The position numbers and the translations under genes were made by a program. From assembly GCA_034716235.1 (NCBI GenBank), contig JAYEHH010000032.1:370-64369 (forward strand): a DNA stretch of 64,000 nt. Reading direction: 5' to 3'. Source of the DNA: Patescibacteria group bacterium. Its GTDB lineage: Bacteria > Patescibacteriota > Minisyncoccia > CAIUEV01 > JAHKAQ01. Of this stretch, positions 1 through 64,000 are shown piece by piece. A model generated the notes under the pieces. That model ran no database searches and was not told where the DNA came from. It saw nothing but the letters and a program-made list of their open reading frames with translations. Every line of letters starts with the position of its first letter. Within the stretch, counting starts at the first letter, position 1.

Positions 1-910
1 GTGTACTTGCCATCGCCTCCGGAATAGGTGCTCCATGAAACATACTGGCAAATCCTTCTTTAATGGCATCATAAGGTAATATGAACCAAGTAGCTCTACC
101 CACTACAGCGGCTACAGTAGTATAGATGATAGCTTTTAATCCATAAGGAATTAAATAAACTGAACCAATTAAAGCTCCAGCTGATCCAGCTACTAAATAT
201 CTGCGATATTCTGTTTTTTTCTCAAATACTCTAATGTCCCAAATATCAGCTTCTAGATCTTGATGAATTTTAGCTAGACTAATAGCTAAATCTTTTTTTA
301 CTTTAGCTAATTTCTTATTAGCTAATTGATAGATAGCTAATCTATTCTTACCTTCTTTAATAGCTTTTTGACTGGTTAGTTTTTGTTGAGCCCCTTCAAA
401 GAAGATAATCAATCCCCAACCTAATAAAGGAGCTTGAAACCAAAATGTAGCTGAAGCAGTAAAATTTAAAAGGACAGCTATAAAACCTAAAACTAAACCC
501 ATTACCATCTTTATATTAGGAGATATTTCTCTCCATTCTTGTAACTGAGCCCTGATCATTCCTTTAAGACCTTGATTCCTTAATTTCTTTTCTTTTTCTT
601 TTCTTAATTTTTCTATTTCATCAAAGATAGTTATTCTAGCTAATAGTTTAATATCATTTTGAATGATTCTTCTATTAGCTCTCTTAAAGTCATTAATCAT
701 TAACTTACGGTATCTATCTAGAGTACCGTAATAGTTTTGTTGAGCTTTAACTAAATATCCTAATCCTTTATCTTTCTTTATGGATTTAAGACCAGTTTTT
801 CTAAGGGTTCCTGTTAAACCAGACTCTGCTTTAAGTTGGGCATCTATGTATTCTGTTCTAGCTTTATTTAATTCTTTGATTCTAGAAGATATTAAAGCAT
901 CGCGTTTCAT
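1..910 (-). CDS. Hypothetical membrane protein, partial (runs off the window start). ATG at 910..908; my by-eye translation MKRDALISSRIKELNKART... stays open to position 1.
   Basis: Minus-strand frame I translated manually. Hydrophobic segment (VMGLVLGFIAVLLNF...GWGLIIFFEG). Absent from the ORF track because it is truncated at the window edge. Confidence 0.45.
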   Translation of the reverse strand, partial: MKRDALISSRIKELNKARTEYIDAQLKAESGLTGTLRKTGLKSIKKDKGLGYLVKAQQNYYGTLDRYRKLMINDFKRANRRIIQNDIKLLARITIFDEIEKLRKEKEKKLRNQGLKGMIRAQLQEWREISPNIKMVMGLVLGFIAVLLNFTASATFWFQAPLLGWGLIIFFEGAQQKLTSQKAIKEGKNRLAIYQLANKKLAKVKKDLAISLAKIHQDLEADIWDIRVFEKKTEYRRYLVAGSAGALIGSVYLIPYGLKAIIYTTVAAVVGRATWFILPYDAIKEGFASMFHGAPIPEAMAST

Positions 911-1062
911 TTTTTTAGTTTTAGTTTTTAGTTATTATTACGTAATAAATTACGTAATAGATTTAATATATTTAAAACATTGATTGTTTGAATTGTAACA
1001 GAGAAATTAGAAAGTTAAAAGTTTTTAAAGTTTTTAAAGCAACAAGGGTTTCTTTTTTTAAT

Positions 1063-1355
1063 GGTCATTCCCGTCCTGCTTGTCACCCCCGCCCCGTATC
1101 AAGTACGGGATAAACTCCAGCGGGAATCCCGAGCAAATTTAGAAGAAACTATTTTGGCAAAGTTTTGTCTAGACGTACCGGGATTCCCGTTTTCCTGCCT
1201 ACCGGCAGGCAGGCACGGGAATGACAGGGAAAAAGGCTGGCTGGCTTGTCTCGCCGAAGGCGGATCACCCTTTGGGTGAGATAATTAGCAATGGACAATT
1301 GATAATGGACAGTGGACAATTGATAATGCCAGCCAGAGGCTGGTCACCCTTTGGG
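1063..1355. repeat. Composite dispersed repeat copy R1: ATTCCCG...CGGGAAT palindromic modules, a GGCTGGCTGG/CCAGCCAG module and ataattgacaatgg word repeats.
   Basis: Nucleotide-level matches to 41614-41843 (partly inverted), 46229-46515, 38531-38598, 27404-27430 and 56143-56350. Preceded by the tandem word gtttttaaag x2 (1021-1040). Confidence 0.75.
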
Positions 1356-1368
1356 TGAAAAATTTCAA

Positions 1369-1932
1369 TTATAATTCCCGCATCATTTTTTTAATTTCTC
1401 GATAATCCGGGATTTCTTGAGCCACTAATTTCCAGAATTTTGGAGAATGATTCAGCTCTTTTAAATGACAAAGTTCATGCACAACCAAATAATCTAAATA
1501 TTTTTGAGGTAAATAAACCACTCGCCAATTAAAATTTAAGTTTCCCATAGAAGAGCAACTCCCCCACCTGGAATGTTGATTCCTAATAGAAACTCGATGG
1601 TATTGAAAATGGTAAAATTTATTAAAATATTCTAGTTTTTTGAGGATTAATCTTCGAGCTCGGTTTTTGTTGTTTAAGTAATTGGTTCGGTTACCTTTTT
1701 GTAAAATTCCGGGAGGTTCCTCTTTGACTTGAGTAATTTTTCTTAGAACCCAATCAGCTTTATTTTTGATAAAATTCTCTAAATAACTTATACGAAACAG
1801 AAATGGTAGAGTAGCGATTAATTCGCCTTTTCTATTTATGGACAATCGCATATATTTTACACCTCGTTTGCGTTTTAAAAAATAAGGGATATTTGTTCCT
1901 TTAAGTTTTATCTGCCTTGCTACAATTTTCAT
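1369..1932 (-). CDS. YgjP-like metal-dependent hydrolase (DUF45 / WLM-type HExxH)
   Basis: C-terminal HELCHLKELNHSPKFW motif typical of DUF45; length 187 aa. Confidence 0.7.
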   Translation of the reverse strand: MKIVARQIKLKGTNIPYFLKRKRGVKYMRLSINRKGELIATLPFLFRISYLENFIKNKADWVLRKITQVKEEPPGILQKGNRTNYLNNKNRARRLILKKLEYFNKFYHFQYHRVSIRNQHSRWGSCSSMGNLNFNWRVVYLPQKYLDYLVVHELCHLKELNHSPKFWKLVAQEIPDYREIKKMMREL

Positions 1933-1989
1933 TTATGAAAACGAAACTATTTAAATTACCAGCTCCTTTTATTTTGATCATCCAAAAAT

Positions 1990-2853
1990 TTATTGATTGT
2001 GCGCCATTTGCTCAATTTTTTGCTTAACAGCTTTAATTATATAATCCGGGGTGGAAGCTCCAGCGCTAATTCCAATAATATCGTTTGGTTTGATTTGTTT
2101 ATTATTAATTTCTGCTGGACTATCAATAAAATAAGTTCGCTTATTAATTTTTTTGGCTATTTGATAAAGTCGGGTTGAATTGGCGCTACTAGGTGATCCA
2201 ATTATTATCATTAAATCTACTTCTTTGGCTAATCTAAAAGCTTCTTTTTGACGATGACGAGTAGCGGTGCAAATAGTATCCAATATTTCTACTTTTAGAT
2301 TAGATTTTTTTAGGCATTTTTTAATTTTTTCGTAATCTTCAATATTTTGAGTGGTTTGAGCAATTAACCCAAATTGTTTTTTATTATTAGTACCTGCCTG
2401 TTTTAAAAAGGAATCTAGCTGAGAAAATTTAGAAATAATAATCCCCTGATTATTTATGGCTGCATTAGTAGCTTGGACTTCAACATGATTCTCATCTCCA
2501 AAAATTAGAACTTGCTTGCCTTCTTGAGCAAGTAGTTTGGCTCTCTCAATAATCTTAGAAACTTTTGGACAGGTAGCATCTACTAAGTTTACTTTTTTAA
2601 AATTAGGCAGGGAAAATATTTTAGGATCACAACCATGAGCGGGAATAATTAAAGTACCCCGCTTTATTGTTTTAGGATCGGTAACTTTATTTATTCCCCA
2701 GGATTTTGTTTCTGCGATGACATGGCTATTGTGTACCAAATCTCCCAGAATTTGGATAGGTGGAGTATATTTTTTATGGTTGGACTTAATAAGGTTGTAA
2801 GCTCTCTTTACTCCTGAGCAAAATCCACCGGAGGTGGCTAAAATTATTTTCAT
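1990..2853 (-). CDS. ispH: 4-hydroxy-3-methylbut-2-enyl diphosphate reductase IspH/LytB
   Basis: MKIILATSGGFCSGVKRA N-terminus and conserved Cys (..HGCDPK.., DATCPKV); 287 aa; 4-nt overlap with the upstream polyprenyl synthase. Confidence 0.85.
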   Translation of the reverse strand: MKIILATSGGFCSGVKRAYNLIKSNHKKYTPPIQILGDLVHNSHVIAETKSWGINKVTDPKTIKRGTLIIPAHGCDPKIFSLPNFKKVNLVDATCPKVSKIIERAKLLAQEGKQVLIFGDENHVEVQATNAAINNQGIIISKFSQLDSFLKQAGTNNKKQFGLIAQTTQNIEDYEKIKKCLKKSNLKVEILDTICTATRHRQKEAFRLAKEVDLMIIIGSPSSANSTRLYQIAKKINKRTYFIDSPAEINNKQIKPNDIIGISAGASTPDYIIKAVKQKIEQMAHNQ

Positions 2854-3923
2854 TTCTTTCTATCTTTAGTCATGTAATCTGCACTTTCTAGAAAAAAATC
2901 ACGAGTTGTTTTTGAAAGTGTAGATTTCAAGATAATATCTTTAGCTTGTACGGATAAATTATTAGCCAATCCATTACAGTAAGTCAAGGCTCCACTGTCT
3001 TTAGCAATTTTCTTAAAGTCGTTCAGCTTTTTCTTGGTGAGTTCTTTGCTTTCTAGAATAGTTTCAATTTTCTTCTTATCTTTAGGTGAAGCATTTTCTA
3101 GAGTTTTTAAAATAATGACCGTTTTTTTGCCCTCTCTTAAATCGGAACCAGCGTCCTTACCTGTTGTTTTTGAATCACTAAAAATTCCTAGAATATCGTC
3201 TCTAATTTGAAAAGCAGTTCCTAATAACACGGCATATTTGCTTAAAACATTTCTTAATTCTGTCTTTCCGTTACCCAACAAAGCTCCCATAAGTAGTGGA
3301 TATTCAATGGTGTATTGGACCGTTTTGTATTTATATATTTTAATAACATCTTTAATGGTAAGGTTTTTTTTAGTGCTTCCTATTACATCCATAATTTCTC
3401 CAGCTTGAGTGTGATTAAACATTGATTGGAATAAGGAACAGGCCTTCATTGTTGGCCGAGCGTCAAATTTACTGCGGTGTAAAACTTTAACAGCAAAAGA
3501 ATAAGCAATGTTTCCGCAAAGAATAGCCAATGATCGTCCAAGCTCTTCTGATTTTTCAACTTTCATCTTCCAGAAAAATTTTTCGTATTCTTTATGAAGA
3601 GTTAATTTTCCTCTTCGCATTTCATCATTATCAATAATGTCATCATGGATGAGTAAGGCACTATGGATTAATTCCATACTCAAAGAGGCGTCCAATATTT
3701 TTTCAGTTCTTCTTTTTCCAGTGGCCAAATAACCATAATACATCAAAATAGAACGAATTCTCTTCCCACCACGTAAAGTAAAATCAGCCACCATTTCAGT
3801 CGCTTCTTTAAGGGTAGGATCTATTTTACTTGCTTCCCGAATTTCTTCCTTAAAGAATTTCCTTAGCCTTTTATTGATTTCCTTCTCCAACTCTTTCATT
3901 ATTTTTTTAAGTTCCGTGCCCAT
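2850..3923 (-). CDS. Polyprenyl diphosphate synthase (IspA/GGPPS family trans-prenyltransferase)
   Basis: First DDxxD motif LIHDDIIDNDEMRRGK and second motif FQIRDDILG. Confidence 0.85.
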   Translation of the reverse strand: MGTELKKIMKELEKEINKRLRKFFKEEIREASKIDPTLKEATEMVADFTLRGGKRIRSILMYYGYLATGKRRTEKILDASLSMELIHSALLIHDDIIDNDEMRRGKLTLHKEYEKFFWKMKVEKSEELGRSLAILCGNIAYSFAVKVLHRSKFDARPTMKACSLFQSMFNHTQAGEIMDVIGSTKKNLTIKDVIKIYKYKTVQYTIEYPLLMGALLGNGKTELRNVLSKYAVLLGTAFQIRDDILGIFSDSKTTGKDAGSDLREGKKTVIILKTLENASPKDKKKIETILESKELTKKKLNDFKKIAKDSGALTYCNGLANNLSVQAKDIILKSTLSKTTRDFFLESADYMTKDRKK

Positions 3924-4107
3924 ATTCGTAAAAGTTATTCTAACTCTATATTATAAAGAATAATTTGAAAAAGTCCACTAAAAAAGCATTAAATTTTTAA
4001 ATTTAGCTACTTGATATTAATTAAAATTTGCCTGAATTCTCTGAGATTGCTATCCTGATTTTAGAACAATGGGATAAAAAGAAGTTAGCAATTTTTAAAG
4101 CAAATTT

Positions 4108-5604
4108 ATGACAATAGAAAAAGTCATAGAGACAGTTAAGCTCAAGAATCAAAATATTGATGAGGATTTTGTGATGAGAGCTTATGAATTTGCTAAAAAA
4201 GCTCATCAGGGGCAAAAAAGAAAAACAGGAGAAGACTACATTCAACATCCTCTAGAAATAGCCTACACCTTGGCCAAACTTGGTTTGGGCTGTAAAACCT
4301 TGGCCAGTGCCCTTCTCCACGATGTACTAGAAGATACAGATTATACTTTAGAACAAATAAAAAAAGAATTTGGTTCAGAGGTGACTTTTATAGTGAAAGG
4401 TCTTACTAAATTAGATGGGATTAAACTTAGAGGTAAAGAAGACGAACATTATTTAGAGAATTTACGCCGAATGTTTTTGGCGATGGGAGCTGATATTAGG
4501 ACAATTATAGTTAAGCTGGTTGATCGTTATCATAATATGCTTACTCTGGACGCTTTATCACCAGATAAACAATATCAAATTGCTAAAGAAACTATGGAAA
4601 TTTATGCTCCTATTGCTAATAGATTAGGAATAGGGGAAATAAAGGGAGCTTTAGAAGATTTGGCTTTTCAATATATGGATCCCAAGAAATATAACGAGGT
4701 TGATAAAATGACCAAAGAAAAATATAAGGAAAGAATGATCCTCATTAATAAAATTATAAAAGAAATTAAAAAAATACTTGGGAAAGAGAAAATAAAGATA
4801 ATTGATATCCATGGACGAGCTAAACATTTATATCGACTTTACCAAAAGCTCAAAAAGCATAACATGGACATTGAAGAAGTTTATGATTTAGTAGCAATTC
4901 GTATTATTGTTCCCGAGATTAAGGATTGTTACGAAACTCTCGGAATAATTCACAAGCATTATCGACCATTAATCAAAAGAATTAAAGATTTTATTTCTTT
5001 ACCAAAACCCAACGGTTATCGATCTCTTCATACTACGGTCTTTACTCTTCAGGGAGATCTGATTGAGATTCAAATAAGGAATCAAGAGATGCATGAAGAA
5101 GCCGAATTTGGGATTGCTGCTCATTGGATTTATTCAGATGAAAAAGTTTTACATAGGTTCTTCCCTGGCCATAGAAAGAAAAGAACAAAAGATTTAAAGA
5201 AACTGAAAAAAGAATTGGCCTGGACCAAACAACTTCAATCATGGCAAGAAGAGGTGGGCTCTGACTCAGAGGAATTTTTTAAAAGTTTAAAAATTGATTT
5301 TCTAGAAAATAGGATTTTTGCTTTTACTCCAGATGGAGACGTTATAGATTTACCCGAAGGAGCAACCCCTATTGATTTCGCTTATGAAGTGCATACAGAG
5401 ATAGGTAACTCGGCCATTGGAGCAAAAGCTGACGATGAAGCGGTACCTTTAAATTACACTATTCAAAATGGTGAAGTAATTAAAATTATAACTCAAAAAG
5501 GAAAAATAACCCCCGATTCCGAATGGTTAGAATTTGTTAGAACTGGTCGTGCTAAAATGAAGATAAGAGAAGTTTTAAGAAAACAGAAACAAGCCGGTTT
5601 CTAA
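4108..5604 (+). CDS. RelA/SpoT-family (p)ppGpp synthetase/hydrolase, short form (HD + synthetase + TGS, no ACT)
   Basis: HD-domain motif (..ALLHDVLEDT..), synthetase region (YRSLHTTV), TGS-like segment near the C-terminus; only 498 aa. Confidence 0.8.
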   Translation: MTIEKVIETVKLKNQNIDEDFVMRAYEFAKKAHQGQKRKTGEDYIQHPLEIAYTLAKLGLGCKTLASALLHDVLEDTDYTLEQIKKEFGSEVTFIVKGLTKLDGIKLRGKEDEHYLENLRRMFLAMGADIRTIIVKLVDRYHNMLTLDALSPDKQYQIAKETMEIYAPIANRLGIGEIKGALEDLAFQYMDPKKYNEVDKMTKEKYKERMILINKIIKEIKKILGKEKIKIIDIHGRAKHLYRLYQKLKKHNMDIEEVYDLVAIRIIVPEIKDCYETLGIIHKHYRPLIKRIKDFISLPKPNGYRSLHTTVFTLQGDLIEIQIRNQEMHEEAEFGIAAHWIYSDEKVLHRFFPGHRKKRTKDLKKLKKELAWTKQLQSWQEEVGSDSEEFFKSLKIDFLENRIFAFTPDGDVIDLPEGATPIDFAYEVHTEIGNSAIGAKADDEAVPLNYTIQNGEVIKIITQKGKITPDSEWLEFVRTGRAKMKIREVLRKQKQAGF

Positions 5605-5606
5605 TT

Positions 5607-6536
5607 TTAGTCTTTGCTAACTAGCTGGATCAATCTATCCAAATCATTCTCATTATAATATTCTAAAATAACTTTACCTCCTTTTTTACTCGTCCTAATT
5701 TGTACTTTTAGACCCAAAGCGTCAGAAAGAATTTTTTCCCTCTGAGCCATCATTGGATTAGAACCGGTGCTTAATTTTCTTTGATGAGATTTCACGTTTA
5801 CCTTGCTGGTAATATTTTCAACGTCTCTCACCGTTAAATTGTCTCTCACCGTTTTTTTATATAAAGCCAATTGAGCTTCTGGGTCGTCTAGGGCTGAAAG
5901 AATTTTTGCATGCCCCTCCCCTATTTTATTATCAATCAGACCTTGCTGAATTTCTTCGGGAAGTCTCAAAAAACGTAATAAATTAGCGATGCTTGATCGA
6001 CTTCGTTTAATTTTTTGCGAAATGTCCTCTTGAGTTAATTGAAAATCTTTGATTAACCTTTGATACGCCTTCCCCTCCTCAATAGGATTAAGGTTTTCCC
6101 TTTGGATATTTTCTGTTAAAGCTAATTCTAGTTTTGATAATTCATCTACTTCTCTTATTATAGCCGGTATTTCTTTTAACCCGGCCAGCTTAGAAGCTTT
6201 AAATCTGCGTTCACCAGCGATTATTTCATAAATTCCAGCTTCTTTTTTGGCTACAACAATGGGCTGCAGAAGTCCATATTCCTTGATAGATTCCATTAAA
6301 GAATCTAGGGGTTCTTCTTTAAAGTTTTGTCGAGGCTGGTTAATATTGGGGATAATTTTTCTCAATTCAATCAAAATTACTCCATTCTTATTCTCTAGAG
6401 ACGCTGGAGAATCTATTCCATCGGTATTTACAACAGAAATTTCTGTTTCTCCTGTTTCCGATTTTTGGGCGAAATCCTGTTTAATTTTATCAGGGATTAA
6501 AGCGGAGAGCCCTCTACCTAAATTTTCTGATTCCAT
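5607..6536 (-). CDS. parB: Chromosome partitioning protein ParB/Spo0J
   Basis: ParB box GERRFKASKLAGL and IPAIIRE motif; located downstream of parA. Confidence 0.85.
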   Translation of the reverse strand: MESENLGRGLSALIPDKIKQDFAQKSETGETEISVVNTDGIDSPASLENKNGVILIELRKIIPNINQPRQNFKEEPLDSLMESIKEYGLLQPIVVAKKEAGIYEIIAGERRFKASKLAGLKEIPAIIREVDELSKLELALTENIQRENLNPIEEGKAYQRLIKDFQLTQEDISQKIKRSRSSIANLLRFLRLPEEIQQGLIDNKIGEGHAKILSALDDPEAQLALYKKTVRDNLTVRDVENITSKVNVKSHQRKLSTGSNPMMAQREKILSDALGLKVQIRTSKKGGKVILEYYNENDLDRLIQLVSKD

Positions 6537-6546
6537 ATTTTTATTT

Positions 6547-7326
6547 TTATATTGTAAAATTATTTTCTTCCATATCCATAATTTCCTTGGCTAAATTATT
6601 ATAAGCTTTAGCACCTTTAGAAAGTTTGGAAAAATTTAAAATAGTTTTTCCAAAGCTAGGTGCTTCAGAAAGCCTAACATTTCTAGGGACAACCGAGTTA
6701 AAAACTTTTCCGGGAAAATTATTTTGGACCTCCTTCACAACTTGACGAGCTAATTTATTCCTTTTGTCATACATGGTTAGTACCGCTCCCATTACTTTTA
6801 GATCAGACTTCAATCCTTTTTTGATAAGACTTATGGTCTCTAGTAACCTGCTTAATCCTTCTAAAGAATAATACTCGCATTGTACGGGGATTATTACTCC
6901 ATCAGAAGCCACCAAACCATTGATGGTAAGTAAATCAAGGCTAGGTGGACTATCAATTATGATATAATCATAATCATTGCGGACAGTCTTTAGTGCATCG
7001 TAAAGACGGTATTCTCGGTTAGAGACATTGGCTAGCTCTATTGAGGCTCCCGATAAATCCACCGAGGAAGGTATTACATCATAGCTGACCGATCCAGTGC
7101 CAATAATTGCCTTCATGGGCGAAAGGTTTCTTATAAGCACATCGTAAACCCCAGATTTTATCTGGTCATTACTAATTCCAACTCCACTGGTAGCATTGGC
7201 CTGTGGATCTAAATCTACTAATAACACTAACCTCCCTTTTTCGGCAAGGTATTGAGATAAATTGACAGCAGTAGTTGTTTTACCAACCCCACCCTTTTGG
7301 TTTACTAGAGAGATTATTTTACCCAT
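6547..7326 (-). CDS. parA: Chromosome partitioning ATPase ParA/Soj
   Basis: Deviant Walker A KGGVGKTTTAVNL; 259 aa. Confidence 0.9.
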   Translation of the reverse strand: MGKIISLVNQKGGVGKTTTAVNLSQYLAEKGRLVLLVDLDPQANATSGVGISNDQIKSGVYDVLIRNLSPMKAIIGTGSVSYDVIPSSVDLSGASIELANVSNREYRLYDALKTVRNDYDYIIIDSPPSLDLLTINGLVASDGVIIPVQCEYYSLEGLSRLLETISLIKKGLKSDLKVMGAVLTMYDKRNKLARQVVKEVQNNFPGKVFNSVVPRNVRLSEAPSFGKTILNFSKLSKGAKAYNNLAKEIMDMEENNFTI

Positions 7327-7439
7327 CTTATCTTTTGTATTTCAATGGCAATATTATCCGTAAAGTGAACTTATTTAAAGATAACATATTTTCATATAAC
7401 AAAAAAGCCTTGAAGATTAAATAAATTAACGGATTTAAT

Positions 7440-8837
7440 TTAAGGAATTAAAATATCTTGGTCCACTTCTCCTTCAAATAGAATTTTCTCTCCCTGAGTA
7501 TTTTTTAAAGTTACTTTAAGATGGGGTGATTTCATTCCAGCCTGTTTTTGAAAATATAATTGGTAGTCAGCTAGATTGACTGACGGAGATAGTTTGTAAG
7601 TAAATGAATAGCTTTTTTTACTGCCTAAGGGGACATAAGCCAGATTTCCGAAAGATATCTTGCCTTTTACTTCTTCAACCACCACATTGTCCTTGGTCAA
7701 CATTGATTCATCAATATAGCCCGTGTCAAAGCCATCGGTATGACTTATTTCAGCACCTTGAGGAGTATAAATTCTTAAATAGCTATGATAATTATCAGTC
7801 ATAAAATCTTTTTTTGTACAAGTGTTGGTATATTGTATTTCTAATTTTACTTGAGGATTAGCTACCTCAGTGGTATCTATATAATAATCTAAAAATCGTT
7901 CCAGACAACGATCGGTTTTTCTGGCTCCCAAGTTTGAATCAACCACCGCTAAATAATCAGTATCTTTAGTGGAAATAATTTCTCCTCCCCAATTATTATC
8001 TAAAACAAAATTTTCTAGCTGGGAATCAAAAAAGAAAAATTGGATGTCCTTTTTATCCAGTAAATCTTTTAATTCGGTTAACATTAAAGCTTGCTCCAAC
8101 TTATTCATCTCCATTAAACGGGCTAAGACTATTTCCATTAAATCTCCCATAATATCTTTTCTTTGATCTTTGGTGGCGCCTCTTTGGTTATATCCCATTT
8201 CAACCTCGTATTCTAGTTTCTCCAAGCAATTATCTTTAGTAAATTCTCCAGCTATCATTGGGAGTTTTACGGAGCCAGTTTTTCCAATAAGATATTCTAA
8301 AACATTGGTTGTGAAACCAATAACTCCATCAATTTTTTCAGTGGGAGTGCTACCTAATTTATAAAATTTAACGGTTTGAGTAGCACTGGTTGGAAAATTG
8401 AATGACCAATTAGAATCTCGTATGCCCCACCCAGAGGCATGTAAATATTTTTTAATAAAATAAGGAGGTTCAATATGTTCTTTTAGATCTCTGTCAAATA
8501 CCGCTGTGTCAAAGGTTTCTCTTTTAACAATCTTTCCTTTATCAATATCTACAACAGCGAAAGAACCAATAAATCCACCGGTGGGTCTTAATTCCATCGA
8601 ATTTTGGAAAAGAAATAAATATTTTTTTGGTGATTCATGCCCACTGAGTTTTTCTATAAAAGCTAGAAAAGTAAGTGGGTTGTCATTATTAAACGAAGGC
8701 TTTATTACCGAATTGGAGCTTCCTTTTGAAACTGGTTCCAAACTTTTTAAGTAATAAACAGTCATGAAAAGTAACACTAGGAATAAAAAAATACCTAACG
8801 AAAATTTTAACCACTTTTTCATTTTAAAATTCTCCAT
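7440..8837 (-). CDS. Hypothetical membrane-anchored exported protein
   Basis: N-terminal transmembrane segment (LKFSLGIFLFLVLLFMTVYYL) then a large soluble region; no recognised catalytic motif. Confidence 0.5.
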   Translation of the reverse strand: MENFKMKKWLKFSLGIFLFLVLLFMTVYYLKSLEPVSKGSSNSVIKPSFNNDNPLTFLAFIEKLSGHESPKKYLFLFQNSMELRPTGGFIGSFAVVDIDKGKIVKRETFDTAVFDRDLKEHIEPPYFIKKYLHASGWGIRDSNWSFNFPTSATQTVKFYKLGSTPTEKIDGVIGFTTNVLEYLIGKTGSVKLPMIAGEFTKDNCLEKLEYEVEMGYNQRGATKDQRKDIMGDLMEIVLARLMEMNKLEQALMLTELKDLLDKKDIQFFFFDSQLENFVLDNNWGGEIISTKDTDYLAVVDSNLGARKTDRCLERFLDYYIDTTEVANPQVKLEIQYTNTCTKKDFMTDNYHSYLRIYTPQGAEISHTDGFDTGYIDESMLTKDNVVVEEVKGKISFGNLAYVPLGSKKSYSFTYKLSPSVNLADYQLYFQKQAGMKSPHLKVTLKNTQGEKILFEGEVDQDILIP

Positions 8838-9654
8838 TTATTAAACGATTTAATCTTTCTTTTATTTTTTTATCACTTAAATTCTCATCCTTAGAATCTT
8901 TTTGCACAGGAGTATCTTTTTGAGGATAGGCAATGAATTCAACTTCAGTCTTTTTCTTTTTATTCTTAGCTATTTTTCTGCCCCATTTTAAATTAGGTTT
9001 TTTATGGATCCAAGGAATTGTTTTTTTCTTGAGGAATATTAGCCAAGTAGTGCCTGCTAACCCTCCCATGATTAAGCCTAAAATAGAAAAATAAATAAAA
9101 TCTGGATAGTTGGTGGTAGCTTTGGTGGGACCATTTAAGATTTTTATTTCTAATTCTTCAGCATTTATAAATTCAGGCAAGGTTTCCTTAAGATTTTGAG
9201 CGGTTTCTAATGAATATAAATAAACGAGGCTGGGATTACTAGCAGTAAGTTTAACAAAAATTAAATTGGTCGCAGTGCTGTTTTTAGTGACAATGGATTG
9301 CCCCCAACTCTTTCTGTCAATTTTCCATTTCTTTTTGTTTGAATTCTTAAATTCCTTAATAGCTGAAAATTCACCTTGGGCAGAGAGGTTATCCAAGTCA
9401 GCGTCAATTCTCTTCTCCACCTGTTCTATAAAGAAATCACTTAAAAGAAAATGTTTGGTAAAATTAAGAGCATAAACAATTTTTTCCTGATTTCGTCTTA
9501 CAGTAATATTGCTTGAATTTGGTTTTTTTTCTAAAATAACAGCCGAAAAACTGGATTGATATTTGGGAAAACCTATTAAGGCTATTATTAAAAATATTGC
9601 TCCACCCAGTAAGGAAAAGAAAATAATCAATTTAACTTTATTGAGTTGATTCAT
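8824..9654 (-). CDS. Hypothetical bitopic membrane protein with Wzz/PCP-like topology (transmembrane segments at both ends)
   Basis: Hydrophobic segments near both N- and C-termini with a central soluble loop; topology resembles polysaccharide chain-length determinants, but no diagnostic motif. Confidence 0.35.
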   Translation of the reverse strand: MNQLNKVKLIIFFSLLGGAIFLIIALIGFPKYQSSFSAVILEKKPNSSNITVRRNQEKIVYALNFTKHFLLSDFFIEQVEKRIDADLDNLSAQGEFSAIKEFKNSNKKKWKIDRKSWGQSIVTKNSTATNLIFVKLTASNPSLVYLYSLETAQNLKETLPEFINAEELEIKILNGPTKATTNYPDFIYFSILGLIMGGLAGTTWLIFLKKKTIPWIHKKPNLKWGRKIAKNKKKKTEVEFIAYPQKDTPVQKDSKDENLSDKKIKERLNRLINGEF

Positions 9655-9730
9655 ATTAGTTAGATGAAAGATTGCTAATTTTCCAGTTGTTTATTTAAAC
9701 ATAGCAATCACCAAAAGACAAGCCATGATT

Positions 9731-11650
9731 TTATTCAACTATTTCTCCTCCCGAGTAATCGACACTAATATCATCTTTTAGTTCGGTGTCAATAGCTTCA
9801 TCGCTTAGTTGATATATTTTTTCCGTAAAAGTATCTGTTCCAGTAAGGGTAGCTTTATTAATTAGGGTCAATGATTGCCCAATCTGATTTTCTTGAGGAG
9901 TAATTGAAACTTGGAAAACGGTTTCCTTAGCTCCAAGTTGAGTTCCTGTTTGAGCAGGAATTTTTCCAGGATTCCAAACAACTTCATGGGTTCTTTCATC
10001 AAAAGTAAGCTCTTTCACCCCAGTAGGATGAAAATTATTTTTCCAATCTACGTAATCAGGCAGACTGGCACGTACCGTCACTTCGGAAATATCATTATTA
10101 ACATTAACAATCTTCCAGTGGATTGTATAACTGGTTTCTTTTCCAACTTTTGGAGGAATAGGACCAAAATTATTAATAATATTATCATTATAGAATCCGG
10201 AATTTTGAAAGAAAACCTTACTATTTACTTTAATTCTTTTTTCATCCGAAGCGATTAGTTTGTTAGTAGCAATAGGAGTAGGAACATCGGGGCTATCAAT
10301 TTGAGCGTTAAAAGAAATTTCAAAATTTTTATCATCTAAACTATCAGCTGGCAGAAAAGAGAGAATATTAAAAGTAAAGGACACGGTGCCCTCCTCTTGT
10401 GGCTTTAGTGTCTGCAATTGAGGAATATTTCCTCCTCTCCAAACAATTTTTCGTTGGCCGAGATTGAAATCACCATTTTCAGATGTAACAGAATTAAAAT
10501 CTATGGCCTTACCTTCTAAGGAGGCGACAATTGTTACATCTTTCATCGGTAAATCACTAGAATTTTTGTATTTAATTTTAACGAGTAAGGAATTGCCTGA
10601 ATCGGCATTCCCCTTTTCATCCAAGCCACTTGATATTTCCTGCTGGATGGTGAGAGGTGAACTTATCATTTCGGTTTGAGCCGATTCTTCTGCTAGGATT
10701 GTAAAGTTCTCGTTGTTTCTTATCCCTATTTGAACGGAAATTATCTTTTTTTCTACGGTAGATCCAATGAGACTCCCATTAATACTTATAGTGGCTTCTT
10801 CGCCGGGCGCAAGCATGGACAATCTAAAAGTATTACTTTCATCTCCCACGGGAGCAATATTGGCCTCTGAATAAGTGAACCCTCCGGGATAATTAAATTG
10901 GGCCTCTATATTTTCCAAATTTTCGTAGGTGTTATTTTTAATGGTTAAAAGATACTCAGCCAAGTCTCCAGAAGTTATTTGGCGAGTAGCTTCCAACTTA
11001 GCCAATATTTTGGAAGACATTACCTTGATTCCTTGACGGACTTTTCGTTCGTTGGTCTTCCCACCGCTTTTATTTTTGTAGATGAGAGTAGCGTTTAAAT
11101 AGGTAATAGCTTGCGCTTTCTCGGTTATTTTTCCTTGGAAAGTAATGGCTCCATTTTTTTGAGCTGACAATTCTCCCAAATTAAATACCATAAAATCTTT
11201 TCCAACATCATCAGCTTGTTTATCGGCCTGAATAATTTCCAGAGATTCAGGGAAAAATATTTTCAATTGGCAGTCTTGCAGGTCAACTCGGTTGTTGTTG
11301 TGGTATAAAAAACTAAAAGAGAACTCTCTGCCCGTCTCCATAGACTCTGGAGTATCAAAAGAAAGTATTACATTGTTTGGTGAAAATTGTCTTGTTTTAT
11401 AAAGATAAAAACCATATCCTCCCAATAAAAATCCTAACAATACAAAAATTCCTATAATAATCTTAAGTAAAGACTTTTTTTGCCCCAAAGTAACCTCATT
11501 TCCTTTTTGCCATTTTTCTTTTTCGGGAGTATTATTTTTCGCTCCTCCCTCTTGAGTATTCTGGGGATTGAGCAAGTTGAAATCGTGAGGACGTTTTTCA
11601 ATTTCGTTTGATTTAGAGCGAAGTTTTTCCTGTAATTTATTGAGTTTCAT
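9731..11650 (-). CDS. Hypothetical large surface/exported protein with N-terminal membrane anchor
   Basis: Charged N-terminus, one transmembrane segment (IIIGIFVLLGFLLGGYGFYLY), ~550 aa extracytoplasmic region rich in S/T/N. Confidence 0.5.
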   Translation of the reverse strand: MKLNKLQEKLRSKSNEIEKRPHDFNLLNPQNTQEGGAKNNTPEKEKWQKGNEVTLGQKKSLLKIIIGIFVLLGFLLGGYGFYLYKTRQFSPNNVILSFDTPESMETGREFSFSFLYHNNNRVDLQDCQLKIFFPESLEIIQADKQADDVGKDFMVFNLGELSAQKNGAITFQGKITEKAQAITYLNATLIYKNKSGGKTNERKVRQGIKVMSSKILAKLEATRQITSGDLAEYLLTIKNNTYENLENIEAQFNYPGGFTYSEANIAPVGDESNTFRLSMLAPGEEATISINGSLIGSTVEKKIISVQIGIRNNENFTILAEESAQTEMISSPLTIQQEISSGLDEKGNADSGNSLLVKIKYKNSSDLPMKDVTIVASLEGKAIDFNSVTSENGDFNLGQRKIVWRGGNIPQLQTLKPQEEGTVSFTFNILSFLPADSLDDKNFEISFNAQIDSPDVPTPIATNKLIASDEKRIKVNSKVFFQNSGFYNDNIINNFGPIPPKVGKETSYTIHWKIVNVNNDISEVTVRASLPDYVDWKNNFHPTGVKELTFDERTHEVVWNPGKIPAQTGTQLGAKETVFQVSITPQENQIGQSLTLINKATLTGTDTFTEKIYQLSDEAIDTELKDDISVDYSGGEIVE

Positions 11651-11668
11651 TTTTATTTTTTTAAATCA

Positions 11669-12412
11669 TTATCCTAAACAATATTTTAGATGATTTAAGA
11701 CTAATCTCCAAGTTTTTTCAGCCACTTCTTTTTCAATGCTTAAGTTTCCAATTTTATTTGGAGATTCTTCTAAGAGATAGTTAGCTAATTTTATAGAACT
11801 GAAATTAGTTTTTTGAATGGCAATATTAGATTGAGAAGGATCATGGCAACAAACAACTCCTCCACTTTCCAGATCATAATAAAGATTGTTTTCTCTGCTA
11901 AAACCTTTACCACAATTAGCACATTTTTTAAGATTTAAACAAAAGCCGGCCGTATTTAATAATTTTAAAGTTAGTCCTGTTTGGTAGAGAGCTAGGCGTA
12001 TGTCTCCTAATTTTACCAAAGCCATTTTTTCTAAATAGTTTTTAGTTAGATTAAAAAGAGCAAGAATTTGTTGGGCGCTATAGACATCTTCTGTTGTTAG
12101 TCTTTCTATTAAAGCTAAACTCTGGTGAAAAACACGATTCTTGGAGGCGGAAAATTTTAAAAAATTGGGTTTCCAAGTTGAAATTGCCCCTGTCAATAAA
12201 TAATTGTCTTGTCTTTTACGAGGAATAAAATAAATTTGAGCAATGCTTCCTGGCTCTAGATGAAATCCTAATTTTGCTTTTGGCTTGCGAGAGCTTTTTG
12301 CAAAAAGCTTAACTTTTCCATAATCTTTGGTTAAGGCTACAAAAAAACTATCAAATTCTCTCGCTTTGAATTTTCTCAGGATAAGACCATGAGTTTTTAT
12401 AATATTATTCAT
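11669..12412 (-). CDS. recO: DNA repair protein RecO
   Basis: N-terminal OB-fold pattern (HGLILRKFKAREFDSFFVALTKDYGKVKLFAKSSRKPK) and a CxxC..CxxC-type zinc motif (CANCGK...CC). Confidence 0.7.
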   Translation of the reverse strand: MNNIIKTHGLILRKFKAREFDSFFVALTKDYGKVKLFAKSSRKPKAKLGFHLEPGSIAQIYFIPRKRQDNYLLTGAISTWKPNFLKFSASKNRVFHQSLALIERLTTEDVYSAQQILALFNLTKNYLEKMALVKLGDIRLALYQTGLTLKLLNTAGFCLNLKKCANCGKGFSRENNLYYDLESGGVVCCHDPSQSNIAIQKTNFSSIKLANYLLEESPNKIGNLSIEKEVAEKTWRLVLNHLKYCLG

Positions 12413-12464
12413 GGATCTTTTAATAACGAACTAATTATGATATTTCTATTTTGAAATTAGCTAA

Positions 12465-15398
12465 CTATGCCTTAGTGATAGCTAATTTGATTGTTTCATC
12501 AGCGATTATCATTTTTCCCTCTAAATCAGTTTTGTCAGGCATTCCTTTCGTTATTTTTTTAGCTAGAGTTTCCTTGGCAATCAAATCTTCAAAACTAGTA
12601 AAGATAGCATTAGCACCAACATAATTAATGGAGATTCTATCATCAAGTTTATAATTTGCTTTTCGACGCATTTCTTGGATGTGTCTAATAATTTCACGGG
12701 CATTGCCTTCTTTTTTAAGCTTGGGTGTAATTTGGATATCTAGCCCAACAATAAGTTTATTCTCTTCCTTGGTTTGAATTTTTTTCAAGGATTTAATTTC
12801 TTTATGTTCTCCACAGGAAAACTGCTTAATATTGGTTTCCTCTTTAATGATTTCCTTAAGTTCCGCATCCTCATAAATATCTTCTTGATTTAGATAAATT
12901 CTTTCTAGTGGTTGACGAACTTTGATGCCAGCTTCAGCTCGAATTCCCAAAACAAGCTTTACAATATTTTGAGCTTTCCGCATTTTCTTTATGAGATCTT
13001 TATCGATTAATTCTTTGTTAGCTTTAGGATAATCAGTAAGATGAACCGACTCTTCTCGGGTTAGATTCTTATAGATATTTTCTGCCATAAAAGGCATAAA
13101 AGGAGCTAATACTTGAGAAAACTTTATTAAAACCTCGTATAAAGTTGCGTAAGCTTCGTTTTTATCATTATCATTTTCACTCTTCCAGAATCTCCGTCGG
13201 CTTCTCCTAATATACCAATTAGAAAGCTTGTCAATAAAGCTAGGTAAAAGACGAGCAGCTTTAGCTATTTGATAGCCATCCATCTTTTTCTCGAAATTAC
13301 TAATCAAAGTATTCAGCTCGGCTAAGATCCAGCGATCTAAAATATGTTTTGGTTCAATTCCTGCCTCTTCAAAATTTAGTTTCTCCTTGGGATCAAATTT
13401 ATCAATTGAAGCATAGGTAACGAAAAAAGAATAAGAATTCCAAAGAGTTGACATAAATTTCTTTTTCACTTCGGCGATTTCTTTAACAGAAAAATTAATA
13501 TTCCGAGCTTCCATGATGGGAGAACTCATGAGATAAAGTCTTAAAGCATCACCTCCATATTCGTCTAGAACAATTTTTGGATCAGTATAATTACCTAATG
13601 ATTTAGACATTTTCTTTCCGTCATCGCCAGAGATTACTCCCGTAGCTACCACATTTTTGAAAGCTGGTTGGTCAATCAGGGCTACGGCAAGAACATGTAA
13701 AACATAAAACCAAGCTCTAGTTTGGGCAATATATTCCGAGATATAATCAGCAGGAAATTTTTGAGAAAAATCTTCTTTATTTTCAAAGGGATAGTGATGT
13801 TGAGCATAAGGCATAGCGCCTGACTCAAACCAGCAATCTAAAACTTGAGGAACTCTCTTGAATGTTCCACCACAATCACATTTAAAATCAACTTTATCTA
13901 TGTAAGGACGATGGTAGTCATCTAATTTTTGACCACTTAGTCGATAAAGTTCTTCGTAAGAACCAACGGCTTTTATTTTTTTACATTTGTCACAACGCCA
14001 AATAGGAATAGCTGTTCCCCAGTAACGATCACGGGCAATATTCCAATCAGGGGCTGACTGGATACCTTTCAAAAAGCGACCATGCTTTAAGAAGTTCGGT
14101 TGCCAATTAATTTTTTCGTTTTCCGTTTCTAGTTTTTTGCGAATTTTATCAATATTAATAAACCAAGCCGGTTGAGTTTTATAAACAAGCTTAGTGTGGC
14201 AACGGTAGCAAAAAGGATAGGAGTGAACCACTTTTTGTTGATTATACAAAATTTTCTTTTCTTCTAGATCGGTAATAATTTTAGGATTAACCTTCCAAAC
14301 ATTTTCTCCCTGCCAAGGACCTTCTTTAAAATTAGCCTGGGAATCTACATTTTCAATAAGAGGAATTTCTTCCTGACGAGATAAATTAAAATCATCTTCC
14401 CCAAAAGCCGGTGCTAGATGAACAATGCCAGTTCCTTCTTTAGTGGAGACAAAATCTCCTAGAAAAACTCGATGCAAATTCTCTTCCTTGCCACTCCTAA
14501 AAGAAAATCCATCGTAGGGAGCGCTATAAGCTATCCCAGCCAATTCACTGCCCTTAATTTCTTCCAGTACTGCGTATTCATCGGTTAACTGATCTATTCT
14601 ATCCTTGGCGATAATAAGAGTCTCTCTCTTTTCGGTTTTTACCCTAACATACTGAATATCTTTCCCAACGGCCAGAGCAGTATTAGCCGGTAATGTCCAT
14701 GGAGTAGTGGTCCAAGCTAAAAGACTATTGTCTTTGTATTGCCCTTCGGTAATTTTGAATTTTACAATTACGGAAATATCTTCTACATCTTTATAGCTAT
14801 CATCCATGGCGATCTCAAAATTAGCCAGTGGCGTTTCACAGCGAGGACAATAAAGTGAGATGCGAGTATCTTCATAAATTAAATCTTTTTCATAAAGTTC
14901 CTTAAAAGCCCACCAAACAGACTCCATGTATCCTTTATCCATGGTGCGGTAAGGATTTTTATAATCTACCCATCGTCCGATTCTACCAATAATTTCTTCC
15001 CATTCTTCAGTCATTTGACTGACTTGTAAACGGCATTCAGTATTAAATTCTTTAATTCCAATTTTAGTTTCAATTTCATTTTTTGATTTAAGCCCCAGTT
15101 TTTTTTCTACTCCATGCTCTGCTGGTAAACCGTGACAATCCCAACCCCAACGGCGATCAACCCGATAGCCTTTCATTGTCCAATATCTAGGGACTACATC
15201 TTTGGCGATAGAAGATAAGATAGTGCCGTAATGAGGTACTCCTGTGGCAAAAGGAGGGCCATCAAAAAAGCTGTAAACCGGAGCTTCGGTTCGGTTTTGG
15301 ATAGAACGCTCAAAAATTTTATTTTCTTTCCAAAATTTAAGAGCTTTTTTTTCTAATTTAATTAAATCTTCTCTGGGATTAACTGAATCAAACATCAA
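12465..15398 (-). CDS. ileS: Isoleucyl-tRNA synthetase, type 2 (eukaryote-like)
   Basis: PPFATGVPHYGTIL (HIGH variant typical of type-2 IleRS), WTTTPWTLP editing motif, KMSKSLGN; 977 aa. Confidence 0.9.
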   Translation of the reverse strand: MMFDSVNPREDLIKLEKKALKFWKENKIFERSIQNRTEAPVYSFFDGPPFATGVPHYGTILSSIAKDVVPRYWTMKGYRVDRRWGWDCHGLPAEHGVEKKLGLKSKNEIETKIGIKEFNTECRLQVSQMTEEWEEIIGRIGRWVDYKNPYRTMDKGYMESVWWAFKELYEKDLIYEDTRISLYCPRCETPLANFEIAMDDSYKDVEDISVIVKFKITEGQYKDNSLLAWTTTPWTLPANTALAVGKDIQYVRVKTEKRETLIIAKDRIDQLTDEYAVLEEIKGSELAGIAYSAPYDGFSFRSGKEENLHRVFLGDFVSTKEGTGIVHLAPAFGEDDFNLSRQEEIPLIENVDSQANFKEGPWQGENVWKVNPKIITDLEEKKILYNQQKVVHSYPFCYRCHTKLVYKTQPAWFINIDKIRKKLETENEKINWQPNFLKHGRFLKGIQSAPDWNIARDRYWGTAIPIWRCDKCKKIKAVGSYEELYRLSGQKLDDYHRPYIDKVDFKCDCGGTFKRVPQVLDCWFESGAMPYAQHHYPFENKEDFSQKFPADYISEYIAQTRAWFYVLHVLAVALIDQPAFKNVVATGVISGDDGKKMSKSLGNYTDPKIVLDEYGGDALRLYLMSSPIMEARNINFSVKEIAEVKKKFMSTLWNSYSFFVTYASIDKFDPKEKLNFEEAGIEPKHILDRWILAELNTLISNFEKKMDGYQIAKAARLLPSFIDKLSNWYIRRSRRRFWKSENDNDKNEAYATLYEVLIKFSQVLAPFMPFMAENIYKNLTREESVHLTDYPKANKELIDKDLIKKMRKAQNIVKLVLGIRAEAGIKVRQPLERIYLNQEDIYEDAELKEIIKEETNIKQFSCGEHKEIKSLKKIQTKEENKLIVGLDIQITPKLKKEGNAREIIRHIQEMRRKANYKLDDRISINYVGANAIFTSFEDLIAKETLAKKITKGMPDKTDLEGKMIIADETIKLAITKA

Positions 15399-15606
15399 GG
15401 TTAAATGTTAAATGTGAATTAATAAAATGATTATTAAAAAATAATCAACACCATTAAAGATGTTCTTTTATAAAGATACCTAATTTTTGAAGAATTTTCA
15501 AGAGAGAAAGACTAGATATCAAAGTAGCAGGATAATATCCTATTTGAACAACATAGAAATGTCCTACTTAGAAATTTGCATGCACATTATAATAGTTTGG
15601 ATAATT

Positions 15607-15643
15607 TAAATAAAAGAAGCCCGTGGCGTTGCCAAAGGCTTCT
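15607..15643 (-). terminator. Rho-independent terminator after the 16538->15656 two-gene unit
   Basis: On the minus strand: GAAGCC-15 nt loop-GGCTTC followed by TTTTATTT, just 3' of the stop at 15656. Confidence 0.5.
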
Positions 15644-15655
15644 GGTTGAAGATTT

Positions 15656-16192
15656 TTAATGAAAGGTCTGTGCTCTTTCGTTTTCATCCGGCTTCTTTTT
15701 CCCTCCCTTCATCCCATGCCGGATTACTCTTACGATGTTATAACTCCAATACTTCCTCCTGAAGTAGTCTATTAAGCTATCTACTTCTTTGTTAAAGCAA
15801 ATAGCTAGAAATAAAACACCACTAGGTTGCTTGACCATCTTGGTTGCATCCGAGAGTGATATTCTATCGTCAATCTCGTTTACTATGAGAACTGTTCCCT
15901 CATATGTTTTAACCAAATAAAACATATTGAGAGTTTCTCCAATTCTTAGAGGGTTAGCTGAGCTGATATTCTCCCATGAATTTTCCTTATATTTTGTATA
16001 AAGATGTCTTGACAATCCGTTGAGCTCTTGGGTTGGGCAAATAGCCATAAAGGAGCCAAGTCCATACTGCTCAATTATGCTAACTATTTCTGCCAGTCGC
16101 TTTTCCATAACGGATTCCTCTACCACAATATTTCCGACTCCTATATCCAGTAGGGATGCTAGATACACTATATTAAACTTTTCTTTATTCAT
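15656..16192 (-). CDS. Hypothetical protein with two copies of a ~55-aa domain; paralogous to the upstream gene
   Basis: Internal repeat (..ICPTQELNGLSRHLYTKYKE.. / ..ICFNKEVDSLIDYFRRKYWSYNIVRVIRHG) matching the upstream protein (..VCSDNEITGLLRYFRERYQEENIVRIIIRE). Confidence 0.6.
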   Translation of the reverse strand: MNKEKFNIVYLASLLDIGVGNIVVEESVMEKRLAEIVSIIEQYGLGSFMAICPTQELNGLSRHLYTKYKENSWENISSANPLRIGETLNMFYLVKTYEGTVLIVNEIDDRISLSDATKMVKQPSGVLFLAICFNKEVDSLIDYFRRKYWSYNIVRVIRHGMKGGKKKPDENERAQTFH

Positions 16193-16538
16193 TTTCCTCT
16201 CCTCCTTTTTTAAGGGTTGTCTGACGTTGTTTTTTATCGTCCTTATCTTTCAGGCTCTTTATTTTGCTGTAAGATTTTTCTCTTTCTCCTTCTTCTCTTA
16301 TTATAATTCTGACAATATTTTCTTCTTGGTACCTCTCCCTAAAATAGCGAAGCAGCCCTGTAATTTCATTATCAGAACAAACAACCAATAGGAAATTAGA
16401 TTCCGATTTTTCAATCTCTTCAGAAATTTTTCCTACTTGTTCTTCTGGATTGATTGATTCTGCAACCAAAATCCCCTCTTTTGCATCTTCTCCCCCTAGC
16501 CGAGTTAAAAAAATCTTGCTAAATCTTTTTTTGCCCAT
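16185..16538 (-). CDS. Hypothetical small protein, single copy of the same domain, acidic/lysine-rich tail
   Basis: 8-nt overlap with the downstream paralog; shared LVVCSDNE..GLLRYFRERY..NIVRII motif. Confidence 0.6.
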   Translation of the reverse strand: MGKKRFSKIFLTRLGGEDAKEGILVAESINPEEQVGKISEEIEKSESNFLLVVCSDNEITGLLRYFRERYQEENIVRIIIREEGEREKSYSKIKSLKDKDDKKQRQTTLKKGGEENE

Positions 16539-17039
16539 TTTCCTCTCCTTCTTTTAAAAGGTTTAAATTTCTATTTAATTAGTAAGGTACTACTAACTAA
16601 GTAGAAATAGCATAAAAATTAGAGATTGTAAATGAAAGAGGGGTTTCTTTTGGAGAGAATTTTTCTTAGATGTATTTAGTGTCGCGATCGTAAGGATAAA
16701 TTGGATGGAAGACTATTGTAGAAAATATTCAATAAAGAGTTAAGTGCCATTCTTTGTATTGCCTTGCTTTTTCATTTCATCCTCGTGGTCAGCAATGTCA
16801 TGTATGTATTTTTCGAAATTATCCATATTATTTATTTGGCGATTTATTTTTTAAAAATCTGTTTAAAAAATCTTCTCGATTCATTGACGCTTGTTTTATT
16901 TCTCTTTTTTTCCTTCTATATTTTTATCAGGAACTGTTTTTTTAGTTTGTGGTTTTTCGGTTTTATTTTTAGATGATGACCAAGATTCAATCTCCATATT
17001 TTAAAAGATGAATTACTAAATATTTTTCTTCTTACGCAT

Positions 17040-17621
17040 TTAACCACCGTATAAATTGTGGTCATTAATGTATTTTGAAATATCTTCTGGAATATATTTA
17101 TTGTATTGCCAATCATGTTTTCTTATCAGCTCCCTTATTTTTGTACTTGATATTTTTATACTAGTTCCGTTGATGATGTCAACATTTTTTTTAGGAAAAT
17201 CATTTGGTAAAATGTTACCCACTCTTTGGGAGACAACAAAGGTTTCTTTGTCTAAAATACTTGGGTTTTCATTGTACAAATTCATAATTCCATCAGAACC
17301 AATAAGTTGAGTTATGGAAACATCTTTTTTCGATTTTATTTCACTCATTATTTCATCTGTATACCTCCCCTTATTATCACTCAGTTCATTATCCAGTAGG
17401 ATGATTGGCAATTCTATTTGGGTTTTCAAATAGGAAACAAACAATTTTCCTAAATTTACTCTATGTCTATACGATATATCTATGATTTTATCCCTGCGTT
17501 TTCCAGAAGGCATTATCCAAAGCTCATCAAACTCTTTTTTTTGCAGTGCTAACCTGATTATTTCAACATGACCATAATGTGGAGGGTTAAATGCACCTGG
17601 AAATAAAAGTACTTTTTTCAT
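17040..17621 (-). CDS. nadD: Nicotinate-nucleotide adenylyltransferase NadD
   Basis: MKKVLLFPGAFNPPHYGHVEI (GxFxPxHxGH nucleotidyltransferase motif). The ORF extends upstream to 17699, but the conserved N-terminus starts at Met27. Confidence 0.8.
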   Translation of the reverse strand: MKKVLLFPGAFNPPHYGHVEIIRLALQKKEFDELWIMPSGKRRDKIIDISYRHRVNLGKLFVSYLKTQIELPIILLDNELSDNKGRYTDEIMSEIKSKKDVSITQLIGSDGIMNLYNENPSILDKETFVVSQRVGNILPNDFPKKNVDIINGTSIKISSTKIRELIRKHDWQYNKYIPEDISKYINDHNLYGG

Positions 17622-17729
17622 AATGTTGTGCGAAAGTAAAAAGAAAAATATTTTTTGAATGGTGTATTCATTGTTATATGATATGATTTGGTTTTTCAAT
17701 TTTTCAAATAGATAACTATTCGAGGTATC

Positions 17730-18179
17730 TTATTTGTCCTTCTTAGTATTTATTCTGCACGAATCAATGAGCTTGATTGCGTCTTGGTAGCCAAGAAATC
17801 TACCACCAACAACCTGTTTGTCTGGTCTATCATCAAAATAATGTTCTCCAAAATCACGAATCTCTTTTTCTATTGTTGAATTTATTGTAATAGTTTCATT
17901 TGATAGTTGGCATAGAATTTTATGGTCTTCCTCACCATTCTCAACCGATTCGACCATGCCTATTGGCTCCACATCTATAGTATCTCCTGAAGTGAGTGAT
18001 TTTGATGTTATCACGTAGCAATCAAGTTGATCTCCGTCGCCACTAATCGTATCTAACAAAAAACCATAGGCATAAGGATAGGGCTTGTACACTTTTTTTA
18101 TTCCTATCTGTTCAAGTGTTTGCTCATTATAGATAGGTCTTTGATCTGTTCCCGCGTCTACTTCAATAAATGCTTTCAT
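17730..18179 (-). CDS. ppa: Inorganic pyrophosphatase (family I)
   Basis: DGDQLDCYVI resembles the DGDPLDVLV active-site motif; 149 aa. Confidence 0.8.
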   Translation of the reverse strand: MKAFIEVDAGTDQRPIYNEQTLEQIGIKKVYKPYPYAYGFLLDTISGDGDQLDCYVITSKSLTSGDTIDVEPIGMVESVENGEEDHKILCQLSNETITINSTIEKEIRDFGEHYFDDRPDKQVVGGRFLGYQDAIKLIDSCRINTKKDK

Positions 18180-18241
18180 AAAATGTTGTTAGAAGTTTTT
18201 AAAAAATTTTGCTACAACTACTTATCACACAAACCTTTAAC

Positions 18242-19735
18242 CTACCCCACCATTTTCATCGCCTCCTCAATTCTTTCTAGGGTCTTATCTTTCCCTAAAA
18301 CCCAAGCACATTCAAAAGGGCTAGGACTTTTCTGTTGTCCTGTTAAAGCAACCCTTAATGGCCATAGCAATTCGCCCTTTTTTTCTTTTGCTACCTCCAG
18401 CAATTTATTTTCAAGAGATTGAATAGTGTATTCTTTCTCAGGGATATTATTTATAGTCTCTTTTGCTTTCTCTAGATTTTTAATAATAGTTTGATTATCC
18501 ATATCTTTCCATTTTAGCAAATCCTTAGAATAATCAATTTTTTCCTCAACTAAATATTCTATATCTTCTAGTAATTCTGAAAGCTTGCTGATTCTTTCTT
18601 TTTGGATAGTGATGACTTTCTTTAGTTTTGTCTCATCCATGATTATATTTTGCTCTTTAAGATATTTTTTGGCGACTTTAAACAAATGATCAACGCTAAT
18701 TGCTTTTAAATATTGAGAGCCTACCCAGTCTAGGTGCCCATAATCAAATTTGGCTCCGGCCTTATTAATTTTTTTGATATCAAATTGGTCAATTAGCTCT
18801 TGTTTAGAAAAAATTTCTTGAGTTGTTTTAGGATTCCACCCTAAAAGCGCGATATGGTTTAAAATTGCTTGGGGAAGATAACCCTTTTTGATAAAATCAC
18901 GAATTCCCACATCGCCATCTCGTTTACTTAATTTCTTTCCGTTCATGTTGAGGAGTTGGGGCAGATGACCGAACTTAGGAATTTTCCAACCAAAGGCTTG
19001 ATAAATTAAAATATGTTTAGGAGTTGAAGATAGCCACTCCTCTCCTCTTAAAATATGAGAGATTTTCATTAGGTGATCATCAACTACTACTGCTAAGTGA
19101 TAAGTTGGATAACCATCAGATTTTAACAATATTTGGTCATCAACCAGCTTGTTTTCAATTGCTATTTTGCCTCGAATTAAGTCATTGAATTCGGTTGTTC
19201 CTTCTGCCGGCACGTTTAAACGGACAACGTAGGGTTCTTTTTTCCTTAATCTCTCTTCAATTTCGCTTTTAGGCAGATGGAGGCAATGTTTATCATACTT
19301 GGGAGCTTGTTTTCTTTTTTGCTGCTCTTTCCTCATTTTTTCCAATCGTTGAGGAGAACAAAAGCAGTAATAGGCCTGCCCTTTGTCAATTAGTTTTTGA
19401 ACATATTTTCTAAAAATAGCTAATCTTTTAGATTGAATGTAATGTCCGTAATTTCCCTTTTCAACTATTTTATCCTGAGCATCTAAATCTATTCCTTCAT
19501 CCCATTCAAGCCCAGCCCATTTTAACGATTTAATTAAATCTTCGGTTGCCTTTTCTACGAAACGATTACGATCAGTATCTTCTAAACGAACTATAAACTG
19601 GCCGTTATTTTTTTTGGCGAAAAGAAAATTAGTCAGGGCGGTACGTAGAGTGCCAATATGAGTAAAACCGGTAGGAGATGGAGCAATCCTAACTCGTATT
19701 TTGGGTGACTGGTTAGAAGAGTTTAAAGTTTTCAT
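18242..19735 (-). CDS. gltX: Glutamyl-tRNA synthetase
   Basis: RIAPSPTGFTHIGTLRTAL (HIGH region) and KLSKR (KMSKS); 497 aa. Confidence 0.9.
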   Translation of the reverse strand: MKTLNSSNQSPKIRVRIAPSPTGFTHIGTLRTALTNFLFAKKNNGQFIVRLEDTDRNRFVEKATEDLIKSLKWAGLEWDEGIDLDAQDKIVEKGNYGHYIQSKRLAIFRKYVQKLIDKGQAYYCFCSPQRLEKMRKEQQKRKQAPKYDKHCLHLPKSEIEERLRKKEPYVVRLNVPAEGTTEFNDLIRGKIAIENKLVDDQILLKSDGYPTYHLAVVVDDHLMKISHILRGEEWLSSTPKHILIYQAFGWKIPKFGHLPQLLNMNGKKLSKRDGDVGIRDFIKKGYLPQAILNHIALLGWNPKTTQEIFSKQELIDQFDIKKINKAGAKFDYGHLDWVGSQYLKAISVDHLFKVAKKYLKEQNIIMDETKLKKVITIQKERISKLSELLEDIEYLVEEKIDYSKDLLKWKDMDNQTIIKNLEKAKETINNIPEKEYTIQSLENKLLEVAKEKKGELLWPLRVALTGQQKSPSPFECAWVLGKDKTLERIEEAMKMVG

Positions 19736-19772
19736 TTGTTTAACTCAATCGAAAAAAATTAAATAGAAAAAA

Positions 19773-20726
19773 CTATCCCCTTATTACTGCAAAAGTAATA
19801 TAGCTAATATAGGTGAGAATAAATATAGCTCCCTGCCATCTTTCTAGAGTACGCCTTTTCCCAATAAAAATAAAAATAAAAAGTAAAAAACTAGATAAAA
19901 TGACCATCCCCAAATCAACATTACTATTAGTCTGAAAAGCTAGAGGGGCTACGGTGGCACTAATTCCTAAAACCCATAAGAGATTAAAGATGTTGGAGCC
20001 AACAATATTACCAATAGCAATTTCAGCATTTTTTTTGTAAGCGGCTACTGCCGAAGTGGCTAGTTCCGGTAGAGAAGTACCAATGGCTACAATAGTTAAA
20101 CCAACCAAAGTCTTGCTTAACCCTAAAAGTTCAGCAAAATGAATAGCTCCATTAATAATCCACTTACCTCCAAGAGTTAGACCAACTAGGCCAATAACAA
20201 TAAAAATGATTGATTTAAGAGTACTAAATTCTTTTATGTTATTCTTGTCCTTCCCACCTATTTTGGCTATTCCAAAGGTATAATAAATAAAAATAATAAA
20301 AAGCACGAATAAAACTAACCCGTCAATTCTAGAAAGAACGGAAATCTCCATTTTATCAATTAATAAATCGTTAGCTAGGACACCTACTAGCAGAGCAGCC
20401 AGTAATGAAAAAGGTATTTCTTTCCAAACGGTATTTTTTTTGATAGCTAGGGGATAAATTAATGCTGAAACTCCTAAAATTAAAAGAACATTAGAGATAT
20501 TACTTCCAAAAACATTGGCGATGGCTAGTTCTGTTTCGCCGGATCCGGTAGCGAAAAGGTTAACCAGTAATTCTGGAGCAGAAGTTCCAAAGGAAACAAT
20601 AGTAAGCCCAATAACTATATTAGAAATTTTCAATTTTTTAGCAACAGAGGCTGATCCATCAACTAAAAGACCAGCACCTTTAATTAAAGCTACAAAGCCT
20701 AAAACGAAAAGAACAGTAATTAACAT
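19773..20726 (-). CDS. Ca2+/Na+ antiporter (CaCA family, YrbG-like)
   Basis: Two alpha-repeat signatures GTSAPEL and GTSLPEL; polytopic membrane protein. Confidence 0.85.
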   Translation of the reverse strand: MLITVLFVLGFVALIKGAGLLVDGSASVAKKLKISNIVIGLTIVSFGTSAPELLVNLFATGSGETELAIANVFGSNISNVLLILGVSALIYPLAIKKNTVWKEIPFSLLAALLVGVLANDLLIDKMEISVLSRIDGLVLFVLFIIFIYYTFGIAKIGGKDKNNIKEFSTLKSIIFIVIGLVGLTLGGKWIINGAIHFAELLGLSKTLVGLTIVAIGTSLPELATSAVAAYKKNAEIAIGNIVGSNIFNLLWVLGISATVAPLAFQTNSNVDLGMVILSSFLLFIFIFIGKRRTLERWQGAIFILTYISYITFAVIRG

Positions 20727-20949
20727 TCAGATATATTAAAAATTAGGTGTTTAATTATTATCTTTCTCCTAGGATTACTTTGATTTCTTTTTTCCATATT
20801 GATAAATATTAAAAACTAAAAAGCAAATTCTTTTTGCAAATTTATTGTTATTATACTACCGTTTACCTTTTTGTAAAATTTTAATTTTATTTTATTTTTA
20901 AAATCTGCTATGCTTTGAAAGGAAAAATTTAATTATTAAACTAAAATTT

Positions 20950-21219
20950 ATGGCTTATTCATTGGAAAATCCTAAGAGATTTAATAGGATACCCGATCAT
21001 ATTTTTGAGAGAATAGCATATAACGCTTTGAATATGATAGAGAAAGACAAAAAAGCCGAAGCCTTGAAAGTGTTAGAAGATGAAAAATTTAGAAAAAAAG
21101 CTACTCAATTCTGGGAAGGAAAATTTATTGGAGATGATTCAACAAAAGCCGAGATTGAATTGGCAAAGGGATTAAAAATAAGATTGGAAGAAGAGCTTAA
21201 AGACAATGATTTAACTTAA
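20950..21219 (+). CDS. Hypothetical small charged protein
   Basis: 89-aa ORF in an otherwise non-coding gap; no recognised motif. Confidence 0.35.
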   Translation: MAYSLENPKRFNRIPDHIFERIAYNALNMIEKDKKAEALKVLEDEKFRKKATQFWEGKFIGDDSTKAEIELAKGLKIRLEEELKDNDLT

Positions 21220-21243
21220 TAAAGATTATAGATATTTTTTAAA

Positions 21244-21290
21244 CTAAAAAAGCCCGCCTCACTATTTAAAAAAATAGATAAAGCGGACTT
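21244..21290. terminator. Possible bidirectional terminator: imperfect hairpin flanked by A6/T6 runs, between the small ORF and the 23S 3' end
   Basis: aaaaaaGCCCGCCTCACTATTT aaaaaa ATAGATAAAGCGGAC tttttt. The stem is imperfect. Confidence 0.3.
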
Positions 21291-21632
21291 TTTTCAATTC
21301 TCTAAAGTAATATAATCTCCGTAAATTAGCTAAAAACAAATTAATTGCGGTAAACGATCTATTAGTAATGCTTGGCTGAACGTGTTACCACGCTTACACC
21401 TACATCCTATCAACCTCGTCATCTTCGAGGAGATCTAAGCCTAATCTTGGGTTGGGCTTCGCGCTTATATGCTTTCAGCGCTTATCCACATCCGACTATA
21501 GCTACCCAGCAATGCCCTTGGTAGGGACAACTGGTACACCAGAGGTCGATTCATCCCGGTCCTCTCGTACTAGGGATGAGATCCCTCAAGCTTTCTCGCG
21601 CCTATGGAAGATAGGGACCAACCTGTTTTACA

Positions 21633-21664
<32 letters not shown>

Positions 21665-21679
21665 TTGGCGAACAGCCAA

Positions 21680-21726
<47 letters not shown>

Positions 21727-22364
21727 AGTAGCGAACAGCCTCGTCTATATGAGCTATCGGAGGCTACCACTCTGTTATCCCCGGGGTAACTTTTATCTGC
21801 TGAGCTTCCGCGATCCTACGATCCACGGTCGGATCACTAAATCCCGCTTTCGCGACTGCGCGACCTATAAGTCTTGCAGTAAAGCCGGCATCTGCTTTTG
21901 CGCTATCAGTCCGATTTCCATCCGGACCTAGCCGACCTTTGTGAACGACTCCGTTACAATTTGGGAGTCGAGCGCCCCACTCAAACTACCCACCAGACAC
22001 TGTTCCCGAGCTGGTGTTTAGTTACCTCTGGTAAATTTCACTGTTTCACATTTAATCAAGAAATCCCCAAAACATAGCTAAACATCAGCTCAAGGTTAGA
22101 ACTACACGATTCACAGGGTGGTATTTCACTGATGACTCCATCTATCCCAAAGGATAAATCTCAAAGTCTCCCACCTATACTGAGCAATAAATTGTATAGA
22201 TCAATGTCAAGCTGTAGTAAAGCTCCACGGGGTCTTTCCGTCTTTCCATAGGCAAACGGCATCTTTACCGCTACTGCAATTTCACCGGGTCCTTCGTTGA
22301 GACAGTCTCCAAGTCGTTACCCCATTCGTGCAGGTCTGAACTTACCAGACAAGGAAATTCGCTC

Positions 22365-22722
22365 TGTTTTGTTAATCTTTATGTCACCATAAAGCACGGA
22401 CTATATCTTTCCGCTAAATTTAAGTCAAAAAATTTAGGCGGATTCAGCGTTTAGTCTCTGAGGATTCTAAAAATCTTTTTTAGTCTTTCCTGCTGATTAT
22501 CTGGCACCTCGGATCTTTTCCGAGAATTACTGATAACTTTTTTACTTGGCATAGCTTTATAAAAATCTATGGAATAACTATACCATAGTAGTCTCAGATT
22601 TTCCAGATTTTCCAGCATATAGCTGAATGTTTTAGGACATCTTAATAATTTAAGATAGGCAGCGTTAATAATATAATTGTTCCAGTCCTTTTGGAATCTA
22701 AATATTAAATTCCAAAACCTTA
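22365..22722 (-). other. ~357-nt insertion in 23S between AAGGU and AGCGAAAUUCC (E. coli ~1917 region): candidate ORF-less group I intron or intervening sequence
   Basis: Core flanks align with E. coli 23S; the inserted sequence has no rRNA homology and contains internal repeats (cagattttccagattttccag) and hairpins. Confidence 0.5.
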
Positions 22723-22914
22723 GAACAATTATAGTTATTGCTGACGTTCACCGGGGCTTCAGAGATTGGCGTTAACCGCTCTCGTTAACCTTCCGGCACT
22801 GGTCAGGGGTCAGCCCCTATACATCCCCTTACGGGTTAGCAGGGACCTATGTTTTTGATAAACAGTCGCCCGGAGTCTTTAGCTGTGGCCGACGAATGTA
22901 CTGAATGGTGAATC

Positions 22915-23213
22915 CGAACTAGATAATTATCTGGTTCGGATTGTATGTGGGTTATTAATATTTTATTATGCTTTCTAACAAAGCGTTGCTAGGGTGCATA
23001 AAACGGTGACAATCGTCCAAAGTAGAAAGCCTATTAAAGGCATCTCTGCTAGGCCAATTGCCGTGCTCATCATCTTCTTTGTTCTTCCTTTCATATTGAT
23101 CCTCCTCCTCTAATTTCAATTTAAAAAACATAATTTACCCACACTTACCTTTTTTATTTTTTCTCCTTTCCTAAATCCATTTAGATTTCTTGGATTTAGA
23201 TTTTAAAGTTCAA
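22915..23213 (-). other. ~300-nt expansion of 23S helix 63 closed by a 15-bp inverted repeat (gtactgaatggtgaa / ttcaccattcagtac)
   Basis: Flanks align to E. coli 23S ~1700-1750; perfect inverted repeat at 22900-22915 and 23213-23229. Confidence 0.6.
22975..23094 (-). CDS. 39-aa hydrophobic peptide ORF (MKGRTKKMMSTAIGLAEMPLIGFLLWTIVTVLCTLATLC) inside the 23S helix-63 insertion, in rRNA sense, with GGAGGAGGA SD
   Basis: Manual translation of the minus strand: GGAGGAGGAtcaatATG...TAG. Basic N-terminus plus a single transmembrane-like segment, as in type I toxins. Confidence 0.3.
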   Translation of the reverse strand: MKGRTKKMMSTAIGLAEMPLIGFLLWTIVTVLCTLATLC

Positions 23214-24453
23214 TTCACCATTCAGTACACTGTCGGCAGGCCTTATCCCGAAGTTACGGCCGCTATTTTGCCGAGTTCCTTAACGAAGGTTCTCCCGTTC
23301 ACCTTGGGCTACTCGCCCTACCCACCTGTGTTGGTTTAAGTACGGATTAAACCTAAATATTTTCACAAAGCTTTTCCAGGAAGTCTATTCGCTCGAATCT
23401 GTTCCACTTGCGTTTCACATTTTTCCGCACCTTTTAAAAAGATGAAGAAACGTCAAACCATTAAGACGCTCAAGTTAGCTGACTTCGCACTTTGCTACAA
23501 CTTAGATTTAAGTCAAGGAATATTAACCTTGTGCCCATCGACTACGCTTTTCAGCCTCGCCTTAGGACCGACTAACCCTGGGCTGATTATCATCGCCCAG
23601 GAAACCTCAGGTTTTTGGTGGAAAGGAATCTAACCTTTCTTGCGGTTACTCATACCAACATTCTCTCTTCCATTAGCTCCACTAAAACTCACATTTTAGC
23701 TTCACAGCGCATGGAATGTTCTCCTACCCCGCCATACTCTAAAAAGAATATGACAGCCATAGTTTCGGTACTATGTTTGAGCCCCATTATATCTTCGGCG
23801 CGGAACGACTAGACTAGTGAGCTGTTACGCACTCTTTAAAGGAATGGCTGCTTCTAAGCCAACCTTCTAGCTGTTTAAGAAGTTCTACATCCTTTTCCAC
23901 TTAACATAGATTAGGGACCTTAACTAATGGTCTGGGCTGTTTCCCTTTCGTAAATGAAGCTTAGCCCCCACTTACTGACTCGTTAGACTTGTATATTGGA
24001 ATTCGGAGTTTGGTTGAGTGCCCTAGACAAAAGTCATGGATACTCATTCAGTGCTCTACCTCCAATACCAACTATCTAACGGCTATACCTAGATATATTT
24101 CGGAGAAAACCAGCTATCGCCGAGTTCGATTAGCATTTCACCTCTAACCACAGCTCATCCCAGCGTGTTGAACGGCGCTTGGGTGCGGACCTCCACCGCT
24201 TTTTAAGGCGGCTTCATCCTGGCCATGGCTAGCTCACTCGGCTTCGGGTCTGACCCTAACGACAGGGGGCGCCACTTAAGACTCGCTTTCGCTGCGGCTC
24301 TTCCGCCTAGACGGATTAACCAAGCCGTTAAAATCAACTCGTTGGTTCGTTCTGCAAAAAGCACGCGGTCACCGGCTCAAAAAAAACTTGAGCGGGCTCC
24401 CACTCGTTGTAAGCACACGGTTTCAGAAACTATTTCACTTCCCTTTCGGGATA

Positions 24454-24495
<42 letters not shown>

Positions 24496-25401
24496 AAAGT
24501 GTATTTAGTCTTACCGGGTTAGTACCGGCAAATTCACCTGGAATTTCTCTAGTTCCAGGCTACTCAAGATAAAATAACTCAGAGTGATTAATTGTTTTCG
24601 CCTACAGGACTTTTACCTTCTAAGGTAAGCCTTTCCAGGCATTTTTGGCTAACAACTAATGCTTTTTACTCTGCCAATACTAAAAGTTGTAAAAGCACAA
24701 TAAAATTATACTTTTACAATTTCAGTTCGGACGCTATTGAACTTATTACCCTCAGTAAAAACTGAGTTTGGACTTTTCCCCGTTCGCTCGCCGCTACTTA
24801 GGGAATAACTATTGTTGTTTTTTCCTTCGGCTACTAAGATGTTTCAATTCGCCGAGTATGCTTTTTACTCCTATGTATTCAGAGTAAAATTCTATTCAAA
24901 AATGAATAGAGGGTTTCCCCATTCGGAAATTCCCGGATCAAAGCTTGCTTGACAGCTCCCCGAGACTTTTCGCAGCCTGCTACGCCCTTCATCGCCACTT
25001 TGTACCAAGGCATCCACCATATGCTCTTATAACCACAATTTATTAGTGTTTTTAGCTAATTCACAAAGATTATTTGTAAATTAATTGCAATCACTTAAAT
25101 ACCATTTTGCCTAATAATTGTTTTTAACCACAATCTCCAAACAACTATTATTAAAATAAATTGTTAAAGTCCATTATGTGGCCTAAAAGGTAGTTTTTAA
25201 AAATAAAAACCGCTTTTCAAGCCGCTAATTCTTTAAAATAAATTAGACCCAAAAACTAGCCAAGGAACAGCTCTTAATAAATTCTCAATAAAATAATACT
25301 ATAAAAATTATTATAGCAATAAATAAGTTAGTGTCAACTGAATGTAAACCAACCTCTAATCTCTAAATTAATAAATAGACAATTCAGAGCTTATAATTTC
25401 T

Positions 25402-25836
25402 TTATCCTCTCCGCCTCTTCTTCAACACCTTAAGCTTAACAAGCTCTTTTTTTAATCTAGCCTCCGCTTCAACGGTAGCAACTTTAGAAATATTTTCTTT
25501 ATTTTTCAAAGCCTCTTCGGCTTCTGCCTTAGCTTTTAAAATTAATTTTTCGCTCATCTCTTCAACCCTATCAGCCGAGTTGGCAAAGATACTCACTTCG
25601 TCATTATCTACCTCTACGAATCCTTCCGTGGTAACCAAAAATGATTTTTCACCCCCGGCTTTCTTTTTTAGGTAAATTTCCCCAAGGCTAATAACCCCCA
25701 CTAACGATTCATGCCCGGGCAGAATGGTAATCTGACCTACCGTGGTTGGAAGAGTTATTTGACTTATTTCTTCACTGTAAACTACTTTTTCTGGAGTAAC
25801 TATTTTAAACTGGATTGTCTTTGAATCTTCAGACAT
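25402..25836 (-). CDS. atpC: F1 ATP synthase epsilon subunit
   Basis: Position after atpD; N-terminal beta-sandwich pattern (..TPEKVVYSEEISQITLPTTVGQITILPGH..). Confidence 0.85.
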   Translation of the reverse strand: MSEDSKTIQFKIVTPEKVVYSEEISQITLPTTVGQITILPGHESLVGVISLGEIYLKKKAGGEKSFLVTTEGFVEVDNDEVSIFANSADRVEEMSEKLILKAKAEAEEALKNKENISKVATVEAEARLKKELVKLKVLKKRRRG

Positions 25837-25865
25837 AAAAATTTAAAATTATAGAAAATTTAAAA

Positions 25866-27485
<1,620 letters not shown>

Positions 27486-27489
<4 letters not shown>

Positions 27490-28457
27490 TCCAAGGCTAC
27501 CATACCTCCGCTAATTTCTGCCAATTCTGAAGTAATAGCTGCCTGCCTAGCTTGGTTATATTGTAAATTAAAATTATAAATCATGTCGGTGGCTGTATCG
27601 CTAGCATTTTTCATGGTGAGCATTCTCGCTGAAAATTCAGAAGCCTGAGACTCTAGGAAGGCTTGATAAATCTGACCTCCTACTATTTTAGGTAAAATAA
27701 TATCTAAAATCTTTCTTCGGCTTGGCTCAAAGGTGTAATATTTTTGGCTTACTTCCTTTCTAACTTCTTCCATTCCTCCTTTTTCTGGGCCCTCGTCACC
27801 CAATTCTTCCAATTGTTTCTCTAAATCCTTTCTTGAAATTGGAAGAACTTGCCTTAAACGAGGTTTATTGGATACCGTTGAAATAAAATCGGTATAAGCT
27901 ACGATAACTTTATCATATTTTTTTTCGATATAACCATCAATGGCTATTTTAGCAACTGGGTCTAAATCACCAAGGGATGATTGTTCGTTTAACTCGGTAA
28001 AAGAAGCGGTTAAATTTTGACGAGCCTTTAGCATTTCTTCTTGTCCCTTTTTCCCTACGGCGATTATGTCAATCTCCGCCTCGGCAATATCAATTCTTGG
28101 CAAAAACTTTTTCCCCCAAATTCTGTTAACCATCATATTGTAAGGATCTTTAATGTTGGAAAGAACCTTACGGGTTAATTGATAATTTAACCCTCCACAC
28201 AATCCTTTATTGGAAGTAATCAAGATTATGCAAATTTTTCTAGCATCACGAAGTACTAAAAGAGGATGAGCCGTTTTTACCGATTCTGTTATTCTAGTTA
28301 AAATCTCCCAAGCTGTTTGACTATATTCACGCGTAGATACGGCATGGTCAATAATCCGCTTCATTTTTGAAGCAGCTATCATTTCCATCGCCTTAGTAAT
28401 CTTCTTGGTGCTTTTAATTGATTTTAATCTAGCGCGTAATTGCTTGGTATTAGCCAT
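27486..28457 (-). CDS. atpG: F1 ATP synthase gamma subunit
   Basis: MANTKQLRARLKSIKSTKKITKAMEMIAASKMKR N-terminus and C-terminal ...QARQAAITSELAEI typical of gamma. Confidence 0.9.
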
Positions 28458-28496
28458 TATAGGAATGTCTATTGTTAAACTCTTCGTTTGATAAAA

Positions 28497-30041
28497 TTAA
28501 TCTTTACTCTTTTGAGGCGCTGTCATGTCCCCTTCTTTAACTTGGCTTTTTACAAAATCTGCTAAAACTTCCTTAATTTTCTGGTGGCTTTTATCATCTA
28601 AGATTCCTTCTTTCTCTATCTTTTCAATAACTTTATTCAACTTTATTTCAGCAATTTCTAGCCATTGTTTTTCATACTCTTTTACTTTATCTACCTTGAT
28701 TTTATCAAAAGCTCCTTCATTGGTTGCTAAAACGGAAAGCATTTGATGAGACATCTTCATACCATCGCCTTGGTCCTGCTTAATAATTTCCGTTAGTCGT
28801 TTTCCTCTTCTGATTTGCTTCTTGGTAGTTTTATCTAGATCTGAAGAAAATTCAGCAAAGGTTGCCATTTCTCGAAATTGAGCTAAATCCAAACGCATTT
28901 TACCAGCCACTGTTTTAACTGCTTTAGTTTGAGCAGCTGATCCTACCCTAGACACAGAGAGACCAATATTAATTGCCGGCTTAATCCCTTGATGAAAAAG
29001 ATCCGATTCTAAATAAATCTGTCCATCCGTGATAGAAATTACATTAGTAGGAATATAGGCAGAAACATCACCCGCCTGAGTTTCAATGATGGGTAGGGCA
29101 GTCAAGGTGCCACCTCCACTTTTCTCTCCTAGACAAGCAGCTCGTTCTAATAATCTGGAATGGATATAGAAAATATCTCCCGGGTAAGCTTCTCTTCCCG
29201 GTGGCCTTCTTAATAAAAGAGAAATTTGACGATAGCTCCAGGCGTGCTTGCTTAAATCATCATAAACAATCAAAACATCCTTGCCTTGATCCATAAAATA
29301 CTCTCCAATAGCACAACCAGCGTAAGGAGCAATATAAGAAAGGGCTGCTGGCTCAGAAGATCCAGCCAAAACAATAATCGTATGTTTTAAAGCGTCTTTC
29401 TTCTCTAGTTCAGCCACGATTCTAGCCACTTTTGATTTTTTCTGACCGATAGCTACATAGATACAGATACAATTTTGTCCCTTTTGATTAATAATTGCAT
29501 CAATAGCAATGGTTGTTTTCCCCGTTTGTCTATCTCCAATTATTAATTCTCTTTGTCCTCTACCAATAGGAATCATTAAATCAATGGCTTTAATACCAGT
29601 TTGCAAAGGAGCAGTAACCGGTTTTCTGGCAATAACGCCCGGAGCAATTTTTTCAACAGGATAAAATGTTTTACTGGTAATTTCTTCTTTATTATCCAGA
29701 GGACGACCCAAGGGATTAACCACCCTGCCAATCATTTTGTTGCTCACTGGAATTGATAAGACCTTGCCGGTAGATTTAACAATATCTCCAGCTTTAATTT
29801 TGGAAGAATCACCTAGAATAATTGCCCCCACATTGTCTTCCTTCAAATTTAAAACAACTCCATAGATATCATTTCCAAAATCTAAGAGTTCCGAATTCAT
29901 TGCCTCAGGCAACCCAGAAATGACAGCTACTCCATCTCCTATCTCTACAATTTCACCGATTGCCTCAGCCGTTGTCTCTGTTTTTAACTGGCTAATTTCT
30001 TTTTTTAAAAACTCAATGATTTGATCTTTTTGAGAAGCCAT
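28497..30041 (-). CDS. atpA: F1 ATP synthase alpha subunit
   Basis: Walker [12 protein letters not shown]; 514 aa. Confidence 0.95.
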
Positions 30042-30077
30042 ATTCTAATTTAAACTATTTAAAATTTCCGTTTGCTC

Positions 30078-30482
30078 TTAATTATTTCTTAAATTTTCTT
30101 TAAGTTTTTTAAGAACGGAAGAAATTGATGAATCTATTAAATGATGTCGAAAAATAAGTTTTGTTCCTCCTAGCAACTTGGAATCTTTCTTGGAACTAAC
30201 CAGTATTTGTTGCTGAGGATTTCTTGTTTGAATGATCTTTTCAATTTTTTCCTTTGGATTCAAGCCTGCATATTTTACAAAAGCTTTTAGAGAAAAATTC
30301 TCGTTTGATGAATAGTATTCCTCAACATAATTGATTATAAATTGTAAATTTTTCAACTGATGGTGTTTTCTTAAAAGATCTATAAAATTCCTACTTATTT
30401 TTTCCGTTGCCATTTTTTCTCTAGATGATTCTTCAACTAATTCGCATAAAGCAACAGCATATTTTCTAGCGGTAATGGTCAT
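30078..30482 (-). CDS. atpH: F1 ATP synthase delta subunit (OSCP), short
   Basis: Position between atpF and atpA; 134 aa. Start overlaps the atpF stop. Confidence 0.6.
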   Translation of the reverse strand: MTITARKYAVALCELVEESSREKMATEKISRNFIDLLRKHHQLKNLQFIINYVEEYYSSNENFSLKAFVKYAGLNPKEKIEKIIQTRNPQQQILVSSKKDSKLLGGTKLIFRHHLIDSSISSVLKKLKENLRNN

Positions 30483-30988
30483 GAGCCTATTTTATGATTA
30501 ACAGAATCTATTAATTCTTGATCTAGTTTTTTCCGATCAACATCTTGTAAATTTCTTTGAATAACTTTTTCTGACAAAGTTATTACTAGCTCTCCCAATT
30601 CTTTTTTAGCTTCGTCAATTAAACCTTTTCTCTCTTGTTTAACCATTTCCTTGGCCTCTTTTTTAATTTCTTCAGATTCCGCAATAGCTTCTCGTCTTAT
30701 TCTCTCCCTGTCTTTATCCATTTGGATTTTAGTATCTTTAATAATTTGAGTAGCTTCTTTTTCCGATTGAGTAATTTTTTTCTCAATCTCTAAACGTACA
30801 TTTTCCATTCTTTTATTTATGGCATCCGCTTCCCTCAAACTTTTCTTAATTTTCTTTCTTCTTTTTTCCAAAACATTAAGAATTGGTTTATAGAGAAAAT
30901 AGTAAAGGATAGCCAATAAAAGAGAGAAATTAATAATTTGGGCAATAAGAATTTTCCAGTCGATCCCTAATTTTTCTATTAGTTCCAT
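30479..30988 (-). CDS. atpF: Fo ATP synthase subunit b
   Basis: N-terminal transmembrane segment then a long charged coiled-coil; operon position. Confidence 0.8.
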   Translation of the reverse strand: MELIEKLGIDWKILIAQIINFSLLLAILYYFLYKPILNVLEKRRKKIKKSLREADAINKRMENVRLEIEKKITQSEKEATQIIKDTKIQMDKDRERIRREAIAESEEIKKEAKEMVKQERKGLIDEAKKELGELVITLSEKVIQRNLQDVDRKKLDQELIDSVNHKIGS

Positions 30989-31069
30989 ACTTTAAAATAA
31001 TTAAATACAAGCGGTAGTAGCGAGCTCGAAACTCGCTACTACTTAGGATTTTACTTAATTTGTTTTACC

Positions 31070-31321
31070 TTAAACAAATTTAATGATAAGGGCTACCACT
31101 AAAGCGTAAATTGCGATTGCCTCTGCAAAAGCGATAGCTAGAATCATAGCTCCTTGAATTTTAGAAGCTGCCTCAGGATTTCTGCCAATTGCTTTCATAG
31201 CCTGTTGTGCTAAAAATCCAATAGCAATTGATGGGGCAACTCCTCCAAGCGCTATGGCTAGGGCGCTAGCTAGGTCTTTCATCTGAAATCCTGTTTCTAC
31301 TACTTGTTTTGCTTCTTCCAT
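31070..31321 (-). CDS. atpE: Fo ATP synthase subunit c
   Basis: 83-aa two-helix proteolipid with GxGxGxG-like glycine-rich helix 1 and the conserved acidic residue in helix 2 ([12 protein letters not shown]). Confidence 0.9.
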
Positions 31322-31366
31322 TGTAGCTTAAATTAATAATTATTTATTTAATAATACATCTTATGC

Positions 31367-32110
31367 TTATGCTTGGGAATGAGCCTCAGTGGCCATTTTA
31401 ATAAAGACCAAAGAAAGCATGGTAAATACCAAAGCTTGAATAAAGCCTACAAAAATTTCTAATCCGTAAAAGGGTAAGGGGGCAATATAAGGAGCTAACA
31501 TAGTCATTACTACCAATAAAACTTCTCCGGCGAAAACATTGCCAAAAAGTCGAAAACTGAAAGAAATAATTTTAGCAGTTTCACCAACTATCTCTAAAAT
31601 TCCTACAAAAAAATTAACCGGATTTGAGAAATCAAAGAATTTTTTTAAGTAACTAAAGGTTCCCAGGCTAAACATACCGAATATTTGAGCTAAAAGGACT
31701 GAAATAATTGCCCAGCTTAAAGTGGCATTCAGATCTGAATTGACACTTCGAAAAATTGGCACAAAGACTTCATGGCCATTCTCAATTTCGTTGAAACCAA
31801 TTGAGCCTATCCCCGGTAAAAGTCCAAACCAGTTAGAAATGATTATAAAAATAAAAAGAGTAGCCAATAGAGGAAAATATTTTTTAGTTTTTTTTCTATC
31901 TTGCCAAACTGTATTGAAAAAATTAAAAAGCCCTTCAATAATGAGCTCTAATAAGTTTTGGATACCATGAGGGACTGTTTTTATTTTTCTGGTTCCGAAA
32001 TAAGCCAAGAGGGCTAATAAAATTACCACTATCCAGCTGGTAAGTAAGGTATTGGTTATAGGAAATCCTCCTAACTCAAATAATTTTTCGGCTGATAAAG
32101 AAATATGCAT
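31367..32110 (-). CDS. atpB: Fo ATP synthase subunit a
   Basis: Polytopic membrane protein with the conserved Arg-containing helix (SFSFRLFGNVFAGEVLL). Confidence 0.9.
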   Translation of the reverse strand: MHISLSAEKLFELGGFPITNTLLTSWIVVILLALLAYFGTRKIKTVPHGIQNLLELIIEGLFNFFNTVWQDRKKTKKYFPLLATLFIFIIISNWFGLLPGIGSIGFNEIENGHEVFVPIFRSVNSDLNATLSWAIISVLLAQIFGMFSLGTFSYLKKFFDFSNPVNFFVGILEIVGETAKIISFSFRLFGNVFAGEVLLVVMTMLAPYIAPLPFYGLEIFVGFIQALVFTMLSLVFIKMATEAHSQA

Positions 32111-32195
32111 CGGGCTTGAAGACTAAAAAGTTTTAATAAAAAACCTCGCGTTCTATTTGGCCACGCACTATCGTAAAAATCCTCGTTATTAAAAT

Positions 32196-32435
32196 TTATT
32201 CAAAATATTTTCTAAGTTTTACCACTAAAAAAATGCTTGAAAAGATAATTGCTAAAAGGACTAATAATAAAAGTAAGAACGGTTCTGAATTAAATCTATT
32301 GTCTAACCATCTACCCAGCACTACCGCTCCAACTAATGGTATAACTATAACATAGCCCAAAATAAACGCAACTTCCGAAATTCCTATTTCTCCAAGCTTG
32401 TCTTCCGTTTTCTTTTTATTGTTGGAAATTTTCAT
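32196..32435 (-). CDS. AtpZ/AtpI-like small membrane protein preceding atpB
   Basis: 79 aa with two transmembrane segments; operon position. Confidence 0.45.
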   Translation of the reverse strand: MKISNNKKKTEDKLGEIGISEVAFILGYVIVIPLVGAVVLGRWLDNRFNSEPFLLLLLVLLAIIFSSIFLVVKLRKYFE

Positions 32436-32441
32436 TAAAAT

Positions 32442-33440
32442 TTATCCCTTTCTTTGTTTCCACCACACTAACAGTGGCGAAGCTAAAAAAATTGAAGAGT
32501 AAGTTCCAGAAATTATTCCCGCCATTAGAGCCAATACAAAATAGAAAGTACTTTGTCCTCCAAAGAATAAGATACAAGTCAGCACCGCTAAAGTTGTCAT
32601 TGAGGTGTTGATTGAACGCACCAAGGTTTCATTCACGCTTTTATTGACCACTTCACCAAAATTTCTATCGCCACTCTTTAAAACATTTTCTCTAATCCTA
32701 TCAAGAATAACAATAGTGTCATTAACTGAATAGCCCAAAATAGTTAATAGGGCAGCAATAAAAAAGGTGTCTATCTCTACTCCACTAAAGTGTCCTAAAA
32801 CAGCAAATAATCCTAGAGTAATTAAAATATCATGCATTAAGGCAATAATGGCAACAATTCCATAACGAAATGATTCATACTTGTTAATTTGGCTAGAAAC
32901 CCCTCTAAACGCCCAGGCAATGAAAGCAATAATGGCCAACAGAACTATTACTCCAGCCACCTTGGATTTCTCTCGCAATTCTTTACCAATAGAAGGACCA
33001 ATAGAATCAAATTTTACTTCGGCGACTAATTCTTTACCATCTTCAGCTAAATGCTCTTGAACTTCGGCCGTTTTTTCCTTTATTTTTTTTAATGCTTTTT
33101 GATGAGTCTTCTCGTCCATAGCTTTTAATTTCAGAATAACTTCTCTTTCCCCGATTTTTTGAATAGTAACTTTTCCATATTTTTCAGAATTTTCAGTATC
33201 AGTTACTCCTAAAACAGTTTCTTGAGCATTATTCTCTTCAGTATTTGGGCTAAAATCACTCAAGGCTTTCTCTATTTGTTCGTTGGTGAGTCTTTCTTTC
33301 GAAAATTCAAGTCTCATTAAGGATCCTCCAGTAAAATCAACCCCTGGTTTTAATCCCCAAACAATTAAAGCCAAGATACTCAAACCTACTAATATTGAGG
33401 ACAAAGTGAACCAGATCTTATTTTTAGCAATAATATTCAT
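32442..33440 (-). CDS. secF: Protein translocase subunit SecF
   Basis: Six-transmembrane SecF core with a periplasmic domain; follows secD. Confidence 0.85.
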   Translation of the reverse strand: MNIIAKNKIWFTLSSILVGLSILALIVWGLKPGVDFTGGSLMRLEFSKERLTNEQIEKALSDFSPNTEENNAQETVLGVTDTENSEKYGKVTIQKIGEREVILKLKAMDEKTHQKALKKIKEKTAEVQEHLAEDGKELVAEVKFDSIGPSIGKELREKSKVAGVIVLLAIIAFIAWAFRGVSSQINKYESFRYGIVAIIALMHDILITLGLFAVLGHFSGVEIDTFFIAALLTILGYSVNDTIVILDRIRENVLKSGDRNFGEVVNKSVNETLVRSINTSMTTLAVLTCILFFGGQSTFYFVLALMAGIISGTYSSIFLASPLLVWWKQRKG

Positions 33441-33451
33441 ATTTAATTAAC

Positions 33452-35128
33452 TTATTTTTTGCGCTTAAAACCAATGACCAATTTATCTTTCAAGAATATC
33501 TCTAAAAATTCTAAAATATTTCTAGTAACAAAAACTGCCGTAAACATACTCAAAGTAATTCCAATTCCTAAAGTAATTGCAAAGCCCTTAACCATTCCGG
33601 TACCTAAGCTTGTTAAAACTACACAAGTAATTAGGGTTGATATGTTTCCATCTCTAATGGATGGCCACGCCCTCTTAAAGCCGTTGCTAATCGCTAGCTT
33701 AACGGAACGTCCTTCTTTTAATTCTTCCTTAATGCGTCCAAAAATAAGGATGTTAGCATCCACCGCCATTCCTACCGAAAGAATAAAACCGGCAATGCCC
33801 GAAAGAGTTAAGGTAATTCCTAAAATTTTAAAAACGGCCACGATAGCAACGGCATAAAAACTTAAGGAAATAACCGCTACCAATCCGCAGATTAAATAAA
33901 AAGTTAGCATAAAACCAGAAACTAAGCTTATTCCAAGTAAGCCAGCCGTTAAACTTTTCTTCAAGGAAGATGCTCCTAAGGAAGCTCCTACTTTTTCTTG
34001 GCTAATCAATTCAATTGGAACCGGTAAAGCTCCAGCATTTAATCTTTTAGCCAATTCCTTGGCCTCGGTGATATCTCCAGAACCAGTGATAACCGCTCTT
34101 CCGTCGGCAATAACGGTTTGGACAACTGGAACGGTAATAGGTGCTCCGTCTAGAAAAATAGCTAATCGTTTACCAACATTTCTTTCGGTAATCTCCCTAA
34201 ACATCTTCTTTCCTTCATCATCAAACTGAAGAGAAACTTGAGGCTCTTGAGTATTTTGATTAAAAATAACCGCTGCTTGCTTTAAATTTTTTCCAGTAAG
34301 CGGAGTTAATTTAAATGGCTGAGTAGCAACTTCTTTTTTTGTTTCGTCAACAGTTTTAAATAAAATGTGGCTTATTTTAACTTCTTGCTGGCCATCAATT
34401 TCTCTCTCGTCAGTTTTCTTAAGAAGATGATAGCCAAATTGAGTTTGAACTAGATTTGGCCAAACAGAATCTTTAGTAAAGTCTTTGTTGAAAGCCACTT
34501 CTTCAAATTCGGGTACCATAGCTTCTTTTCCGAAGAATCCTAAATCTCCACCTTGGTCTTTGTTGGCAACATCGGCAGAATTTTCCTGAGCAAGTTTAGC
34601 AAAATCTTCACCGTCTAAAGCTTTCCCCAAAATAGCTTCTGCCTGAGTTTTGCTTTGCTGATTGGTTTCTTTAGCTATTTCTTGTTCTTCTGGAGTTAAT
34701 TGTAGAGCTTCTTCATCATTTTCTTCCCGAAAATCAAGCACAGGGGTTTCGCCTATCATGGCGATAGCTGCCTCAACATTAGTAACCCCTGCCAAATCTA
34801 CAATGATACGATATTCCTCACCAGATTTATTGGTTAAAATTTGAGGTTCAGAAACTCCATAAGCGTTAACCCTTCTTTCAATAACGTCTCGAATACCACT
34901 CAAGCTTTCTGTCAAACTATCCGAAGGAATACTTGACATATCCGCCCGATAAACCAGGTGAGCTCCTCCTTGCAAGTCAAGTCCCAACTTTATTTTTAAT
35001 TCCCTTAAGGTTTGACCGACAGGCTTTCCCAACAAATTAAAATCTGGCATTTTGGGTGAAGCCACGGCTCCAGCAACTAAAGTTAATAGAATTATAGCTA
35101 GAATGTTAAGATAAATTTTTTTATTCAT
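33452..35128 (-). CDS. secD: Protein translocase subunit SecD
   Basis: 558 aa; large periplasmic domain plus C-terminal RND-like transmembrane bundle (..AGFILSVGMAVDANILIFGRIKEE..). Confidence 0.85.
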   Translation of the reverse strand: MNKKIYLNILAIILLTLVAGAVASPKMPDFNLLGKPVGQTLRELKIKLGLDLQGGAHLVYRADMSSIPSDSLTESLSGIRDVIERRVNAYGVSEPQILTNKSGEEYRIIVDLAGVTNVEAAIAMIGETPVLDFREENDEEALQLTPEEQEIAKETNQQSKTQAEAILGKALDGEDFAKLAQENSADVANKDQGGDLGFFGKEAMVPEFEEVAFNKDFTKDSVWPNLVQTQFGYHLLKKTDEREIDGQQEVKISHILFKTVDETKKEVATQPFKLTPLTGKNLKQAAVIFNQNTQEPQVSLQFDDEGKKMFREITERNVGKRLAIFLDGAPITVPVVQTVIADGRAVITGSGDITEAKELAKRLNAGALPVPIELISQEKVGASLGASSLKKSLTAGLLGISLVSGFMLTFYLICGLVAVISLSFYAVAIVAVFKILGITLTLSGIAGFILSVGMAVDANILIFGRIKEELKEGRSVKLAISNGFKRAWPSIRDGNISTLITCVVLTSLGTGMVKGFAITLGIGITLSMFTAVFVTRNILEFLEIFLKDKLVIGFKRKK

Positions 35129-35131
35129 ACT

Positions 35132-37948
35132 TTATACTTTCTTTCCACAACACTTTTTATACTTTTTACCACTGCCACAGGGGCAAGGGTCATTCCGACC
35201 AATTTTTTCAGCTTCCCTGATTGGGATAGCCGTTGTTTCCTCCGCCTCAGCAGAGCTTCCTGCGGATTCCTTAACTTCATTGTTTTTAAAAAATCCACTG
35301 CGGTTGGCATCTGCTCCTTTTAATTGGAGATTAGTGGGCATTTTACTTTCTTTTCCCAAGACTGGTTTAGACTCTGCTTTGTCTTGAACCCCCTCATTGC
35401 CCTCTTGGCTCTTAGACGCAATTTGAATTTTAAAGAGGGTCTCTACTGTATTTAGGCGAATATTTCCTAAAAAATTCTGAAACATATCAAAACCTTCTTT
35501 CTTATATTCTACCAGTGGATCTCGTTGACCGTAGCCCCGCAATCCGACTCCCTCTCTTAAATATTGCATATTATCTAAATGTTCCATCCATAAAGTATCG
35601 GAAGTTCTTAGCATAACTGCTCTTTCTAATTTTCTCAAGGCGTCGGATCCAATTACAGCTTCCTTGGCTTGATAAACCTTAAGAGCATAGTTAATAATTT
35701 CCTTCTTAAGTTGCTCTTGCTTCTCCTTAATATCTATTTGCTGATCTTTGACAATTTTCTCTAATTTTTCTTTCAAGGTTTTTCCAGCAGTAAAAAGCGA
35801 TTGACAATATTCAAAAATCTCCTGAAGATTCCAATTCTTTGCATCTTCTGCTCGAGTATGAAAAGAAACAAAATCACCAACCACTTTTTCCATTGTGTTC
35901 AGTAGCTCATTTTTTTCAACAAGCCCTAAAAGGTTGCGCCGTCTTTTTTGATAAATAGTTTCTCGTTGATGATTGATTACATCATCGTATTCTAGGACAT
36001 GTTTTCTAATATCAAAATTAAAGCCTTCAATTTTCTTTTGAGCTGATTCAATAGAACGACTAATGAGTTTATTTTCAATGGGCTGATCTTCTGGTAAGCC
36101 TAAGGTGTCCATAATTTTTTTAATCTTTTCCGAACCAAATCGCTCCATTAATTCGTCTTCTAGGGAAACATAAAACTGAGAACTACCTGGGTCTCCCTGT
36201 CTTCCAGAACGACCTCTAAGCTGATTATCAATGCGCCGAGCTTCGTGGCGTTCAGTGCCAATAATATGCAGACCTCCTGCTTTCACTACTCCTTTTCCCA
36301 ATTTAATATCGGTTCCTCTTCCAGCCATATTGGTAGCAATGGTTACCACTCCAGATCTTCCCGCCCGAGTAATAATTTGAGCTTCTCTTTCGTGATTTTT
36401 AGCGTTTAAAATTTCATATTCAACACCTTCCCGGTCTAGATATTTGGATAGGGTTTCTGATTTATCTACCGAAATGGTCCCTACTAAAACTGGTTGCTTC
36501 TGCTGATGCCTAGCTTTAATGTCTGCCACTATAGCATTAAATTTTCCAGCTTCATTTTTGTAAATCTTGTCTGGATAATTAATTCTAATCATTTTCTGGT
36601 GAGTGGGGATGCTCAAAACATCTAATTTATAAACTTTAGAAAATTCTTCCGCCGAAGTAAGAGCAGTACCGGTCATACCGGATAGTTTTTTATAAAGACG
36701 GAAATAATTCTGAAAAGTAATGGTTGCCAGAGTTCGGCTTTCCCGTTGTACTTTAACACCCTCCTTAGCCTCTAAAGCTTGATGGAGCCCCTCAGAAAAG
36801 CGACGACCAGGCATTAATCTTCCCGTAAAGTCATCCACAATCATCACTTCTCCATCTCTTACTACATACTGTTTGTCTTTTTTGAAAATAGCATGGGCCT
36901 TTAAGGCCTGATGTAGATGATGCACGTAACGCATCTGCCCAGATAAATAAAGATTATCAATCCCTAGAATCTTTTCCACCTTACTAATTCCTTTATCGGT
37001 TAAAGTAACCGCCTGCATTTTTTCATCAATATTGTAATCTTTATCTAAAATCAATTTAGGAACAACTTTCGCAAATTTTAAATAAAGCTTGGTAGATTCT
37101 GCATCAGGAGCAGAAATGATAAGCGGAGTTCTAGATTCATCAATCAAGATATTATCAACTTCGTCCACCACGGCAAAATTAAGATAATCCTTTCGAAACA
37201 TCTTGGTTTGGTCTTGATCTTTATTTTCTTGCCCTTGTTTTTTCTTTTCCTCTTTAGCTAGAGCTTTAAGATCTCTAATTTGAACCGTTTGCTCAAGACT
37301 AGGTGCCATATTGTCACGCAAATAATCAAAACCGAATTCATTATTGGTTCCATAAGTAATATCAGCACGATAAGCTTCTTGCCGAGTAACTGGTCGGAGA
37401 TTTTCATATTCAATGCTAGCCTCATCGGTATCTGAAGCTACTTCTTGATCGTAAAAGTAAGCCGTATCATGCTGAACACAGCCCACCGAAAGTCCTAGAA
37501 AACTATAAACGGTTCCCATCCAATTGGTATCTCTGCGAGCTAAATAATCATTAACCGTGATAATGTGAACCCCTTTTCCTTCAAGGGCGTTAAGATAAAC
37601 TGCGAAAGTAGCCGCTAAAGTTTTTCCTTCACCGGTCTTCATTTCAGCAATTTTTCCTTGATGCAGAGCAATACCTCCAAGTAGCTGAGTATCGTAAGCC
37701 CGTTGTCCAATGGTTCTCTTACCAGCTTCTCGGCAAACCGCAAAAGCTTCTGGCAAAAGTTTATTTAGTGACTCTCCCTGTTTAATCCTTTGCTTGAATT
37801 CGGAAGTTTTTTCTTTAATCTGTTCGTCGGATAGTTGCTTAAACTGTTTTTCCCATTCATTTATTTTGACAATCCAAGGCTGAATTTTTTTTAACTCCTT
37901 GGTATTGGGGTCACCAAAAACGCTGGATATTTTAGATAAAAAACTCAT
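35132..37948 (-). CDS. secA: Preprotein translocase ATPase SecA
   Basis: DEAD-like motor motifs (MKTGEGKTL, VDEVDNILIDE), C-terminal zinc finger CPCGSGKKYKKCCG; 938 aa. Confidence 0.95.
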   Translation of the reverse strand: MSFLSKISSVFGDPNTKELKKIQPWIVKINEWEKQFKQLSDEQIKEKTSEFKQRIKQGESLNKLLPEAFAVCREAGKRTIGQRAYDTQLLGGIALHQGKIAEMKTGEGKTLAATFAVYLNALEGKGVHIITVNDYLARRDTNWMGTVYSFLGLSVGCVQHDTAYFYDQEVASDTDEASIEYENLRPVTRQEAYRADITYGTNNEFGFDYLRDNMAPSLEQTVQIRDLKALAKEEKKKQGQENKDQDQTKMFRKDYLNFAVVDEVDNILIDESRTPLIISAPDAESTKLYLKFAKVVPKLILDKDYNIDEKMQAVTLTDKGISKVEKILGIDNLYLSGQMRYVHHLHQALKAHAIFKKDKQYVVRDGEVMIVDDFTGRLMPGRRFSEGLHQALEAKEGVKVQRESRTLATITFQNYFRLYKKLSGMTGTALTSAEEFSKVYKLDVLSIPTHQKMIRINYPDKIYKNEAGKFNAIVADIKARHQQKQPVLVGTISVDKSETLSKYLDREGVEYEILNAKNHEREAQIITRAGRSGVVTIATNMAGRGTDIKLGKGVVKAGGLHIIGTERHEARRIDNQLRGRSGRQGDPGSSQFYVSLEDELMERFGSEKIKKIMDTLGLPEDQPIENKLISRSIESAQKKIEGFNFDIRKHVLEYDDVINHQRETIYQKRRRNLLGLVEKNELLNTMEKVVGDFVSFHTRAEDAKNWNLQEIFEYCQSLFTAGKTLKEKLEKIVKDQQIDIKEKQEQLKKEIINYALKVYQAKEAVIGSDALRKLERAVMLRTSDTLWMEHLDNMQYLREGVGLRGYGQRDPLVEYKKEGFDMFQNFLGNIRLNTVETLFKIQIASKSQEGNEGVQDKAESKPVLGKESKMPTNLQLKGADANRSGFFKNNEVKESAGSSAEAEETTAIPIREAEKIGRNDPCPCGSGKKYKKCCGKKV

Positions 37949-37987
37949 AATTAAAATCAGTTACTGGTCAATCTTCCAGATTATTAA

Positions 37988-38341
37988 TTAAAACCTAGCT
38001 CCTTCGTCGATAGAAAACTTTTTCTTAATACTAATGGCTCCCCTTCTTTCAATGGTTTGACGCTTCTCTTTCTTTCTTCTGATTTGATCACTTAATCCGT
38101 CACGCGCTAAATCAAAAGCTGCCTTGATTGTTTTAGCCTTAGCGTCTCCAATGTAACGGGAGCCAGGGACTCTAAGCTGAATCTCTACTCGATAAATTCC
38201 TCTTTTATCTTTTTCAATCTCCATTTCAATACTTACCGTTTGATTTTTAAAATACTTTTGCAACTTTGCAATCCTTACTCGGATATAATGTTTAACTTTT
38301 TCCTTCACCTTCAATCCATTTAGATAGAATTTAACTTTCAT
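37988..38341 (-). CDS. hpf: Ribosome hibernation promoting factor (RaiA/HPF, short form)
   Basis: 117 aa; YfiA-family pattern (..IEMEIEKDKRGIYRVEIQLRVPGSRYIGDAKAKTIKAAFDLARDGL..). Confidence 0.7.
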   Translation of the reverse strand: MKVKFYLNGLKVKEKVKHYIRVRIAKLQKYFKNQTVSIEMEIEKDKRGIYRVEIQLRVPGSRYIGDAKAKTIKAAFDLARDGLSDQIRRKKEKRQTIERRGAISIKKKFSIDEGARF

Positions 38342-38530
38342 AGTTTTTTTGATTTAAACTTAAAATTAAAATTGAATTCCATTTTTATACTATTACAATA
38401 AAAATTTATTTACAAATAAAATAACAACTTTCATTCCCGCTTTTTTAAATTAGGGTTACCTTCTTTGTAAAAATCCTCTAAACTTATTAGAAAGATTGTC
38501 GAATATGACTTAAGAGACCCGCCTAAACTA

Positions 38531-38598
38531 GCAGGGATTCTGAGCAAATTTAAAAGACTCGAACATAATTGGTCATTCCCGTCTCCGCGGGAATGACA
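38531..38598. repeat. Repeat copy R3 in the divergent hpf/uvrA promoter region: gcagggattctgagcaaatttaaaag module plus palindrome ggtcattcccgtctccgcgggaatgacat
   Basis: ATTCCC-N8-GGGAAT palindrome; the module matches 1121-1145. Confidence 0.7.
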
Positions 38599-38768
38599 TA
38601 TCTTAAGGTTTTTTCTAGATATACCAAGATTCCTGTCGAAATTTATCTTATACTTGATGTGGGGAAGGAAAAAACATGCTGTAATAAAACTTTTTTAAAT
38701 TTCCAGAAAAATAAGCTCTACCACTAATTTTTGAAAAATGATAACTTTTATGTTATAATAACCAAGTT

Positions 38769-41582
38769 ATGAAAAAAATTATTATTCGCGGAGCACGAGA
38801 ACATAATCTCAAGAATGTCAACCTCAAATTACCTCGGGGCAAGTTTATTGTTTTTACAGGAGTTTCTGGTTCAGGCAAATCAACTCTAGCCTTTGATACT
38901 ATTTTTGCTGAAGGTCAAAGACGCTATCTTAAAAGCCTTTCTAGTTATGCCCGTCAATTTCTAAGCCAGGTAGGAAAGCCAGACATGGATTTAATAGAGG
39001 GTCTTTCTCCAACTATATCTATAAATCAAAAGACTGTTGGGCGAAATCCTCGTTCTACCGTAGGAACCGTCACGGAAATATACGATTATTTAAGGCTTCT
39101 CTTTGCTAAAATAGGCACCCCCTTTTGCCCTCGTTGTGGAACAGAAATTAAAAAAAATTCGTTAGAAGAAATAATTAAAGAGATCTCAAAAGAATTTAGA
39201 GAGCGTGCTCAAATTCAAATCTATGCCCCAGTAAATTGTAAAACAAAAGAAGAATGTCAAACCGTTTTGGGTAATCTTTATGAACAAGGTTTCGCTAAAG
39301 TCATTATCAATGGAGAATTAGTAAAGCTCTCTACTTATCGTTTTCTGCAATTCAAAAATCCTGCTCCTTACAAAATGAAAGTTTTAATAGATGAATTAAA
39401 ACTTAATTCTAAAAATTCGGGGAAATTGGCCGAAAGTCTTGAGCGCGCCTTAAGAACAGGGAAAGAAAAAGTTGTAATCACCCAAGGTAAAAAAGTTAAA
39501 AGCTTTGGCCGAAATATGAAGTGTCCCAATTGTGGTTACCGTTTGAAAAAAATTGAGCTAAATTCTTTTTCTTTCAATAGCCCTAACGGAGCTTGTCCCG
39601 TTTGTAACGGTCTTGGAAAACAAATGCAGGTATCTCTTAAGCTAATAATGCCTGACCTTTCTAAAACCATAGGTCAAGGGGGAATTTTTCCTTATAGTTA
39701 TCGTCGTAATAAATATTTCATTCAATTTGTTAATTCAGCGGCTAGAGTTCTAGACATTTCTTTGAATACTCCCTTAGGAAAAATTCCCCGATCCCAACTT
39801 AATAAATTACTTTTGGGGAAAGGAAAACCAATAGTTATAAAAATTAAAGAGGCTCATCACCCTACTAAGGCTCAAGCCGTTACTTTCCCTGGAATAATTA
39901 AGTATCTAGAAAATTATTATCACAACACTGAATCTAAACAAATTAAAAAAGAGATTGAGAAATATATGATTAAGAGAACTTGTCCTGCTTGCCATGGAGC
40001 TCGTCTTAAGCCTGACAGTCTTCTTATAAAAATTAAAGGAAAAAATATAAGCGAAATTGCTAATCGCTCTATTAAAGATTTAATTAAGTTTTTCCGCACG
40101 CTCAAGTTTACTCAGGGGCAAGAGCTGGTTGCTAAACGAATCAAACAAGAAATAGTTAGCCGTCTGACTTTTTTAAATAATGTAGGATTACCGTATTTAA
40201 CTTTAGATCGTTCTTCGGCTACTTTGGCAGGAGGTGAATTTCAAAGAATTCGTTTAGCCAGTCAAGTTGGAACAGAGTTGACAGAAGTAATCTATATTTT
40301 AGACGAACCTTCCATCGGCCTACACGCTAGAGATAACAAAAAATTATTGGCTATTCTAAAAAAATTAAGAGATGCCGGCAATACAGTCATTGTTATTGAG
40401 CATGACAAGGAAACCATGCTTAACGCTGATTGGCTGACCGACATTGGACCTGAAGCTGGAGAAAACGGTGGTAGAATTATAGAAAATGGTCCGTTGAAAA
40501 AAGTTTTACGGAGTAAAAAATCGCTAACGGTTCAATATTTAAAGGGAGAGATTAAAGTTGAGATTCCTCGCAAAAGAAGAACTCCTTCTAAAAAGAAGCT
40601 GATTATTTCGGGAGCTCAAGAGCATAATTTAAAAAATATACAAGTAGAAATACCTTTGGAGGTTATGACTTGTATTACGGGAGTTTCCGGATCGGGGAAG
40701 TCAACTCTAGTTAATAATATTATTCACCGTAAACTGGCTAATTATTTTTATCATTCCATTGCCCAACCGGGAAAACATAGGAAAATAGAAGGATTGCAAT
40801 TTATTGATAAAGTTGTAGGGATAGACCAGTCACCTATTGGACGCACTCCCCGCTCTAATCCGGCAACTTATACCAAGGTGCTTGCTCCCATCAGACAACT
40901 ATTTGCCTCCACTCCGGCTGCTCAAATTAAAGGATTTACTCCCGGTCAGTTTAGCTTCAATATGACAGGTGGTCGTTGTGATAATTGCCAAGGGGCAGGA
41001 TTTCTAAAAGTAGAAATGCAATTTTTGCCAGATGTTTATGTACCTTGTGATGTTTGTAAGGGGAAACGTTTTAAAAAAGAAATTTTAAAGGTAAACTATC
41101 AGGGAAAGAATATAGCTGATGTTTTAGCAATGACGGTCAATGAGGCTGCTCGATTTTTTTATCAGACACCTCAAGTTTACAACATATTAGCGGTAATTCA
41201 AGAAGTGGGTCTGGGTTACATTAAACTAGGACAATCGGCCACCACTCTTTCTGGGGGAGAAGCTCAGCGAATTAAGTTAGCTTCTGAACTGGCCAAGAAA
41301 CCAACCAATAAAACTTTCTACATTCTGGATGAGCCGACAACCGGCCTTCATTTTGAAGATATTAAAAAATTGCTAACCGTTATCCAAAAATTGGTTGATC
41401 AAAAAAATACCGTTTTAATGATTGAGCATAATTTAGATGTTATAAAATCAGCCGATTGGATTATTGATCTTGGGCCAGAAGGTGGCGAACAAGGTGGTAA
41501 AATTGTTGCTCAGGGAGCACCAGAAAAAATTATTAAAAACGCTAAAAGCTATACTGGAAAATATCTTAAGGGATATCTTTAA
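38769..41582 (+). CDS. uvrA: Excinuclease ABC subunit A
   Basis: Two ABC ATPase modules (GVSGSGKST twice, LSGGE signatures), zinc-finger cysteines; 937 aa. Confidence 0.95.
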
Positions 41583-41613
41583 AGTTTTTGATTATTATGG
41601 TACAGTAGAAATG

Positions 41614-41843
41614 AGTTCATAAAGTGACTAGCTACTAAGTAGCTAGTCATTCCCGTGCCTGTCTGCCGTGAGGTAGAAAGGCAGGAATCCCGGTACGTCT
41701 AGACAATTCCTTGCCAAGTTAGTTTCTTCTAAATTTGCTTGGGACCCCCGCTGGAGTTTATCCCGTACTTGATACGGGGCGGGAATGACAGGGGAAAAAG
41801 CTGGTTGGAGTTTTACCCAGTAGATGTGGGACGGGAATGACCA
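41614..41843. repeat. Repeat copy R4 (mosaic, partly inverted relative to R1) immediately 3' of uvrA
   Basis: Begins with gttcataaagt and the palindrome gactagctacttagtagctagtc. Modules cccgccccgtatcaagtacgggataaactccagcggg and cgtctagacgtaccgggattcc are in inverse orientation to R1; the gggaatgacaggggaaaaagctgg module is direct. Confidence 0.75.
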
Positions 41844-41894
41844 TAAACTAGTTACAATCAATGCCTTTTAAAAACAAAAAATAATTAATTAACC

Positions 41895-42266
41895 ATGCTA
41901 GGAGTTGTTTCTTATTATTTCGCAAGTCTTTCAACAAAAGTAAGCAGTTGGACAATTAAACTTTTATTTTTTTGGTTAATTGAAGGACCTAAAAAATATT
42001 GGAAAAAAGTTTTTACTCTCTCAGTCGCCTTTGAAAGTGTTTGGGCTACTTTAATAACTTTCCGTTATTTTTTCAAACCTCTCTACCAAGATTATTCTAT
42101 CATTGGCCGAATTATTGGTCCCCTTTTTAGATTGGGACGCATACTCATAGGCATTGGCATGCATTTTGTTCTGTTAGCTAGTTATACTGTTGTCTTTTTA
42201 GGATTGTGTTTTGTCTGTTGGGGGGCACCGTTTTTCTTTATTATAAATTTATTCATTTGGCATTAA
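41895..42266 (+). CDS. Hypothetical small polytopic membrane protein
   Basis: 123 aa, about 3 hydrophobic helices; directly upstream of the Clp-like gene. Confidence 0.4.
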   Translation: MLGVVSYYFASLSTKVSSWTIKLLFFWLIEGPKKYWKKVFTLSVAFESVWATLITFRYFFKPLYQDYSIIGRIIGPLFRLGRILIGIGMHFVLLASYTVVFLGLCFVCWGAPFFFIINLFIWH

Positions 42267-42305
42267 AAATTAATCCGTTTTTTAAATAGCTAGTTTCACC
42301 ATTTT

Positions 42306-45047
42306 ATGCAATCAACAAAACCTAAAATAAAACCAATAAGTTGTTCTCAGTGCAAAGGAGCTGGTTGGATTGGAGAAATGAACAATACTTGCCCTGCTTG
42401 CAAGGGAATTGGCTATGCAGAAGAAGTGCGTGGAGTCCAACTTTATTGGGGAAGAAAGATGCGAGGCATGCCCCCTTCCCTTAGAAAATCTCTGGCTAAT
42501 TTTTCTTGGATTGTTAAAACAGTGACTTCTAGTCTTTGTGCCCTATTTATTTTCATTGGATTGATAAATTTGATTGATAATCTCAAAGGACATCCCAATT
42601 TGACCTTTGACTTTAATTTAATTTTTGACATTTTCTTCGCCGGCTATGCCACGGCCCCTCTCTGGCTAGGGATTGTATTATTAATAATTCTTTATTTCCA
42701 CAAAGCTATTTATCAAAAACCAGAAATTATCTCTTTTGATAATCCATACTATTCTTTCGTTTTAACCGAAAATTTAAATGAGATAGCCAAACCTAGTACC
42801 TCCACAATAGATATCTCCAAGTCAGCAAGTACAGCCACAATAAAGGTAATCAATACTGCTTTAGATTCAGCTCTTAAACACAAACAAAATCCTCACTTGA
42901 TTCATCTACTTTTTTCCTTGATGCAGAATAAAGAGATAGTAGAGTTATTTTTTAAACTAGAGATACCACCGAAAGCTTTTTTAGAAGATGTCGCTAAAGT
43001 GTTGGGAAAAATAGAACCACTAAATGCCTCTGCAGCTTTAAATGGTAACTTTAAAAAATACTTGCTAAAAACTTTCTGGAGCGCCCTGACCGCTGAAAGC
43101 TCTTTTATAAAACCGGCTCACCTCTTACTGGCCATTATGGAATCTAGAGATTTAAAGCAAGTACTCAACAAATATGCTGTTAAGGCAGATGACTTCCAAA
43201 ATATTTTACTTTGGATGAAATATAAGAACATAAGATCGACCAACTTCTTGAGCAGGGATTCTTTTCAAAAGCCTCCTCACCATATTATGAATAGAAGTTG
43301 GAGTGCGACAGTCACTAAGACATTAGATCAATTCAGTACCGACATAACCGATTATGCCCGAGTAGGAATGTTGCTTCCACTTGTTAATAGAAAGCGAGAA
43401 ATAAGAATGATAACTCGGGTTCTTCAGCGAAGTGCTAAAAACAATGCCTTAATTATTGGCGAGGAAGGAAGCGGACGAGATGCTATTGTTAGAGGAATAG
43501 CTCGTAAAATAATCAAAAATGAAGTTCCTTCTTCTTTATTTGATAAAAGAATTGTTAAATTAAATTTGGGAGCTTTAGGAACTGGCTCTGATGGTGAACT
43601 CTTGAAAAGAAGGATTGAGGTCATAATGCAGGAAGTGGTCCGAACTCAAAATGTAATTATTTATATTCCCAATATTCACGAATTGGCCAAGATTCAAAAT
43701 TCTGCCTCCTTAGATATAATTAGTTTTCTAACTCCTCTTTTTTCTAAAAGAGTTATCCAAATTATTGGATCTACAACCCCTCAAGCCTATCGAGAAATTG
43801 TTGAGCCTCGGGGAGGATTCTCTCAGACTTTTGATATTATAAAAGTAAAAGAACTATCACCGGAACATTCCTTGAAAGTTCTTTCCATTCAAGTTCCTCT
43901 ACTAGAAAGAGAAAACAATGTTTTAATTTCTTATCGGGCTTGCCAAGAAGCTATTCAACAATCCAACCAATTCATTGTTAATCGCCTACTACCTCAAAAA
44001 GCTCTGAATGTTTTAACGGAAGCTATTGTGCGAGCCAAAGATGTGAAGGGAAAGAATTTAGTGACCGAAGCAGAAATTCAAGAAGTATTTTCTGAAAAGA
44101 CGGGCATCCCCATTACAAAAATTGGACAAGGAGAAGCTGAAGAATTATTGAAACTAGAAACAAAAATTAGAGCCAAGGTGGTTGGACAAGAGCTGGCCGT
44201 AAAAAATGTAGCGGACGCAATCCGAAGAATGAGGGTGCGCATTGGCGAAAAAGAAAGACCGATAGCTGTTTTTATGTTTCTGGGCCCCACAGGAGTTGGC
44301 AAGACTGAATTAGCTAAAACTTTAGCGGAAATATACTTTAAATCTCGTAAGAATATGATTCGTATTGATATGAGTGAATTATCCAGCCCTTATGATGTAG
44401 AACGAATGATTGGCGGTCCTAATAGCAATAGGGCTGGATTATTAACTGGCAAGGTGCGTCGCAACCCTTTCTCTCTGATTTTGTTAGATGAATTTGAGAA
44501 AGCCGATCGTGCTATCTGGGATATCTTCCTGCAAATTTTTGATGACGGCCGGGTAACAGACGGGAAAGGAAGGGTAGTAAATTTCACCAACACAATTATT
44601 ATTGCTACTTCCAATGTGGGCTCAAGAATAATTTTGGAAAAACTTCAAGGAGGCCAAAGTAATAAAATAATTAAAGCATTAGTTAAAACAGAACTCTTGA
44701 AAATATTCCGCCCTGAATTTTTGAACCGCTTTGATGACATTATAACTTTCAATGCTCTTTCTCATGAAAATATTAAACAAATAGCAAAATTAGAGCTCAA
44801 GTCTCTTAATAAGAGATTAGAGGAAGAACAAGGAATTACCATAAAATTAACAGACGAAGCTCTGGATTATTTAGCCAAGATAGGTTATAGTCCTGAATTC
44901 GGAGCTCGCTTTCTTAAAAGAACCATCCGAGAAAAGATTGAAGATGTTCTGGTGATTGGTATTTTGAAGAAACAGCATAACCGAGGAGATATTGTTACTA
45001 TAACGAGAGAAATGCTAGAGAAACCAGGAAGAGTAGAAGGTTCATAA
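42306..45047 (+). CDS. Membrane-anchored ClpC/ClpA-family AAA+ ATPase: N-terminal zinc ribbon (CSQC...CPAC) plus transmembrane segments plus Clp_N repeats; ATPase-dead D1, intact D2
   Basis: D1 Walker A is GEEGSGRDA instead of GEPGVGKTA and Walker B is YIPNIH instead of FIDEIH. D2 has GPTGVGKTELAKTLA and LILLDEFEKA. No long M-domain. Confidence 0.75.
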   Translation: MQSTKPKIKPISCSQCKGAGWIGEMNNTCPACKGIGYAEEVRGVQLYWGRKMRGMPPSLRKSLANFSWIVKTVTSSLCALFIFIGLINLIDNLKGHPNLTFDFNLIFDIFFAGYATAPLWLGIVLLIILYFHKAIYQKPEIISFDNPYYSFVLTENLNEIAKPSTSTIDISKSASTATIKVINTALDSALKHKQNPHLIHLLFSLMQNKEIVELFFKLEIPPKAFLEDVAKVLGKIEPLNASAALNGNFKKYLLKTFWSALTAESSFIKPAHLLLAIMESRDLKQVLNKYAVKADDFQNILLWMKYKNIRSTNFLSRDSFQKPPHHIMNRSWSATVTKTLDQFSTDITDYARVGMLLPLVNRKREIRMITRVLQRSAKNNALIIGEEGSGRDAIVRGIARKIIKNEVPSSLFDKRIVKLNLGALGTGSDGELLKRRIEVIMQEVVRTQNVIIYIPNIHELAKIQNSASLDIISFLTPLFSKRVIQIIGSTTPQAYREIVEPRGGFSQTFDIIKVKELSPEHSLKVLSIQVPLLERENNVLISYRACQEAIQQSNQFIVNRLLPQKALNVLTEAIVRAKDVKGKNLVTEAEIQEVFSEKTGIPITKIGQGEAEELLKLETKIRAKVVGQELAVKNVADAIRRMRVRIGEKERPIAVFMFLGPTGVGKTELAKTLAEIYFKSRKNMIRIDMSELSSPYDVERMIGGPNSNRAGLLTGKVRRNPFSLILLDEFEKADRAIWDIFLQIFDDGRVTDGKGRVVNFTNTIIIATSNVGSRIILEKLQGGQSNKIIKALVKTELLKIFRPEFLNRFDDIITFNALSHENIKQIAKLELKSLNKRLEEEQGITIKLTDEALDYLAKIGYSPEFGARFLKRTIREKIEDVLVIGILKKQHNRGDIVTITREMLEKPGRVEGS

Positions 45048-45150
45048 AGTTCATAAAGTTTGTAAAGTTCGTAAAGTTTTCAGGGTTAAGAATAGCGAGA
45101 TAAAGACTTGATAACTTTATAAACTTTACAGACTTTTCACTTTCTAACTT
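45039..45150. repeat. Repeat copy R5: 9-mer word array gttcataaa/gtttgtaaa/gttcgtaaa x4, then the inverted partner ctttataaactttacag and a ctttctaactttataacc module
   Basis: The same words recur at 41611, 46231, 46394-46428, 56143 and 1021-1040. Confidence 0.7.
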
Positions 45151-45161
45151 TATAACCTCTC

Positions 45162-46238
45162 GTGAATATCTTATCCATCGAAACATCTTGTGATGAAACT
45201 GCTTTCGCTATTGGAGCCGTGCAAAACGGTCATTTTAAGCTTTTAGCAAACACCGTCTCATCTCAAGTCAAAGTTCATCAAAAATTCGGTGGTGTGGTTC
45301 CTAATTTATCTGCCAGAGAACACTTAAAAAATTTCAAGCCACTGCTAGATAAAACATTGACTCAAGCTGGTATTCCCCTCAAAGAAATTGATTGTTTTAG
45401 TGTTGCTCCCGGTCCGGGACTTATTCCGGCTCTTTTAGTAGGAACATCTATCGCTAAAACTTTAGCCTTTTATCATCAGAAACCCTTAGTTCCCATTCAT
45501 CATTTAGAAGGACACACTTACGCTACTTGGCTAAAGAAAAATGGAGAGTTGAGAGATGACATTGCTTTTCCCGCTTTGGTTTTAATAGTTTCCGGAGGAC
45601 ATACCCAACTAATGCTGATGCAAGACCATTTGCATTACGAAATACTCGGCAGAACTTTGGACGATGCAGTTGGAGAAGCTTTTGACAAAGTGGCTAGAAT
45701 TTTAGAATTAGGTTACCCCGGAGGTCCTTTGATTGAAAAAATAGCTCAAAAAGGTAATCCAGAAAAGTTTCAACTTCCTAGACCGATGATCAATTCTGAT
45801 AATTTAGATTTTAGTTTCTCGGGATTAAAAACTGCCGTCCTTTATGTCGTGAAAGAATATCTTGAGAAAAAGGAAATGGTCCCGACCGCTGATATGGCCG
45901 CTTCTTTTGAGCAAGCCGTTGTTGATACCTTAATAGCCAAAACGCAAAAAGCGGTTAATACTTACAACCCTCAGTCATTAATTTTGGCAGGAGGAGTAGC
46001 TGCTAATACAAAAATAAGGGAAGCTTTTATTGAAATTGCTCAGAAACGAAACAAAGCAAAAGAATACTCAAATTACTATCCCCTACAAGCTTACGTCCCA
46101 GAATTAAAATTCTGCGGTGACAACGCTGCCATGCAATTACCGGCAGTATTTTTTAGATTAGAAAAGTATGGGAAGAAGAAGTATCGGGAGGGGTGGAGAG
46201 ATGTGGAGGCTGAGGCTAATTGGGGGCTCAGTTCATAA
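45162..46238 (+). CDS. tsaD: tRNA N6-threonylcarbamoyladenosine synthase TsaD (Kae1/YgjD)
   Basis: MNILSIETSCDETAFAI N-terminus and conserved His pairs (HHLEGH); 358 aa. Confidence 0.9.
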   Translation: MNILSIETSCDETAFAIGAVQNGHFKLLANTVSSQVKVHQKFGGVVPNLSAREHLKNFKPLLDKTLTQAGIPLKEIDCFSVAPGPGLIPALLVGTSIAKTLAFYHQKPLVPIHHLEGHTYATWLKKNGELRDDIAFPALVLIVSGGHTQLMLMQDHLHYEILGRTLDDAVGEAFDKVARILELGYPGGPLIEKIAQKGNPEKFQLPRPMINSDNLDFSFSGLKTAVLYVVKEYLEKKEMVPTADMAASFEQAVVDTLIAKTQKAVNTYNPQSLILAGGVAANTKIREAFIEIAQKRNKAKEYSNYYPLQAYVPELKFCGDNAAMQLPAVFFRLEKYGKKKYREGWRDVEAEANWGLSS

Positions 46239-46515
46239 AGTTGAAAAGTTTAGATAATTGATAATTGACAATGGATAATTGATAATTAATGAATAATGAA
46301 TATCTTAAATAATTTTTCACCCAGAGGGTGATCCGCCTTCGGCGAGACAAGCCAGCCAGCCTCGCCGAGTCTAGGCGGGCCTCTGGCTGGCAATTAAGGA
46401 ATACTTTATAAACTTTACGAACCTTCTAACTTAACCATGAAGGCTTTATTAAATGGGTGGGAAGTGGTTTAATAAAAAGAGATAGAGAATAAGAATTATA
46501 TAATTAATTACTTAT
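46229..46515. repeat. Repeat copy R6 at the left boundary of the defense island
   Basis: Contains the gttcataaagt word, the ataattgacaatggataattgataat module, the inverted GGCTGGCTGG/tcgccgaaggcgg module (matches 1245-1285), ctttataaactttacgaaccttctaactt, then ttattaaatgggtgggaagtggtttaat...agaattatataattaattacttat. Confidence 0.75.
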
Positions 46516-46525
46516 ATTTAAAATT

Positions 46526-48343
46526 ATGCCAAATTATTTCGTCAATCAAAGAAATATTAGTGCGTTACTTCAAAACATTAAGGACGAAGATATTGTAATC
46601 CCAGAAATTCAGAGACCTTTTGTTTGGGAGAGTAAAAAAGTTCGTAATCTTATGGACTCATTGTATCAGGAATTTCCAATAGGTTATATTATTACATGGA
46701 AAAATCCAAATATAAGACTAAAAAATGGAAGAATGAGCGAGGGAAAACAAGTTATAATAGATGGACAACAAAGAATTACCGCTTTAATGGCTGCGATCTT
46801 GGGACGAGAAATTATAGACAAAGAGTATCAAAAAAAGAGGATTCGGATTTCCTTTAATCCATTGAAAGAAAAGTTTGAAACATTAACTCCTGTTATTGAA
46901 AAAAATAGTGAATGGATAAGCGATATTTCAGAATTTTTTAAAACTAGAAATAATATTTTTAATTTTACTGCTAATTTTTGTAAAAAAAATAATTTTACCG
47001 AAAAACAAAAAATCAAGACTCAGCAAAGTCTAACAAAATTACTAAACATGGAGGATAAGTTTATTGGAATTATTGAGCTTGATGCAAATTTAGATATTGA
47101 TGATGTAACGGAAATATTTGTTAGAATTAATGATGCTGGGACTCCCCTTTCACAAGCAGATTTTGCAATGAGTAAAATTGCCTCATACGAACCAACATCA
47201 GACCATTTGTTTGGAGTGAATTTAAGAAAGTCTATTGATTATTTTGCTCATCTATCTCAAACACCACATTTTCTTGAAGATATTGGAAGAAACGATAAAG
47301 AGTTTAGCCGAACAGAATATTTGCTAAAAATGAAATGGGCCGGGAAGGAATTGGATAATATATATAATCCAAACTATAAGGATATTTTAAGAGTAAGTTT
47401 CATTAAGGAATTTAATAGAGGGAAAATTAGCGATCTTGTGAAGCTTTTATCTGGACAAAATTTTAAAACAAGAAATTATGATCAAAAAATACAAGAGAAA
47501 TCATTCTTGGCTTTAAAAAATGGAGTCCTTGACTTTATAAATGAAAATCATTTTAAGAAATTCCTTATTATTTTACAATCAGCTGGAATTATTGATTCAA
47601 AACTTATTAATTCACAGAGCGTTCTAAATTTTGCCTATATTGTCTATTTAAAACTTAGAAAAGATGGAATGGCAAATAATTTAATTGGGAAATATACAAA
47701 AAAATGGCTTGTTCTTTCAATTTTGACTGAAAGATATTCAGCCTCACCAGAATCTACGATGGATAAGGATATTAAAGATATTAATAAATATGGAATTAAA
47801 AAAGTTATTGCAAAGATTGAAGAGGCGGACATGTCATCAACTTATTGGAATATTGGACTTGTACAAAATTTAAACAGGGCGATAATTTCAAGCCCATTTT
47901 TAAGCCTCTTTTTTATAGCACAGATATGCTCTAAGGATAAAGCTTTATTCTCCGAATCGGTTTTAATCGATCAACTCGTTAGCATAAAAGGAGACGTCCA
48001 TCATATTTTCCCCAAAAATTATCTTCAAAAAGCAGGGTTTGGAATAAGTAAATATAATCAAATTGCAAATTTTGTTTATTTACAACAAGAAGTAAATATA
48101 ACAATAGGAGATAAACCACCAGGACAATATTTTAGCCGAGCATTGAATCAATGTGATAATAAAACTTTGGATAGTGGAAGTATTGGAGAAATTACAGACA
48201 AGAAAAAATTGATAAAAAATTTAGAAATAAATTCTATCCCAACTGATATTTTTGAAATGGATATTACTAATTATGATGAATTTTTAGAAAAAAGACGGAA
48301 ATTAATGGCAAAGAAAATTGAAAAGTTTTATAAAAGTTTATAG
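46526..48343 (+). CDS. GmrSD-like type IV (modification-dependent) restriction endonuclease: N-terminal DUF262 (ParB-like NTPase) plus C-terminal DUF1524 (His-Me/HNH-like nuclease)
   Basis: PEIQRPFVW...IIDGQQRITAL (DGQQR hallmark of DUF262); C-terminal DVHHIFPKNY...N...N (DUF1524 signature); 605 aa. Confidence 0.75.
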   Translation: MPNYFVNQRNISALLQNIKDEDIVIPEIQRPFVWESKKVRNLMDSLYQEFPIGYIITWKNPNIRLKNGRMSEGKQVIIDGQQRITALMAAILGREIIDKEYQKKRIRISFNPLKEKFETLTPVIEKNSEWISDISEFFKTRNNIFNFTANFCKKNNFTEKQKIKTQQSLTKLLNMEDKFIGIIELDANLDIDDVTEIFVRINDAGTPLSQADFAMSKIASYEPTSDHLFGVNLRKSIDYFAHLSQTPHFLEDIGRNDKEFSRTEYLLKMKWAGKELDNIYNPNYKDILRVSFIKEFNRGKISDLVKLLSGQNFKTRNYDQKIQEKSFLALKNGVLDFINENHFKKFLIILQSAGIIDSKLINSQSVLNFAYIVYLKLRKDGMANNLIGKYTKKWLVLSILTERYSASPESTMDKDIKDINKYGIKKVIAKIEEADMSSTYWNIGLVQNLNRAIISSPFLSLFFIAQICSKDKALFSESVLIDQLVSIKGDVHHIFPKNYLQKAGFGISKYNQIANFVYLQQEVNITIGDKPPGQYFSRALNQCDNKTLDSGSIGEITDKKKLIKNLEINSIPTDIFEMDITNYDEFLEKRRKLMAKKIEKFYKSL

Positions 48344-48375
48344 TAATAATTTTCTAATCAGAGAGCAGAAAGCTC

Positions 48376-48777
48376 TTACTCCTTATCAGGCAATCTATCA
48401 TCTTTTTTTCTTTGATAATAAGTATTCTTATTTAAACATCTGTTTATAATATTTTCCATGTGCCAATAAGTGTAATTGCCATATCTAAAATAAATCTGTT
48501 TTGTTTTGTAAAAATAATCCTCGTATCCTGACTGGTCAATGTAATTAGCAAGCTCTAAGTATAATTTGTTATCAACTTTTTCTTGGACAATATATTCATG
48601 GGGCCATGTTTTAGCATAAGTTTTTGCAGGCGTCCAATTAGAATTTTTAATAAATAATTTTAAATTATTGGGGAGTAGTACTCTATCAAACATCGCCTTT
48701 ATTTTTTTACTATGAAGAAATATTAAAACCTTTTTGATTGTAGCTATAGTATTGTTGATTACTTTAGTTTCATCCAT
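48376..48777 (-). CDS. Hypothetical aromatic-rich small protein, convergent with the GmrSD-like gene
   Basis: 133-aa ORF, no recognised motif. Confidence 0.35.
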   Translation of the reverse strand: MDETKVINNTIATIKKVLIFLHSKKIKAMFDRVLLPNNLKLFIKNSNWTPAKTYAKTWPHEYIVQEKVDNKLYLELANYIDQSGYEDYFYKTKQIYFRYGNYTYWHMENIINRCLNKNTYYQRKKDDRLPDKE

Positions 48778-48930
48778 GCTGAATCTAAAGTGGATTCCAT
48801 AAGTTGCATATTCTTTTAATCAAAAATACATTATTTATTTCAATAAGTATAGTAAGTTATAATTTAAAATAGCTGAACAGAATTCTTAATTTATAATCTA
48901 GAATTTGTAATCTAAAATCTCTCAAGACTT

Positions 48931-48970
48931 GATTAAATGGGTAGAAAGTGGCTTAATGGGGAGGAGAATT
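48931..48970. repeat. Repeat copy R7 (gattaaatgggtagaaagtggcttaatggggagg module)
   Basis: Near-identical to 55962-55997 and similar to 46447-46476. Confidence 0.7.
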
Positions 48971-49095
48971 GCATGGTTAATTGGTTATCAATGAAAATGC
49001 TATAAAGTTTTTATTAAGATTATAATTAAGAGAATAATTCAGGTAGGGTTTTTTGCAAAAATTAATGTGCTTTTTAATTATTTTATATAAATTCA

Positions 49096-52014
49096 ATGAG
49101 AGTTAATATCAAGGAAATCAGGAGAATAATTAAATCTGATGTTATTAAGCCTAGAATTGAAGAATATTTACAGAAAAGAAAAAGTGGAGACGAGCAGCAA
49201 TGGAACGAGGAATATAAATGGGATCCAAAAATATTGCCTGCAACACATAAGGAATTTATCAAGGAAAGAGACATTCTTAAAAAAATTGAAATTCTTCAAA
49301 AAAATAATCCAAACGAAGGATCCTTTGTGAGTTATATGGACTTGGACGATCTCAATAAATTTGCTAAGGAAAAAACAAAGCAAGCCACAAAGTTGATGGA
49401 AAACTTATTGAATGGAAAAAAGAATATTGCTAAACGCATTGATTATTTTAGGGATGAGACGAAAAAAGTGGATGAAAAAATTAAATTAGGAACACCCTTA
49501 TTTGGTTACATTATGGCGGTATTCAATTCCAGTAAATATCCAACTTATAAAAATTCAACCTTTATGGCTCTCAAAAAGCTCATTGGAAAAAGACAAGAAT
49601 GGAGTTCTATGAGTGTTGGCGAGAAATATCAAACATTTACTGACCTGTGCCATGAAATGGGCAAATTGCTGAAGCCAGAACTTGAAACTGTAAATATCAG
49701 AGGTATTGAGGTCAAGCCAGGAAGGACTGCTCTGGATGGTCAAGACTTTTTCTATATTCTTGAAGATCGTTATAATAGAGAGAGATATTTCCCCGAACTT
49801 GTTAAATTTCTTGAACAAGCCAAGGCAAGCAATCTTACAACAAAGCAATACCGAAAGGATTATATGAATTGTAAAGTGAGGATAAGTTTTGGAAAAGTAA
49901 GCTCTGCACAAACACCCTGGATTAGTTTTTTATCCGGTGACAATAAATTACAGAAGGGAATTTATCCAGTCTTTCTTTTTTATAAAAGTATAAATAAATT
50001 ATTTCTAGCATATGGTATAAGTGAAATAAGTGAACCCGAACAAATTTGGAACATTGTTGGAAAAGAAACAATTGAAGATTATTTTATTGAAAATTTCAAC
50101 TCGGAGCCAGAGAGATATGGCAGTTCTTATGTTTATAAAGTATACGATGTGAAAAACATTGATAATTTAAATCAAGAACAAATGGAAAATGACTTGAAAA
50201 ACATAATTAATGAATATAAAAAACAACTTGAAGAAACTCCAAAAATTCAATACTGGACAATTTCTCCGGGGGAAGATGCAAAGCACTGGGAGGAGTTCTA
50301 TCAAAAAGGGATCATTGGAGTCGGCTGGGATAAAACAAAAGATCTCTTACAATATAAAAATAAAAAAGAAATTCAAAAGGTTGCGAAAAACTTATTTGGA
50401 TTAAAAACTAATGCCAGCAATACTGCCCAAGCTTGTTTGGATTTTTCTAGAACAATGAGAATTGGGGATATTTTAATTGTCAAAAAGGGAATTCATGAAT
50501 TGGTCGGCTATGGAAAGGTAACTTCAGATTATATTTATGATGCAAGGAGGAAGACATATAAACACATACGAAATGTGATGTGGATTAAAAAGGGAAATTG
50601 GAAGATAGATAAAGAGATTATTCATCCTGCATTAAAAACTTTAACTAACATAACTCCGTATGAAGGTTATGCCCAAGAATTATTGGGCATAATGGACGAA
50701 AGTAATATTGATGGAAAAAATTACTGGTGGATTAATGCAAATCCAAAAATTTGGAATTTAACAGAGGCGGAAGTCGGTTCCAAACAAATATATACAAGCC
50801 ATAATGAGGCCAAGAATCCCAGAAGAATTTATAGTTATTTTAAAGAGGTTAAGCCGGGCGACATTATGTTTGGATATATAACAAGTCCTGACAAACAAAT
50901 TACTTCAATATGCAAAATAACCAAAGGGTTATATGAGAACAAAGAGGGGGAAGTGATTGAATTTGAAAAAACTGAGACTTTACAAAATCCAATTTTGTGG
51001 AATGAATTGAAAAATGAAGAAAGTTTGAAAAATTGCGAACCAATTAAGAACAATCAAGGAAGTTTGTTTAAAATAAGCAAAGAAGAATATGAAACCATTA
51101 GATATTTGATTGATGAGAAAAATATTTTCACGAAAGAAAAAATTGAAAAATATATAAAAAAGGATGCTCTAGACAAATTATTTATTTCAGAAAATGAATT
51201 TGATAATATAGCCCAAAATATTGAAAGAAACAAAAATATCATTCTGCAAGGCCCTCCCGGAGTTGGCAAAACTTTTCTTGCAAAAAGGTTGGCTTATTAT
51301 TTGATTGGATACAAAGACGTAAACAAGGTACAATCTATCCAATTTCATCAATCATATTCATATGAAGATTTCATGCAAGGTTACAGGCCCAATGAAAAAG
51401 GAAAATTTGATCTTGTTAATGGAATATTTTTCAGATTTTGTCAGAAAGCTAAAAATGATCCAAACAATAAGTATTTCTTCTTGATAGATGAAATAAATAG
51501 AGGAAATCTGAGCAAAATTTTTGGTGAATTAATGATGCTTATTGAAAAAGATAAACGGGGTAAAGATTTTGCTATACCTTTAACATATTCCCAAGATGAC
51601 AGAGAAACATTTTATGTGCCAGAAAATGTTCATTTGATTGGGACTATGAACACAGCTGATAAATCACTTGCGATGGTAGACTATGCTTTGCGAAGAAGAT
51701 TTAATTTTATTTTTCTGAAACCAAAATTTAATAACAGCTTTAGTTCATTCCTAGAAAATATGGGAGTTAAAAAGATTATTATTAAAGCGATAGTTGAAAA
51801 AATAAGCAAACTAAATGAGATGATAATTAATGATGATAATAATCTTGGAAAAGGATATCAAATTGGTCATAGTTTTTTCTGTCCTCAGAGAAAAAGTAAA
51901 TATGACGAAGAATGGTTTAAGAATATTGTCAAATACGAAATTGAACCATTGCTCGAGGAGTATTGGTTTGATAGTGAGAAAAAATTTAATGAAGCGAAGA
52001 ATTTATTAAACTGA
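49096..52014 (+). CDS. mcrB: McrB-like GTP-specific AAA+ motor with a long N-terminal extension: DUF3578-like (MrcB-N) module plus two EVE/PUA-like modules
   Basis: AAA+/GTPase motifs GPPGVGKTF, FFLIDEINRGN, GTMNTADKS (NTAD signature of McrB), RRRF. N-terminal VRISFGKVSSAQTPWISFLSGDNKLQKGIYPVFLFY fits the DUF3578 pattern. An EVE-like segment runs YWWINANPKIW...GDIMFGYITSPDKQITSICKI...; an earlier similar module runs YWTISPGEDAKHWEEF...GDILIVKKG. Confidence 0.8.
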   Translation: MRVNIKEIRRIIKSDVIKPRIEEYLQKRKSGDEQQWNEEYKWDPKILPATHKEFIKERDILKKIEILQKNNPNEGSFVSYMDLDDLNKFAKEKTKQATKLMENLLNGKKNIAKRIDYFRDETKKVDEKIKLGTPLFGYIMAVFNSSKYPTYKNSTFMALKKLIGKRQEWSSMSVGEKYQTFTDLCHEMGKLLKPELETVNIRGIEVKPGRTALDGQDFFYILEDRYNRERYFPELVKFLEQAKASNLTTKQYRKDYMNCKVRISFGKVSSAQTPWISFLSGDNKLQKGIYPVFLFYKSINKLFLAYGISEISEPEQIWNIVGKETIEDYFIENFNSEPERYGSSYVYKVYDVKNIDNLNQEQMENDLKNIINEYKKQLEETPKIQYWTISPGEDAKHWEEFYQKGIIGVGWDKTKDLLQYKNKKEIQKVAKNLFGLKTNASNTAQACLDFSRTMRIGDILIVKKGIHELVGYGKVTSDYIYDARRKTYKHIRNVMWIKKGNWKIDKEIIHPALKTLTNITPYEGYAQELLGIMDESNIDGKNYWWINANPKIWNLTEAEVGSKQIYTSHNEAKNPRRIYSYFKEVKPGDIMFGYITSPDKQITSICKITKGLYENKEGEVIEFEKTETLQNPILWNELKNEESLKNCEPIKNNQGSLFKISKEEYETIRYLIDEKNIFTKEKIEKYIKKDALDKLFISENEFDNIAQNIERNKNIILQGPPGVGKTFLAKRLAYYLIGYKDVNKVQSIQFHQSYSYEDFMQGYRPNEKGKFDLVNGIFFRFCQKAKNDPNNKYFFLIDEINRGNLSKIFGELMMLIEKDKRGKDFAIPLTYSQDDRETFYVPENVHLIGTMNTADKSLAMVDYALRRRFNFIFLKPKFNNSFSSFLENMGVKKIIIKAIVEKISKLNEMIINDDNNLGKGYQIGHSFFCPQRKSKYDEEWFKNIVKYEIEPLLEEYWFDSEKKFNEAKNLLN

Positions 52015-52019
52015 TTTTT

Positions 52020-53057
52020 ATGGAGATACCTATAATAAATATATATTACCTACTTTGTTATGCTTGGGATAAACTTGAAGAAAAAGATGTTGTTAACGTA
52101 AAAGAAGAAGATCACACTAAGTTACTTGATCTTTTTGCAAAGATATTAATTAACGGAATGAATCATCTAATCAGGAAAGGATTGGACAGAAATTACATTG
52201 ATATCAAAGAAGATTCAAAGAGAATTAAGGGAAAGATTAATTTCAATGAAACACTGAAAAGGAACTTGTTGGTACGATGTGAAATTAGTTGCGAATTCGA
52301 CGATTTTAGTTACAACATTCTTCACAACAGAATTATTAAAACAGTGATTGGAGGATTAGTTAGAAATGATGAGGTGGATCAGGAGCTGAGGGACGAATTG
52401 AATAAAATCTATCGATTATTGAAAGAGATTGATGAGATAAGGCTTTCCTCAAAAATATTTAATGCTGTAAAATTAAACAGAAATAATTACTTTTATGATT
52501 TTCTGATCAAGGTATGTAGGCTGATATATGAAAATTATTTAATCACGGAAGAAACGGGCAAGGGGAAATTTAGAGATTTTATAAGAGACGAAGTAAAAAT
52601 GAGAATGCTCTTCGAAGATTTTGTTAGGAATTTTTATAGAAAAGAACAAAACGAATTTTCTGTAACAAGGGAATTGATTGCATGGAATGTTAAGGCTGAG
52701 AATGATGAAGATATGAGTTATATGCCGAGAATGGAAACCGATATATCGCTAAAATCAAAAAGTAAAAAAATAATAGTTGATACAAAATATTATAAAGAGG
52801 CCATTAAGGGTCAATATAAGAATAAAGAAAAGTTAATATCCAATAATTTATATCAAATGTTTGCCTACATAAATAATATAGAAAACAAAGGAGGTCTAAA
52901 TAAAAAATGTACTGGAATATTACTTTACCCAACAGTTAAAAAAGATTTGGATTTAAAATATAAAATACCAAATCATAACTTACAAATTAAAACAATAAAT
53001 CTAAATCAAGAATGGAAAAAAATTCATAAAGACTTATTAAGTGTAATTATGACTTGA
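52020..53057 (+). CDS. mcrC: McrC-like PD-(D/E)xK nuclease partner of McrB
   Basis: Starts 5 nt after the mcrB stop; McrC signature D-x-K in IIVDTKYYK with upstream acidic residues and QMFAY. Confidence 0.7.
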   Translation: MEIPIINIYYLLCYAWDKLEEKDVVNVKEEDHTKLLDLFAKILINGMNHLIRKGLDRNYIDIKEDSKRIKGKINFNETLKRNLLVRCEISCEFDDFSYNILHNRIIKTVIGGLVRNDEVDQELRDELNKIYRLLKEIDEIRLSSKIFNAVKLNRNNYFYDFLIKVCRLIYENYLITEETGKGKFRDFIRDEVKMRMLFEDFVRNFYRKEQNEFSVTRELIAWNVKAENDEDMSYMPRMETDISLKSKSKKIIVDTKYYKEAIKGQYKNKEKLISNNLYQMFAYINNIENKGGLNKKCTGILLYPTVKKDLDLKYKIPNHNLQIKTINLNQEWKKIHKDLLSVIMT

Positions 53058-53131
53058 AAATCCCTATGTTTATAAATTTTAAAAACAATTTAGAATAGAA
53101 GATAATCATCTATTTATATTTATATAACCCA

Positions 53132-54349
53132 ATGCAACAATTTTCTCATTCAAAATTACAAACCTATGAAAGATGTCCCCTGCAATATAAGCTCCAATAC
53201 CTCACCAATCTAAAGCCGGAGCAGGAAGAGACAATAGAAGCCTTTGTGGGTAGCCGGGTCCATGAGACTCTGGAACTTCTTTATCGTGATCTACTGCGAA
53301 CAAAACTAAATTCTTTAGCTGATCTTTTAAAGTTCTATGATAAAATTTGGAGAGTAAACTGGAGCAATGACATAGTTATCAATAATAAAGAATTTAAAAA
53401 GAAACATTACTTTGATCTTGGAAAAAAATGTATTAAAAATTATTATGAAAAATATAGCCCTTTTGATCAGGATCAAACAATTGGAATTGAGAAGAGGATT
53501 AATTTACAATGGGGAGACATTGGAATAGTGGGATACATTGACCGTTTAGCTAGAGACAGCCAGGGTATTTATTCTATCCATGATTATAAAACGGGTGCCA
53601 TCATGGAACAGAAGTACGCAGATCAAGATCGTCAGCTAGCCTTGTATTCAATTGCCGTTAAGGAAAACTTTAGAGAGGCCAAAGAGGTAAGGTTAATTTG
53701 GCATTTTGTAGCTTATGGCGAAGATGTTATCTCGAAACGGACAAATAAGGAATTGGCTAAGCTAAAAAATGAAATGCTGTCCCTTATTGAAGAAATTAAT
53801 CTTGCAGAAAAAGAAGATAATTTTCCAGCCAAAGAAACTAAATGTGAATGGTGCGGATATTGGCAGTATTGCCCAAAGAAAAAGCATTTATTCAAAACAG
53901 AAAAACTTCCAAAAAATAAATACCTACAAGATAGTGGAGTAAAACTAGCAAAAAAGTATATTAATTTATCACAACAAAGAACTGTCATAAACAAACGAGC
54001 TAAAACTAAGGGGGAAATAATTAAGCAAGAAATGCTAAAGATTCAAGAAGCTATCCTAAAATATACCCAGAAACATAAAATAGATGTCTTGGCGGGAGAA
54101 AAAATGCTTGTAGCTATTAATAAGAGTAAGAACTATACCTTCCCTACAAAAACTACTGACATTGAAAAATACACTGAATTGGAAAATTTATTGAAAAAAA
54201 GTAAGTACTGGAACGGTGTATCTTCCGTCAATGCCCAAAAAGTTAGTCAATTATTGGAAGATGATGGGATTGACAGTAGATTAAAGCAGAAAATTATTGC
54301 CCTTGCTCCACTTGAAGAATCTACTAACTTATCAATCAGAAAAAAGTAA
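53132..54349 (+). CDS. Cas4/RecB-like PD-(D/E)xK nuclease with 4-Cys cluster and ~150-aa C-terminal extension
   Basis: N-terminal SKLQTYERCPLQYKLQY, GYIDRL, IHDYKTG (D..D-x-K), QLALYSIA (QxxxY), CEWCGYWQYC. Confidence 0.7.
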   Translation: MQQFSHSKLQTYERCPLQYKLQYLTNLKPEQEETIEAFVGSRVHETLELLYRDLLRTKLNSLADLLKFYDKIWRVNWSNDIVINNKEFKKKHYFDLGKKCIKNYYEKYSPFDQDQTIGIEKRINLQWGDIGIVGYIDRLARDSQGIYSIHDYKTGAIMEQKYADQDRQLALYSIAVKENFREAKEVRLIWHFVAYGEDVISKRTNKELAKLKNEMLSLIEEINLAEKEDNFPAKETKCEWCGYWQYCPKKKHLFKTEKLPKNKYLQDSGVKLAKKYINLSQQRTVINKRAKTKGEIIKQEMLKIQEAILKYTQKHKIDVLAGEKMLVAINKSKNYTFPTKTTDIEKYTELENLLKKSKYWNGVSSVNAQKVSQLLEDDGIDSRLKQKIIALAPLEESTNLSIRKK

Positions 54350-54910
54350 ATGGAGCTTCTAGAGAAAACCATCAAGCATATAGAAAAAAAGAAAAGGGAT
54401 AATTCTAATAAAAAAGAGCTATTGGCAAACAACAGACATCCTAAATCTGCCCATTATTATAAAAAGGAATGGTCATTTATTGAGTTTGTACCAGCTAGAG
54501 AAAATATTACCTATCAGTTACAGTATTTAGAGTATATGACCAATTTATACAATGACTACCAAATGTATTTAACGATTGAATCTTTACATTGCAAGAACAT
54601 GATGATTACCATTGCCTCAATAATGGAATGTGCCCTCTATGACCTCTTGTATCAGTTAGCCAGAAAAAGGTCAGATATTGGTTTTGATGAAAGAGAAGAT
54701 TTTTTAGCAATGATTGATTTAGGGTTTCGGGGAGGTTTACTTAATGAACAAATGAAAAATTTGCTACATGAGCTTCGGAAAGTTAGAAATTTTGTGCATA
54801 TTTCTAATTTGGAGCATAAAGAATACGAAGCTTATGATATTGAGCAAGTAAACAACTATATTATACTTTTAGATAATTTTAAGGATAGAGTTAGGGAGAA
54901 GATTAAATGA
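54350..54910 (+). CDS. Hypothetical protein translationally coupled (TAAATG) to the upstream nuclease; possible HEPN-like Rx4-6H motif
   Basis: C-terminal LHELRKVRNFVHI fits R-x6-H; the start codon abuts the upstream stop. Confidence 0.3.
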   Translation: MELLEKTIKHIEKKKRDNSNKKELLANNRHPKSAHYYKKEWSFIEFVPARENITYQLQYLEYMTNLYNDYQMYLTIESLHCKNMMITIASIMECALYDLLYQLARKRSDIGFDEREDFLAMIDLGFRGGLLNEQMKNLLHELRKVRNFVHISNLEHKEYEAYDIEQVNNYIILLDNFKDRVREKIK

Positions 54911-54950
54911 AAATAATTAGGGTTATACTCCCCTGCTGCATTCTTTCTTA

Positions 54951-54976
54951 AAAGAATTACGTAATTAATTACTTAC
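54951..54976. repeat. Repeat copy R8 (aagaattacgtaattaattacttacc module)
   Basis: Identical 26-mer at 56013-56038; variant at 46491-46515. Confidence 0.7.
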
Positions 54977-55031
54977 CAGTAACCCCACTTCCAAAAACAA
55001 TTCTAAAATAACATAGATTAATAGAATCTGA

Positions 55032-55922
55032 ATGCCTCCAAAACCTAAAAAAATAGATGTTGATGTTAATGATTTTTTCAGAAGAATTGTTAGATTAAAA
55101 AAGAAAAAGAAATTTGCAAATTTCTTAAAATTTATTAAACGAGTACCAAAACAATCCCCTTTAAATGACTCTCTCGTATTCATTCAAAATTGTAATTGTT
55201 TTTATTATGCAACAGCTAAGCAATGGAAGAATAAATTTGGAAGAAAAGTAAAAGATGATGCGCAACCATTGATCGTATTAGTTCCATTTGGTCCCGTTAT
55301 GTTCGTATATGATATTAAGGATACCAAGGGAAAATCTCTAGATAAAAAAAATTTGTTTTGGTGGAAAGAAAAAGAAGGATATTTTCACGAAAGTATTTAT
55401 TTGAACACAGCCAATAACTGTAAGAATGTTGGGATAGATTATCGTATTGGTAAAAAAGAACAGTATATATTTAAAGAGGGTCTACAGACTTTCGGATATG
55501 CTGGAAAAAATATAAATAATAACTTACGTAAAATTGAACTACATCCTAAATATCAAAATGGAATCAATATAAAAGAAACTTATGGAGTATTATGCCATGA
55601 GTTGGCTCATCATTTGCTTGGGCATTTGGGAGAAATAAAAATTGAGATACCAGTGCAGATGAGTTTATTTTCATCTAAGGTCAACGTCCGTCACAAAAAA
55701 ATAGCTCCGAGTGGTAGAGAGTCTATTGATGATAATATTAAAGAGCTTGAAGCCGAATTAACTGCTTGGATAGTATTTTCCTGTTGGGGTATGGAAAAAA
55801 ACTCAGAAGCATACATGGCAAATTGGCTGATAGATAGCAATGATGCAAAAGAAATAAACTATCCCTTAGTTTTTAAGGTAGCTGGAACGATTAAGCGAAT
55901 GGCGCTCGGTAAAATTGCGTAA
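55032..55922 (+). CDS. ImmA/IrrE-type (M78-like) HExxH zinc metallopeptidase with N-terminal region weakly resembling the ArdC-N ssDNA-binding domain
   Basis: CHELAHHLLGH (HExxH...H); N-terminal FYYATAKQWKNKFGRKVKDDAQPLIVL resembles the ArdC-N TFKQA..GG.VRKGEKG..VV consensus. Confidence 0.5.
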   Translation: MPPKPKKIDVDVNDFFRRIVRLKKKKKFANFLKFIKRVPKQSPLNDSLVFIQNCNCFYYATAKQWKNKFGRKVKDDAQPLIVLVPFGPVMFVYDIKDTKGKSLDKKNLFWWKEKEGYFHESIYLNTANNCKNVGIDYRIGKKEQYIFKEGLQTFGYAGKNINNNLRKIELHPKYQNGINIKETYGVLCHELAHHLLGHLGEIKIEIPVQMSLFSSKVNVRHKKIAPSGRESIDDNIKELEAELTAWIVFSCWGMEKNSEAYMANWLIDSNDAKEINYPLVFKVAGTIKRMALGKIA

Positions 55923-55961
55923 AGAAATATATCAGTACAATTATCCCAAACATACTATTTG

Positions 55962-56038
55962 GCTTGATTAAATGGGTAGAAAGTGGCTTAATGGGGAGGG
56001 AAATAGAGAAAAAGAATTACGTAATTAATTACTTACCA
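55962..56038. repeat. Repeat copy R9 (both R7 and R8 modules) at the right edge of the island
   Basis: gattaaatgggtagaaagtggcttaatggggagg...aagaattacgtaattaattacttacc. Confidence 0.75.
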
Positions 56039-56142
56039 CCACTAAAACAATAATCTATTCAAAATAATAATTCAAAATAATAATTCAAAATACCTACAGG
56101 ACTGGAAAAATATAGTTGCTAATGCTAATCTAAAACTAAGTT

Positions 56143-56350
56143 CGTAAAGTATAACTTCTAACGTTTCGTCTAGGCGTCCCGGGATTTCCGTCCGGCATGC
56201 GCCAGATTACATTTTCCTGCCTACCGGCAGGCAGGAAGCTTTAGCGAAGACTGGTCATCCCCTGGATGAAAAATTGAAAATTAGAAATTGAAAATTATAA
56301 TAAAGTATTCCTTAATTGAAAATTGTGAATTGAAAATTGAAAATTCTCTT
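56143..56350. repeat. Repeat copy R10 upstream of valS: gttcgtaaagt word, cgtctaggcgtcccgggatttccg, exact ttttcctgcctaccggcaggcagg module, then a ttgaaaat word array
   Basis: The 24-mer ttttcctgcctaccggcaggcagg is identical to 1189-1212. Confidence 0.75.
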
Positions 56351-56351
56351 T

Positions 56352-58736
56352 ATGTCCAAACTTCTCACCGAAAAATATAACTTTGAGCGAATAGAAAACC
56401 AATGGAAAAAATTCTGGGAGGATAAACAATTATTTAAGTTTCGCTACAACAACCAGAAACCATTCTTTGTTGTGGACACTCCTCCCCCTTATGTTTCAGC
56501 CGATCATCTGCATGCCGGCCATATCATGTCTTATGCTCAAGCCGAATTTATTGTGCGCTACAAAAGAATGCGGGGCTATAATGTCTTCTACCCAATGGGC
56601 TTTGACGACAATGGCTTACCCACCGAGAGATTTGTAGAAAAGAAATATAATCTAAATAAGGGCAAAATAAAACGCTCAGAATTTATTAAAATTTGTTTGA
56701 AAGAGACTAAAAAGGGTTCCCTGGCTTACAAAAAGTTATGGAACGATTTAGGAATTTCAGTTGATTGGAGCAAAACTTACAGCACCATTAGCCCCTTGGC
56801 TGTAAAAGTTTCTCAGCGATCAATTATCGATCTCTATAAAAAGAAAGCTCTTTATAGAGGTGAATCTCCAATTTTATGGTGCCCTTCCTGTCGAACAGCT
56901 ATCGCTCAAGCCGATCTAGAAGACGTAGAAATAGAATCTCAAATGAATTACCTAAAATTCAAATCTGGCAAGAAAGGCTTAATCATAGCTACAACCAGAC
57001 CAGAGCTTCTTCCTGCTTGCGTAGCTCTCTATATTAATCCTGGAGATAAACGATATACCAACCTAGTAGGCAAGAAAGCGCAGGTACCACTTTTTAAACG
57101 TTCCGTTCCCATAAAAACAAGCTCGGAAGTGGTTATGGATAAAGGCACTGGAATAATGATGGTTTGCACTTGGGGTGATCAAGAAGATTTAGCTAAATGG
57201 AAAACCGATAAATTAGACACTCGACATATCTTAGAACAAGACGGTCGATTAAATAAATTGGGTGGCAAATATCAGGGATTGAAAATAAAAGTTGCTCGTC
57301 AGCAAATTATTGATGATCTTAAAAAGGGTGATTATTTGATTAAGCAAGAATCAATTAAGCATTCCGTGAATGTTCATGAAAGATGTGGCACTCCTGTAGA
57401 ATTGATTCCCAGCAAGCAATGGTTTATTAGAATTATCAATTTAAAAAAGAAATGGTTGGAATATAAAGATAAATTAAATTGGCATCCGGCTAGAATGGCC
57501 AAAGATTATCAGATGTGGGTGGATTCTCTAAAATGGGACTGGTGTGTCTCAAGACAGCGTTATTACGGGGTCCCCTTCCCCCTTTGGTATTGTGCTAAAT
57601 GCAAAACTCCAATTTTTGCTACCGAAAAAGATTTGCCGGTCAATCCTATAGAAGAAGCTCCTTCAATTAAAAAATGTCCTAAATGTGGTCACACTAAATT
57701 TGAACCAGAAACCGATGTTCTAGATACATGGGCAACTTCTTCCTGCACCCCTTTCCTCCTAAAAGAATTAGTTAGAGATGAAAAAGTAAAAGAAAAACTT
57801 TTTCCAGCTACTTTAAGGCCAAACGCTTTTGAAATTATAAGAACTTGGGACTTTTATTCAATTGTTAAAAGCCACTATCATTTTGGCAAATTACCCTTTA
57901 AAAATATTATGATTTCCGGACATGGGCAGGATGAGCAGGGAAGAAAATTTTCCAAAAGATTAAACAATTACGACCCTTCTGATAAATTACTTAAAAATTG
58001 GGGGGCGGATGCTATTAGATATTGGGCTACTGGATCTTCTTTGGGACAAAATTTACGATTTAACCCTAAAGAAGTTAAAAAAGGTAAAAGAACTACCACT
58101 AAGCTTTGGAATGTAGGTAGATTTTTAGCAATTAATTCCGAGGATTCTACTTTAAAAAACATTAAAACCGCTACTACTCTAGAATATGCTGACATTTGGA
58201 TTATTGAGGAATTAAATAAAACAATTCAGCAAGTAACTGAAGCTTTTGAAAATTATGCTTACGCTAAAGCCAAAAACGAGTTAGATTCTTTTTTCTGGTC
58301 TAAATTAGCCGATTATTACATTGAATTTATCAAATATCGTCTTAATGGTGACAAAAAAGAGTCCCGAGATATGGCTCAAACTACTCTTTCCACCGTCTTC
58401 CTGTCTGTTTTAAAAATGTATGCTCCCCTCCTACCTTTTATAACTGAAGAGATCTACCAAGATTTATTTAAAAAAACCGAAGCCAGGGAGAGCATTCATA
58501 TTAGCGATTGGCCTAAAATTATAAAAATTAAAACATCCACCGATATTAAAGATTTTCAAGAAGCTCTAGATGCCATTAACGAAATCAGAAAGTACAAGAC
58601 TACTCAGGGAATATCTTTAGGATTTGAGTTAGAAGAATACTCCTTAAAGACCAAAGTTAACCTTCCCAAATATCAAGAACTCATTAAAAATGCCATTAAG
58701 GTAAAACAATTATTGCCCGAAATTAAAAGTTCTTGA
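56352..58736 (+). CDS. valS: Valyl-tRNA synthetase (class Ia aaRS). The alternative in-frame ATG at 56337 lies inside the word repeat.
   Basis: [14 protein letters not shown] (HIGH), IVRYKRMRG (ValRS-like), editing-domain [24 protein letters not shown] resembling E. coli ValRS [37 protein letters not shown], KFSKR (KMSKS variant). Confidence 0.7.
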   Translation: [794 protein letters not shown]

Positions 58737-58817
58737 TTCTCCTTAAAAAATTCGGTATACTTTTTATAGAAATTAACAACGAACTAAATTGTTCAATTTT
58801 TAACTTGTAATATTCAT

Positions 58818-59384
58818 TTGATCATGGCTAAAGCAAAAAAATCTTTTCTCCAAAAATTAATCGGCAAAGAAGACGAGGTAGAAGAACAGGTTGACTATGA
58901 GACAGGTACTGCCGAAGACATGGGACAAAAAATAGATATTCAAGGAGACCAAATGCCCCCTCAAGAAGGGCAAGAGGGACAAATGCCCCAAGGAGGACAA
59001 CCACCCCAACAAGCAGGTGATAACCGTAGTAGTAATGAATGGGTGGCTGATCAGGAAGGACAATTGACTATTGACGTTTATCAGACAGAAACCGACATTG
59101 TTATTAAGTCTACCATCGCTGGAGTTAAACCAGAAAATTTAGATGTACAAATTAATAATGACATGGTTACCATTAAGGGAGAACGAAAACAAGAAGAAGA
59201 GATTAACGAAGAAGATTTTTATTATCAAGAATGTTATTGGGGATCCTTCTCTAGATCAATTATCTTGCCCGTAGATGTTCAAGCTAATAAAGCAGAAGCT
59301 ACTATGAAAAATGGCATTCTCACCATAAGATTACCCAAAGCAGACTCTGCCCAATCAAGAAAAATTCAAGTAAGAGGATACTAA
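58818..59384 (+). CDS. Small heat shock protein (Hsp20/alpha-crystallin) with Q/P/G-rich N-terminal extension
   Basis: Alpha-crystallin domain (DVYQTETDIVIKSTIAGVKPENLDVQINNDMVTIKGER...ATMKNGILTIRLPK). Confidence 0.85.
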   Translation: MIMAKAKKSFLQKLIGKEDEVEEQVDYETGTAEDMGQKIDIQGDQMPPQEGQEGQMPQGGQPPQQAGDNRSSNEWVADQEGQLTIDVYQTETDIVIKSTIAGVKPENLDVQINNDMVTIKGERKQEEEINEEDFYYQECYWGSFSRSIILPVDVQANKAEATMKNGILTIRLPKADSAQSRKIQVRGY

Positions 59385-59400
59385 GTGTGTTTAAAAAAGT

Positions 59401-61254
59401 GTGTTTAAAAAAAAATTAAAATTTCTAAAACTTGTACCTGGAAGTAAAAAAGAAAGAAGGAGCTTATTCCTCTTGTCGGGATTATTTGTAATTATCCTAG
59501 TTTTTTTTATTTTTGCAGAGCTTTATCATGTTTACCAAAATAGAATTTACCCTCACATTTCTATAGCCGAAACATCCTTGGGATCTTTAGCCAACGAAAC
59601 AGCTAAAAATACTCTTGATAAAAAAGTAAATTTTTTAGAGCAAAAACAAATAATTCTTAGCAATAAAGAAAAGACAATTAAAACCTCTTTAACAGAATTA
59701 GGGATTCAGCTAGATCGAGAACGAATGCTCTCAATAGCCTATGAGGCTGGAAGAAAAGGAAATGTTTTGCAGAATATTTTAACGGTAATCGAAAATAGTA
59801 TTTTAGGCTTTGAGATACCTCTTTATTTTAAAGTTGATGAGAAACAAATTGATACTTTTATCTCCCAAGAATTAGAATCGTCCAGCCGAGCGCCTCAGTC
59901 TTCAGAAGTTATCTATCAAGATGGCTATTTTAAAATTACACCATCCAGAGATGGGCAAGGGATAGATTCTTTTTCCCTAGCTGCTCAAATAATGGAATGT
60001 TTGGACAATCCCAATCAAATCAATATTAACCTTCCTCCTGAAATTATAAAAAAACCTAAAATAGAAGAGCAACAAGCAATTAAAGCCAGAAACAAGGGTA
60101 ATAATATGTTAGCAACGATACCTAATTTTATTGCTGAAGATAAATATTGGACCACTGATAGAGATACTATTGCTAGCTTTATAATGTTTAAAAAAGTTCT
60201 TCGTCCTCATTTTAAACAAACAGGATTTAATCCTTCTGAAGATAATATCACTACTTATATTTATTCCTCACTTTCTGGAATTTATCCTGAAAAAGTCGAT
60301 GAAAGCTACCAGCTAGAAATGACATTTAATGAAAGCGCTATTAGAGATTATCTAAATAGTGTTGCTCCGGGAATTGAACAACCAGCTATTAACGCTGTCT
60401 TGGGATTTGAAAATGAAAAATTAGTAATTCTGGCCGAGAGTCATGATAAAAGAAGTTTAAACATAGAAGAAAGCATTGCCACTATAATAGAAAAAATAAT
60501 AGCTAGGCAAAGCCCTATTGAATTAATTGTTAGCAGAGAAGAAGCTTTAATTTCTCAAGAAACTATTGGGGCCTTAGGAATAGAAACACTGGTCGGCAAA
60601 GGAGAGTCAAATTTTTCAAGATCTCCAAGAAATAGAAGACATAATATTGCTACTGGAGCTAGTAAATTTAATGGTACGGTAATTGCGTCAGGAGAGACTT
60701 TTTCTTTTTTAACAATTTTAGGGCCGGTTACCGCTGCCACCGGGTATCTTCCAGAATTAGTAATCAAGGCTAATAAAACTGTTCCTGAATATGGAGGTGG
60801 TATGTGCCAAGTATCTACTACCGCCTTTCGAGGAGCTGTAAACTCCGGTTTTGAAGTTATTGAAAGGGTGAGTCACGCTTATCCAGTTAGTTATTATTCG
60901 CCTCAGGGTAGTGATGCTACAGTTTATATTCCTAGTCCTGATTTAAAATTTATTAACAATACTCCGGCTCATGTTTTGGTTCAAACAAAAATTGTTGGAA
61001 ATATTCTAACCTTTGAGTTTTATGGAACTCACGACGGGCGACGGGTTGAAACTATCGGTCCTATCACCTACGATAGAAAACCGGATGGAGCCATGAGAGC
61101 TAAATGGACTCAAAAAGTTTATAGAGCTGACGGTTCTCTCTTGTTGGAAAAAATATTTTTAAGTAAATACAATTCACCTAGCAAATATCCTCACCCGGGA
61201 GAAGAAGAAGATGAGGACAAAGATAAAGATAAGAAAAAGAAAAAGAAGCATTAA
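59401..61254 (+). CDS. VanW-family protein with N-terminal membrane anchor (GTG start inferred)
   Basis: VanW domain GGGMCQVSTTAFRGAVNSGFEVIERVSHAYPVSYYSPQGSDATVYIPSPDLKFINNT; acidic/lysine-rich tail. Confidence 0.75.
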   Translation: MFKKKLKFLKLVPGSKKERRSLFLLSGLFVIILVFFIFAELYHVYQNRIYPHISIAETSLGSLANETAKNTLDKKVNFLEQKQIILSNKEKTIKTSLTELGIQLDRERMLSIAYEAGRKGNVLQNILTVIENSILGFEIPLYFKVDEKQIDTFISQELESSSRAPQSSEVIYQDGYFKITPSRDGQGIDSFSLAAQIMECLDNPNQININLPPEIIKKPKIEEQQAIKARNKGNNMLATIPNFIAEDKYWTTDRDTIASFIMFKKVLRPHFKQTGFNPSEDNITTYIYSSLSGIYPEKVDESYQLEMTFNESAIRDYLNSVAPGIEQPAINAVLGFENEKLVILAESHDKRSLNIEESIATIIEKIIARQSPIELIVSREEALISQETIGALGIETLVGKGESNFSRSPRNRRHNIATGASKFNGTVIASGETFSFLTILGPVTAATGYLPELVIKANKTVPEYGGGMCQVSTTAFRGAVNSGFEVIERVSHAYPVSYYSPQGSDATVYIPSPDLKFINNTPAHVLVQTKIVGNILTFEFYGTHDGRRVETIGPITYDRKPDGAMRAKWTQKVYRADGSLLLEKIFLSKYNSPSKYPHPGEEEDEDKDKDKKKKKKH

Positions 61255-61279
61255 ATATAATAAAAATAATAATTAAAAA

Positions 61280-63076
61280 ATGGAAATTCTCAAGAAATAC
61301 GCCAATTACATCGCAGTAGCTATGTTAGTTCTAATGTTTTTTCTTTCTATTGGAAGTATGAAAAACGATTCTGCCATCCGCGATGAAATGCCTCATATCG
61401 TAGCTGGATATTCTTACCTCACTAAAGCCGACTACCGTATTAACCCCGAGCATCCTCCCCTAATAAAACAACTATGTGCCTTGCCATTATTATTCTTAGA
61501 TATAAATTTTCCAGATACTAATCCTGCTTGGAAAGACCATGTTAATGATCAATGGGCGTTAGGAGACATTTTTCTGTATCAATCAGGCAATGATGCTGAC
61601 CAAATGCTTTTTTGGGGAAGAATTCCTATTGTCCTGTTGATGTTACTTGCCGGTTGGATAATTTTCATTTGGACTAATGAGATATTCAAAAACAAATTAG
61701 CGGGGTTAATTGGGGTAACTCTTTTTGCCCTATCTCCTAACATTATTGCCCACGGACGATTTATTACTACCGACATGGGAGTGGCTACTTTTTCAGTTTT
61801 TGCTCTTTATTCTTGGTGGAAATTTCTCAAAAATCCTTCCTGGATTAAATTTAGTATAGCTTTTATACTACAGGCCTGTCTTCACTTGACTAAATTTTCT
61901 AGCCCTCTGTTTCTCCCAGTGATTGGTATAATGGCAATAATGGCTATTTTCGCCTATCAACAAAAATGGAGCTTAAGTAAACGAATAAAAATATACATCG
62001 GAGCAACCGTTATTGCTACCATACTTGCTTATGTTATTGTCGGAGCTTGGTACCAAGCTGCTAGTTATAAAATGCCACTAGCCGTTCAACAACAATTAAT
62101 TGAAGAGTCTACTTTTGACACTGATTTTAAGAATGCTGGATTAGCTACCAAGCTTACCAAGATGACTGAAATTCCGATTTTGAGACCGTATGTACAGTAT
62201 CTTCTCGGATTTATTATGGTGGCTACTCATGCTTCTTACGGTCATTCTACTTATTTCATGGGAGAGGTTGGCCAAAATTGGTCCGAGTATTATTTCATCG
62301 CCTATCTATTGAAAGAACCTTTAGCTTCTCAAATCTTCCTGGGGCTGGCATCTCTTATTTTAATAGGCGTTATCTTTAAATTTTTAAAAGCTAACCCCAA
62401 AAAGAAAGATTTTCAGGAAGCCTTTAAGAAATACAACATTTTCATTGCTTTTGGCGTGTTGATTATTCTCTACCTTATCTTGGGAATGAAAGCTAAGCTT
62501 CAGCTAGGTATTCGTTATATTATTCCTATTTTTTTCTACCTTTATATTATGATTGGTGGATTAATGGCTCATCAAATAGACCAACTCAAAAAAACGAACC
62601 GAGGCCTTTATAAATTTAGTTTAGGAATAATTATAGTCCTAATGGCTTGGCTTGGCTTGGCTAATTTCAAAAACTATCCTCATTATTTAGCCTATTTTAA
62701 CGAAACCATCGGCGGTCCTGAGAATGGTTGGAAATACTTGATAGATTCCAACATAGATTGGGGCCAAGATTTACGCAGACTTAAAAGTTATCTTGACGAA
62801 AATAATATTCAGAATATTAAAATAGATTATTTTGGAGGAGGAAATCTTAATTATTATCTTGGAGAAGGAAATTATGAGCTTTGGGGCTTTGATAGAGGGC
62901 CTACTACCGGTTGGCTAGCTGTTTCTATAAATGCCATCCAATGGAATTCGGCTAACACGGAAGATAAATCAAGCTATCACTGGCTAACAAGTAATCATGA
63001 ACCAGTAGCAAAAATTGGATATTCTATTTTTGTGTATCATTTGCCAGAAAAAGAATCTGAAGAGGAAGCTAAATAG
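61280..63076 (+). CDS. GT39/GT83-like (PMT/ArnT-family) membrane glycosyltransferase
   Basis: Polytopic; conserved DE motif in the first loop (IRDEMPHIVAGYSYL); 598 aa. Confidence 0.65.
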   Translation: MEILKKYANYIAVAMLVLMFFLSIGSMKNDSAIRDEMPHIVAGYSYLTKADYRINPEHPPLIKQLCALPLLFLDINFPDTNPAWKDHVNDQWALGDIFLYQSGNDADQMLFWGRIPIVLLMLLAGWIIFIWTNEIFKNKLAGLIGVTLFALSPNIIAHGRFITTDMGVATFSVFALYSWWKFLKNPSWIKFSIAFILQACLHLTKFSSPLFLPVIGIMAIMAIFAYQQKWSLSKRIKIYIGATVIATILAYVIVGAWYQAASYKMPLAVQQQLIEESTFDTDFKNAGLATKLTKMTEIPILRPYVQYLLGFIMVATHASYGHSTYFMGEVGQNWSEYYFIAYLLKEPLASQIFLGLASLILIGVIFKFLKANPKKKDFQEAFKKYNIFIAFGVLIILYLILGMKAKLQLGIRYIIPIFFYLYIMIGGLMAHQIDQLKKTNRGLYKFSLGIIIVLMAWLGLANFKNYPHYLAYFNETIGGPENGWKYLIDSNIDWGQDLRRLKSYLDENNIQNIKIDYFGGGNLNYYLGEGNYELWGFDRGPTTGWLAVSINAIQWNSANTEDKSSYHWLTSNHEPVAKIGYSIFVYHLPEKESEEEAK

Positions 63077-63083
63077 AAAATAC

Positions 63084-63956
63084 TTAATTTTTATTTGTTT
63101 CTTCTGTTTTCTCTTGTTTTTCTTGATCCTCTTGCTTCTTTTTAAATTCTTTTTTTAGATTCTCGCAATCATCGAAAAATCTATAGTAAACTTTATCGGT
63201 AATCCTAAGATCAACATACTCAATACAAATTCTATCTTCAGGATTAATTTCATTGTTTAAAATTATTTTAAGAGCTTCTGATTGAGCCAAGAGGGAAAAA
63301 TTAGTATTGAACAAAATTAGCCAGCCTTCAGCAGTTTTGCCTTTAATTTCTGAAGCCGATGGTAACGGAATAAATAACTCTTTAATCTCAACCTTATTTT
63401 TTGCACTAATAACTTTTTTAACATCTCGAATAAACTGAAGCTGATCTTGAGTGCTTATTCCCTTGCCTATTTCTATTTGGCTATTAGACTCGTCATGAAT
63501 TATTTCCGCCTCCGCACCGTATTTGGGCAAGTCATACAGAGGAATTCTAGCTAAAGCCATCCCATTTTTATCTAAAGGAGTGCAGCTATTTTGTCCACAA
63601 ACCAAAATTACGGTAGCTTTTTTGCTAATGGTTACTTCCAATTTTCCAAAAAGAATCTTTTTAATTTGCACATTTCCAAAGCTCTTCATTTTTTCCAGAA
63701 TAGCCACCTCCATTCTCCTTTTCTTTAAAAAAAAGAAATGACCTTGAGGAAAAATTCCCCAATGTTTTTCTTCTATAAACTGTTGCAACACCTCCTCAAC
63801 GGCTTGTTTTTCTTCTTGGCAATCTCCTTTAAAAATAATTTCTTCCACCGTTAATAGTGGAGAGAAGAATATAAAATAGACTAAAGCAACACCAGCCAGG
63901 ATCAAAGATAAACGATATCCTAACAAACCCAGTTTAGTTTTACGCCCAGAAACCAA
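63084..63956 (-). CDS. Possible FtsQ/DivIB-like bitopic protein (N-terminal transmembrane segment plus POTRA-like segment); lysine/glutamate-rich tail
   Basis: Transmembrane LGYRLSLILAGVALVYFIFF followed by LTVEEIIFKG; weak assignment. Confidence 0.35.
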   Translation of the reverse strand: MVSGRKTKLGLLGYRLSLILAGVALVYFIFFSPLLTVEEIIFKGDCQEEKQAVEEVLQQFIEEKHWGIFPQGHFFFLKKRRMEVAILEKMKSFGNVQIKKILFGKLEVTISKKATVILVCGQNSCTPLDKNGMALARIPLYDLPKYGAEAEIIHDESNSQIEIGKGISTQDQLQFIRDVKKVISAKNKVEIKELFIPLPSASEIKGKTAEGWLILFNTNFSLLAQSEALKIILNNEINPEDRICIEYVDLRITDKVYYRFFDDCENLKKEFKKKQEDQEKQEKTEETNKN

Positions 63957-64000
63957 TAAATTTTTCGTGCGTAAATCAATTTTTGGTTTTCTGCGACGAC

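Follow-up and report, generated by a model that had tools for sequence, protein, structure and literature searches.

The window analysed here is a 64-kb stretch of DNA from a Patescibacteria metagenome-assembled genome (MAG), and its positions 49096-53057 hold a McrBC restriction system of the E. coli type that is intact as judged by sequence. The first gene, mcrB (49096..52014, + strand), encodes a McrB-family GTPase subunit of 972 aa with four N-terminal modules, and the second, mcrC (52020..53057, +), encodes a PD-(D/E)xK nuclease of 345 aa; a gap of 5 nt (TTTTT) separates them. The McrB protein is identical to NCBI entry MEA3273506.1, named ‘DUF3578 domain-containing protein [Patescibacteria group bacterium]’, and a single-protein scan of species genomes returned only one locus. 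We considered whether mcrB could be an assembly chimera or a decaying pseudogene, as might be suspected from the metagenome-assembled source and from a dS that varies about five-fold along the gene in the single sequence pair compared. However, the frame is open over 972 codons, the identical protein is found on 2 contigs under two NCBI accessions, an 82%-identical orthologue on an independent JGI metagenome contig has the same architecture and synteny, and dN/dS in the same single pair is 0.17 overall. On these grounds this explanation was rejected as extremely improbable.

The McrB motor and McrC

The C-terminal part of McrB (residues 681-972; 51136..52014, +) is an AAA+ GTPase with its lid, as indicated by the 6ut6 structure, the NCBIfam profile PRK11331 and sequence motifs. 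Residues 680-965 match 6ut6 at E 3.9e-121 and residues 714-869 match AAA_5 at E 5.8e-24, while PRK11331 scores 413.7 bits, under its whole-protein cutoff of 637, with its best match limited to profile positions 160-449. Motif searches located, all on the + strand, Walker A (GPPGVGKT, residues 719-726; 51250-51273), Walker B (LIDEINR, residues 796-802; 51481-51501), the NTAD signature (residues 852-855; 51649-51660) and the RRRF arginine fingers (residues 866-869; 51691-51702). McrC, predicted to combine an N-terminal McrB-activating domain with its nuclease, matches PF10117 (E 1.6e-42), passes the cutoff of the NCBIfam McrC equivalog (361.3 bits versus 338) and can be aligned along its full length (residues 3-342) with the E. 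coli protein (6hz4_M, E 7e-63). The D...D-x-K catalytic motifs are kept between the two proteins, and the nuclease motifs METDI (residues 238-242; 52731-52745, +) and VDTKYY (residues 253-258; 52776-52793, +) were both located. The original prediction of a C-terminal McrB GTPase, followed 5 nt downstream by a McrC with a DxK motif, is thus borne out by the motifs, the 6ut6 match, the intergenic gap and VDTKYY.

These motor motifs, together with a McrC encoded adjacent to mcrB, place the locus in the classical NxxD branch of McrBC systems. For the CoCoNuT-type relatives of McrBC, recognition of modified RNA has been proposed, and the YTH/EVE-like readers could in principle direct the present system against RNA too. 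The teal and yellow CoCoNuT clades are marked by an NxD GTPase signature (PMC11090510), whereas NTAD is the NxxD signature of the classical branch; moreover, McrC is of the E. coli equivalog, McrB carries a DNA reader of the ADAM type, and Pfam searches found no HEPN, CSD or other CoCoNuT-associated domain. Given the signature and the Pfam result, a CoCoNuT or RNA-targeting identity was rejected, and we regard RNA-directed action as very improbable.

The N-terminal modules of McrB

The N-terminal 680 aa of McrB consist of four modules, N1, ADAM (DUF3578), MID (DUF8426) and EVE. The original prediction of three stacked readers stood in that three readers are present, but it had overlooked residues 1-231, which form the additional module N1. 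Its proposed check against the Pfam families DUF3578, EVE and AAA_5 was run, and all three matched well beyond chance.

The ADAM module, also known as DUF3578 or MrcB_N, belongs to the 5-methylcytosine-flipping type known from E. coli McrB and spans residues 232-384 (49789..50247, +). MrcB_N (PF12102) matches residues 239-376; the score is 27.3 bits in the whole protein (cutoff 25) and 40.5 bits (E 2.9e-10) for the isolated module. By phmmer the module aligns with residues 6-150 of 3ssc, the N-domain of McrB from E. coli, at E 4.6e-24. The segment first recognised as DUF3578-like, with the motifs TPWISFL (residues 273-279) and GIYPVFLFY (residues 288-296), is therefore confirmed. Its 5mC pocket is kept, with W275, Y290, L294 and Y341 corresponding to E. 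coli W49, Y64, L68 and Y117, S264 to the phosphate clamp S38 and I308 to I82. Three positions differ: K267 replaces the intercalating Tyr41, and E310 and I311 replace D84 and T85. The roles of the pocket residues are known from E. coli McrB-N, and Tyr41 is not conserved among its homologues (PMC3424535). The three replacements (Y41K, D84E and T85I) suggest that the specificity of this module may be different or weakened.

Residues 541-680 (50716..51135, +) form, on the evidence of profile matches, a genuine and canonical EVE domain. PF01878 covers residues 542-669 with 40.8 bits against a cutoff of 23 (E 2.8e-10), a profile of the module retrieves the structures 2gbs (1.9e-11), 1zce (3.2e-10), 2ar1 (9.7e-10) and 2eve (2.9e-4), and its family-invariant residues are Y543, P550, G588, D589, Q654, G655 and F658.

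The intervening MID module (residues 385-540; 50248..50715, +) had been predicted to be the first of two EVE/PUA-like segments. It gave no Pfam-A match in a local library even at E 10, although precomputed annotation assigns it to PF28530 (DUF8426), and only 3 of 32 family members showed EVE matches, all weak (best E 0.017). BLASTP detected no similarity between MID and the EVE module, neither phmmer nor a profile search matched MID to any PDB entry, and hhalign of the two modules was marginal (probability 45% over 33 columns). A homologue search with the MID profile confirmed PF28530 and retrieved 7 proteins, mostly fragmentary, none of which had MID fused to a non-McrB effector. The fold of the structure model, however, matches solved EVE/YTH/ASCH domains, and MID is accordingly modelled as a PUA-superfamily member with an EVE/YTH-like fold, an assignment that rests on the model because the direct sequence comparisons with EVE were null or marginal. 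Conserved aromatic residues of the kind typical of base cages (W387, W398, F450, Y479, W496 and W502) are consistent with its being a modified-base reader. Of the two EVE/PUA-like segments proposed, one is thus a true EVE domain and the other shares the modelled fold while lacking a Pfam EVE match.

N1 (residues 1-231; 49096..49788, +) is a separate conserved domain, confidently predicted to be all-alpha, which matched nothing in Pfam or the PDB and resembled no known structure significantly. In every family member sampled it is fused to a McrB-type motor.

Relatives and known systems

Purifying selection and modular recurrence were computed, as were the domain composition, intact motifs and operon structure described above. 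In the single sequence pair, dN/dS lies between 0.11 and 0.18 across the McrB modules, all of which are under similar purifying selection. At least three of the modules are carried by 15 of 121 McrB relatives, and the exact four-module order is common only to the 82%-identical orthologue among them; relatives P0004-P0008 have a ScoMcrA_N domain where N1 would be. The stack of three readers and N1 is an unusual, though not unique, elaboration of a known anti-phage defence.

The closest well-studied system is E. coli K-12 McrBC (EcoKMcrBC; 3ssc, 6ut6 and 6hz4), which shares the ADAM 5mC pocket, the NTAD and RRRF motifs of the GTPase, the full-length McrC equivalog and the position of mcrB directly upstream of mcrC. 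In E. coli McrB the linker is short, the N-domain alignment ending near residue 150 and the GTPase alignment starting at 162, whereas here about 300 aa (DUF8426 and EVE) separate ADAM from the GTPase and the 231-aa N1 precedes ADAM; the present system also differs in the Lys at the position of Tyr41 and in its host, a Patescibacteria MAG. EVE readers are known as N-terminal fusions to McrB GTPases, often with additional domains, and ADAM has been presented as taking the place of EVE in E. coli (Bell et al. 2020, PMC7641849). The present McrB likewise has EVE N-terminal to the GTPase but adds ADAM, DUF8426 and N1 to it, and the N1-ADAM-DUF8426-EVE stack is not described in the literature that we searched. 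The McrB proteins of Thermococcus gammatolerans (YTH-like N-domain) and Staphylothermus marinus (PUA-like N-domain) differ in having a single reader each, and MID is nearer to PH1033/UPF0310, eukaryotic YTH and VcaM4I EVE domains than to either. VcaM4I itself (6yex), whose EVE domain binds the base in a pocket of P24, W82 and Y130, is a single-chain, NTP-independent HNH endonuclease with one reader and no motor. In Type IV enzymes of the ScoMcrA type, a single HNH nuclease carries both a sulfur-binding domain and an SRA domain. They provide a precedent for readers of different families on one Type IV enzyme that restricts more than one modification, but their effector is HNH, their reader families are others and they have no translocating GTPase.

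Proposed mode of action

The specificity of McrBC is usually ascribed to one reader at the N-terminus of McrB. The McrB described here has an E. coli-type 5mC reader, two predicted PUA-type readers and an uncharacterised domain, and it most probably serves to restrict modified DNA over a widened range of targets, which supports the original prediction of broadened or combinatorial recognition. If the system works as E. coli McrBC does, GTP-bound McrB would assemble into a hexamer, McrC would bind and activate it, and the complex would translocate on DNA and cut it with the PD-(D/E)xK site of McrC. Three base-flipping readers in series on each McrB chain, behind a helical N1 cap, would choose the target, and we propose that they work chiefly as alternatives to one another (OR logic): one reader bound to its cognate base would be enough to tether the motor, and a single McrBC could thus deal with phage DNA modified in several ways. 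ADAM and EVE would recognise 5mC/5hmC-type cytosines and DUF8426 possibly 6mA or another modification. We infer hexamer assembly, GTP dependence, DNA cleavage, ligand specificities and OR logic alike. The composition and McrBC identity are close to certain and the OR-type mechanism is somewhat favoured; the explanation as a whole, a Type IV McrBC of the E. coli K-12 branch with three predicted readers under OR logic, combines these two judgements and is in our view probable.

We considered whether the three readers could instead act cooperatively, engaging closely spaced modified bases simultaneously (AND logic or avidity), such that densely modified or hypermodified phage DNA would be attacked and sparsely methylated host or commensal DNA spared. 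The fixed ADAM-MID-EVE order with short linkers in relatives P0002-P0008 is in keeping with such an arrangement, the ADAM replacements could weaken single-site binding, and avidity effects are to be expected because a hexamer would present 18 readers. Each module nevertheless also occurs singly or differently combined on related McrBs, in orders that include ADAM-EVE-MID, EVE-MID and MID-ADAM, which argues against a fixed cooperative geometry, and we consider cooperative recognition unlikely. Equally doubtful is the possibility that only one reader works and that the other modules, especially N1 and possibly DUF8426, are regulators that autoinhibit the motor or nuclease, mediate oligomerisation, or serve to lure or sense the anti-restriction proteins of phages. 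N1 does lack a reader-like fold, and autoinhibition is known from VcaM4I, whose nuclease is restrained by the EVE domain together with its linker (PMC7897488). Yet MID and N1 are each the sole module of the four on other McrBs (17 and 20 proteins, respectively), at the usual position of the specificity domain, the base-cage-like aromatics of MID are conserved, and purifying selection is similar across the modules. Alternative recruitment by three readers is the reading that we prefer.

A more far-reaching conjecture, which we hold to be improbable, is that N1 descends from an inactivated HhH-GPD glycosylase and acts as a fourth base-flipping sensor, and that the hexamer integrates four structurally unrelated readers. 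If so, this McrB would be more than a simple either/or detector and would read a combinatorial ‘epigenetic code’ that tells hypermodified phage DNA from host DNA. A natural multi-reader McrB would offer a ready-made system in which to study how several modification signals are brought together by one translocating nuclease. The analysis also yields an EVE/YTH-like fold predicted for Pfam DUF8426 and the definition of a small unannotated N1 family, both candidates for new modified-base sensors that could find use as epigenetic reagents. In practical terms the significance is moderate: that specificity domains on McrB are modular is already established, and this system does not depart from that principle.

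The surrounding defence island

On the chromosome of the MAG, the mcrBC genes fall within a small defence island of low GC content, 29-32% over 46-56 kb compared with about 34-38% in the flanks. No tRNA gene lies within the 64-kb window, and the large open reading frames that were scanned included no methyltransferase. Scanning for promoters and terminators gave no useful signal in DNA this rich in AT, with 62 promoter-like sites versus 52.5 expected. Upstream, in the same island, lies a gene for a GmrSD-family (DUF262) protein (46526..48343, +; PF03235 GmrSD_N, E 4.8e-33; PADLOC HEC-05, E 1e-29), a putative second Type IV enzyme. Downstream, a 405-aa Cas4-like PD-(D/E)XK protein (PF12705, E 1.7e-32) and a 186-aa protein are encoded at 53132..54910 (+). 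This gene pair is absent beside the more distant McrBC relatives examined, and in a close orthologous locus (L001) McrC is followed by the same Cas4-like and 186-aa genes in the same order.

mcrBC encodes an intact motor and nuclease of E. coli type

ORF calling placed mcrB (49096-52014, forward strand, 972 aa) and mcrC (52020-53057, forward strand, 345 aa) where the original prediction had them, and every motif quoted there was located in the two proteins. NCBI holds an identical McrB (MEA3273506.1, 'MAG: DUF3578 domain-containing protein [Patescibacteria group bacterium]') and an identical McrC (MEA3273507.1). At its C-terminus McrB is the textbook GTPase that had been proposed: residues 680-965 align to residues 162-449 of E. 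coli McrB (phmmer, 6ut6, E 3.9e-121), Pfam AAA_5 matches with E 5.8e-24, and the motifs GPPGVGKT (719-726), LIDEINR (796-802), NTAD (852-855) and RRRF (866-869) are present. The best match to the NCBIfam McrB model (413.7 bits) spans only profile positions 160-449. A census paper sets certain clades apart by an NxD motif (PMC11090510); the NTAD signature instead places this GTPase in the classical NxxD group. As also proposed, McrC follows with a DxK motif, a 5-nt spacer (TTTTT) separating the mcrB stop codon from the mcrC ATG. McrC scores above the NCBIfam equivalog cutoff (361.3 bits versus 338), contains METDI (238-242) and VDTKYY (253-258), and matches E. coli McrC over its whole length (E 7e-63), the PD-(D/E)xK residues being kept. 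Together with the McrB matches, this shows that motor and nuclease are intact and of E. coli type.

Three reader-type domains and a helical domain precede the GTPase

The original prediction envisaged three stacked modified-DNA readers, one DUF3578-like and two EVE/PUA-like. We found all three as reader-type domains, here called ADAM (residues 232-384), MID (385-540) and EVE (541-680), and in addition a fourth conserved module, N1 (1-231), which the prediction had missed. The Pfam models named for its checking, DUF3578, EVE and AAA_5, all matched. For ADAM, the DUF3578 model (MrcB_N, PF12102) scored 27.3 bits on the whole McrB against a cutoff of 25, and 40.5 bits on the segment alone. ADAM, in which TPWISFL (273-279) and GIYPVFLFY (288-296) lie, also matches the solved N-domain of E. 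coli McrB (phmmer, E 4.6e-24). Using the residue roles described by Sukackaite et al. 2012 (PMC3424535), we found the E. coli pocket and clamp residues Ser38, Trp49, Tyr64, Leu68, Tyr117 and Ile82 conserved as S264, W275, Y290, L294, Y341 and I308. The intercalating Tyr41 is replaced by Lys267; this position is described as variable from one homologue to another, with a possible part in setting the sequence context (PMC3424535). Asp84 and Thr85 are replaced by Glu and Ile.

Of the two segments proposed as EVE/PUA-like, the second belongs to Pfam EVE (E 2.8e-10), and a profile built from its homologues matches the solved EVE proteins 2gbs (1.9e-11), 1zce, 2ar1 and 2eve. For MID, a search of the local Pfam-A with a cutoff as loose as E 10 gave no match, nor did phmmer or profile searches of the PDB, and BLASTP saw no resemblance between MID and the EVE module; precomputed tables assign it to PF28530 (DUF8426). 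AlphaFold2, given an alignment of 32 sequences, modelled MID with confidence (pLDDT 90.7, pTM 0.85), and in fold comparison the model scored below threshold against ASCH (7.8) and the PUA-type McrB N-domains of S. marinus (7.0) and T. gammatolerans (5.8). Sequence support is faint: Pfam EVE touched 3 of the 32 MID family members (best E 0.017), and hhalign aligned MID with the EVE module at a probability of 45% around a common 'GD' hairpin. We therefore regard MID, on its model, as EVE/YTH-like in fold and outside Pfam EVE; for MID, the prediction of an EVE/PUA-like segment stands at the level of fold and not of family. Among the PADLOC models, MID hits the candidate defence protein PDC-S02 at that protein's N-terminus (E 9e-15).

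N1 is confidently modelled (pLDDT 93.1) as nearly all alpha-helical and had no match in Pfam or by sequence in the PDB. Profile comparison with E. coli EndoIII (sequence checked against 2abk) gave a probability of 1.9%, and a link to glycosylases is no more than a lead. Across 1.84 billion representative proteins, an exhaustive HMM search returned 325 N1 members with a cutoff of E<=1e-3 and 108 with one of E<=1e-10. Nine distant members were sampled: in every one N1 is part of an AAA_5/McrB-type fusion, and five also have EVE. Many related McrBs (among them the P0018 type, L004 2637-5249) carry an unassigned segment of ~210 aa ahead of N1. Overall, these results show that the three reader-type domains keep family-conserved residues and that the helical N-terminal domain is conserved.

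The modules vary in number and order among related McrBs

We mapped the five segments of the window McrB onto 121 homologues and tallied their architectures. Of the four modules, 15 homologues had three or more, 25 had two and 76 had one. The counts are biased, since the homologues were gathered by similarity to the window McrB, and they are minimum values, since reader families beyond these were left uncounted. Single-module forms included ADAM-GTPase (n = 30), N1-GTPase (n = 20) and MID-GTPase (n = 17), and mixed orders included N1-ADAM, ADAM-MID, MID-ADAM, EVE-MID, MID-EVE, ADAM-MID-EVE, ADAM-EVE-MID and EVE-ADAM-MID; in a Balneola MAG, EVE-MID-GTPase is followed by McrC. Among the 121, the full N1-ADAM-MID-EVE order was found only in the window McrB and its 82%-identical orthologue P0002, from a JGI metagenome (contig L001), and it is unlikely to be an artefact of assembly. 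Five relatives (P0004-P0008) carry ScoMcrA_N (PF26345) in place of N1, and DUF8425 (PF28527) is present on others; McrBs of this clade thus draw on more N-terminal modules than the four seen here.

We favour the reading that the readers are alternative recruiters, any one of which would bring in the motor and so widen the range of modifications restricted, because each module is the sole one of the four on other McrBs and because dual specificity is known from multi-reader Type IV enzymes, ScoMcrA being an example. Live alternatives are avidity or AND logic, with the readers binding together, and a regulatory role for N1 or MID; an RNA target for the readers is unlikely. Following the established E. 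coli model (PMC7680126; PMC11090510), McrB would form GTP-bound hexamers activated by McrC, the N-terminal readers would hold the complex on modified DNA, and cleavage would follow translocation.

McrBC, ADAM and EVE are already described, as are fusions of EVE to McrB, which frequently bring in further domains (PMC7641849). The literature searched describes neither an McrB that joins an E. coli-type ADAM to a pair of PUA-type readers, nor an EVE/YTH-like nature of DUF8426, nor the N1 family. The window McrB is a neat natural experiment for specialists, not a surprise.

Purifying selection and possible exchange of ADAM

Comparison of the window genes with those of P0002 (Nei-Gojobori; one sequence pair) gave dN/dS (dS) of 0.167 (0.73) for N1, 0.183 (1.41) for ADAM, 0.149 (0.54) for MID, 0.112 (0.29) for EVE, 0.115 (0.33) for the GTPase and 0.109 (0.54) for McrC. 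In this pair, purifying selection thus acts on all of the modules. The ~five-fold variation in dS between segments, with ADAM (49789-50247) at 1.41 and EVE/GTPase at 0.29-0.33, suggests a recombination event that swapped the ADAM segment, a single reader being replaced between close lineages.

Genome context

The mcrBC region (46-56 kb) has a GC content of 29-32%, compared to about 34-38% in the flanks, and this low-GC island has the gene for TsaD on one side and that for a class I aminoacyl-tRNA synthetase on the other. Directly upstream in island order lies a GmrSD-family DUF262 protein (PF03235, 605 aa, 46526-48343, forward strand) that matches PADLOC HEC-05 and would be a second putative modification-dependent nuclease; between it and mcrB is a 133-aa ORF (48376-48777, reverse strand) with no family match in Pfam or PADLOC. 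After mcrC come two genes (53132-54910, forward strand), one for a 405-aa Cas4-like PD-(D/E)XK protein whose CxxC...C motif lies at about residue 240, the other for a protein of 186 aa. Both also follow McrC in the P0002 locus (L001 4210-5988) and are absent beside the McrBC of more distant relatives, so we do not count them as parts of the system. The island ends with a 296-aa ORF (55032-55922, forward strand) that has a zinc-metallopeptidase-like HExxH motif (HELAHHLLGH) and a weak SprT-like match (E 7.8e-4). No methyltransferase was seen among the window ORFs scanned, and the remaining genes are housekeeping (ParAB, RelA/SpoT, RecO, two other class I aminoacyl-tRNA synthetases, ATP synthase, SecA, SecDF, UvrA and ClpB).

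Gene orientation turns from mostly minus to plus strand at about 38000-40000, and the cumulative GC skew minimum falls in the 38-40 kb bin, between a divergent 117-aa ORF and uvrA. This pattern would fit a replication origin or terminus; dnaA was not seen in the window. The 23S rRNA gene (21341-25040, reverse strand) is 3700 nt long versus a 2925-position model, and contains a group I intron (22377-22717, Rfam RF00028, 64.8 bits) and about 430 further inserted bases, such rRNA insertions being typical of CPR/Patescibacteria.

Follow-up and report, generated by a model that had tools for sequence, protein, structure and literature searches.

A candidate accessory cassette in a Patescibacteria type IV restriction island: a Cas4/AddB-type nuclease gene abutted by a HEPN-fold gene

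The genomes of Patescibacteria (CPR) are tiny, the organisms do not grow alone in culture, and their immune repertoires are poorly charted. A stretch of 64,000 nucleotides from a Patescibacteria group bacterium (GenBank assembly GCA_034716235.1, contig JAYEHH010000032.1, positions 370 to 64,369 of the forward strand; hereafter the window) contains a gene for a Cas4-like nuclease, here called nucA, which is followed directly by a gene for a small protein. A first-pass annotation had taken the two for a self-contained two-gene defence module. The question raised by this locus is whether the two genes form a system of their own, whether they serve the restriction genes beside them, or whether they are independent neighbours.

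The locus and its two genes

Gene order around the pair is TsaD, a GmrSD_N/BrxU-like protein of 605 aa, a 133-aa protein encoded on the minus strand, McrB, McrC, nucA, the HEPN-fold gene, a zincin-like protein of 296 aa and a class-I aaRS (Table 1). McrB and McrC were matched by their NCBIfam models at 8.5e-124 and 5.1e-108, respectively, with Pfam identifying MrcB_N, EVE and AAA_5 in McrB and McrBC in McrC. The 605-aa DUF262 protein matched Pfam GmrSD_N (4.8e-33) and PADLOC HEC-05 (1.1e-29), the latter far better than PD-T4-2_A (2e-5). GC content is 30.1% in the island, compared with 34.7% across the window, and the defence-island setting that had been proposed is borne out by this low value and by the GmrSD_N/BrxU-like, McrB and McrC neighbours. 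The numbers of their homologues show that both ORFs of the pair are genuine genes that did not arise by chance. The junction between them reads AAG TAA ATG, in which stop and start abut at 0 nt instead of overlapping as the first-pass annotation had it. In a scan for promoters and terminators, promoter-like sites numbered 45 where 39 were expected, and terminators were absent. No CRISPR-like array was found within the window, and the annotated neighbours of the pair are not cas genes.

Table 1. Features of the nucA-HEPN locus (positions are those of the window)
Feature	Position (nt)	Strand	Remarks
nucA	53132..54349	+	405-aa RecB/Cas4/AddB-type PD-(D/E)xK nuclease, 4-Cys (Fe-S) signature
nucA nuclease domain	53132-53902		residues 1-257
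nucA conserved C-terminal tail	53903-54346		residues 258-405; long helix 269-315 and alpha/beta domain
HEPN-fold gene	54350..54910	+	186 aa; family without Pfam, NCBIfam or PADLOC model
HEPN motif LHELRKVRNFVHI, R143-x6-H150	54776..54799	+	
Acidic partner residue E93 of the HEPN protein	54626-54628	+	in helix 2
McrB (972 aa) and McrC (345 aa), type IV restriction	49096..53057	+	74 nt 5' of nucA
GmrSD_N (DUF262)/BrxU-like (HEC-05) protein, 605 aa	46526..48343	+	
Right-hand edge of conserved nucA-HEPN block	54911..54976	.	sister contig L092 diverges past 54976

The product of nucA carries all of the RecB/Cas4 motifs first ascribed to it, at the places given, namely C15, G134-Y-I-D137-R-L, D151-Y-K153, Q168-x3-Y172 and C238-x2-C241-x5-C247, and all of these are invariant across 37 homologues of 37-80% identity. 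These comprise the D, D/ExK and QxxxY elements together with the one N-terminal and three C-terminal Cys that define the RecB/Cas4/AddB (Pfam PDDEXK_1) group. By sequence and predicted fold, the protein is a RecB/Cas4/AddB-type Fe-S nuclease that appears active, as its earlier description as Cas4-like had suggested. Its C-terminal tail of ~150 aa, previously described as unassigned, indeed has no Pfam match, but is conserved throughout the nucA family, with G269, L272, P338, W360 and S364 retained in the 37 homologues.

For the 186-aa protein, nothing reached threshold in Pfam, NCBIfam, PADLOC or PHROGs, and a sequence profile search of the PDB gave no match; its assignment came from fold comparison alone. 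Two fold-search methods applied to a confident predicted structure returned almost exclusively HEPN proteins, and the modelled protein has the fold that characterises the HEPN superfamily. Together with a conserved Arg and His at the HEPN RNase site, these searches support the HEPN fold that had been suspected for it.

Conservation of the pair and separability of its genes

Conservation of the two genes as a unit had been put forward as a check, and the abutting pair proved to be co-conserved in one clade. In 10 of 10 metagenome loci where the HEPN protein is at least 65% identical to that of the window and upstream DNA is present, nucA lies immediately 5' of the HEPN gene, with gaps of 0-34 nt. 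Further contigs also carry the pair, and the nucA-linked HEPN proteins form one clade. The two genes are kept together while the flanks differ at every locus; in the Patescibacteria clade these flanks include GmrSD, McrBC, HNH, NERD, recombinase and R-M genes and IS elements, which vary between genomes. A 98%-identical sister contig (L092) matched the window by blastn over positions 54118-54976 alone, and beyond this block REase-like, MTase-like and DUF262+HNH genes replace the zincin-like gene. The nucA gene is found without its partner, however. Many family members lack a HEPN gene, including homologues at 63-65% identity, and in one homologue a NERD gene occupies the HEPN position. A scan of genome contigs, which used a single nucA sequence as query, returned three loci, and nine distant nucA-like loci were found in IMG/VR. 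Thus nucA and the HEPN gene are conserved as a unit within a single clade of Patescibacteria but do not make up an obligate two-gene system.

The HEPN protein has 50 close homologues and 440 profile matches, the figure of at least 440 family representatives being a count at 50% clustering. In 62 of 69 loci of this family, the gene upstream points in the same direction as the HEPN gene, compared with 47 of 70 for the gene downstream (Fisher p = 0.0017); the upstream gene is both co-directional and within 100 nt in 53/69, compared with 26/70 for the downstream gene (p = 2.9e-6). The upstream neighbours fall into at least 41 families, some of them non-nuclease or unannotated. When 65 upstream neighbours, each of at least 100 aa, were scanned, at least 34 were recognisable DNA nucleases (PDDEXK_1, 11; GmrSD, 9; TdeIII, 4; DUF2779, 4; PDDEXK_3, 2; NucS_C, 2; NERD, 1; Vsr, 1). 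Partner genes are swapped among close HEPN relatives, and solitary members of the family exist (L007, P0182). No fused nuclease domain was present in the longer family members (250-484 aa) that were scanned, and the family is absent from IMG/VR, where a phage-borne origin was considered. Members of the HEPN family thus behave as promiscuous tail genes that follow DNA nucleases. With nucA occurring alone at 63-65% identity and the HEPN gene behind at least 41 families, the notion of a self-contained two-gene module had to be given up.

We read the locus, with a probability of roughly 0.45, as a co-transcribed two-gene accessory cassette that adds a DNA nuclease and a back-up HEPN RNase to the type IV restriction of the island. 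Counting against this reading are the x3 spacing of the conserved Arg and His, the nucA homologues at 63-65% identity without a HEPN gene, the homologue in a housekeeping-like context, the lack of an evident antitoxin-like partner, the solitary HEPN members and the 41 neighbour clusters that the HEPN family follows; how the protein could bind each of its partners specifically is difficult to envisage. A rather unlikely but serious alternative is that two independent single-gene systems happen to be neighbours, with the HEPN gene acting on its own, as a toxin or abortive-infection gene that usually lacks a promoter and hitch-hikes on the 3' ends of other defence-island genes, with nucA working alone or with GmrSD, and with the pairing in one clade reflecting vertical co-inheritance of a compact block. 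The wide variation and swapping of partners, the solitary HEPN members and the nucA homologues without HEPN are consistent with such independence, and single-gene HEPN defences are documented (HEC-08, DARNA). However, the upstream polarity, tight spacing and nuclease-enriched partners exceed simple island co-residence, and the nucA-HEPN pair remains intact amid differing flanks.

An unlikely but more far-reaching version would make the HEPN family a universal plug-in guard RNase that could be appended at the 3' side of nearly all DNA-cleaving defence genes and set off by a generic trigger. The signal would be the action or failure of the nuclease, sensed for instance as ssDNA or DNA ends, instead of partner-specific contacts. 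Its partners would include GmrSD, TdeIII, DUF2779, NucS-like, Cas4-like and other proteins, and in Patescibacteria the arrangement would amount to a three-tier chain, from type IV restriction enzyme to Fe-S end-processing nuclease to HEPN suicide RNase.

Settings of the nuclease and the HEPN active site

Many members of the nucA family are located directly 3' of GmrSD-type restriction genes, and nucA follows type IV enzymes in L014, L090, L091/L095, L102, L106 and L001. In this Patescibacteria lineage, the gene directly upstream of nucA is repeatedly a modification-dependent restriction gene, encoding a GmrSD/BrxU-like, McrBC or HNH protein. Residues 4-605 of the 605-aa island protein are 53% identical by blastp to a 771-aa protein of L091, and at L091/L095 this GmrSD_N counterpart ends at 6000 and the nucA homologue starts at 6001, the two genes abutting. 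A Pfam GmrSD_C match is missing in four of six nucA-linked GmrSD_N proteins; those proteins match the BrxU-like HEC-05 model, end to end in L063, and therefore their C-termini may be divergent nucleases. The idea of a split GmrSD, in which a DUF262-only sensor would use nucA as its nuclease in trans, is thus a weak lead. McrBC is absent beside the pair in L001, L004, L014 and L102-L105 and present beside it only in the window, and a reading of the pair as extra McrBC components was ruled out because McrBC is not conserved with it. A role as CRISPR Cas4 was also rejected, since TIGR00372 gave 45.8 bits against a cutoff of 65 and neither cas genes nor an array were found.

It is decidedly unlikely that nucA is a housekeeping nuclease, processing DNA ends for repair or recombination in small-genome lineages that lack RecBCD/AddAB, to which the HEPN gene is attached as a selfish addiction-type toxin or a stress RNase, the two not being an anti-phage module. 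The very large size of the family (2047 homologues found), its full-length occurrence in Patescibacteria, archaea, Chlamydiae and Elusimicrobia, and its nearest solved relatives, which are the repair nucleases AdnAB, Dna2, AddB and RecB, would all suit a housekeeping role. A housekeeping-like context, of the kind that had been named as a possible objection to the defence reading, was encountered in one 42%-identical homologue (L093), where the gene comes after pstSCAB-phoU and near a UvrA-like gene. In the Patescibacteria clade, however, there is no conserved housekeeping synteny; the flanks are variable defence and mobile genes, and the GC content of the island lies below that of its surroundings.

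In the HEPN protein, none of the residues R143, R146, N147, H150 and E93 varies among 31 close homologues. Among 76 divergent relatives, R146 is kept in 73, N/D at position 147 in 71, H150 in 75 and E93 in 73, while R143 is found in only 43. The R-x6-H motif noted at first is present, as LHELRKVRNFVHI with R143-x6-H150, but it depends on R143, and the spacing conserved in the family is R-x3-H. The conserved site is R146-[N/D]147-x2-H150 (Rx3H), which falls outside the canonical Rx4-6H. Its place, where helix 3 ends, is that of the active site in HEPN proteins (cf. PMC3710099), and the acidic residue expected of HEPN proteins is supplied by E93 in helix 74-106 (helix 2). The protein has a conserved N-terminal extension of 45 residues and is probably an RNase. 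That it instead regulates the upstream nuclease, as an adaptor without catalysis or by binding nucleotides, like the nucleotidyltransferase substrate-binding HEPN domains, is very improbable: although the x3 spacing is non-canonical, the non-catalytic HI0074, kanamycin NTase and sacsin are among its top structural neighbours, and several HEPN families lack activity (PMC3710099), R146, H150 and E93 are kept at the canonical site in 73-75 of the 76 relatives with the N/D after Arg that is the pattern of catalytic HEPNs, and one adaptor for 41 unrelated partners is unlikely.

Known systems and proposed function

The first-pass annotation could place the pair in no named system, which holds insofar as no PADLOC or NCBIfam model covers it, but a link between HEPN RNases and restriction nucleases is already established. 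Linkage to R-M systems has been described for at least 16 clades of HEPN proteins, for which a PrrC-type guard model was proposed (Anantharaman et al. 2013, PMC3710099). Like these, the HEPN gene of the window is small, co-directional with restriction endonuclease genes and not methylases, and placed in a defence island. Unlike PrrC/RloC, its product has no ABC ATPase domain, has R-x3-H spacing and is partnered by a Cas4/AddB-type Fe-S nuclease. DUF4145 has been reported in operons with R-M and McrBC (PMC3710099), and of the profile matches suggested earlier, that of the nuclease to the PDDEXK_1 family was obtained, but the HEPN protein gave no match to DUF4145 (PF13643) at E <= 1, and three of its 76 relatives match weakly, at best at 2e-4.

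PD-T4-2 is a validated two-gene anti-phage system of DUF262 and HEPN proteins (Vassallo et al. 2022, as presented in PMC10952713 and PMC12065111). As in PD-T4-2, many GmrSD_N(DUF262)-HEPN pairs in that order occur in the present HEPN family, and the island of the window has a DUF262 protein whose orthologue abuts nucA; the PADLOC PD-T4-2_A model matches the DUF262 proteins of the window and related loci weakly. However, the HEPN protein of the window was matched by none of the PADLOC PD-T4-2 models and does not belong to that system, the HEPN protein of PD-T4-2 is listed in those accounts as of RiboL-PSP type (PF18735), and the DUF262 and HEPN genes of the window have McrBC and a Cas4-like nuclease between them.

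A HepT-MntA-type toxin-antitoxin system was rejected, as an MNT nucleotidyltransferase gene was adjacent neither in the window nor in any locus read. The NTP-transferase family was absent from the 65 upstream neighbours scanned, and no antitoxin-like partner of the HEPN gene was evident. The HepT-like_2 model gave E 0.15 and 12.6 bits (cutoff 27) on the HEPN protein, which, unlike HepT (Rx4H), has the additional conserved N-terminal extension. The nuclease, in contrast to Cas4, AddB, AdnAB and ACE1, is a stand-alone protein of 405 aa with its own C-terminal helix and alpha/beta domain and no helicase; cas1 and cas2 are absent near nucA, and no pAgo gene was seen there. HEC-08 is a stand-alone HEPN defence that depends on its motif histidine, and DARNA / PD-T7-3 is an ssDNA-activated HEPN tRNase (bioRxiv 10.64898/2026.02.22.705581), a single protein of ~456 aa in which the motif is R117-x4-H122 and DNA is sensed by a large C-terminal domain. 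The HEPN protein of the window, unlike DARNA, has 186 aa and no DNA-sensing domain, and no homology between the two was detected.

For the accessory cassette that we favour, we infer a toxic RNase with a trigger, contact with the nuclease and a function in defence. The nucA product would process or degrade the DNA ends made by the upstream restriction enzymes, while the HEPN protein would dimerise into a metal-independent RNase through E93 and R146-N147-x2-H150 and may act as a second-line, growth-arresting (abortive-infection) effector. Following the logic of PrrC/EcoprrI, it would be restrained as long as the DNA-targeting arm is neither inhibited nor overwhelmed. Alternatively, its trigger might be the DNA products of nucA; DARNA, being set off by a DNA species, gives a concrete way for a DNA nuclease to activate a downstream HEPN protein.

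Our best reading is that the family and the combination are new but that the theme is known, and that the pair is not a new kind of system. The theme is that of restriction paired with a back-up RNase, because the same HEPN family stands behind dozens of restriction-type nucleases. We see no categorically new biology in it, and the functional claims are inferences. The HEPN family is recognised by no current annotation library and would provide a new model for defence-system catalogues. Its approximately 40 partner families form a natural test set for how restriction and a back-up RNase are coupled, be it by inhibition specific to each partner or by a generic signal of the DNA-damage type. From the recurrent adjacency of GmrSD and a following Cas4-like gene, it would appear that lineages lacking RecBCD/AddAB possess an end-degrading nuclease of their own to accompany restriction.

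Gene content and setting of the island

The first-pass annotation had proposed a Cas4-like nuclease gene (nucA) coupled to a gene for a small HEPN-like RNase, and both open reading frames were found, on the + strand, at the coordinates it had given. Judged by sequence, both are genuine genes, with 2047 database relatives for nucA and, for the small protein, 50 close relatives, the top one from a Patescibacteria MAG, and 440 profile matches among 1.84 billion cluster representatives. The junction, which had been described as a stop/start overlap, reads AAG TAA ATG, and thus the genes abut with no spacer and no overlap. The pair forms the end of a ~9.4-kb defence island, as had been proposed, set between housekeeping genes, namely SecA, SecDF, UvrA, ClpB and TsaD on its left and a class-I aminoacyl-tRNA synthetase on its right. 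The GC content of the island is 30.1% vs 34.7% for the window, in which no CRISPR array was found.

Features of the island and of one homologous locus
Feature	Position	Strand	Remarks
GmrSD_N/BrxU-like protein, 605 aa	46526-48343	+	Pfam GmrSD_N 4.8e-33; PADLOC HEC-05 1e-29
133-aa ORF	48376-48777	-	Between GmrSD-like gene and McrB
McrB, 972 aa	49096-52014	+	MrcB_N and EVE reader domains, AAA_5 GTPase
McrC			Between McrB and nucA
nucA, 405 aa	53132-54349	+	Position as in first-pass annotation
Small protein (HEPN), 186 aa	54350-54910	+	Position as in first-pass annotation
Zincin-like protein, 296 aa	55032-55922	+	HExxH (HELAH) motif; downstream of HEPN gene
GmrSD_N + SLFN_AlbA_2 protein, 771 aa	3685-6000 (locus L091/L095)		Directly abuts nucA homologue

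A Pfam GmrSD_C (DUF1524) match was detected neither in the 605-aa protein of the window nor in four of the six nucA-linked GmrSD_N proteins, and for the 133-aa ORF neither Pfam, PADLOC and PHROGs nor any of the loci compared offered a match. McrB is unusually long, with several putative modified-base readers stacked ahead of AAA_5 (MrcB_N, residues 239-376; a PADLOC PDC-S02-like segment, 386-499; EVE, 542-669), and its residues 80-193 resemble the N-terminus of an HNH protein encoded upstream of nucA in the homologous locus L001. The zincin-like protein, with weak matches to SprT-like (7.8e-4), MPTase-PolyVal (0.17) and phrog_7245, annotated as an anti-restriction protein (0.0027), may be a metallopeptidase of ArdC-like or regulatory type.

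Linkage of nucA and the HEPN gene

Of 80 metagenome loci with a gene for the small protein, nucA lay immediately upstream, with gaps of 0-34 nt, in 10/10 of those where the HEPN was at least 65% identical to that of the window and upstream DNA was present. The pair was also found on contigs of 906 and 47 kb, on several others and on a sister contig (98-99% identical), and the nucA-linked HEPNs formed a single clade in a neighbour-joining tree. The flanks of the pair varied at every locus: HNH, Bro-N or GmrSD genes or IS elements preceded it, and the genes that followed it were unrelated. The sister contig L092 (Patescibacteria MAG130, 98% identical) shares just 54118-54976 with the window, divergence beginning 66 nt past the HEPN stop (54911-54976 being the shared edge), which places a strain-level recombination breakpoint at this site; on its right side (860-4853) lie an R-M-like pair, coding for a REase-like protein of 286 aa and a TNPPF-motif methyltransferase-like one of 366 aa, then a 195-aa gene and a DUF262+HNH gene of 388 aa. 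The varying flanks and this divergence together indicate that nucA-HEPN moves as a block excluding the zincin-like gene, which showed no linkage to the pair in other loci.

Each gene also occurred without the other. Homologues of nucA at 63-65% identity had no HEPN within 6 kb (L090, L091/L095), another lay in a recombinase-bearing element, and on the Moranbacteria contig L098 (5010-5744) a 244-aa NERD gene occupied the HEPN's slot, 5 nt after nucA; a second NERD gene was seen upstream in this locus. The HEPN gene behaves as a promiscuous tail gene: members of the clade at 40-51% identity follow a wide range of other genes, and partner exchange was seen even among closely related HEPNs. Across the family, the upstream neighbour was co-directional in 62/69 loci and the downstream one in 47/70 (Fisher p = 0.0017), and a co-directional neighbour lay within 100 nt upstream in 53/69 vs downstream in 26/70 (Fisher p = 2.9e-6). 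The upstream neighbours fell into 41 blastp clusters, and at least 34 of the 65 scanned for domains (those of at least 100 aa) were recognisable DNA nucleases (PDDEXK_1 11, GmrSD_N 9, TdeIII 4, DUF2779 4, PDDEXK_3 2, NucS_C 2, NERD 1, Vsr 1), with NYN, AIPR and other HEPNs as further families. Thus the proposed two-gene unit held only partly, since the pair is co-conserved and mobile as a block in one clade but, as far as gene neighbourhoods indicate, neither gene requires the other family-wide. It is possible, if doubtful, that nucA and HEPN are separate single-gene systems inherited together, as the partner diversity and the existence of solitary HEPN members would suggest; the polarity, tight spacing and nuclease enrichment argue against this.

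In the Patescibacteria clade, the gene that immediately precedes nucA is usually one of modification-dependent restriction: GmrSD_N in L014 (gap of 1 nt), L090 (12 nt) and L091/L095 (0 nt), the HNH gene in L001 and McrBC in the window. In L102 (3816-4917), an IS element (rve integrase and HTH_Tnp_1 ORFs, opposite strand) separates a GmrSD_N gene from the nucA-HEPN pair; the related L103-L105 keep a transposase ORF beside nucA. In L106 (3279-6218, an IMG/VR contig classed as viral), a GmrSD_N gene, preceded by a DUF5677 gene, overlaps the start of a nucA-like gene of 35% identity, so the adjacency persists at low identity, possibly on a mobile element. The GmrSD-like protein of the window shares 53% identity along its entire length with the 771-aa protein of L091. 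An older GmrSD-nucA order probably took up McrBC and the 133-aa ORF by insertion, or else the genes swapped positions at a hot spot.

The nuclease and the small protein

Every nuclease motif listed in the first-pass annotation was present in nucA (C15; GYID137RL; D151-Y-K153; Q168xxxY172; C238xxC241x5C247) and invariant in 37 homologues (37-80% identity). Residues 3-248 matched Pfam PDDEXK_1 (1.7e-32), the family profile matched the AdnA/AdnB nuclease domains in the PDB (1.8e-6), and the Cas4 equivalog model scored 45.8 bits, under its 65-bit cutoff. The motifs and these two matches identify nucA, at the sequence level, as a free-standing Fe-S nuclease of the RecB/Cas4/AddB type whose active site is intact. 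It is an ordinary representative of a known nuclease superfamily and carries an uncharacterised domain at its C-terminus. This tail, previously unassigned, is not junk, judging by its conservation throughout the family (37 homologues); it is predicted to form a helix of 47 residues and, after it, a small alpha/beta domain, for which structure comparison still gave no convincing match. Full-length homologues (~400 aa) were found in archaea, Chlamydiae and Elusimicrobia, and one at 42% identity (L093, a 621-kb contig) lies behind pstSCAB-phoU, near a UvrA-like gene. Such breadth and context would suit a housekeeping repair nuclease to which HEPN is attached as a selfish gene, but the variable, island-type flanks in Patescibacteria make this quite improbable.

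The small protein had no significant model in Pfam, NCBIfam, PADLOC or PHROG (closest HepT-like_2, E 0.15), and its family profile found zero matches among PDB sequences. Its AF2 model, built with 31 homologues, was confident (pLDDT 86, pTM 0.84) and all-helical, and in independent agreement the best 29 Foldseek matches were all HEPN, with weak E-values (best 3e-3). The proposed HEPN identity agrees with the modelled fold, with RNase activity as a prediction. The proposed R-x6-H motif (R143...H150) is present in LHELRKVRNFVHI, but R143 was retained in just 43/76 divergent relatives; E93 was conserved in 73/76, R146 in 73/76, N or D at 147 in 71/76 and H150 in 75/76. E93 lies in helix 2, and R146-N147-x2-H150 where helix 3 ends and passes into the loop; both coincide with the HEPN active site as described, which combines an acidic helix-2 residue with an Arg-polar...His motif (PMC3710099). 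Fold and site are therefore HEPN-like, but the conserved spacing, Rx3H, falls short of the textbook Rx4-6H by one residue. Weak matches to Pfam DUF4145 or HepT in a few distant relatives place the family within the HEPN clan as a branch not yet catalogued; no members were found in IMG/VR viral contigs. On the model, the small protein has a HEPN fold and belongs to a family absent from Pfam, NCBIfam and PADLOC, and a non-catalytic adaptor, for which the odd Arg-His spacing is the sole argument, is very unlikely in view of the near-universal E/R/H conservation.

A proposed layered reading of the island

At least 16 HEPN clades have been tied to R-M systems, with a guard logic proposed by analogy to PrrC-EcoprrI (PMC3710099), and PD-T4-2 is a validated DUF262 + HEPN system (PMC10952713; PMC12065111). 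A Cas4-like nuclease followed by HEPN is, as claimed, no named system, but HEPN RNases joined in operons to restriction nucleases have been known in principle since 2013, with experimentally validated examples. The nucA island would share the layered logic of a DNA arm plus HEPN with PrrC-EcoprrI and PD-T4-2, and we infer such an arrangement as its best-supported reading. Type IV restriction enzymes would cut modified invader DNA; nucA, as an end-dependent AddB/Cas4-type Fe-S nuclease, would process or destroy the resulting ends; and the HEPN protein, a latent RNase, would halt translation if the DNA arm were blocked or swamped. Patescibacteria-type lineages are generally not known to carry RecBCD/AddAB. 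What the analysis shows is folds, conserved residues and gene order; catalysis, toxicity, the trigger, complex formation and an anti-phage effect are putative.

The HEPN trigger could be generic, for example DNA products, or act through partner-specific inhibition; with ~40 partner families for one HEPN family, a generic trigger seems at least as likely. DARNA, a HEPN tRNase activated by ssDNA, offers a candidate model for such a trigger. Unlikely as we still judge it, the HEPN protein may be a plug-in guard of universal use, set off by a generic signal derived from DNA, which would complete a three-tier chain of restriction, end-nuclease and RNase in CPR bacteria.

Follow-up and report, generated by a model that had tools for sequence, protein, structure and literature searches.

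ArdC of R388 (PDB 6I89 and 6SNA; ArdcN PF08401 and MPTase-PolyVal PF18818) is a known plasmid weapon against host restriction, and in recipients it acts against type I restriction (PMC7213743). The protein is built as a DNA-binding module followed by a small gluzincin, in which H201/E202/H205, E229 and Y255 act as metal ligands, catalytic base and substrate-stabilising tyrosine. The metal-ligand mutant E229A of R388 ArdC still supported conjugation, and the protease is therefore dispensable for its sole known phenotype, which calls for caution with protease models. Among other metalloproteases of this kind, ImmA/IrrE (PprI; Peptidase_M78/COG2856) have ImmR and DdrO as substrates, CapP/CapH regulate CBASS and other defence systems, and Spartan, SprT and Wss1 are DNA-dependent proteases. 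The proteolysis of DNA-bound EcoKI by ClpXP is a known mechanism of restriction alleviation (PMC11109961). In a literature search outside subscription journals, which took in a BREX survey of 2026 and a preprint of 2024 on “embedded defences,” no ArdC-like or ImmA/IrrE-type (M78-like) gene was found described as embedded in R-M or BREX loci.

In the window (the whole 64,000-nucleotide stretch of Patescibacteria DNA analysed here), a gene coding for an ArdC-like two-domain metalloprotease was found as the last gene of a 10-kb island flanked by tsaD and valS, the genes of TsaD and ValRS (Table 1). The N-terminal half of the protein is basic and the C-terminal half is an active-looking gluzincin protease with H189, E190, H193, E238 and Y261. 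Because the genome is AT-rich (GC content of 34.7%), an ORF of 296 aa is unlikely to occur by chance. The sequence database contained 63 homologues; one of them is identical and carries no annotation beyond “hypothetical protein” in a Patescibacteria MAG, and another showed 79% identity (E 1e-156). In the alignment of 54 relatives, the residues N45, Q52, W65, P88, V92, G155, H189, E190, H193, G197, H198, E238, E240, A241, E242 and Y261 were invariant, and H189, E190 and H193 remained invariant in 141 wider cluster representatives. Over the ~195 relatives taken together, the residues aligned with the ArdC active site are invariant or almost so. The homologues and the invariant residues in both sets of relatives therefore indicate that the gene is real, intact and under selection. 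The ORF with the HELAHHLLGH motif, as described in the original prediction, was thus recovered.

Table 1. Coordinates of the features in and around the metalloprotease gene (positions in the window).
Feature	Position	Strand	Basis or remark
CDS of ArdC-like two-domain metalloprotease	55032..55922	+	ORF, ATG start, 296 aa
N-terminal domain, aa 1-150, basic	55032..55481	+	ArdC-N/BHD-like by predicted fold only
C-terminal gluzincin metalloprotease domain, aa 151-296	55482..55919	+	hhalign vs ArdC alignment
HELAHHLLGH, aa 189-198: zinc ligands H189/H193, catalytic E190	55596..55625	+	Invariance, ArdC alignment
ELEAE “glutamate helix,” E238 as predicted third metal ligand	55743..55757	+	Invariant E238/E240/A241/E242
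Y261, predicted substrate-stabilising tyrosine	55812..55814	+	Invariant
GmrSD-type type IV restriction enzyme	46526..48343	+	Pfam GmrSD_N E 4.8e-33
ORF133 (133 aa), island gene		opposite	
McrB (EVE + MrcB_N + AAA_5)	49096-52014	+	Pfam
McrC	52020-53057	+	Pfam
PD-(D/E)XK nuclease	53132-54349	+	Pfam PDDEXK_1 E 1.7e-32
ORF186 (186 aa), directly upstream of the metalloprotease gene	53132..54910 (nuclease + ORF186)	+	
29-nt palindromic element, AATTAC/GTAATT/AATTAC hexamers	54950..54978	.	Direct repeat of 56010-56038
Composite element 3' of the metalloprotease gene: promoter-like part + 29-nt palindrome	55963..56038	.	
Promoter-like part copy, upstream of mcrB	48928..48969	.	
Diverged composite element, upstream of GmrSD gene	46444..46517	.	

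None of the family libraries tried reached its threshold with this protein. In the Pfam scan, SprT-like (PF10263) and MPTase-PolyVal remained sub-threshold with 19.7 bits (cut-off 25.6) and 12.4 bits, respectively, while Peptidase_M78 (PF06114) gave no match and ArdcN none at E ≤ 10. The NCBIfam scan gave no match, PADLOC-DB v2 (5,027 models) returned 0 families at E ≤ 10, and PHROGs gave only weak matches, to an anti-restriction phrog (E 0.0027) and a metallo-protease phrog (E 0.03). A sequence search of the PDB with the single protein found no match; with the family profile, the sole result was a HExxH match to ZMPSTE24 at chance level. Among the relatives, weak Peptidase_M78 matches were present in 16 of 54 close and 104 of 141 wider members (best E 5.8e-8), weak ArdcN matches in 3/54 and 4/141 (best E 3e-5), and a relative from Aliarcobacter is named “ImmA/IrrE family metallo-endopeptidase” by PGAP. 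The M78/ImmA-IrrE label that had been given to the zinc site thus holds at the clan level, through the wider relatives, and not as a match of the protein itself.

The AlphaFold2 model of the protein, made with the family alignment as input (pLDDT 85.2, pTM 0.82), was compared with the PDB by Foldseek. The sole significant matches were three chains of R388 ArdC, which was also the best match, and the alignments spanned 307–318 columns, that is the full length. By this predicted model ArdC is the nearest known structure, and it is the nearest characterised protein. The C-terminal domain matched the R388-type ArdC alignment in hhalign with 95–96% probability (E 4e-8 and 2e-9); H189/E190/H193 aligned with H201/E202/H205 of ArdC, E238 with E229 and Y261 with Y255. 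The ArdC-type C-terminal gluzincin feature, consisting of HExxH, a Glu as third ligand and a conserved Tyr, is present.

The N-terminal domain carries a net charge of +18 compared with +2 for the protease half, which is compatible with a probable role in nucleic-acid binding. A resemblance of this part to the ArdC-N motif had been suggested from the letters, and we found it not above chance: hhalign of the two domain profiles gave a probability of 0.2%, and local alignments scored against shuffles gave z = 0.6 for the protein with R388 ArdC-N and z = 0.1 for the two consensus sequences. What makes the N-terminal half ArdC-like is its predicted fold, together with the weak ArdcN matches in 7 of ~195 relatives, and the long beta-hairpin of ArdC-N seems shortened in the model. 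The ArdC-like identity proposed earlier is thus supported by the predicted fold and by the C-terminal profile match, but not by the motif similarity that had prompted the call.

When 1.84 billion cluster representatives were searched with the family profile, 8,713 proteins matched at E ≤ 1e-3, of which 622 also passed E ≤ 1e-30. Among the best 150 of the 8,713, nearly all cover the full two-domain profile and some have 100–260 additional N-terminal residues. In a scan of one genome per species, relatives were found in Elusimicrobia, Alphaproteobacteria, Verrucomicrobiota, Acidobacteriota and Bacteroidota, and in Bacillus, Deinococcus, Methylotuvimicrobium and others. The tblastn search, which used a single sequence of the family and was of limited sensitivity, gave matches to 3 of 72,556 plasmid records and 0 of 50,697 phage records. 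The search for canonical ArdC gave >7,500 matches, and those among the matches listed have both Pfam domains. The family is a large, mainly chromosomal sister family of ArdC. It shares with ArdC the common build of a DNA-binding-like module and then a gluzincin, but it lacks two features that define ArdC, an N-terminal sequence recognisable as ArdC-N and a location on a conjugative element: the N-terminal domain has no significant sequence similarity to that of ArdC, the gene lies in a chromosomal island, and its relatives occur in restriction, BREX and DISARM-like operons, whereas ArdC is encoded in the leading region of a plasmid.

The other known systems differ further. Unlike ImmA/IrrE, the family has no adjacent HTH substrate gene, and its accessory domain is N-terminal and ArdC-N-like by predicted fold, whereas IrrE has HTH/GAF-like domains. 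Similarly, there is no CapH-like HTH partner, the second domain is different from that of CapP, and the genes lie at the 3' end or inside of operons, whereas CapP/CapH are divergently upstream. Spartan has a similar build of a DNA-binding module followed by a small gluzincin; however, its DNA-binding domain is different, and the third ligand in Spartan, SprT and Wss1 is His, whereas it is predicted to be Glu here.

The island in the window was confirmed as a restriction island, as had been stated in the original prediction, by Pfam matches to GmrSD, McrB, McrC and the PD-(D/E)XK nuclease. ORF186 had no significant Pfam match, and neither ORF186 nor ORF133 showed PDB relatives or an HTH match. 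The tRNA search of the window found none, and therefore no tRNA attachment site is present. Rfam gave no meaningful match on 45–57 kb, and the scan for sigma-70 promoters and terminators around the gene was no better than shuffles.

All nine independent close-homologue contexts (9/9) were within defence islands. Close homologues lie directly 3' of a type I hsdR with a 56-nt gap, ahead of a type I system, behind a type I system and an AbiU2 gene, and amid type I, GmrSD, Shedu-like and TIR genes. Further contexts are the vicinity of a type III system, a position next to GmrSD and NERD genes with an SNF2-PLD helicase + methylase pair, and one adjoining a CRISPR-Cas locus. When all neighbours in 89 loci were clustered with no prior labels and the recurrent clusters then annotated, the commonest neighbours were HsdM (16 loci), HsdR (16), HsdS (14) and GmrSD (10). 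Four loci of different phyla, and a truncated fifth, contained the gene in a complete BREX type 1 set, between BrxA-BrxC-PglX and PglZ-BrxL. HKD-SNF2 helicase + type IIG methylase pairs were present in five loci; DrmMI-like sets, DpdE/DrmD-like sets and DruE-like helicases also recurred, as did integrases and resolvases (5 loci each). A restriction, BREX, DISARM-like or Druantia-like marker was found within 5 kb in 33 of 83 loci, an apparent enrichment judged against general base rates, and ~60% of the loci show none of the markers in this limited defence set. The host systems are thus type I R-M, BREX type 1, DISARM-like and Druantia-like sets, and further HKD-SNF2 + type IIG methylase pairs, type III R-M, GmrSD and, in the window, McrBC.

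A restriction-type gene (hsdR, hsdS, pglX, pglZ or GmrSD) was the immediate neighbour in 20 loci; in most of these, the gap lay between −46 and +56 nt, and in a few it was as long as 442 nt. The gaps at the pglX and pglZ junctions were −4 to +23 nt, with the exception of the pglZ side of one locus (L069), where the computed overlap of 259 nt is probably from ORF calling. Overlaps of 4 nt were seen with pglX, pglZ and hsdS, and the gene often closes a type I R-M operon. Co-directional close placement in or at the end of R-M, BREX and DISARM-like operons was found in unrelated genomes. On account of these small and overlapping gaps, the placement is operon-like, beyond mere co-residence in an island. 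The gene is not a relic, as had been suggested earlier, nor a pseudogene: it is intact, all of its catalytic residues are kept without change, and the large family to which it belongs is found time and again in operons with restriction, BREX and DISARM-like genes. A remnant of a conjugative element was also ruled out, as no conjugation gene cluster recurs among the annotated neighbour clusters.

In the neighbour-joining tree, close relatives lie beside different systems, for example type I, DruE-like and DrmMI-like in one small clade. Because the tree mixes system types, the family is linked to a class of systems and not to one enzyme, and strict co-evolution with one restriction type was ruled out. 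This class appears, from the Pfam and PADLOC content, to be that of large NTP-dependent, mostly methylation-guided, DNA-translocating restriction machines. Across the 83 loci, neither an HTH gene nor any other partner recurred; the downstream ORFs of 230 aa in two loci were equal in size and mutually unrelated, and the neighbours scanned in this partner search had no Pfam domains. An exception to the defence context is one verrucomicrobial clade, in which LOG, IleRS and a histidine kinase form a conserved neighbourhood free of defence genes and the gene comes after the kinase.

The comparison with the 79% identical homologue showed 82% nucleotide identity over exactly the CDS and none beyond. 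The gene follows mcrBC in the window and hsdR in this homologue, and it moves as a single-gene module independent of its flanks. The flanking repeats of the window were absent from the loci of the homologue. These repeats are copies of the palindrome, which flank the gene as perfect direct repeats (0 expected by chance) with a core of three alternating AATTAC hexamers. In this cis-element, which the gene has in common with the other restriction cassettes of the genome, AATTACGTAATTAATTAC is a putative protein-binding site. The upstream copy ends 54 nt before the ATG, and the gene is preceded by the palindrome alone, without the promoter-like module. This module of 42 nt has TTGATT, 17 nt and TGG CTTAAT, which reads as an extended −10, and occurs in three copies in the 64 kb, all in the island (before GmrSD, before mcrB and after the metalloprotease gene). 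Contig L017 of the same study, which was binned as Zixiibacteriota, is 100% identical to 54852–56036 of the window and departs from it precisely where the element ends, continuing with an HKD-SNF2 helicase + type IIG methylase cassette. Short-read unitigs break at these same repeats.

An exact-match scan of JGI metagenomes for the 23-nt core of the palindrome gave 89 copies on 74 contigs, often 2–3 per contig and 250–3,600 nt apart, and the promoter-like module lay 18–22 nt upstream of the core in 45 of the 84 copies with enough upstream sequence. The 74 contigs were overall rich in restriction genes. The ORFs starting just 3' of the core included homologues of GmrSD (4), HsdM (2) and HKD-SNF2 (2), as well as of McrB, type III Mod, HsdR and RhuM. 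Since the copies are ahead of dozens of restriction genes in related metagenome contigs, the element, a promoter plus an operator-like palindrome, looks like a leader shared by defence cassettes in the lineage. It may be a site for a regulator, a recombination junction or both.

We propose, at a probability of about 40%, that the protein is a built-in restriction-alleviation or safety device, a DNA-tethered protease that would modulate translocating restriction complexes, as suggested by its predicted fold and gene neighbourhood. The N-terminal domain would hold the protease on DNA, and this DNA would probably be single-stranded or distorted, by analogy with ArdC, Rad4 and Spartan; single-stranded or distorted DNA is the ligand of the fold-sharing proteins ArdC, Rad4 BHD and Tc-38. 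The protease would then cleave a DNA-bound protein of the adjoining restriction machinery, which the restriction neighbours make the most economical target. In this way, translocating restriction complexes engaging the cell's own DNA would be removed or inactivated, for instance when a new cassette is acquired, upon DNA damage or during replication. Such a device would be a host-side mirror of ArdC anti-restriction, with a logic analogous to the degradation of EcoKI HsdR by ClpXP. In both, restriction complexes on unmodified self DNA would be proteolysed (PMC11109961). ClpXP, however, is a general housekeeping protease of another fold that is not encoded with R-M, and the analogy would be functional only. 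The type IV enzymes McrBC and GmrSD have no methylase to wait for, and therefore alleviation at “establishment” fits them less well. Against the alleviation model are also the failure of the N-terminal homology to ArdC-N in every sequence test run, the conjugation still supported by the E229A mutant of ArdC, the ~60% of loci in which none of the defence markers was seen, and the verrucomicrobial clade without defence genes.

The gene could also be selfish anti-restriction cargo that serves mobile defence cassettes as ArdC serves plasmids; it would block the restriction systems resident in the new host and thereby let the arriving island outlast its transfer. ArdC being the closest structure, the movement of the gene independent of its flanks, the exchange of cassettes at the repeat junction adjoining it, the integrases or resolvases beside several long-form relatives, and one relative that adjoins a Tn3 transposase on a conjugative megaplasmid are all in favour of it. 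However, plasmids and phages, which would profit most from such a function, almost lack the family, and no conjugation gene cluster recurs among the annotated neighbours. The tight embedding between pglX and pglZ with overlapping codons resembles that of a system component, and a chromosomal gene could not be expressed before the incoming DNA is established; we therefore regard selfish cargo as unlikely. In an independent or backup defence, one gene would encode a sensor protease that responds to phage ssDNA or to phage anti-restriction proteins, such as DNA mimics bound by its DNA-binding domain, and destroys the inhibitor or, in abortive infection, an essential host protein. Such a defence would have parallels in PrrC and PARIS, which are embedded in restriction loci. 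The lack of any match to the PADLOC models and of a toxin-like or effector partner among the genes found makes it distinctly unlikely.

A further alternative is a general DNA–protein-crosslink or housekeeping protease of the SprT/Spartan type, merely prone to variable regions. The patchy distribution and the non-syntenic positions in close relatives argue against it, as do the operonic arrangement with pglX/pglZ, hsdS, hsdR and GmrSD genes and the third metal ligand, which is Glu as in ArdC and His in Spartan; this explanation appears very unlikely. The original prediction had further considered a protease switch of the ImmA/ImmR or IrrE/DdrO type, in which an adjacent HTH repressor is cleaved and the island switched on. 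The search for an Xre/HTH substrate found no such partner, nor any other conserved neighbour, recurring in the 83 loci, ORF186 and ORF133 gave no HTH match and the protein itself has no Peptidase_M78 match. The switch thus found no support, and we consider it highly improbable.

A joint reading of the protein and the element can also be drawn, in which an “anti-anti-restriction” guard adopted by the host is combined with exchangeable cassettes marked by a leader and placed under one regulator; we hold it to be quite doubtful. The N-terminal domain would be a bait for phage DNA-mimic inhibitors (Ocr, ArdA) or phage ssDNA, and the protease would destroy the inhibitor or trigger abortive infection. 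An anti-restriction fold would thereby be turned round by the host and be common to many restriction-type systems, and the promoter-plus-palindrome leader would mark a lineage-wide set of cassettes of which the metalloprotease gene is one.

The presence of a conserved, chromosomal ArdC-like family in type I, BREX, DISARM-like, Druantia-like and type IV loci across phyla reverses the ownership expected from the plasmid-borne ArdC. It also points to a protease layer of control or backup for restriction systems. The family offers a concrete candidate for how harm by BREX to its own cell is prevented, and for how type I systems are alleviated in bacteria other than E. coli. In addition, the shared leader could expose a common regulator or a mechanism of cassette exchange in Patescibacteria.

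In the McrB of the island, the AAA_5 motor is preceded at the N-terminus by MrcB_N and EVE, both domains of the reader type, and the McrB gene is followed on the 3' side by the genes for McrC and a PD-(D/E)XK nuclease and then by a 186-aa ORF (ORF186). The coding ends from McrB to ORF186 abut or nearly so, with gaps of 0–74 nt, which suggests that the four genes constitute a type IV module. ORF186 and the 133-aa ORF133, which also belongs to the island, had no match in Pfam or PDB; a homologue of ORF133 is encoded on the element-bearing metagenome contig L133. An R-x6-H stretch (RKVRNFVH) in ORF186 resembles the HEPN motif by eye.

Coordinates of features in the window
Feature	Position	Strand	Description
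Leader element	46444–46517		promoter-like part and palindrome
Leader element	48928–48969		promoter-like part
Leader element	54950–54978		palindrome
Leader element	55963–56038		promoter-like part and palindrome
McrB	49096–52014		MrcB_N, EVE, AAA_5
ORF133	48376–48777	(-)	133 aa
ORF186	54350–54910		186 aa
Mosaic repeat	1075–1276		intergenic, short, GC >62%
Mosaic repeat	41745–41794		intergenic, short, GC >62%
Mosaic repeat	46314–46404		intergenic, short, GC >62%
Mosaic repeat	56160–56265		intergenic, short, GC >62%
Perfect inverted repeat	46391–46409, 56300–56318		19 nt
Related motifs	45034–45059, 46403–46428		on both sides of tsaD
ORF-poor stretch	~20727–25401		no ORF of at least 120 aa

The 107-aa phage protein A0A8S5QJB8 (Siphoviridae sp. 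ctezl47) in BFVD matched one part of the AlphaFold2 model of the ArdC-like metalloprotease (34% identity over 96 columns, TM 0.68 on target), and it may be a stand-alone phage copy of one domain of the protein. On the 456-kb Microvirga megaplasmid pMVF16-5 (locus L098), a relative annotated as ImmA/IrrE lies downstream of two helicase genes, one for a very large DEAD/DEAH protein and one UvrD-like, and upstream of DUF3883 and DUF4365 genes, and this neighbourhood is another defence-like cluster. In contrast to other family loci, those of one verrucomicrobial clade (L024–L026, L032, L034 and L041; member of 346–400 aa) share a conserved neighbourhood of LOG, IleRS and hybrid histidine kinase genes that contains no defence genes. 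Among the 141 wider relatives aligned, Pfam matches to DUF499 (E 1.4e-8), D12 adenine methylase (weak) and an HD domain were each seen in one relative, and are possible fusions to restriction-related modules; DUF499 is an ATPase family treated in the 2026 BREX survey.

The mosaic repeats stand out from a genome of 35% GC, had no match in Rfam, and have segments in common in both orientations (e.g., 46317–46362 with 1279–1234, and 56212–56235 with 1190–1213). The defence island lies between two of these repeats, and the perfect inverted repeat CAATTAAGGAATACTTTAT, to which the motifs flanking tsaD are related, encloses the whole island. The ORF-poor stretch contains several GC-rich patches, and we take it to be probably an rRNA operon.

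The window between 54852 and 56036 showed 100% identity across 1,185 nt with contig JAYEHE010000357.1 (locus L017/L099), which has been binned as Zixiibacteriota, the window being Patescibacteria. Past the shared sequence, this contig carries another restriction cassette comprising an HKD-SNF2 helicase, a type IIG methylase and RNase H. Either the cassette is polymorphic at the strain level or the binning is in error.

Within the window, the conserved leader is confined to the defence island. In it, a -35 TTKATT and an extended -10 TGG-YTTAAT are separated by 17 nt, and the palindrome AGAATTACGTAATTAATTACTTAC, often directly followed by ATG, comes ~20 nt further on. Across 74 metagenome contigs (L102–L175), 89 leader copies were found, and the genes downstream of them include GmrSD, HsdM, HKD-SNF2, McrB-like, type III Mod and RhuM. 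The leader could be a common operator, a junction for cassette exchange, or both.
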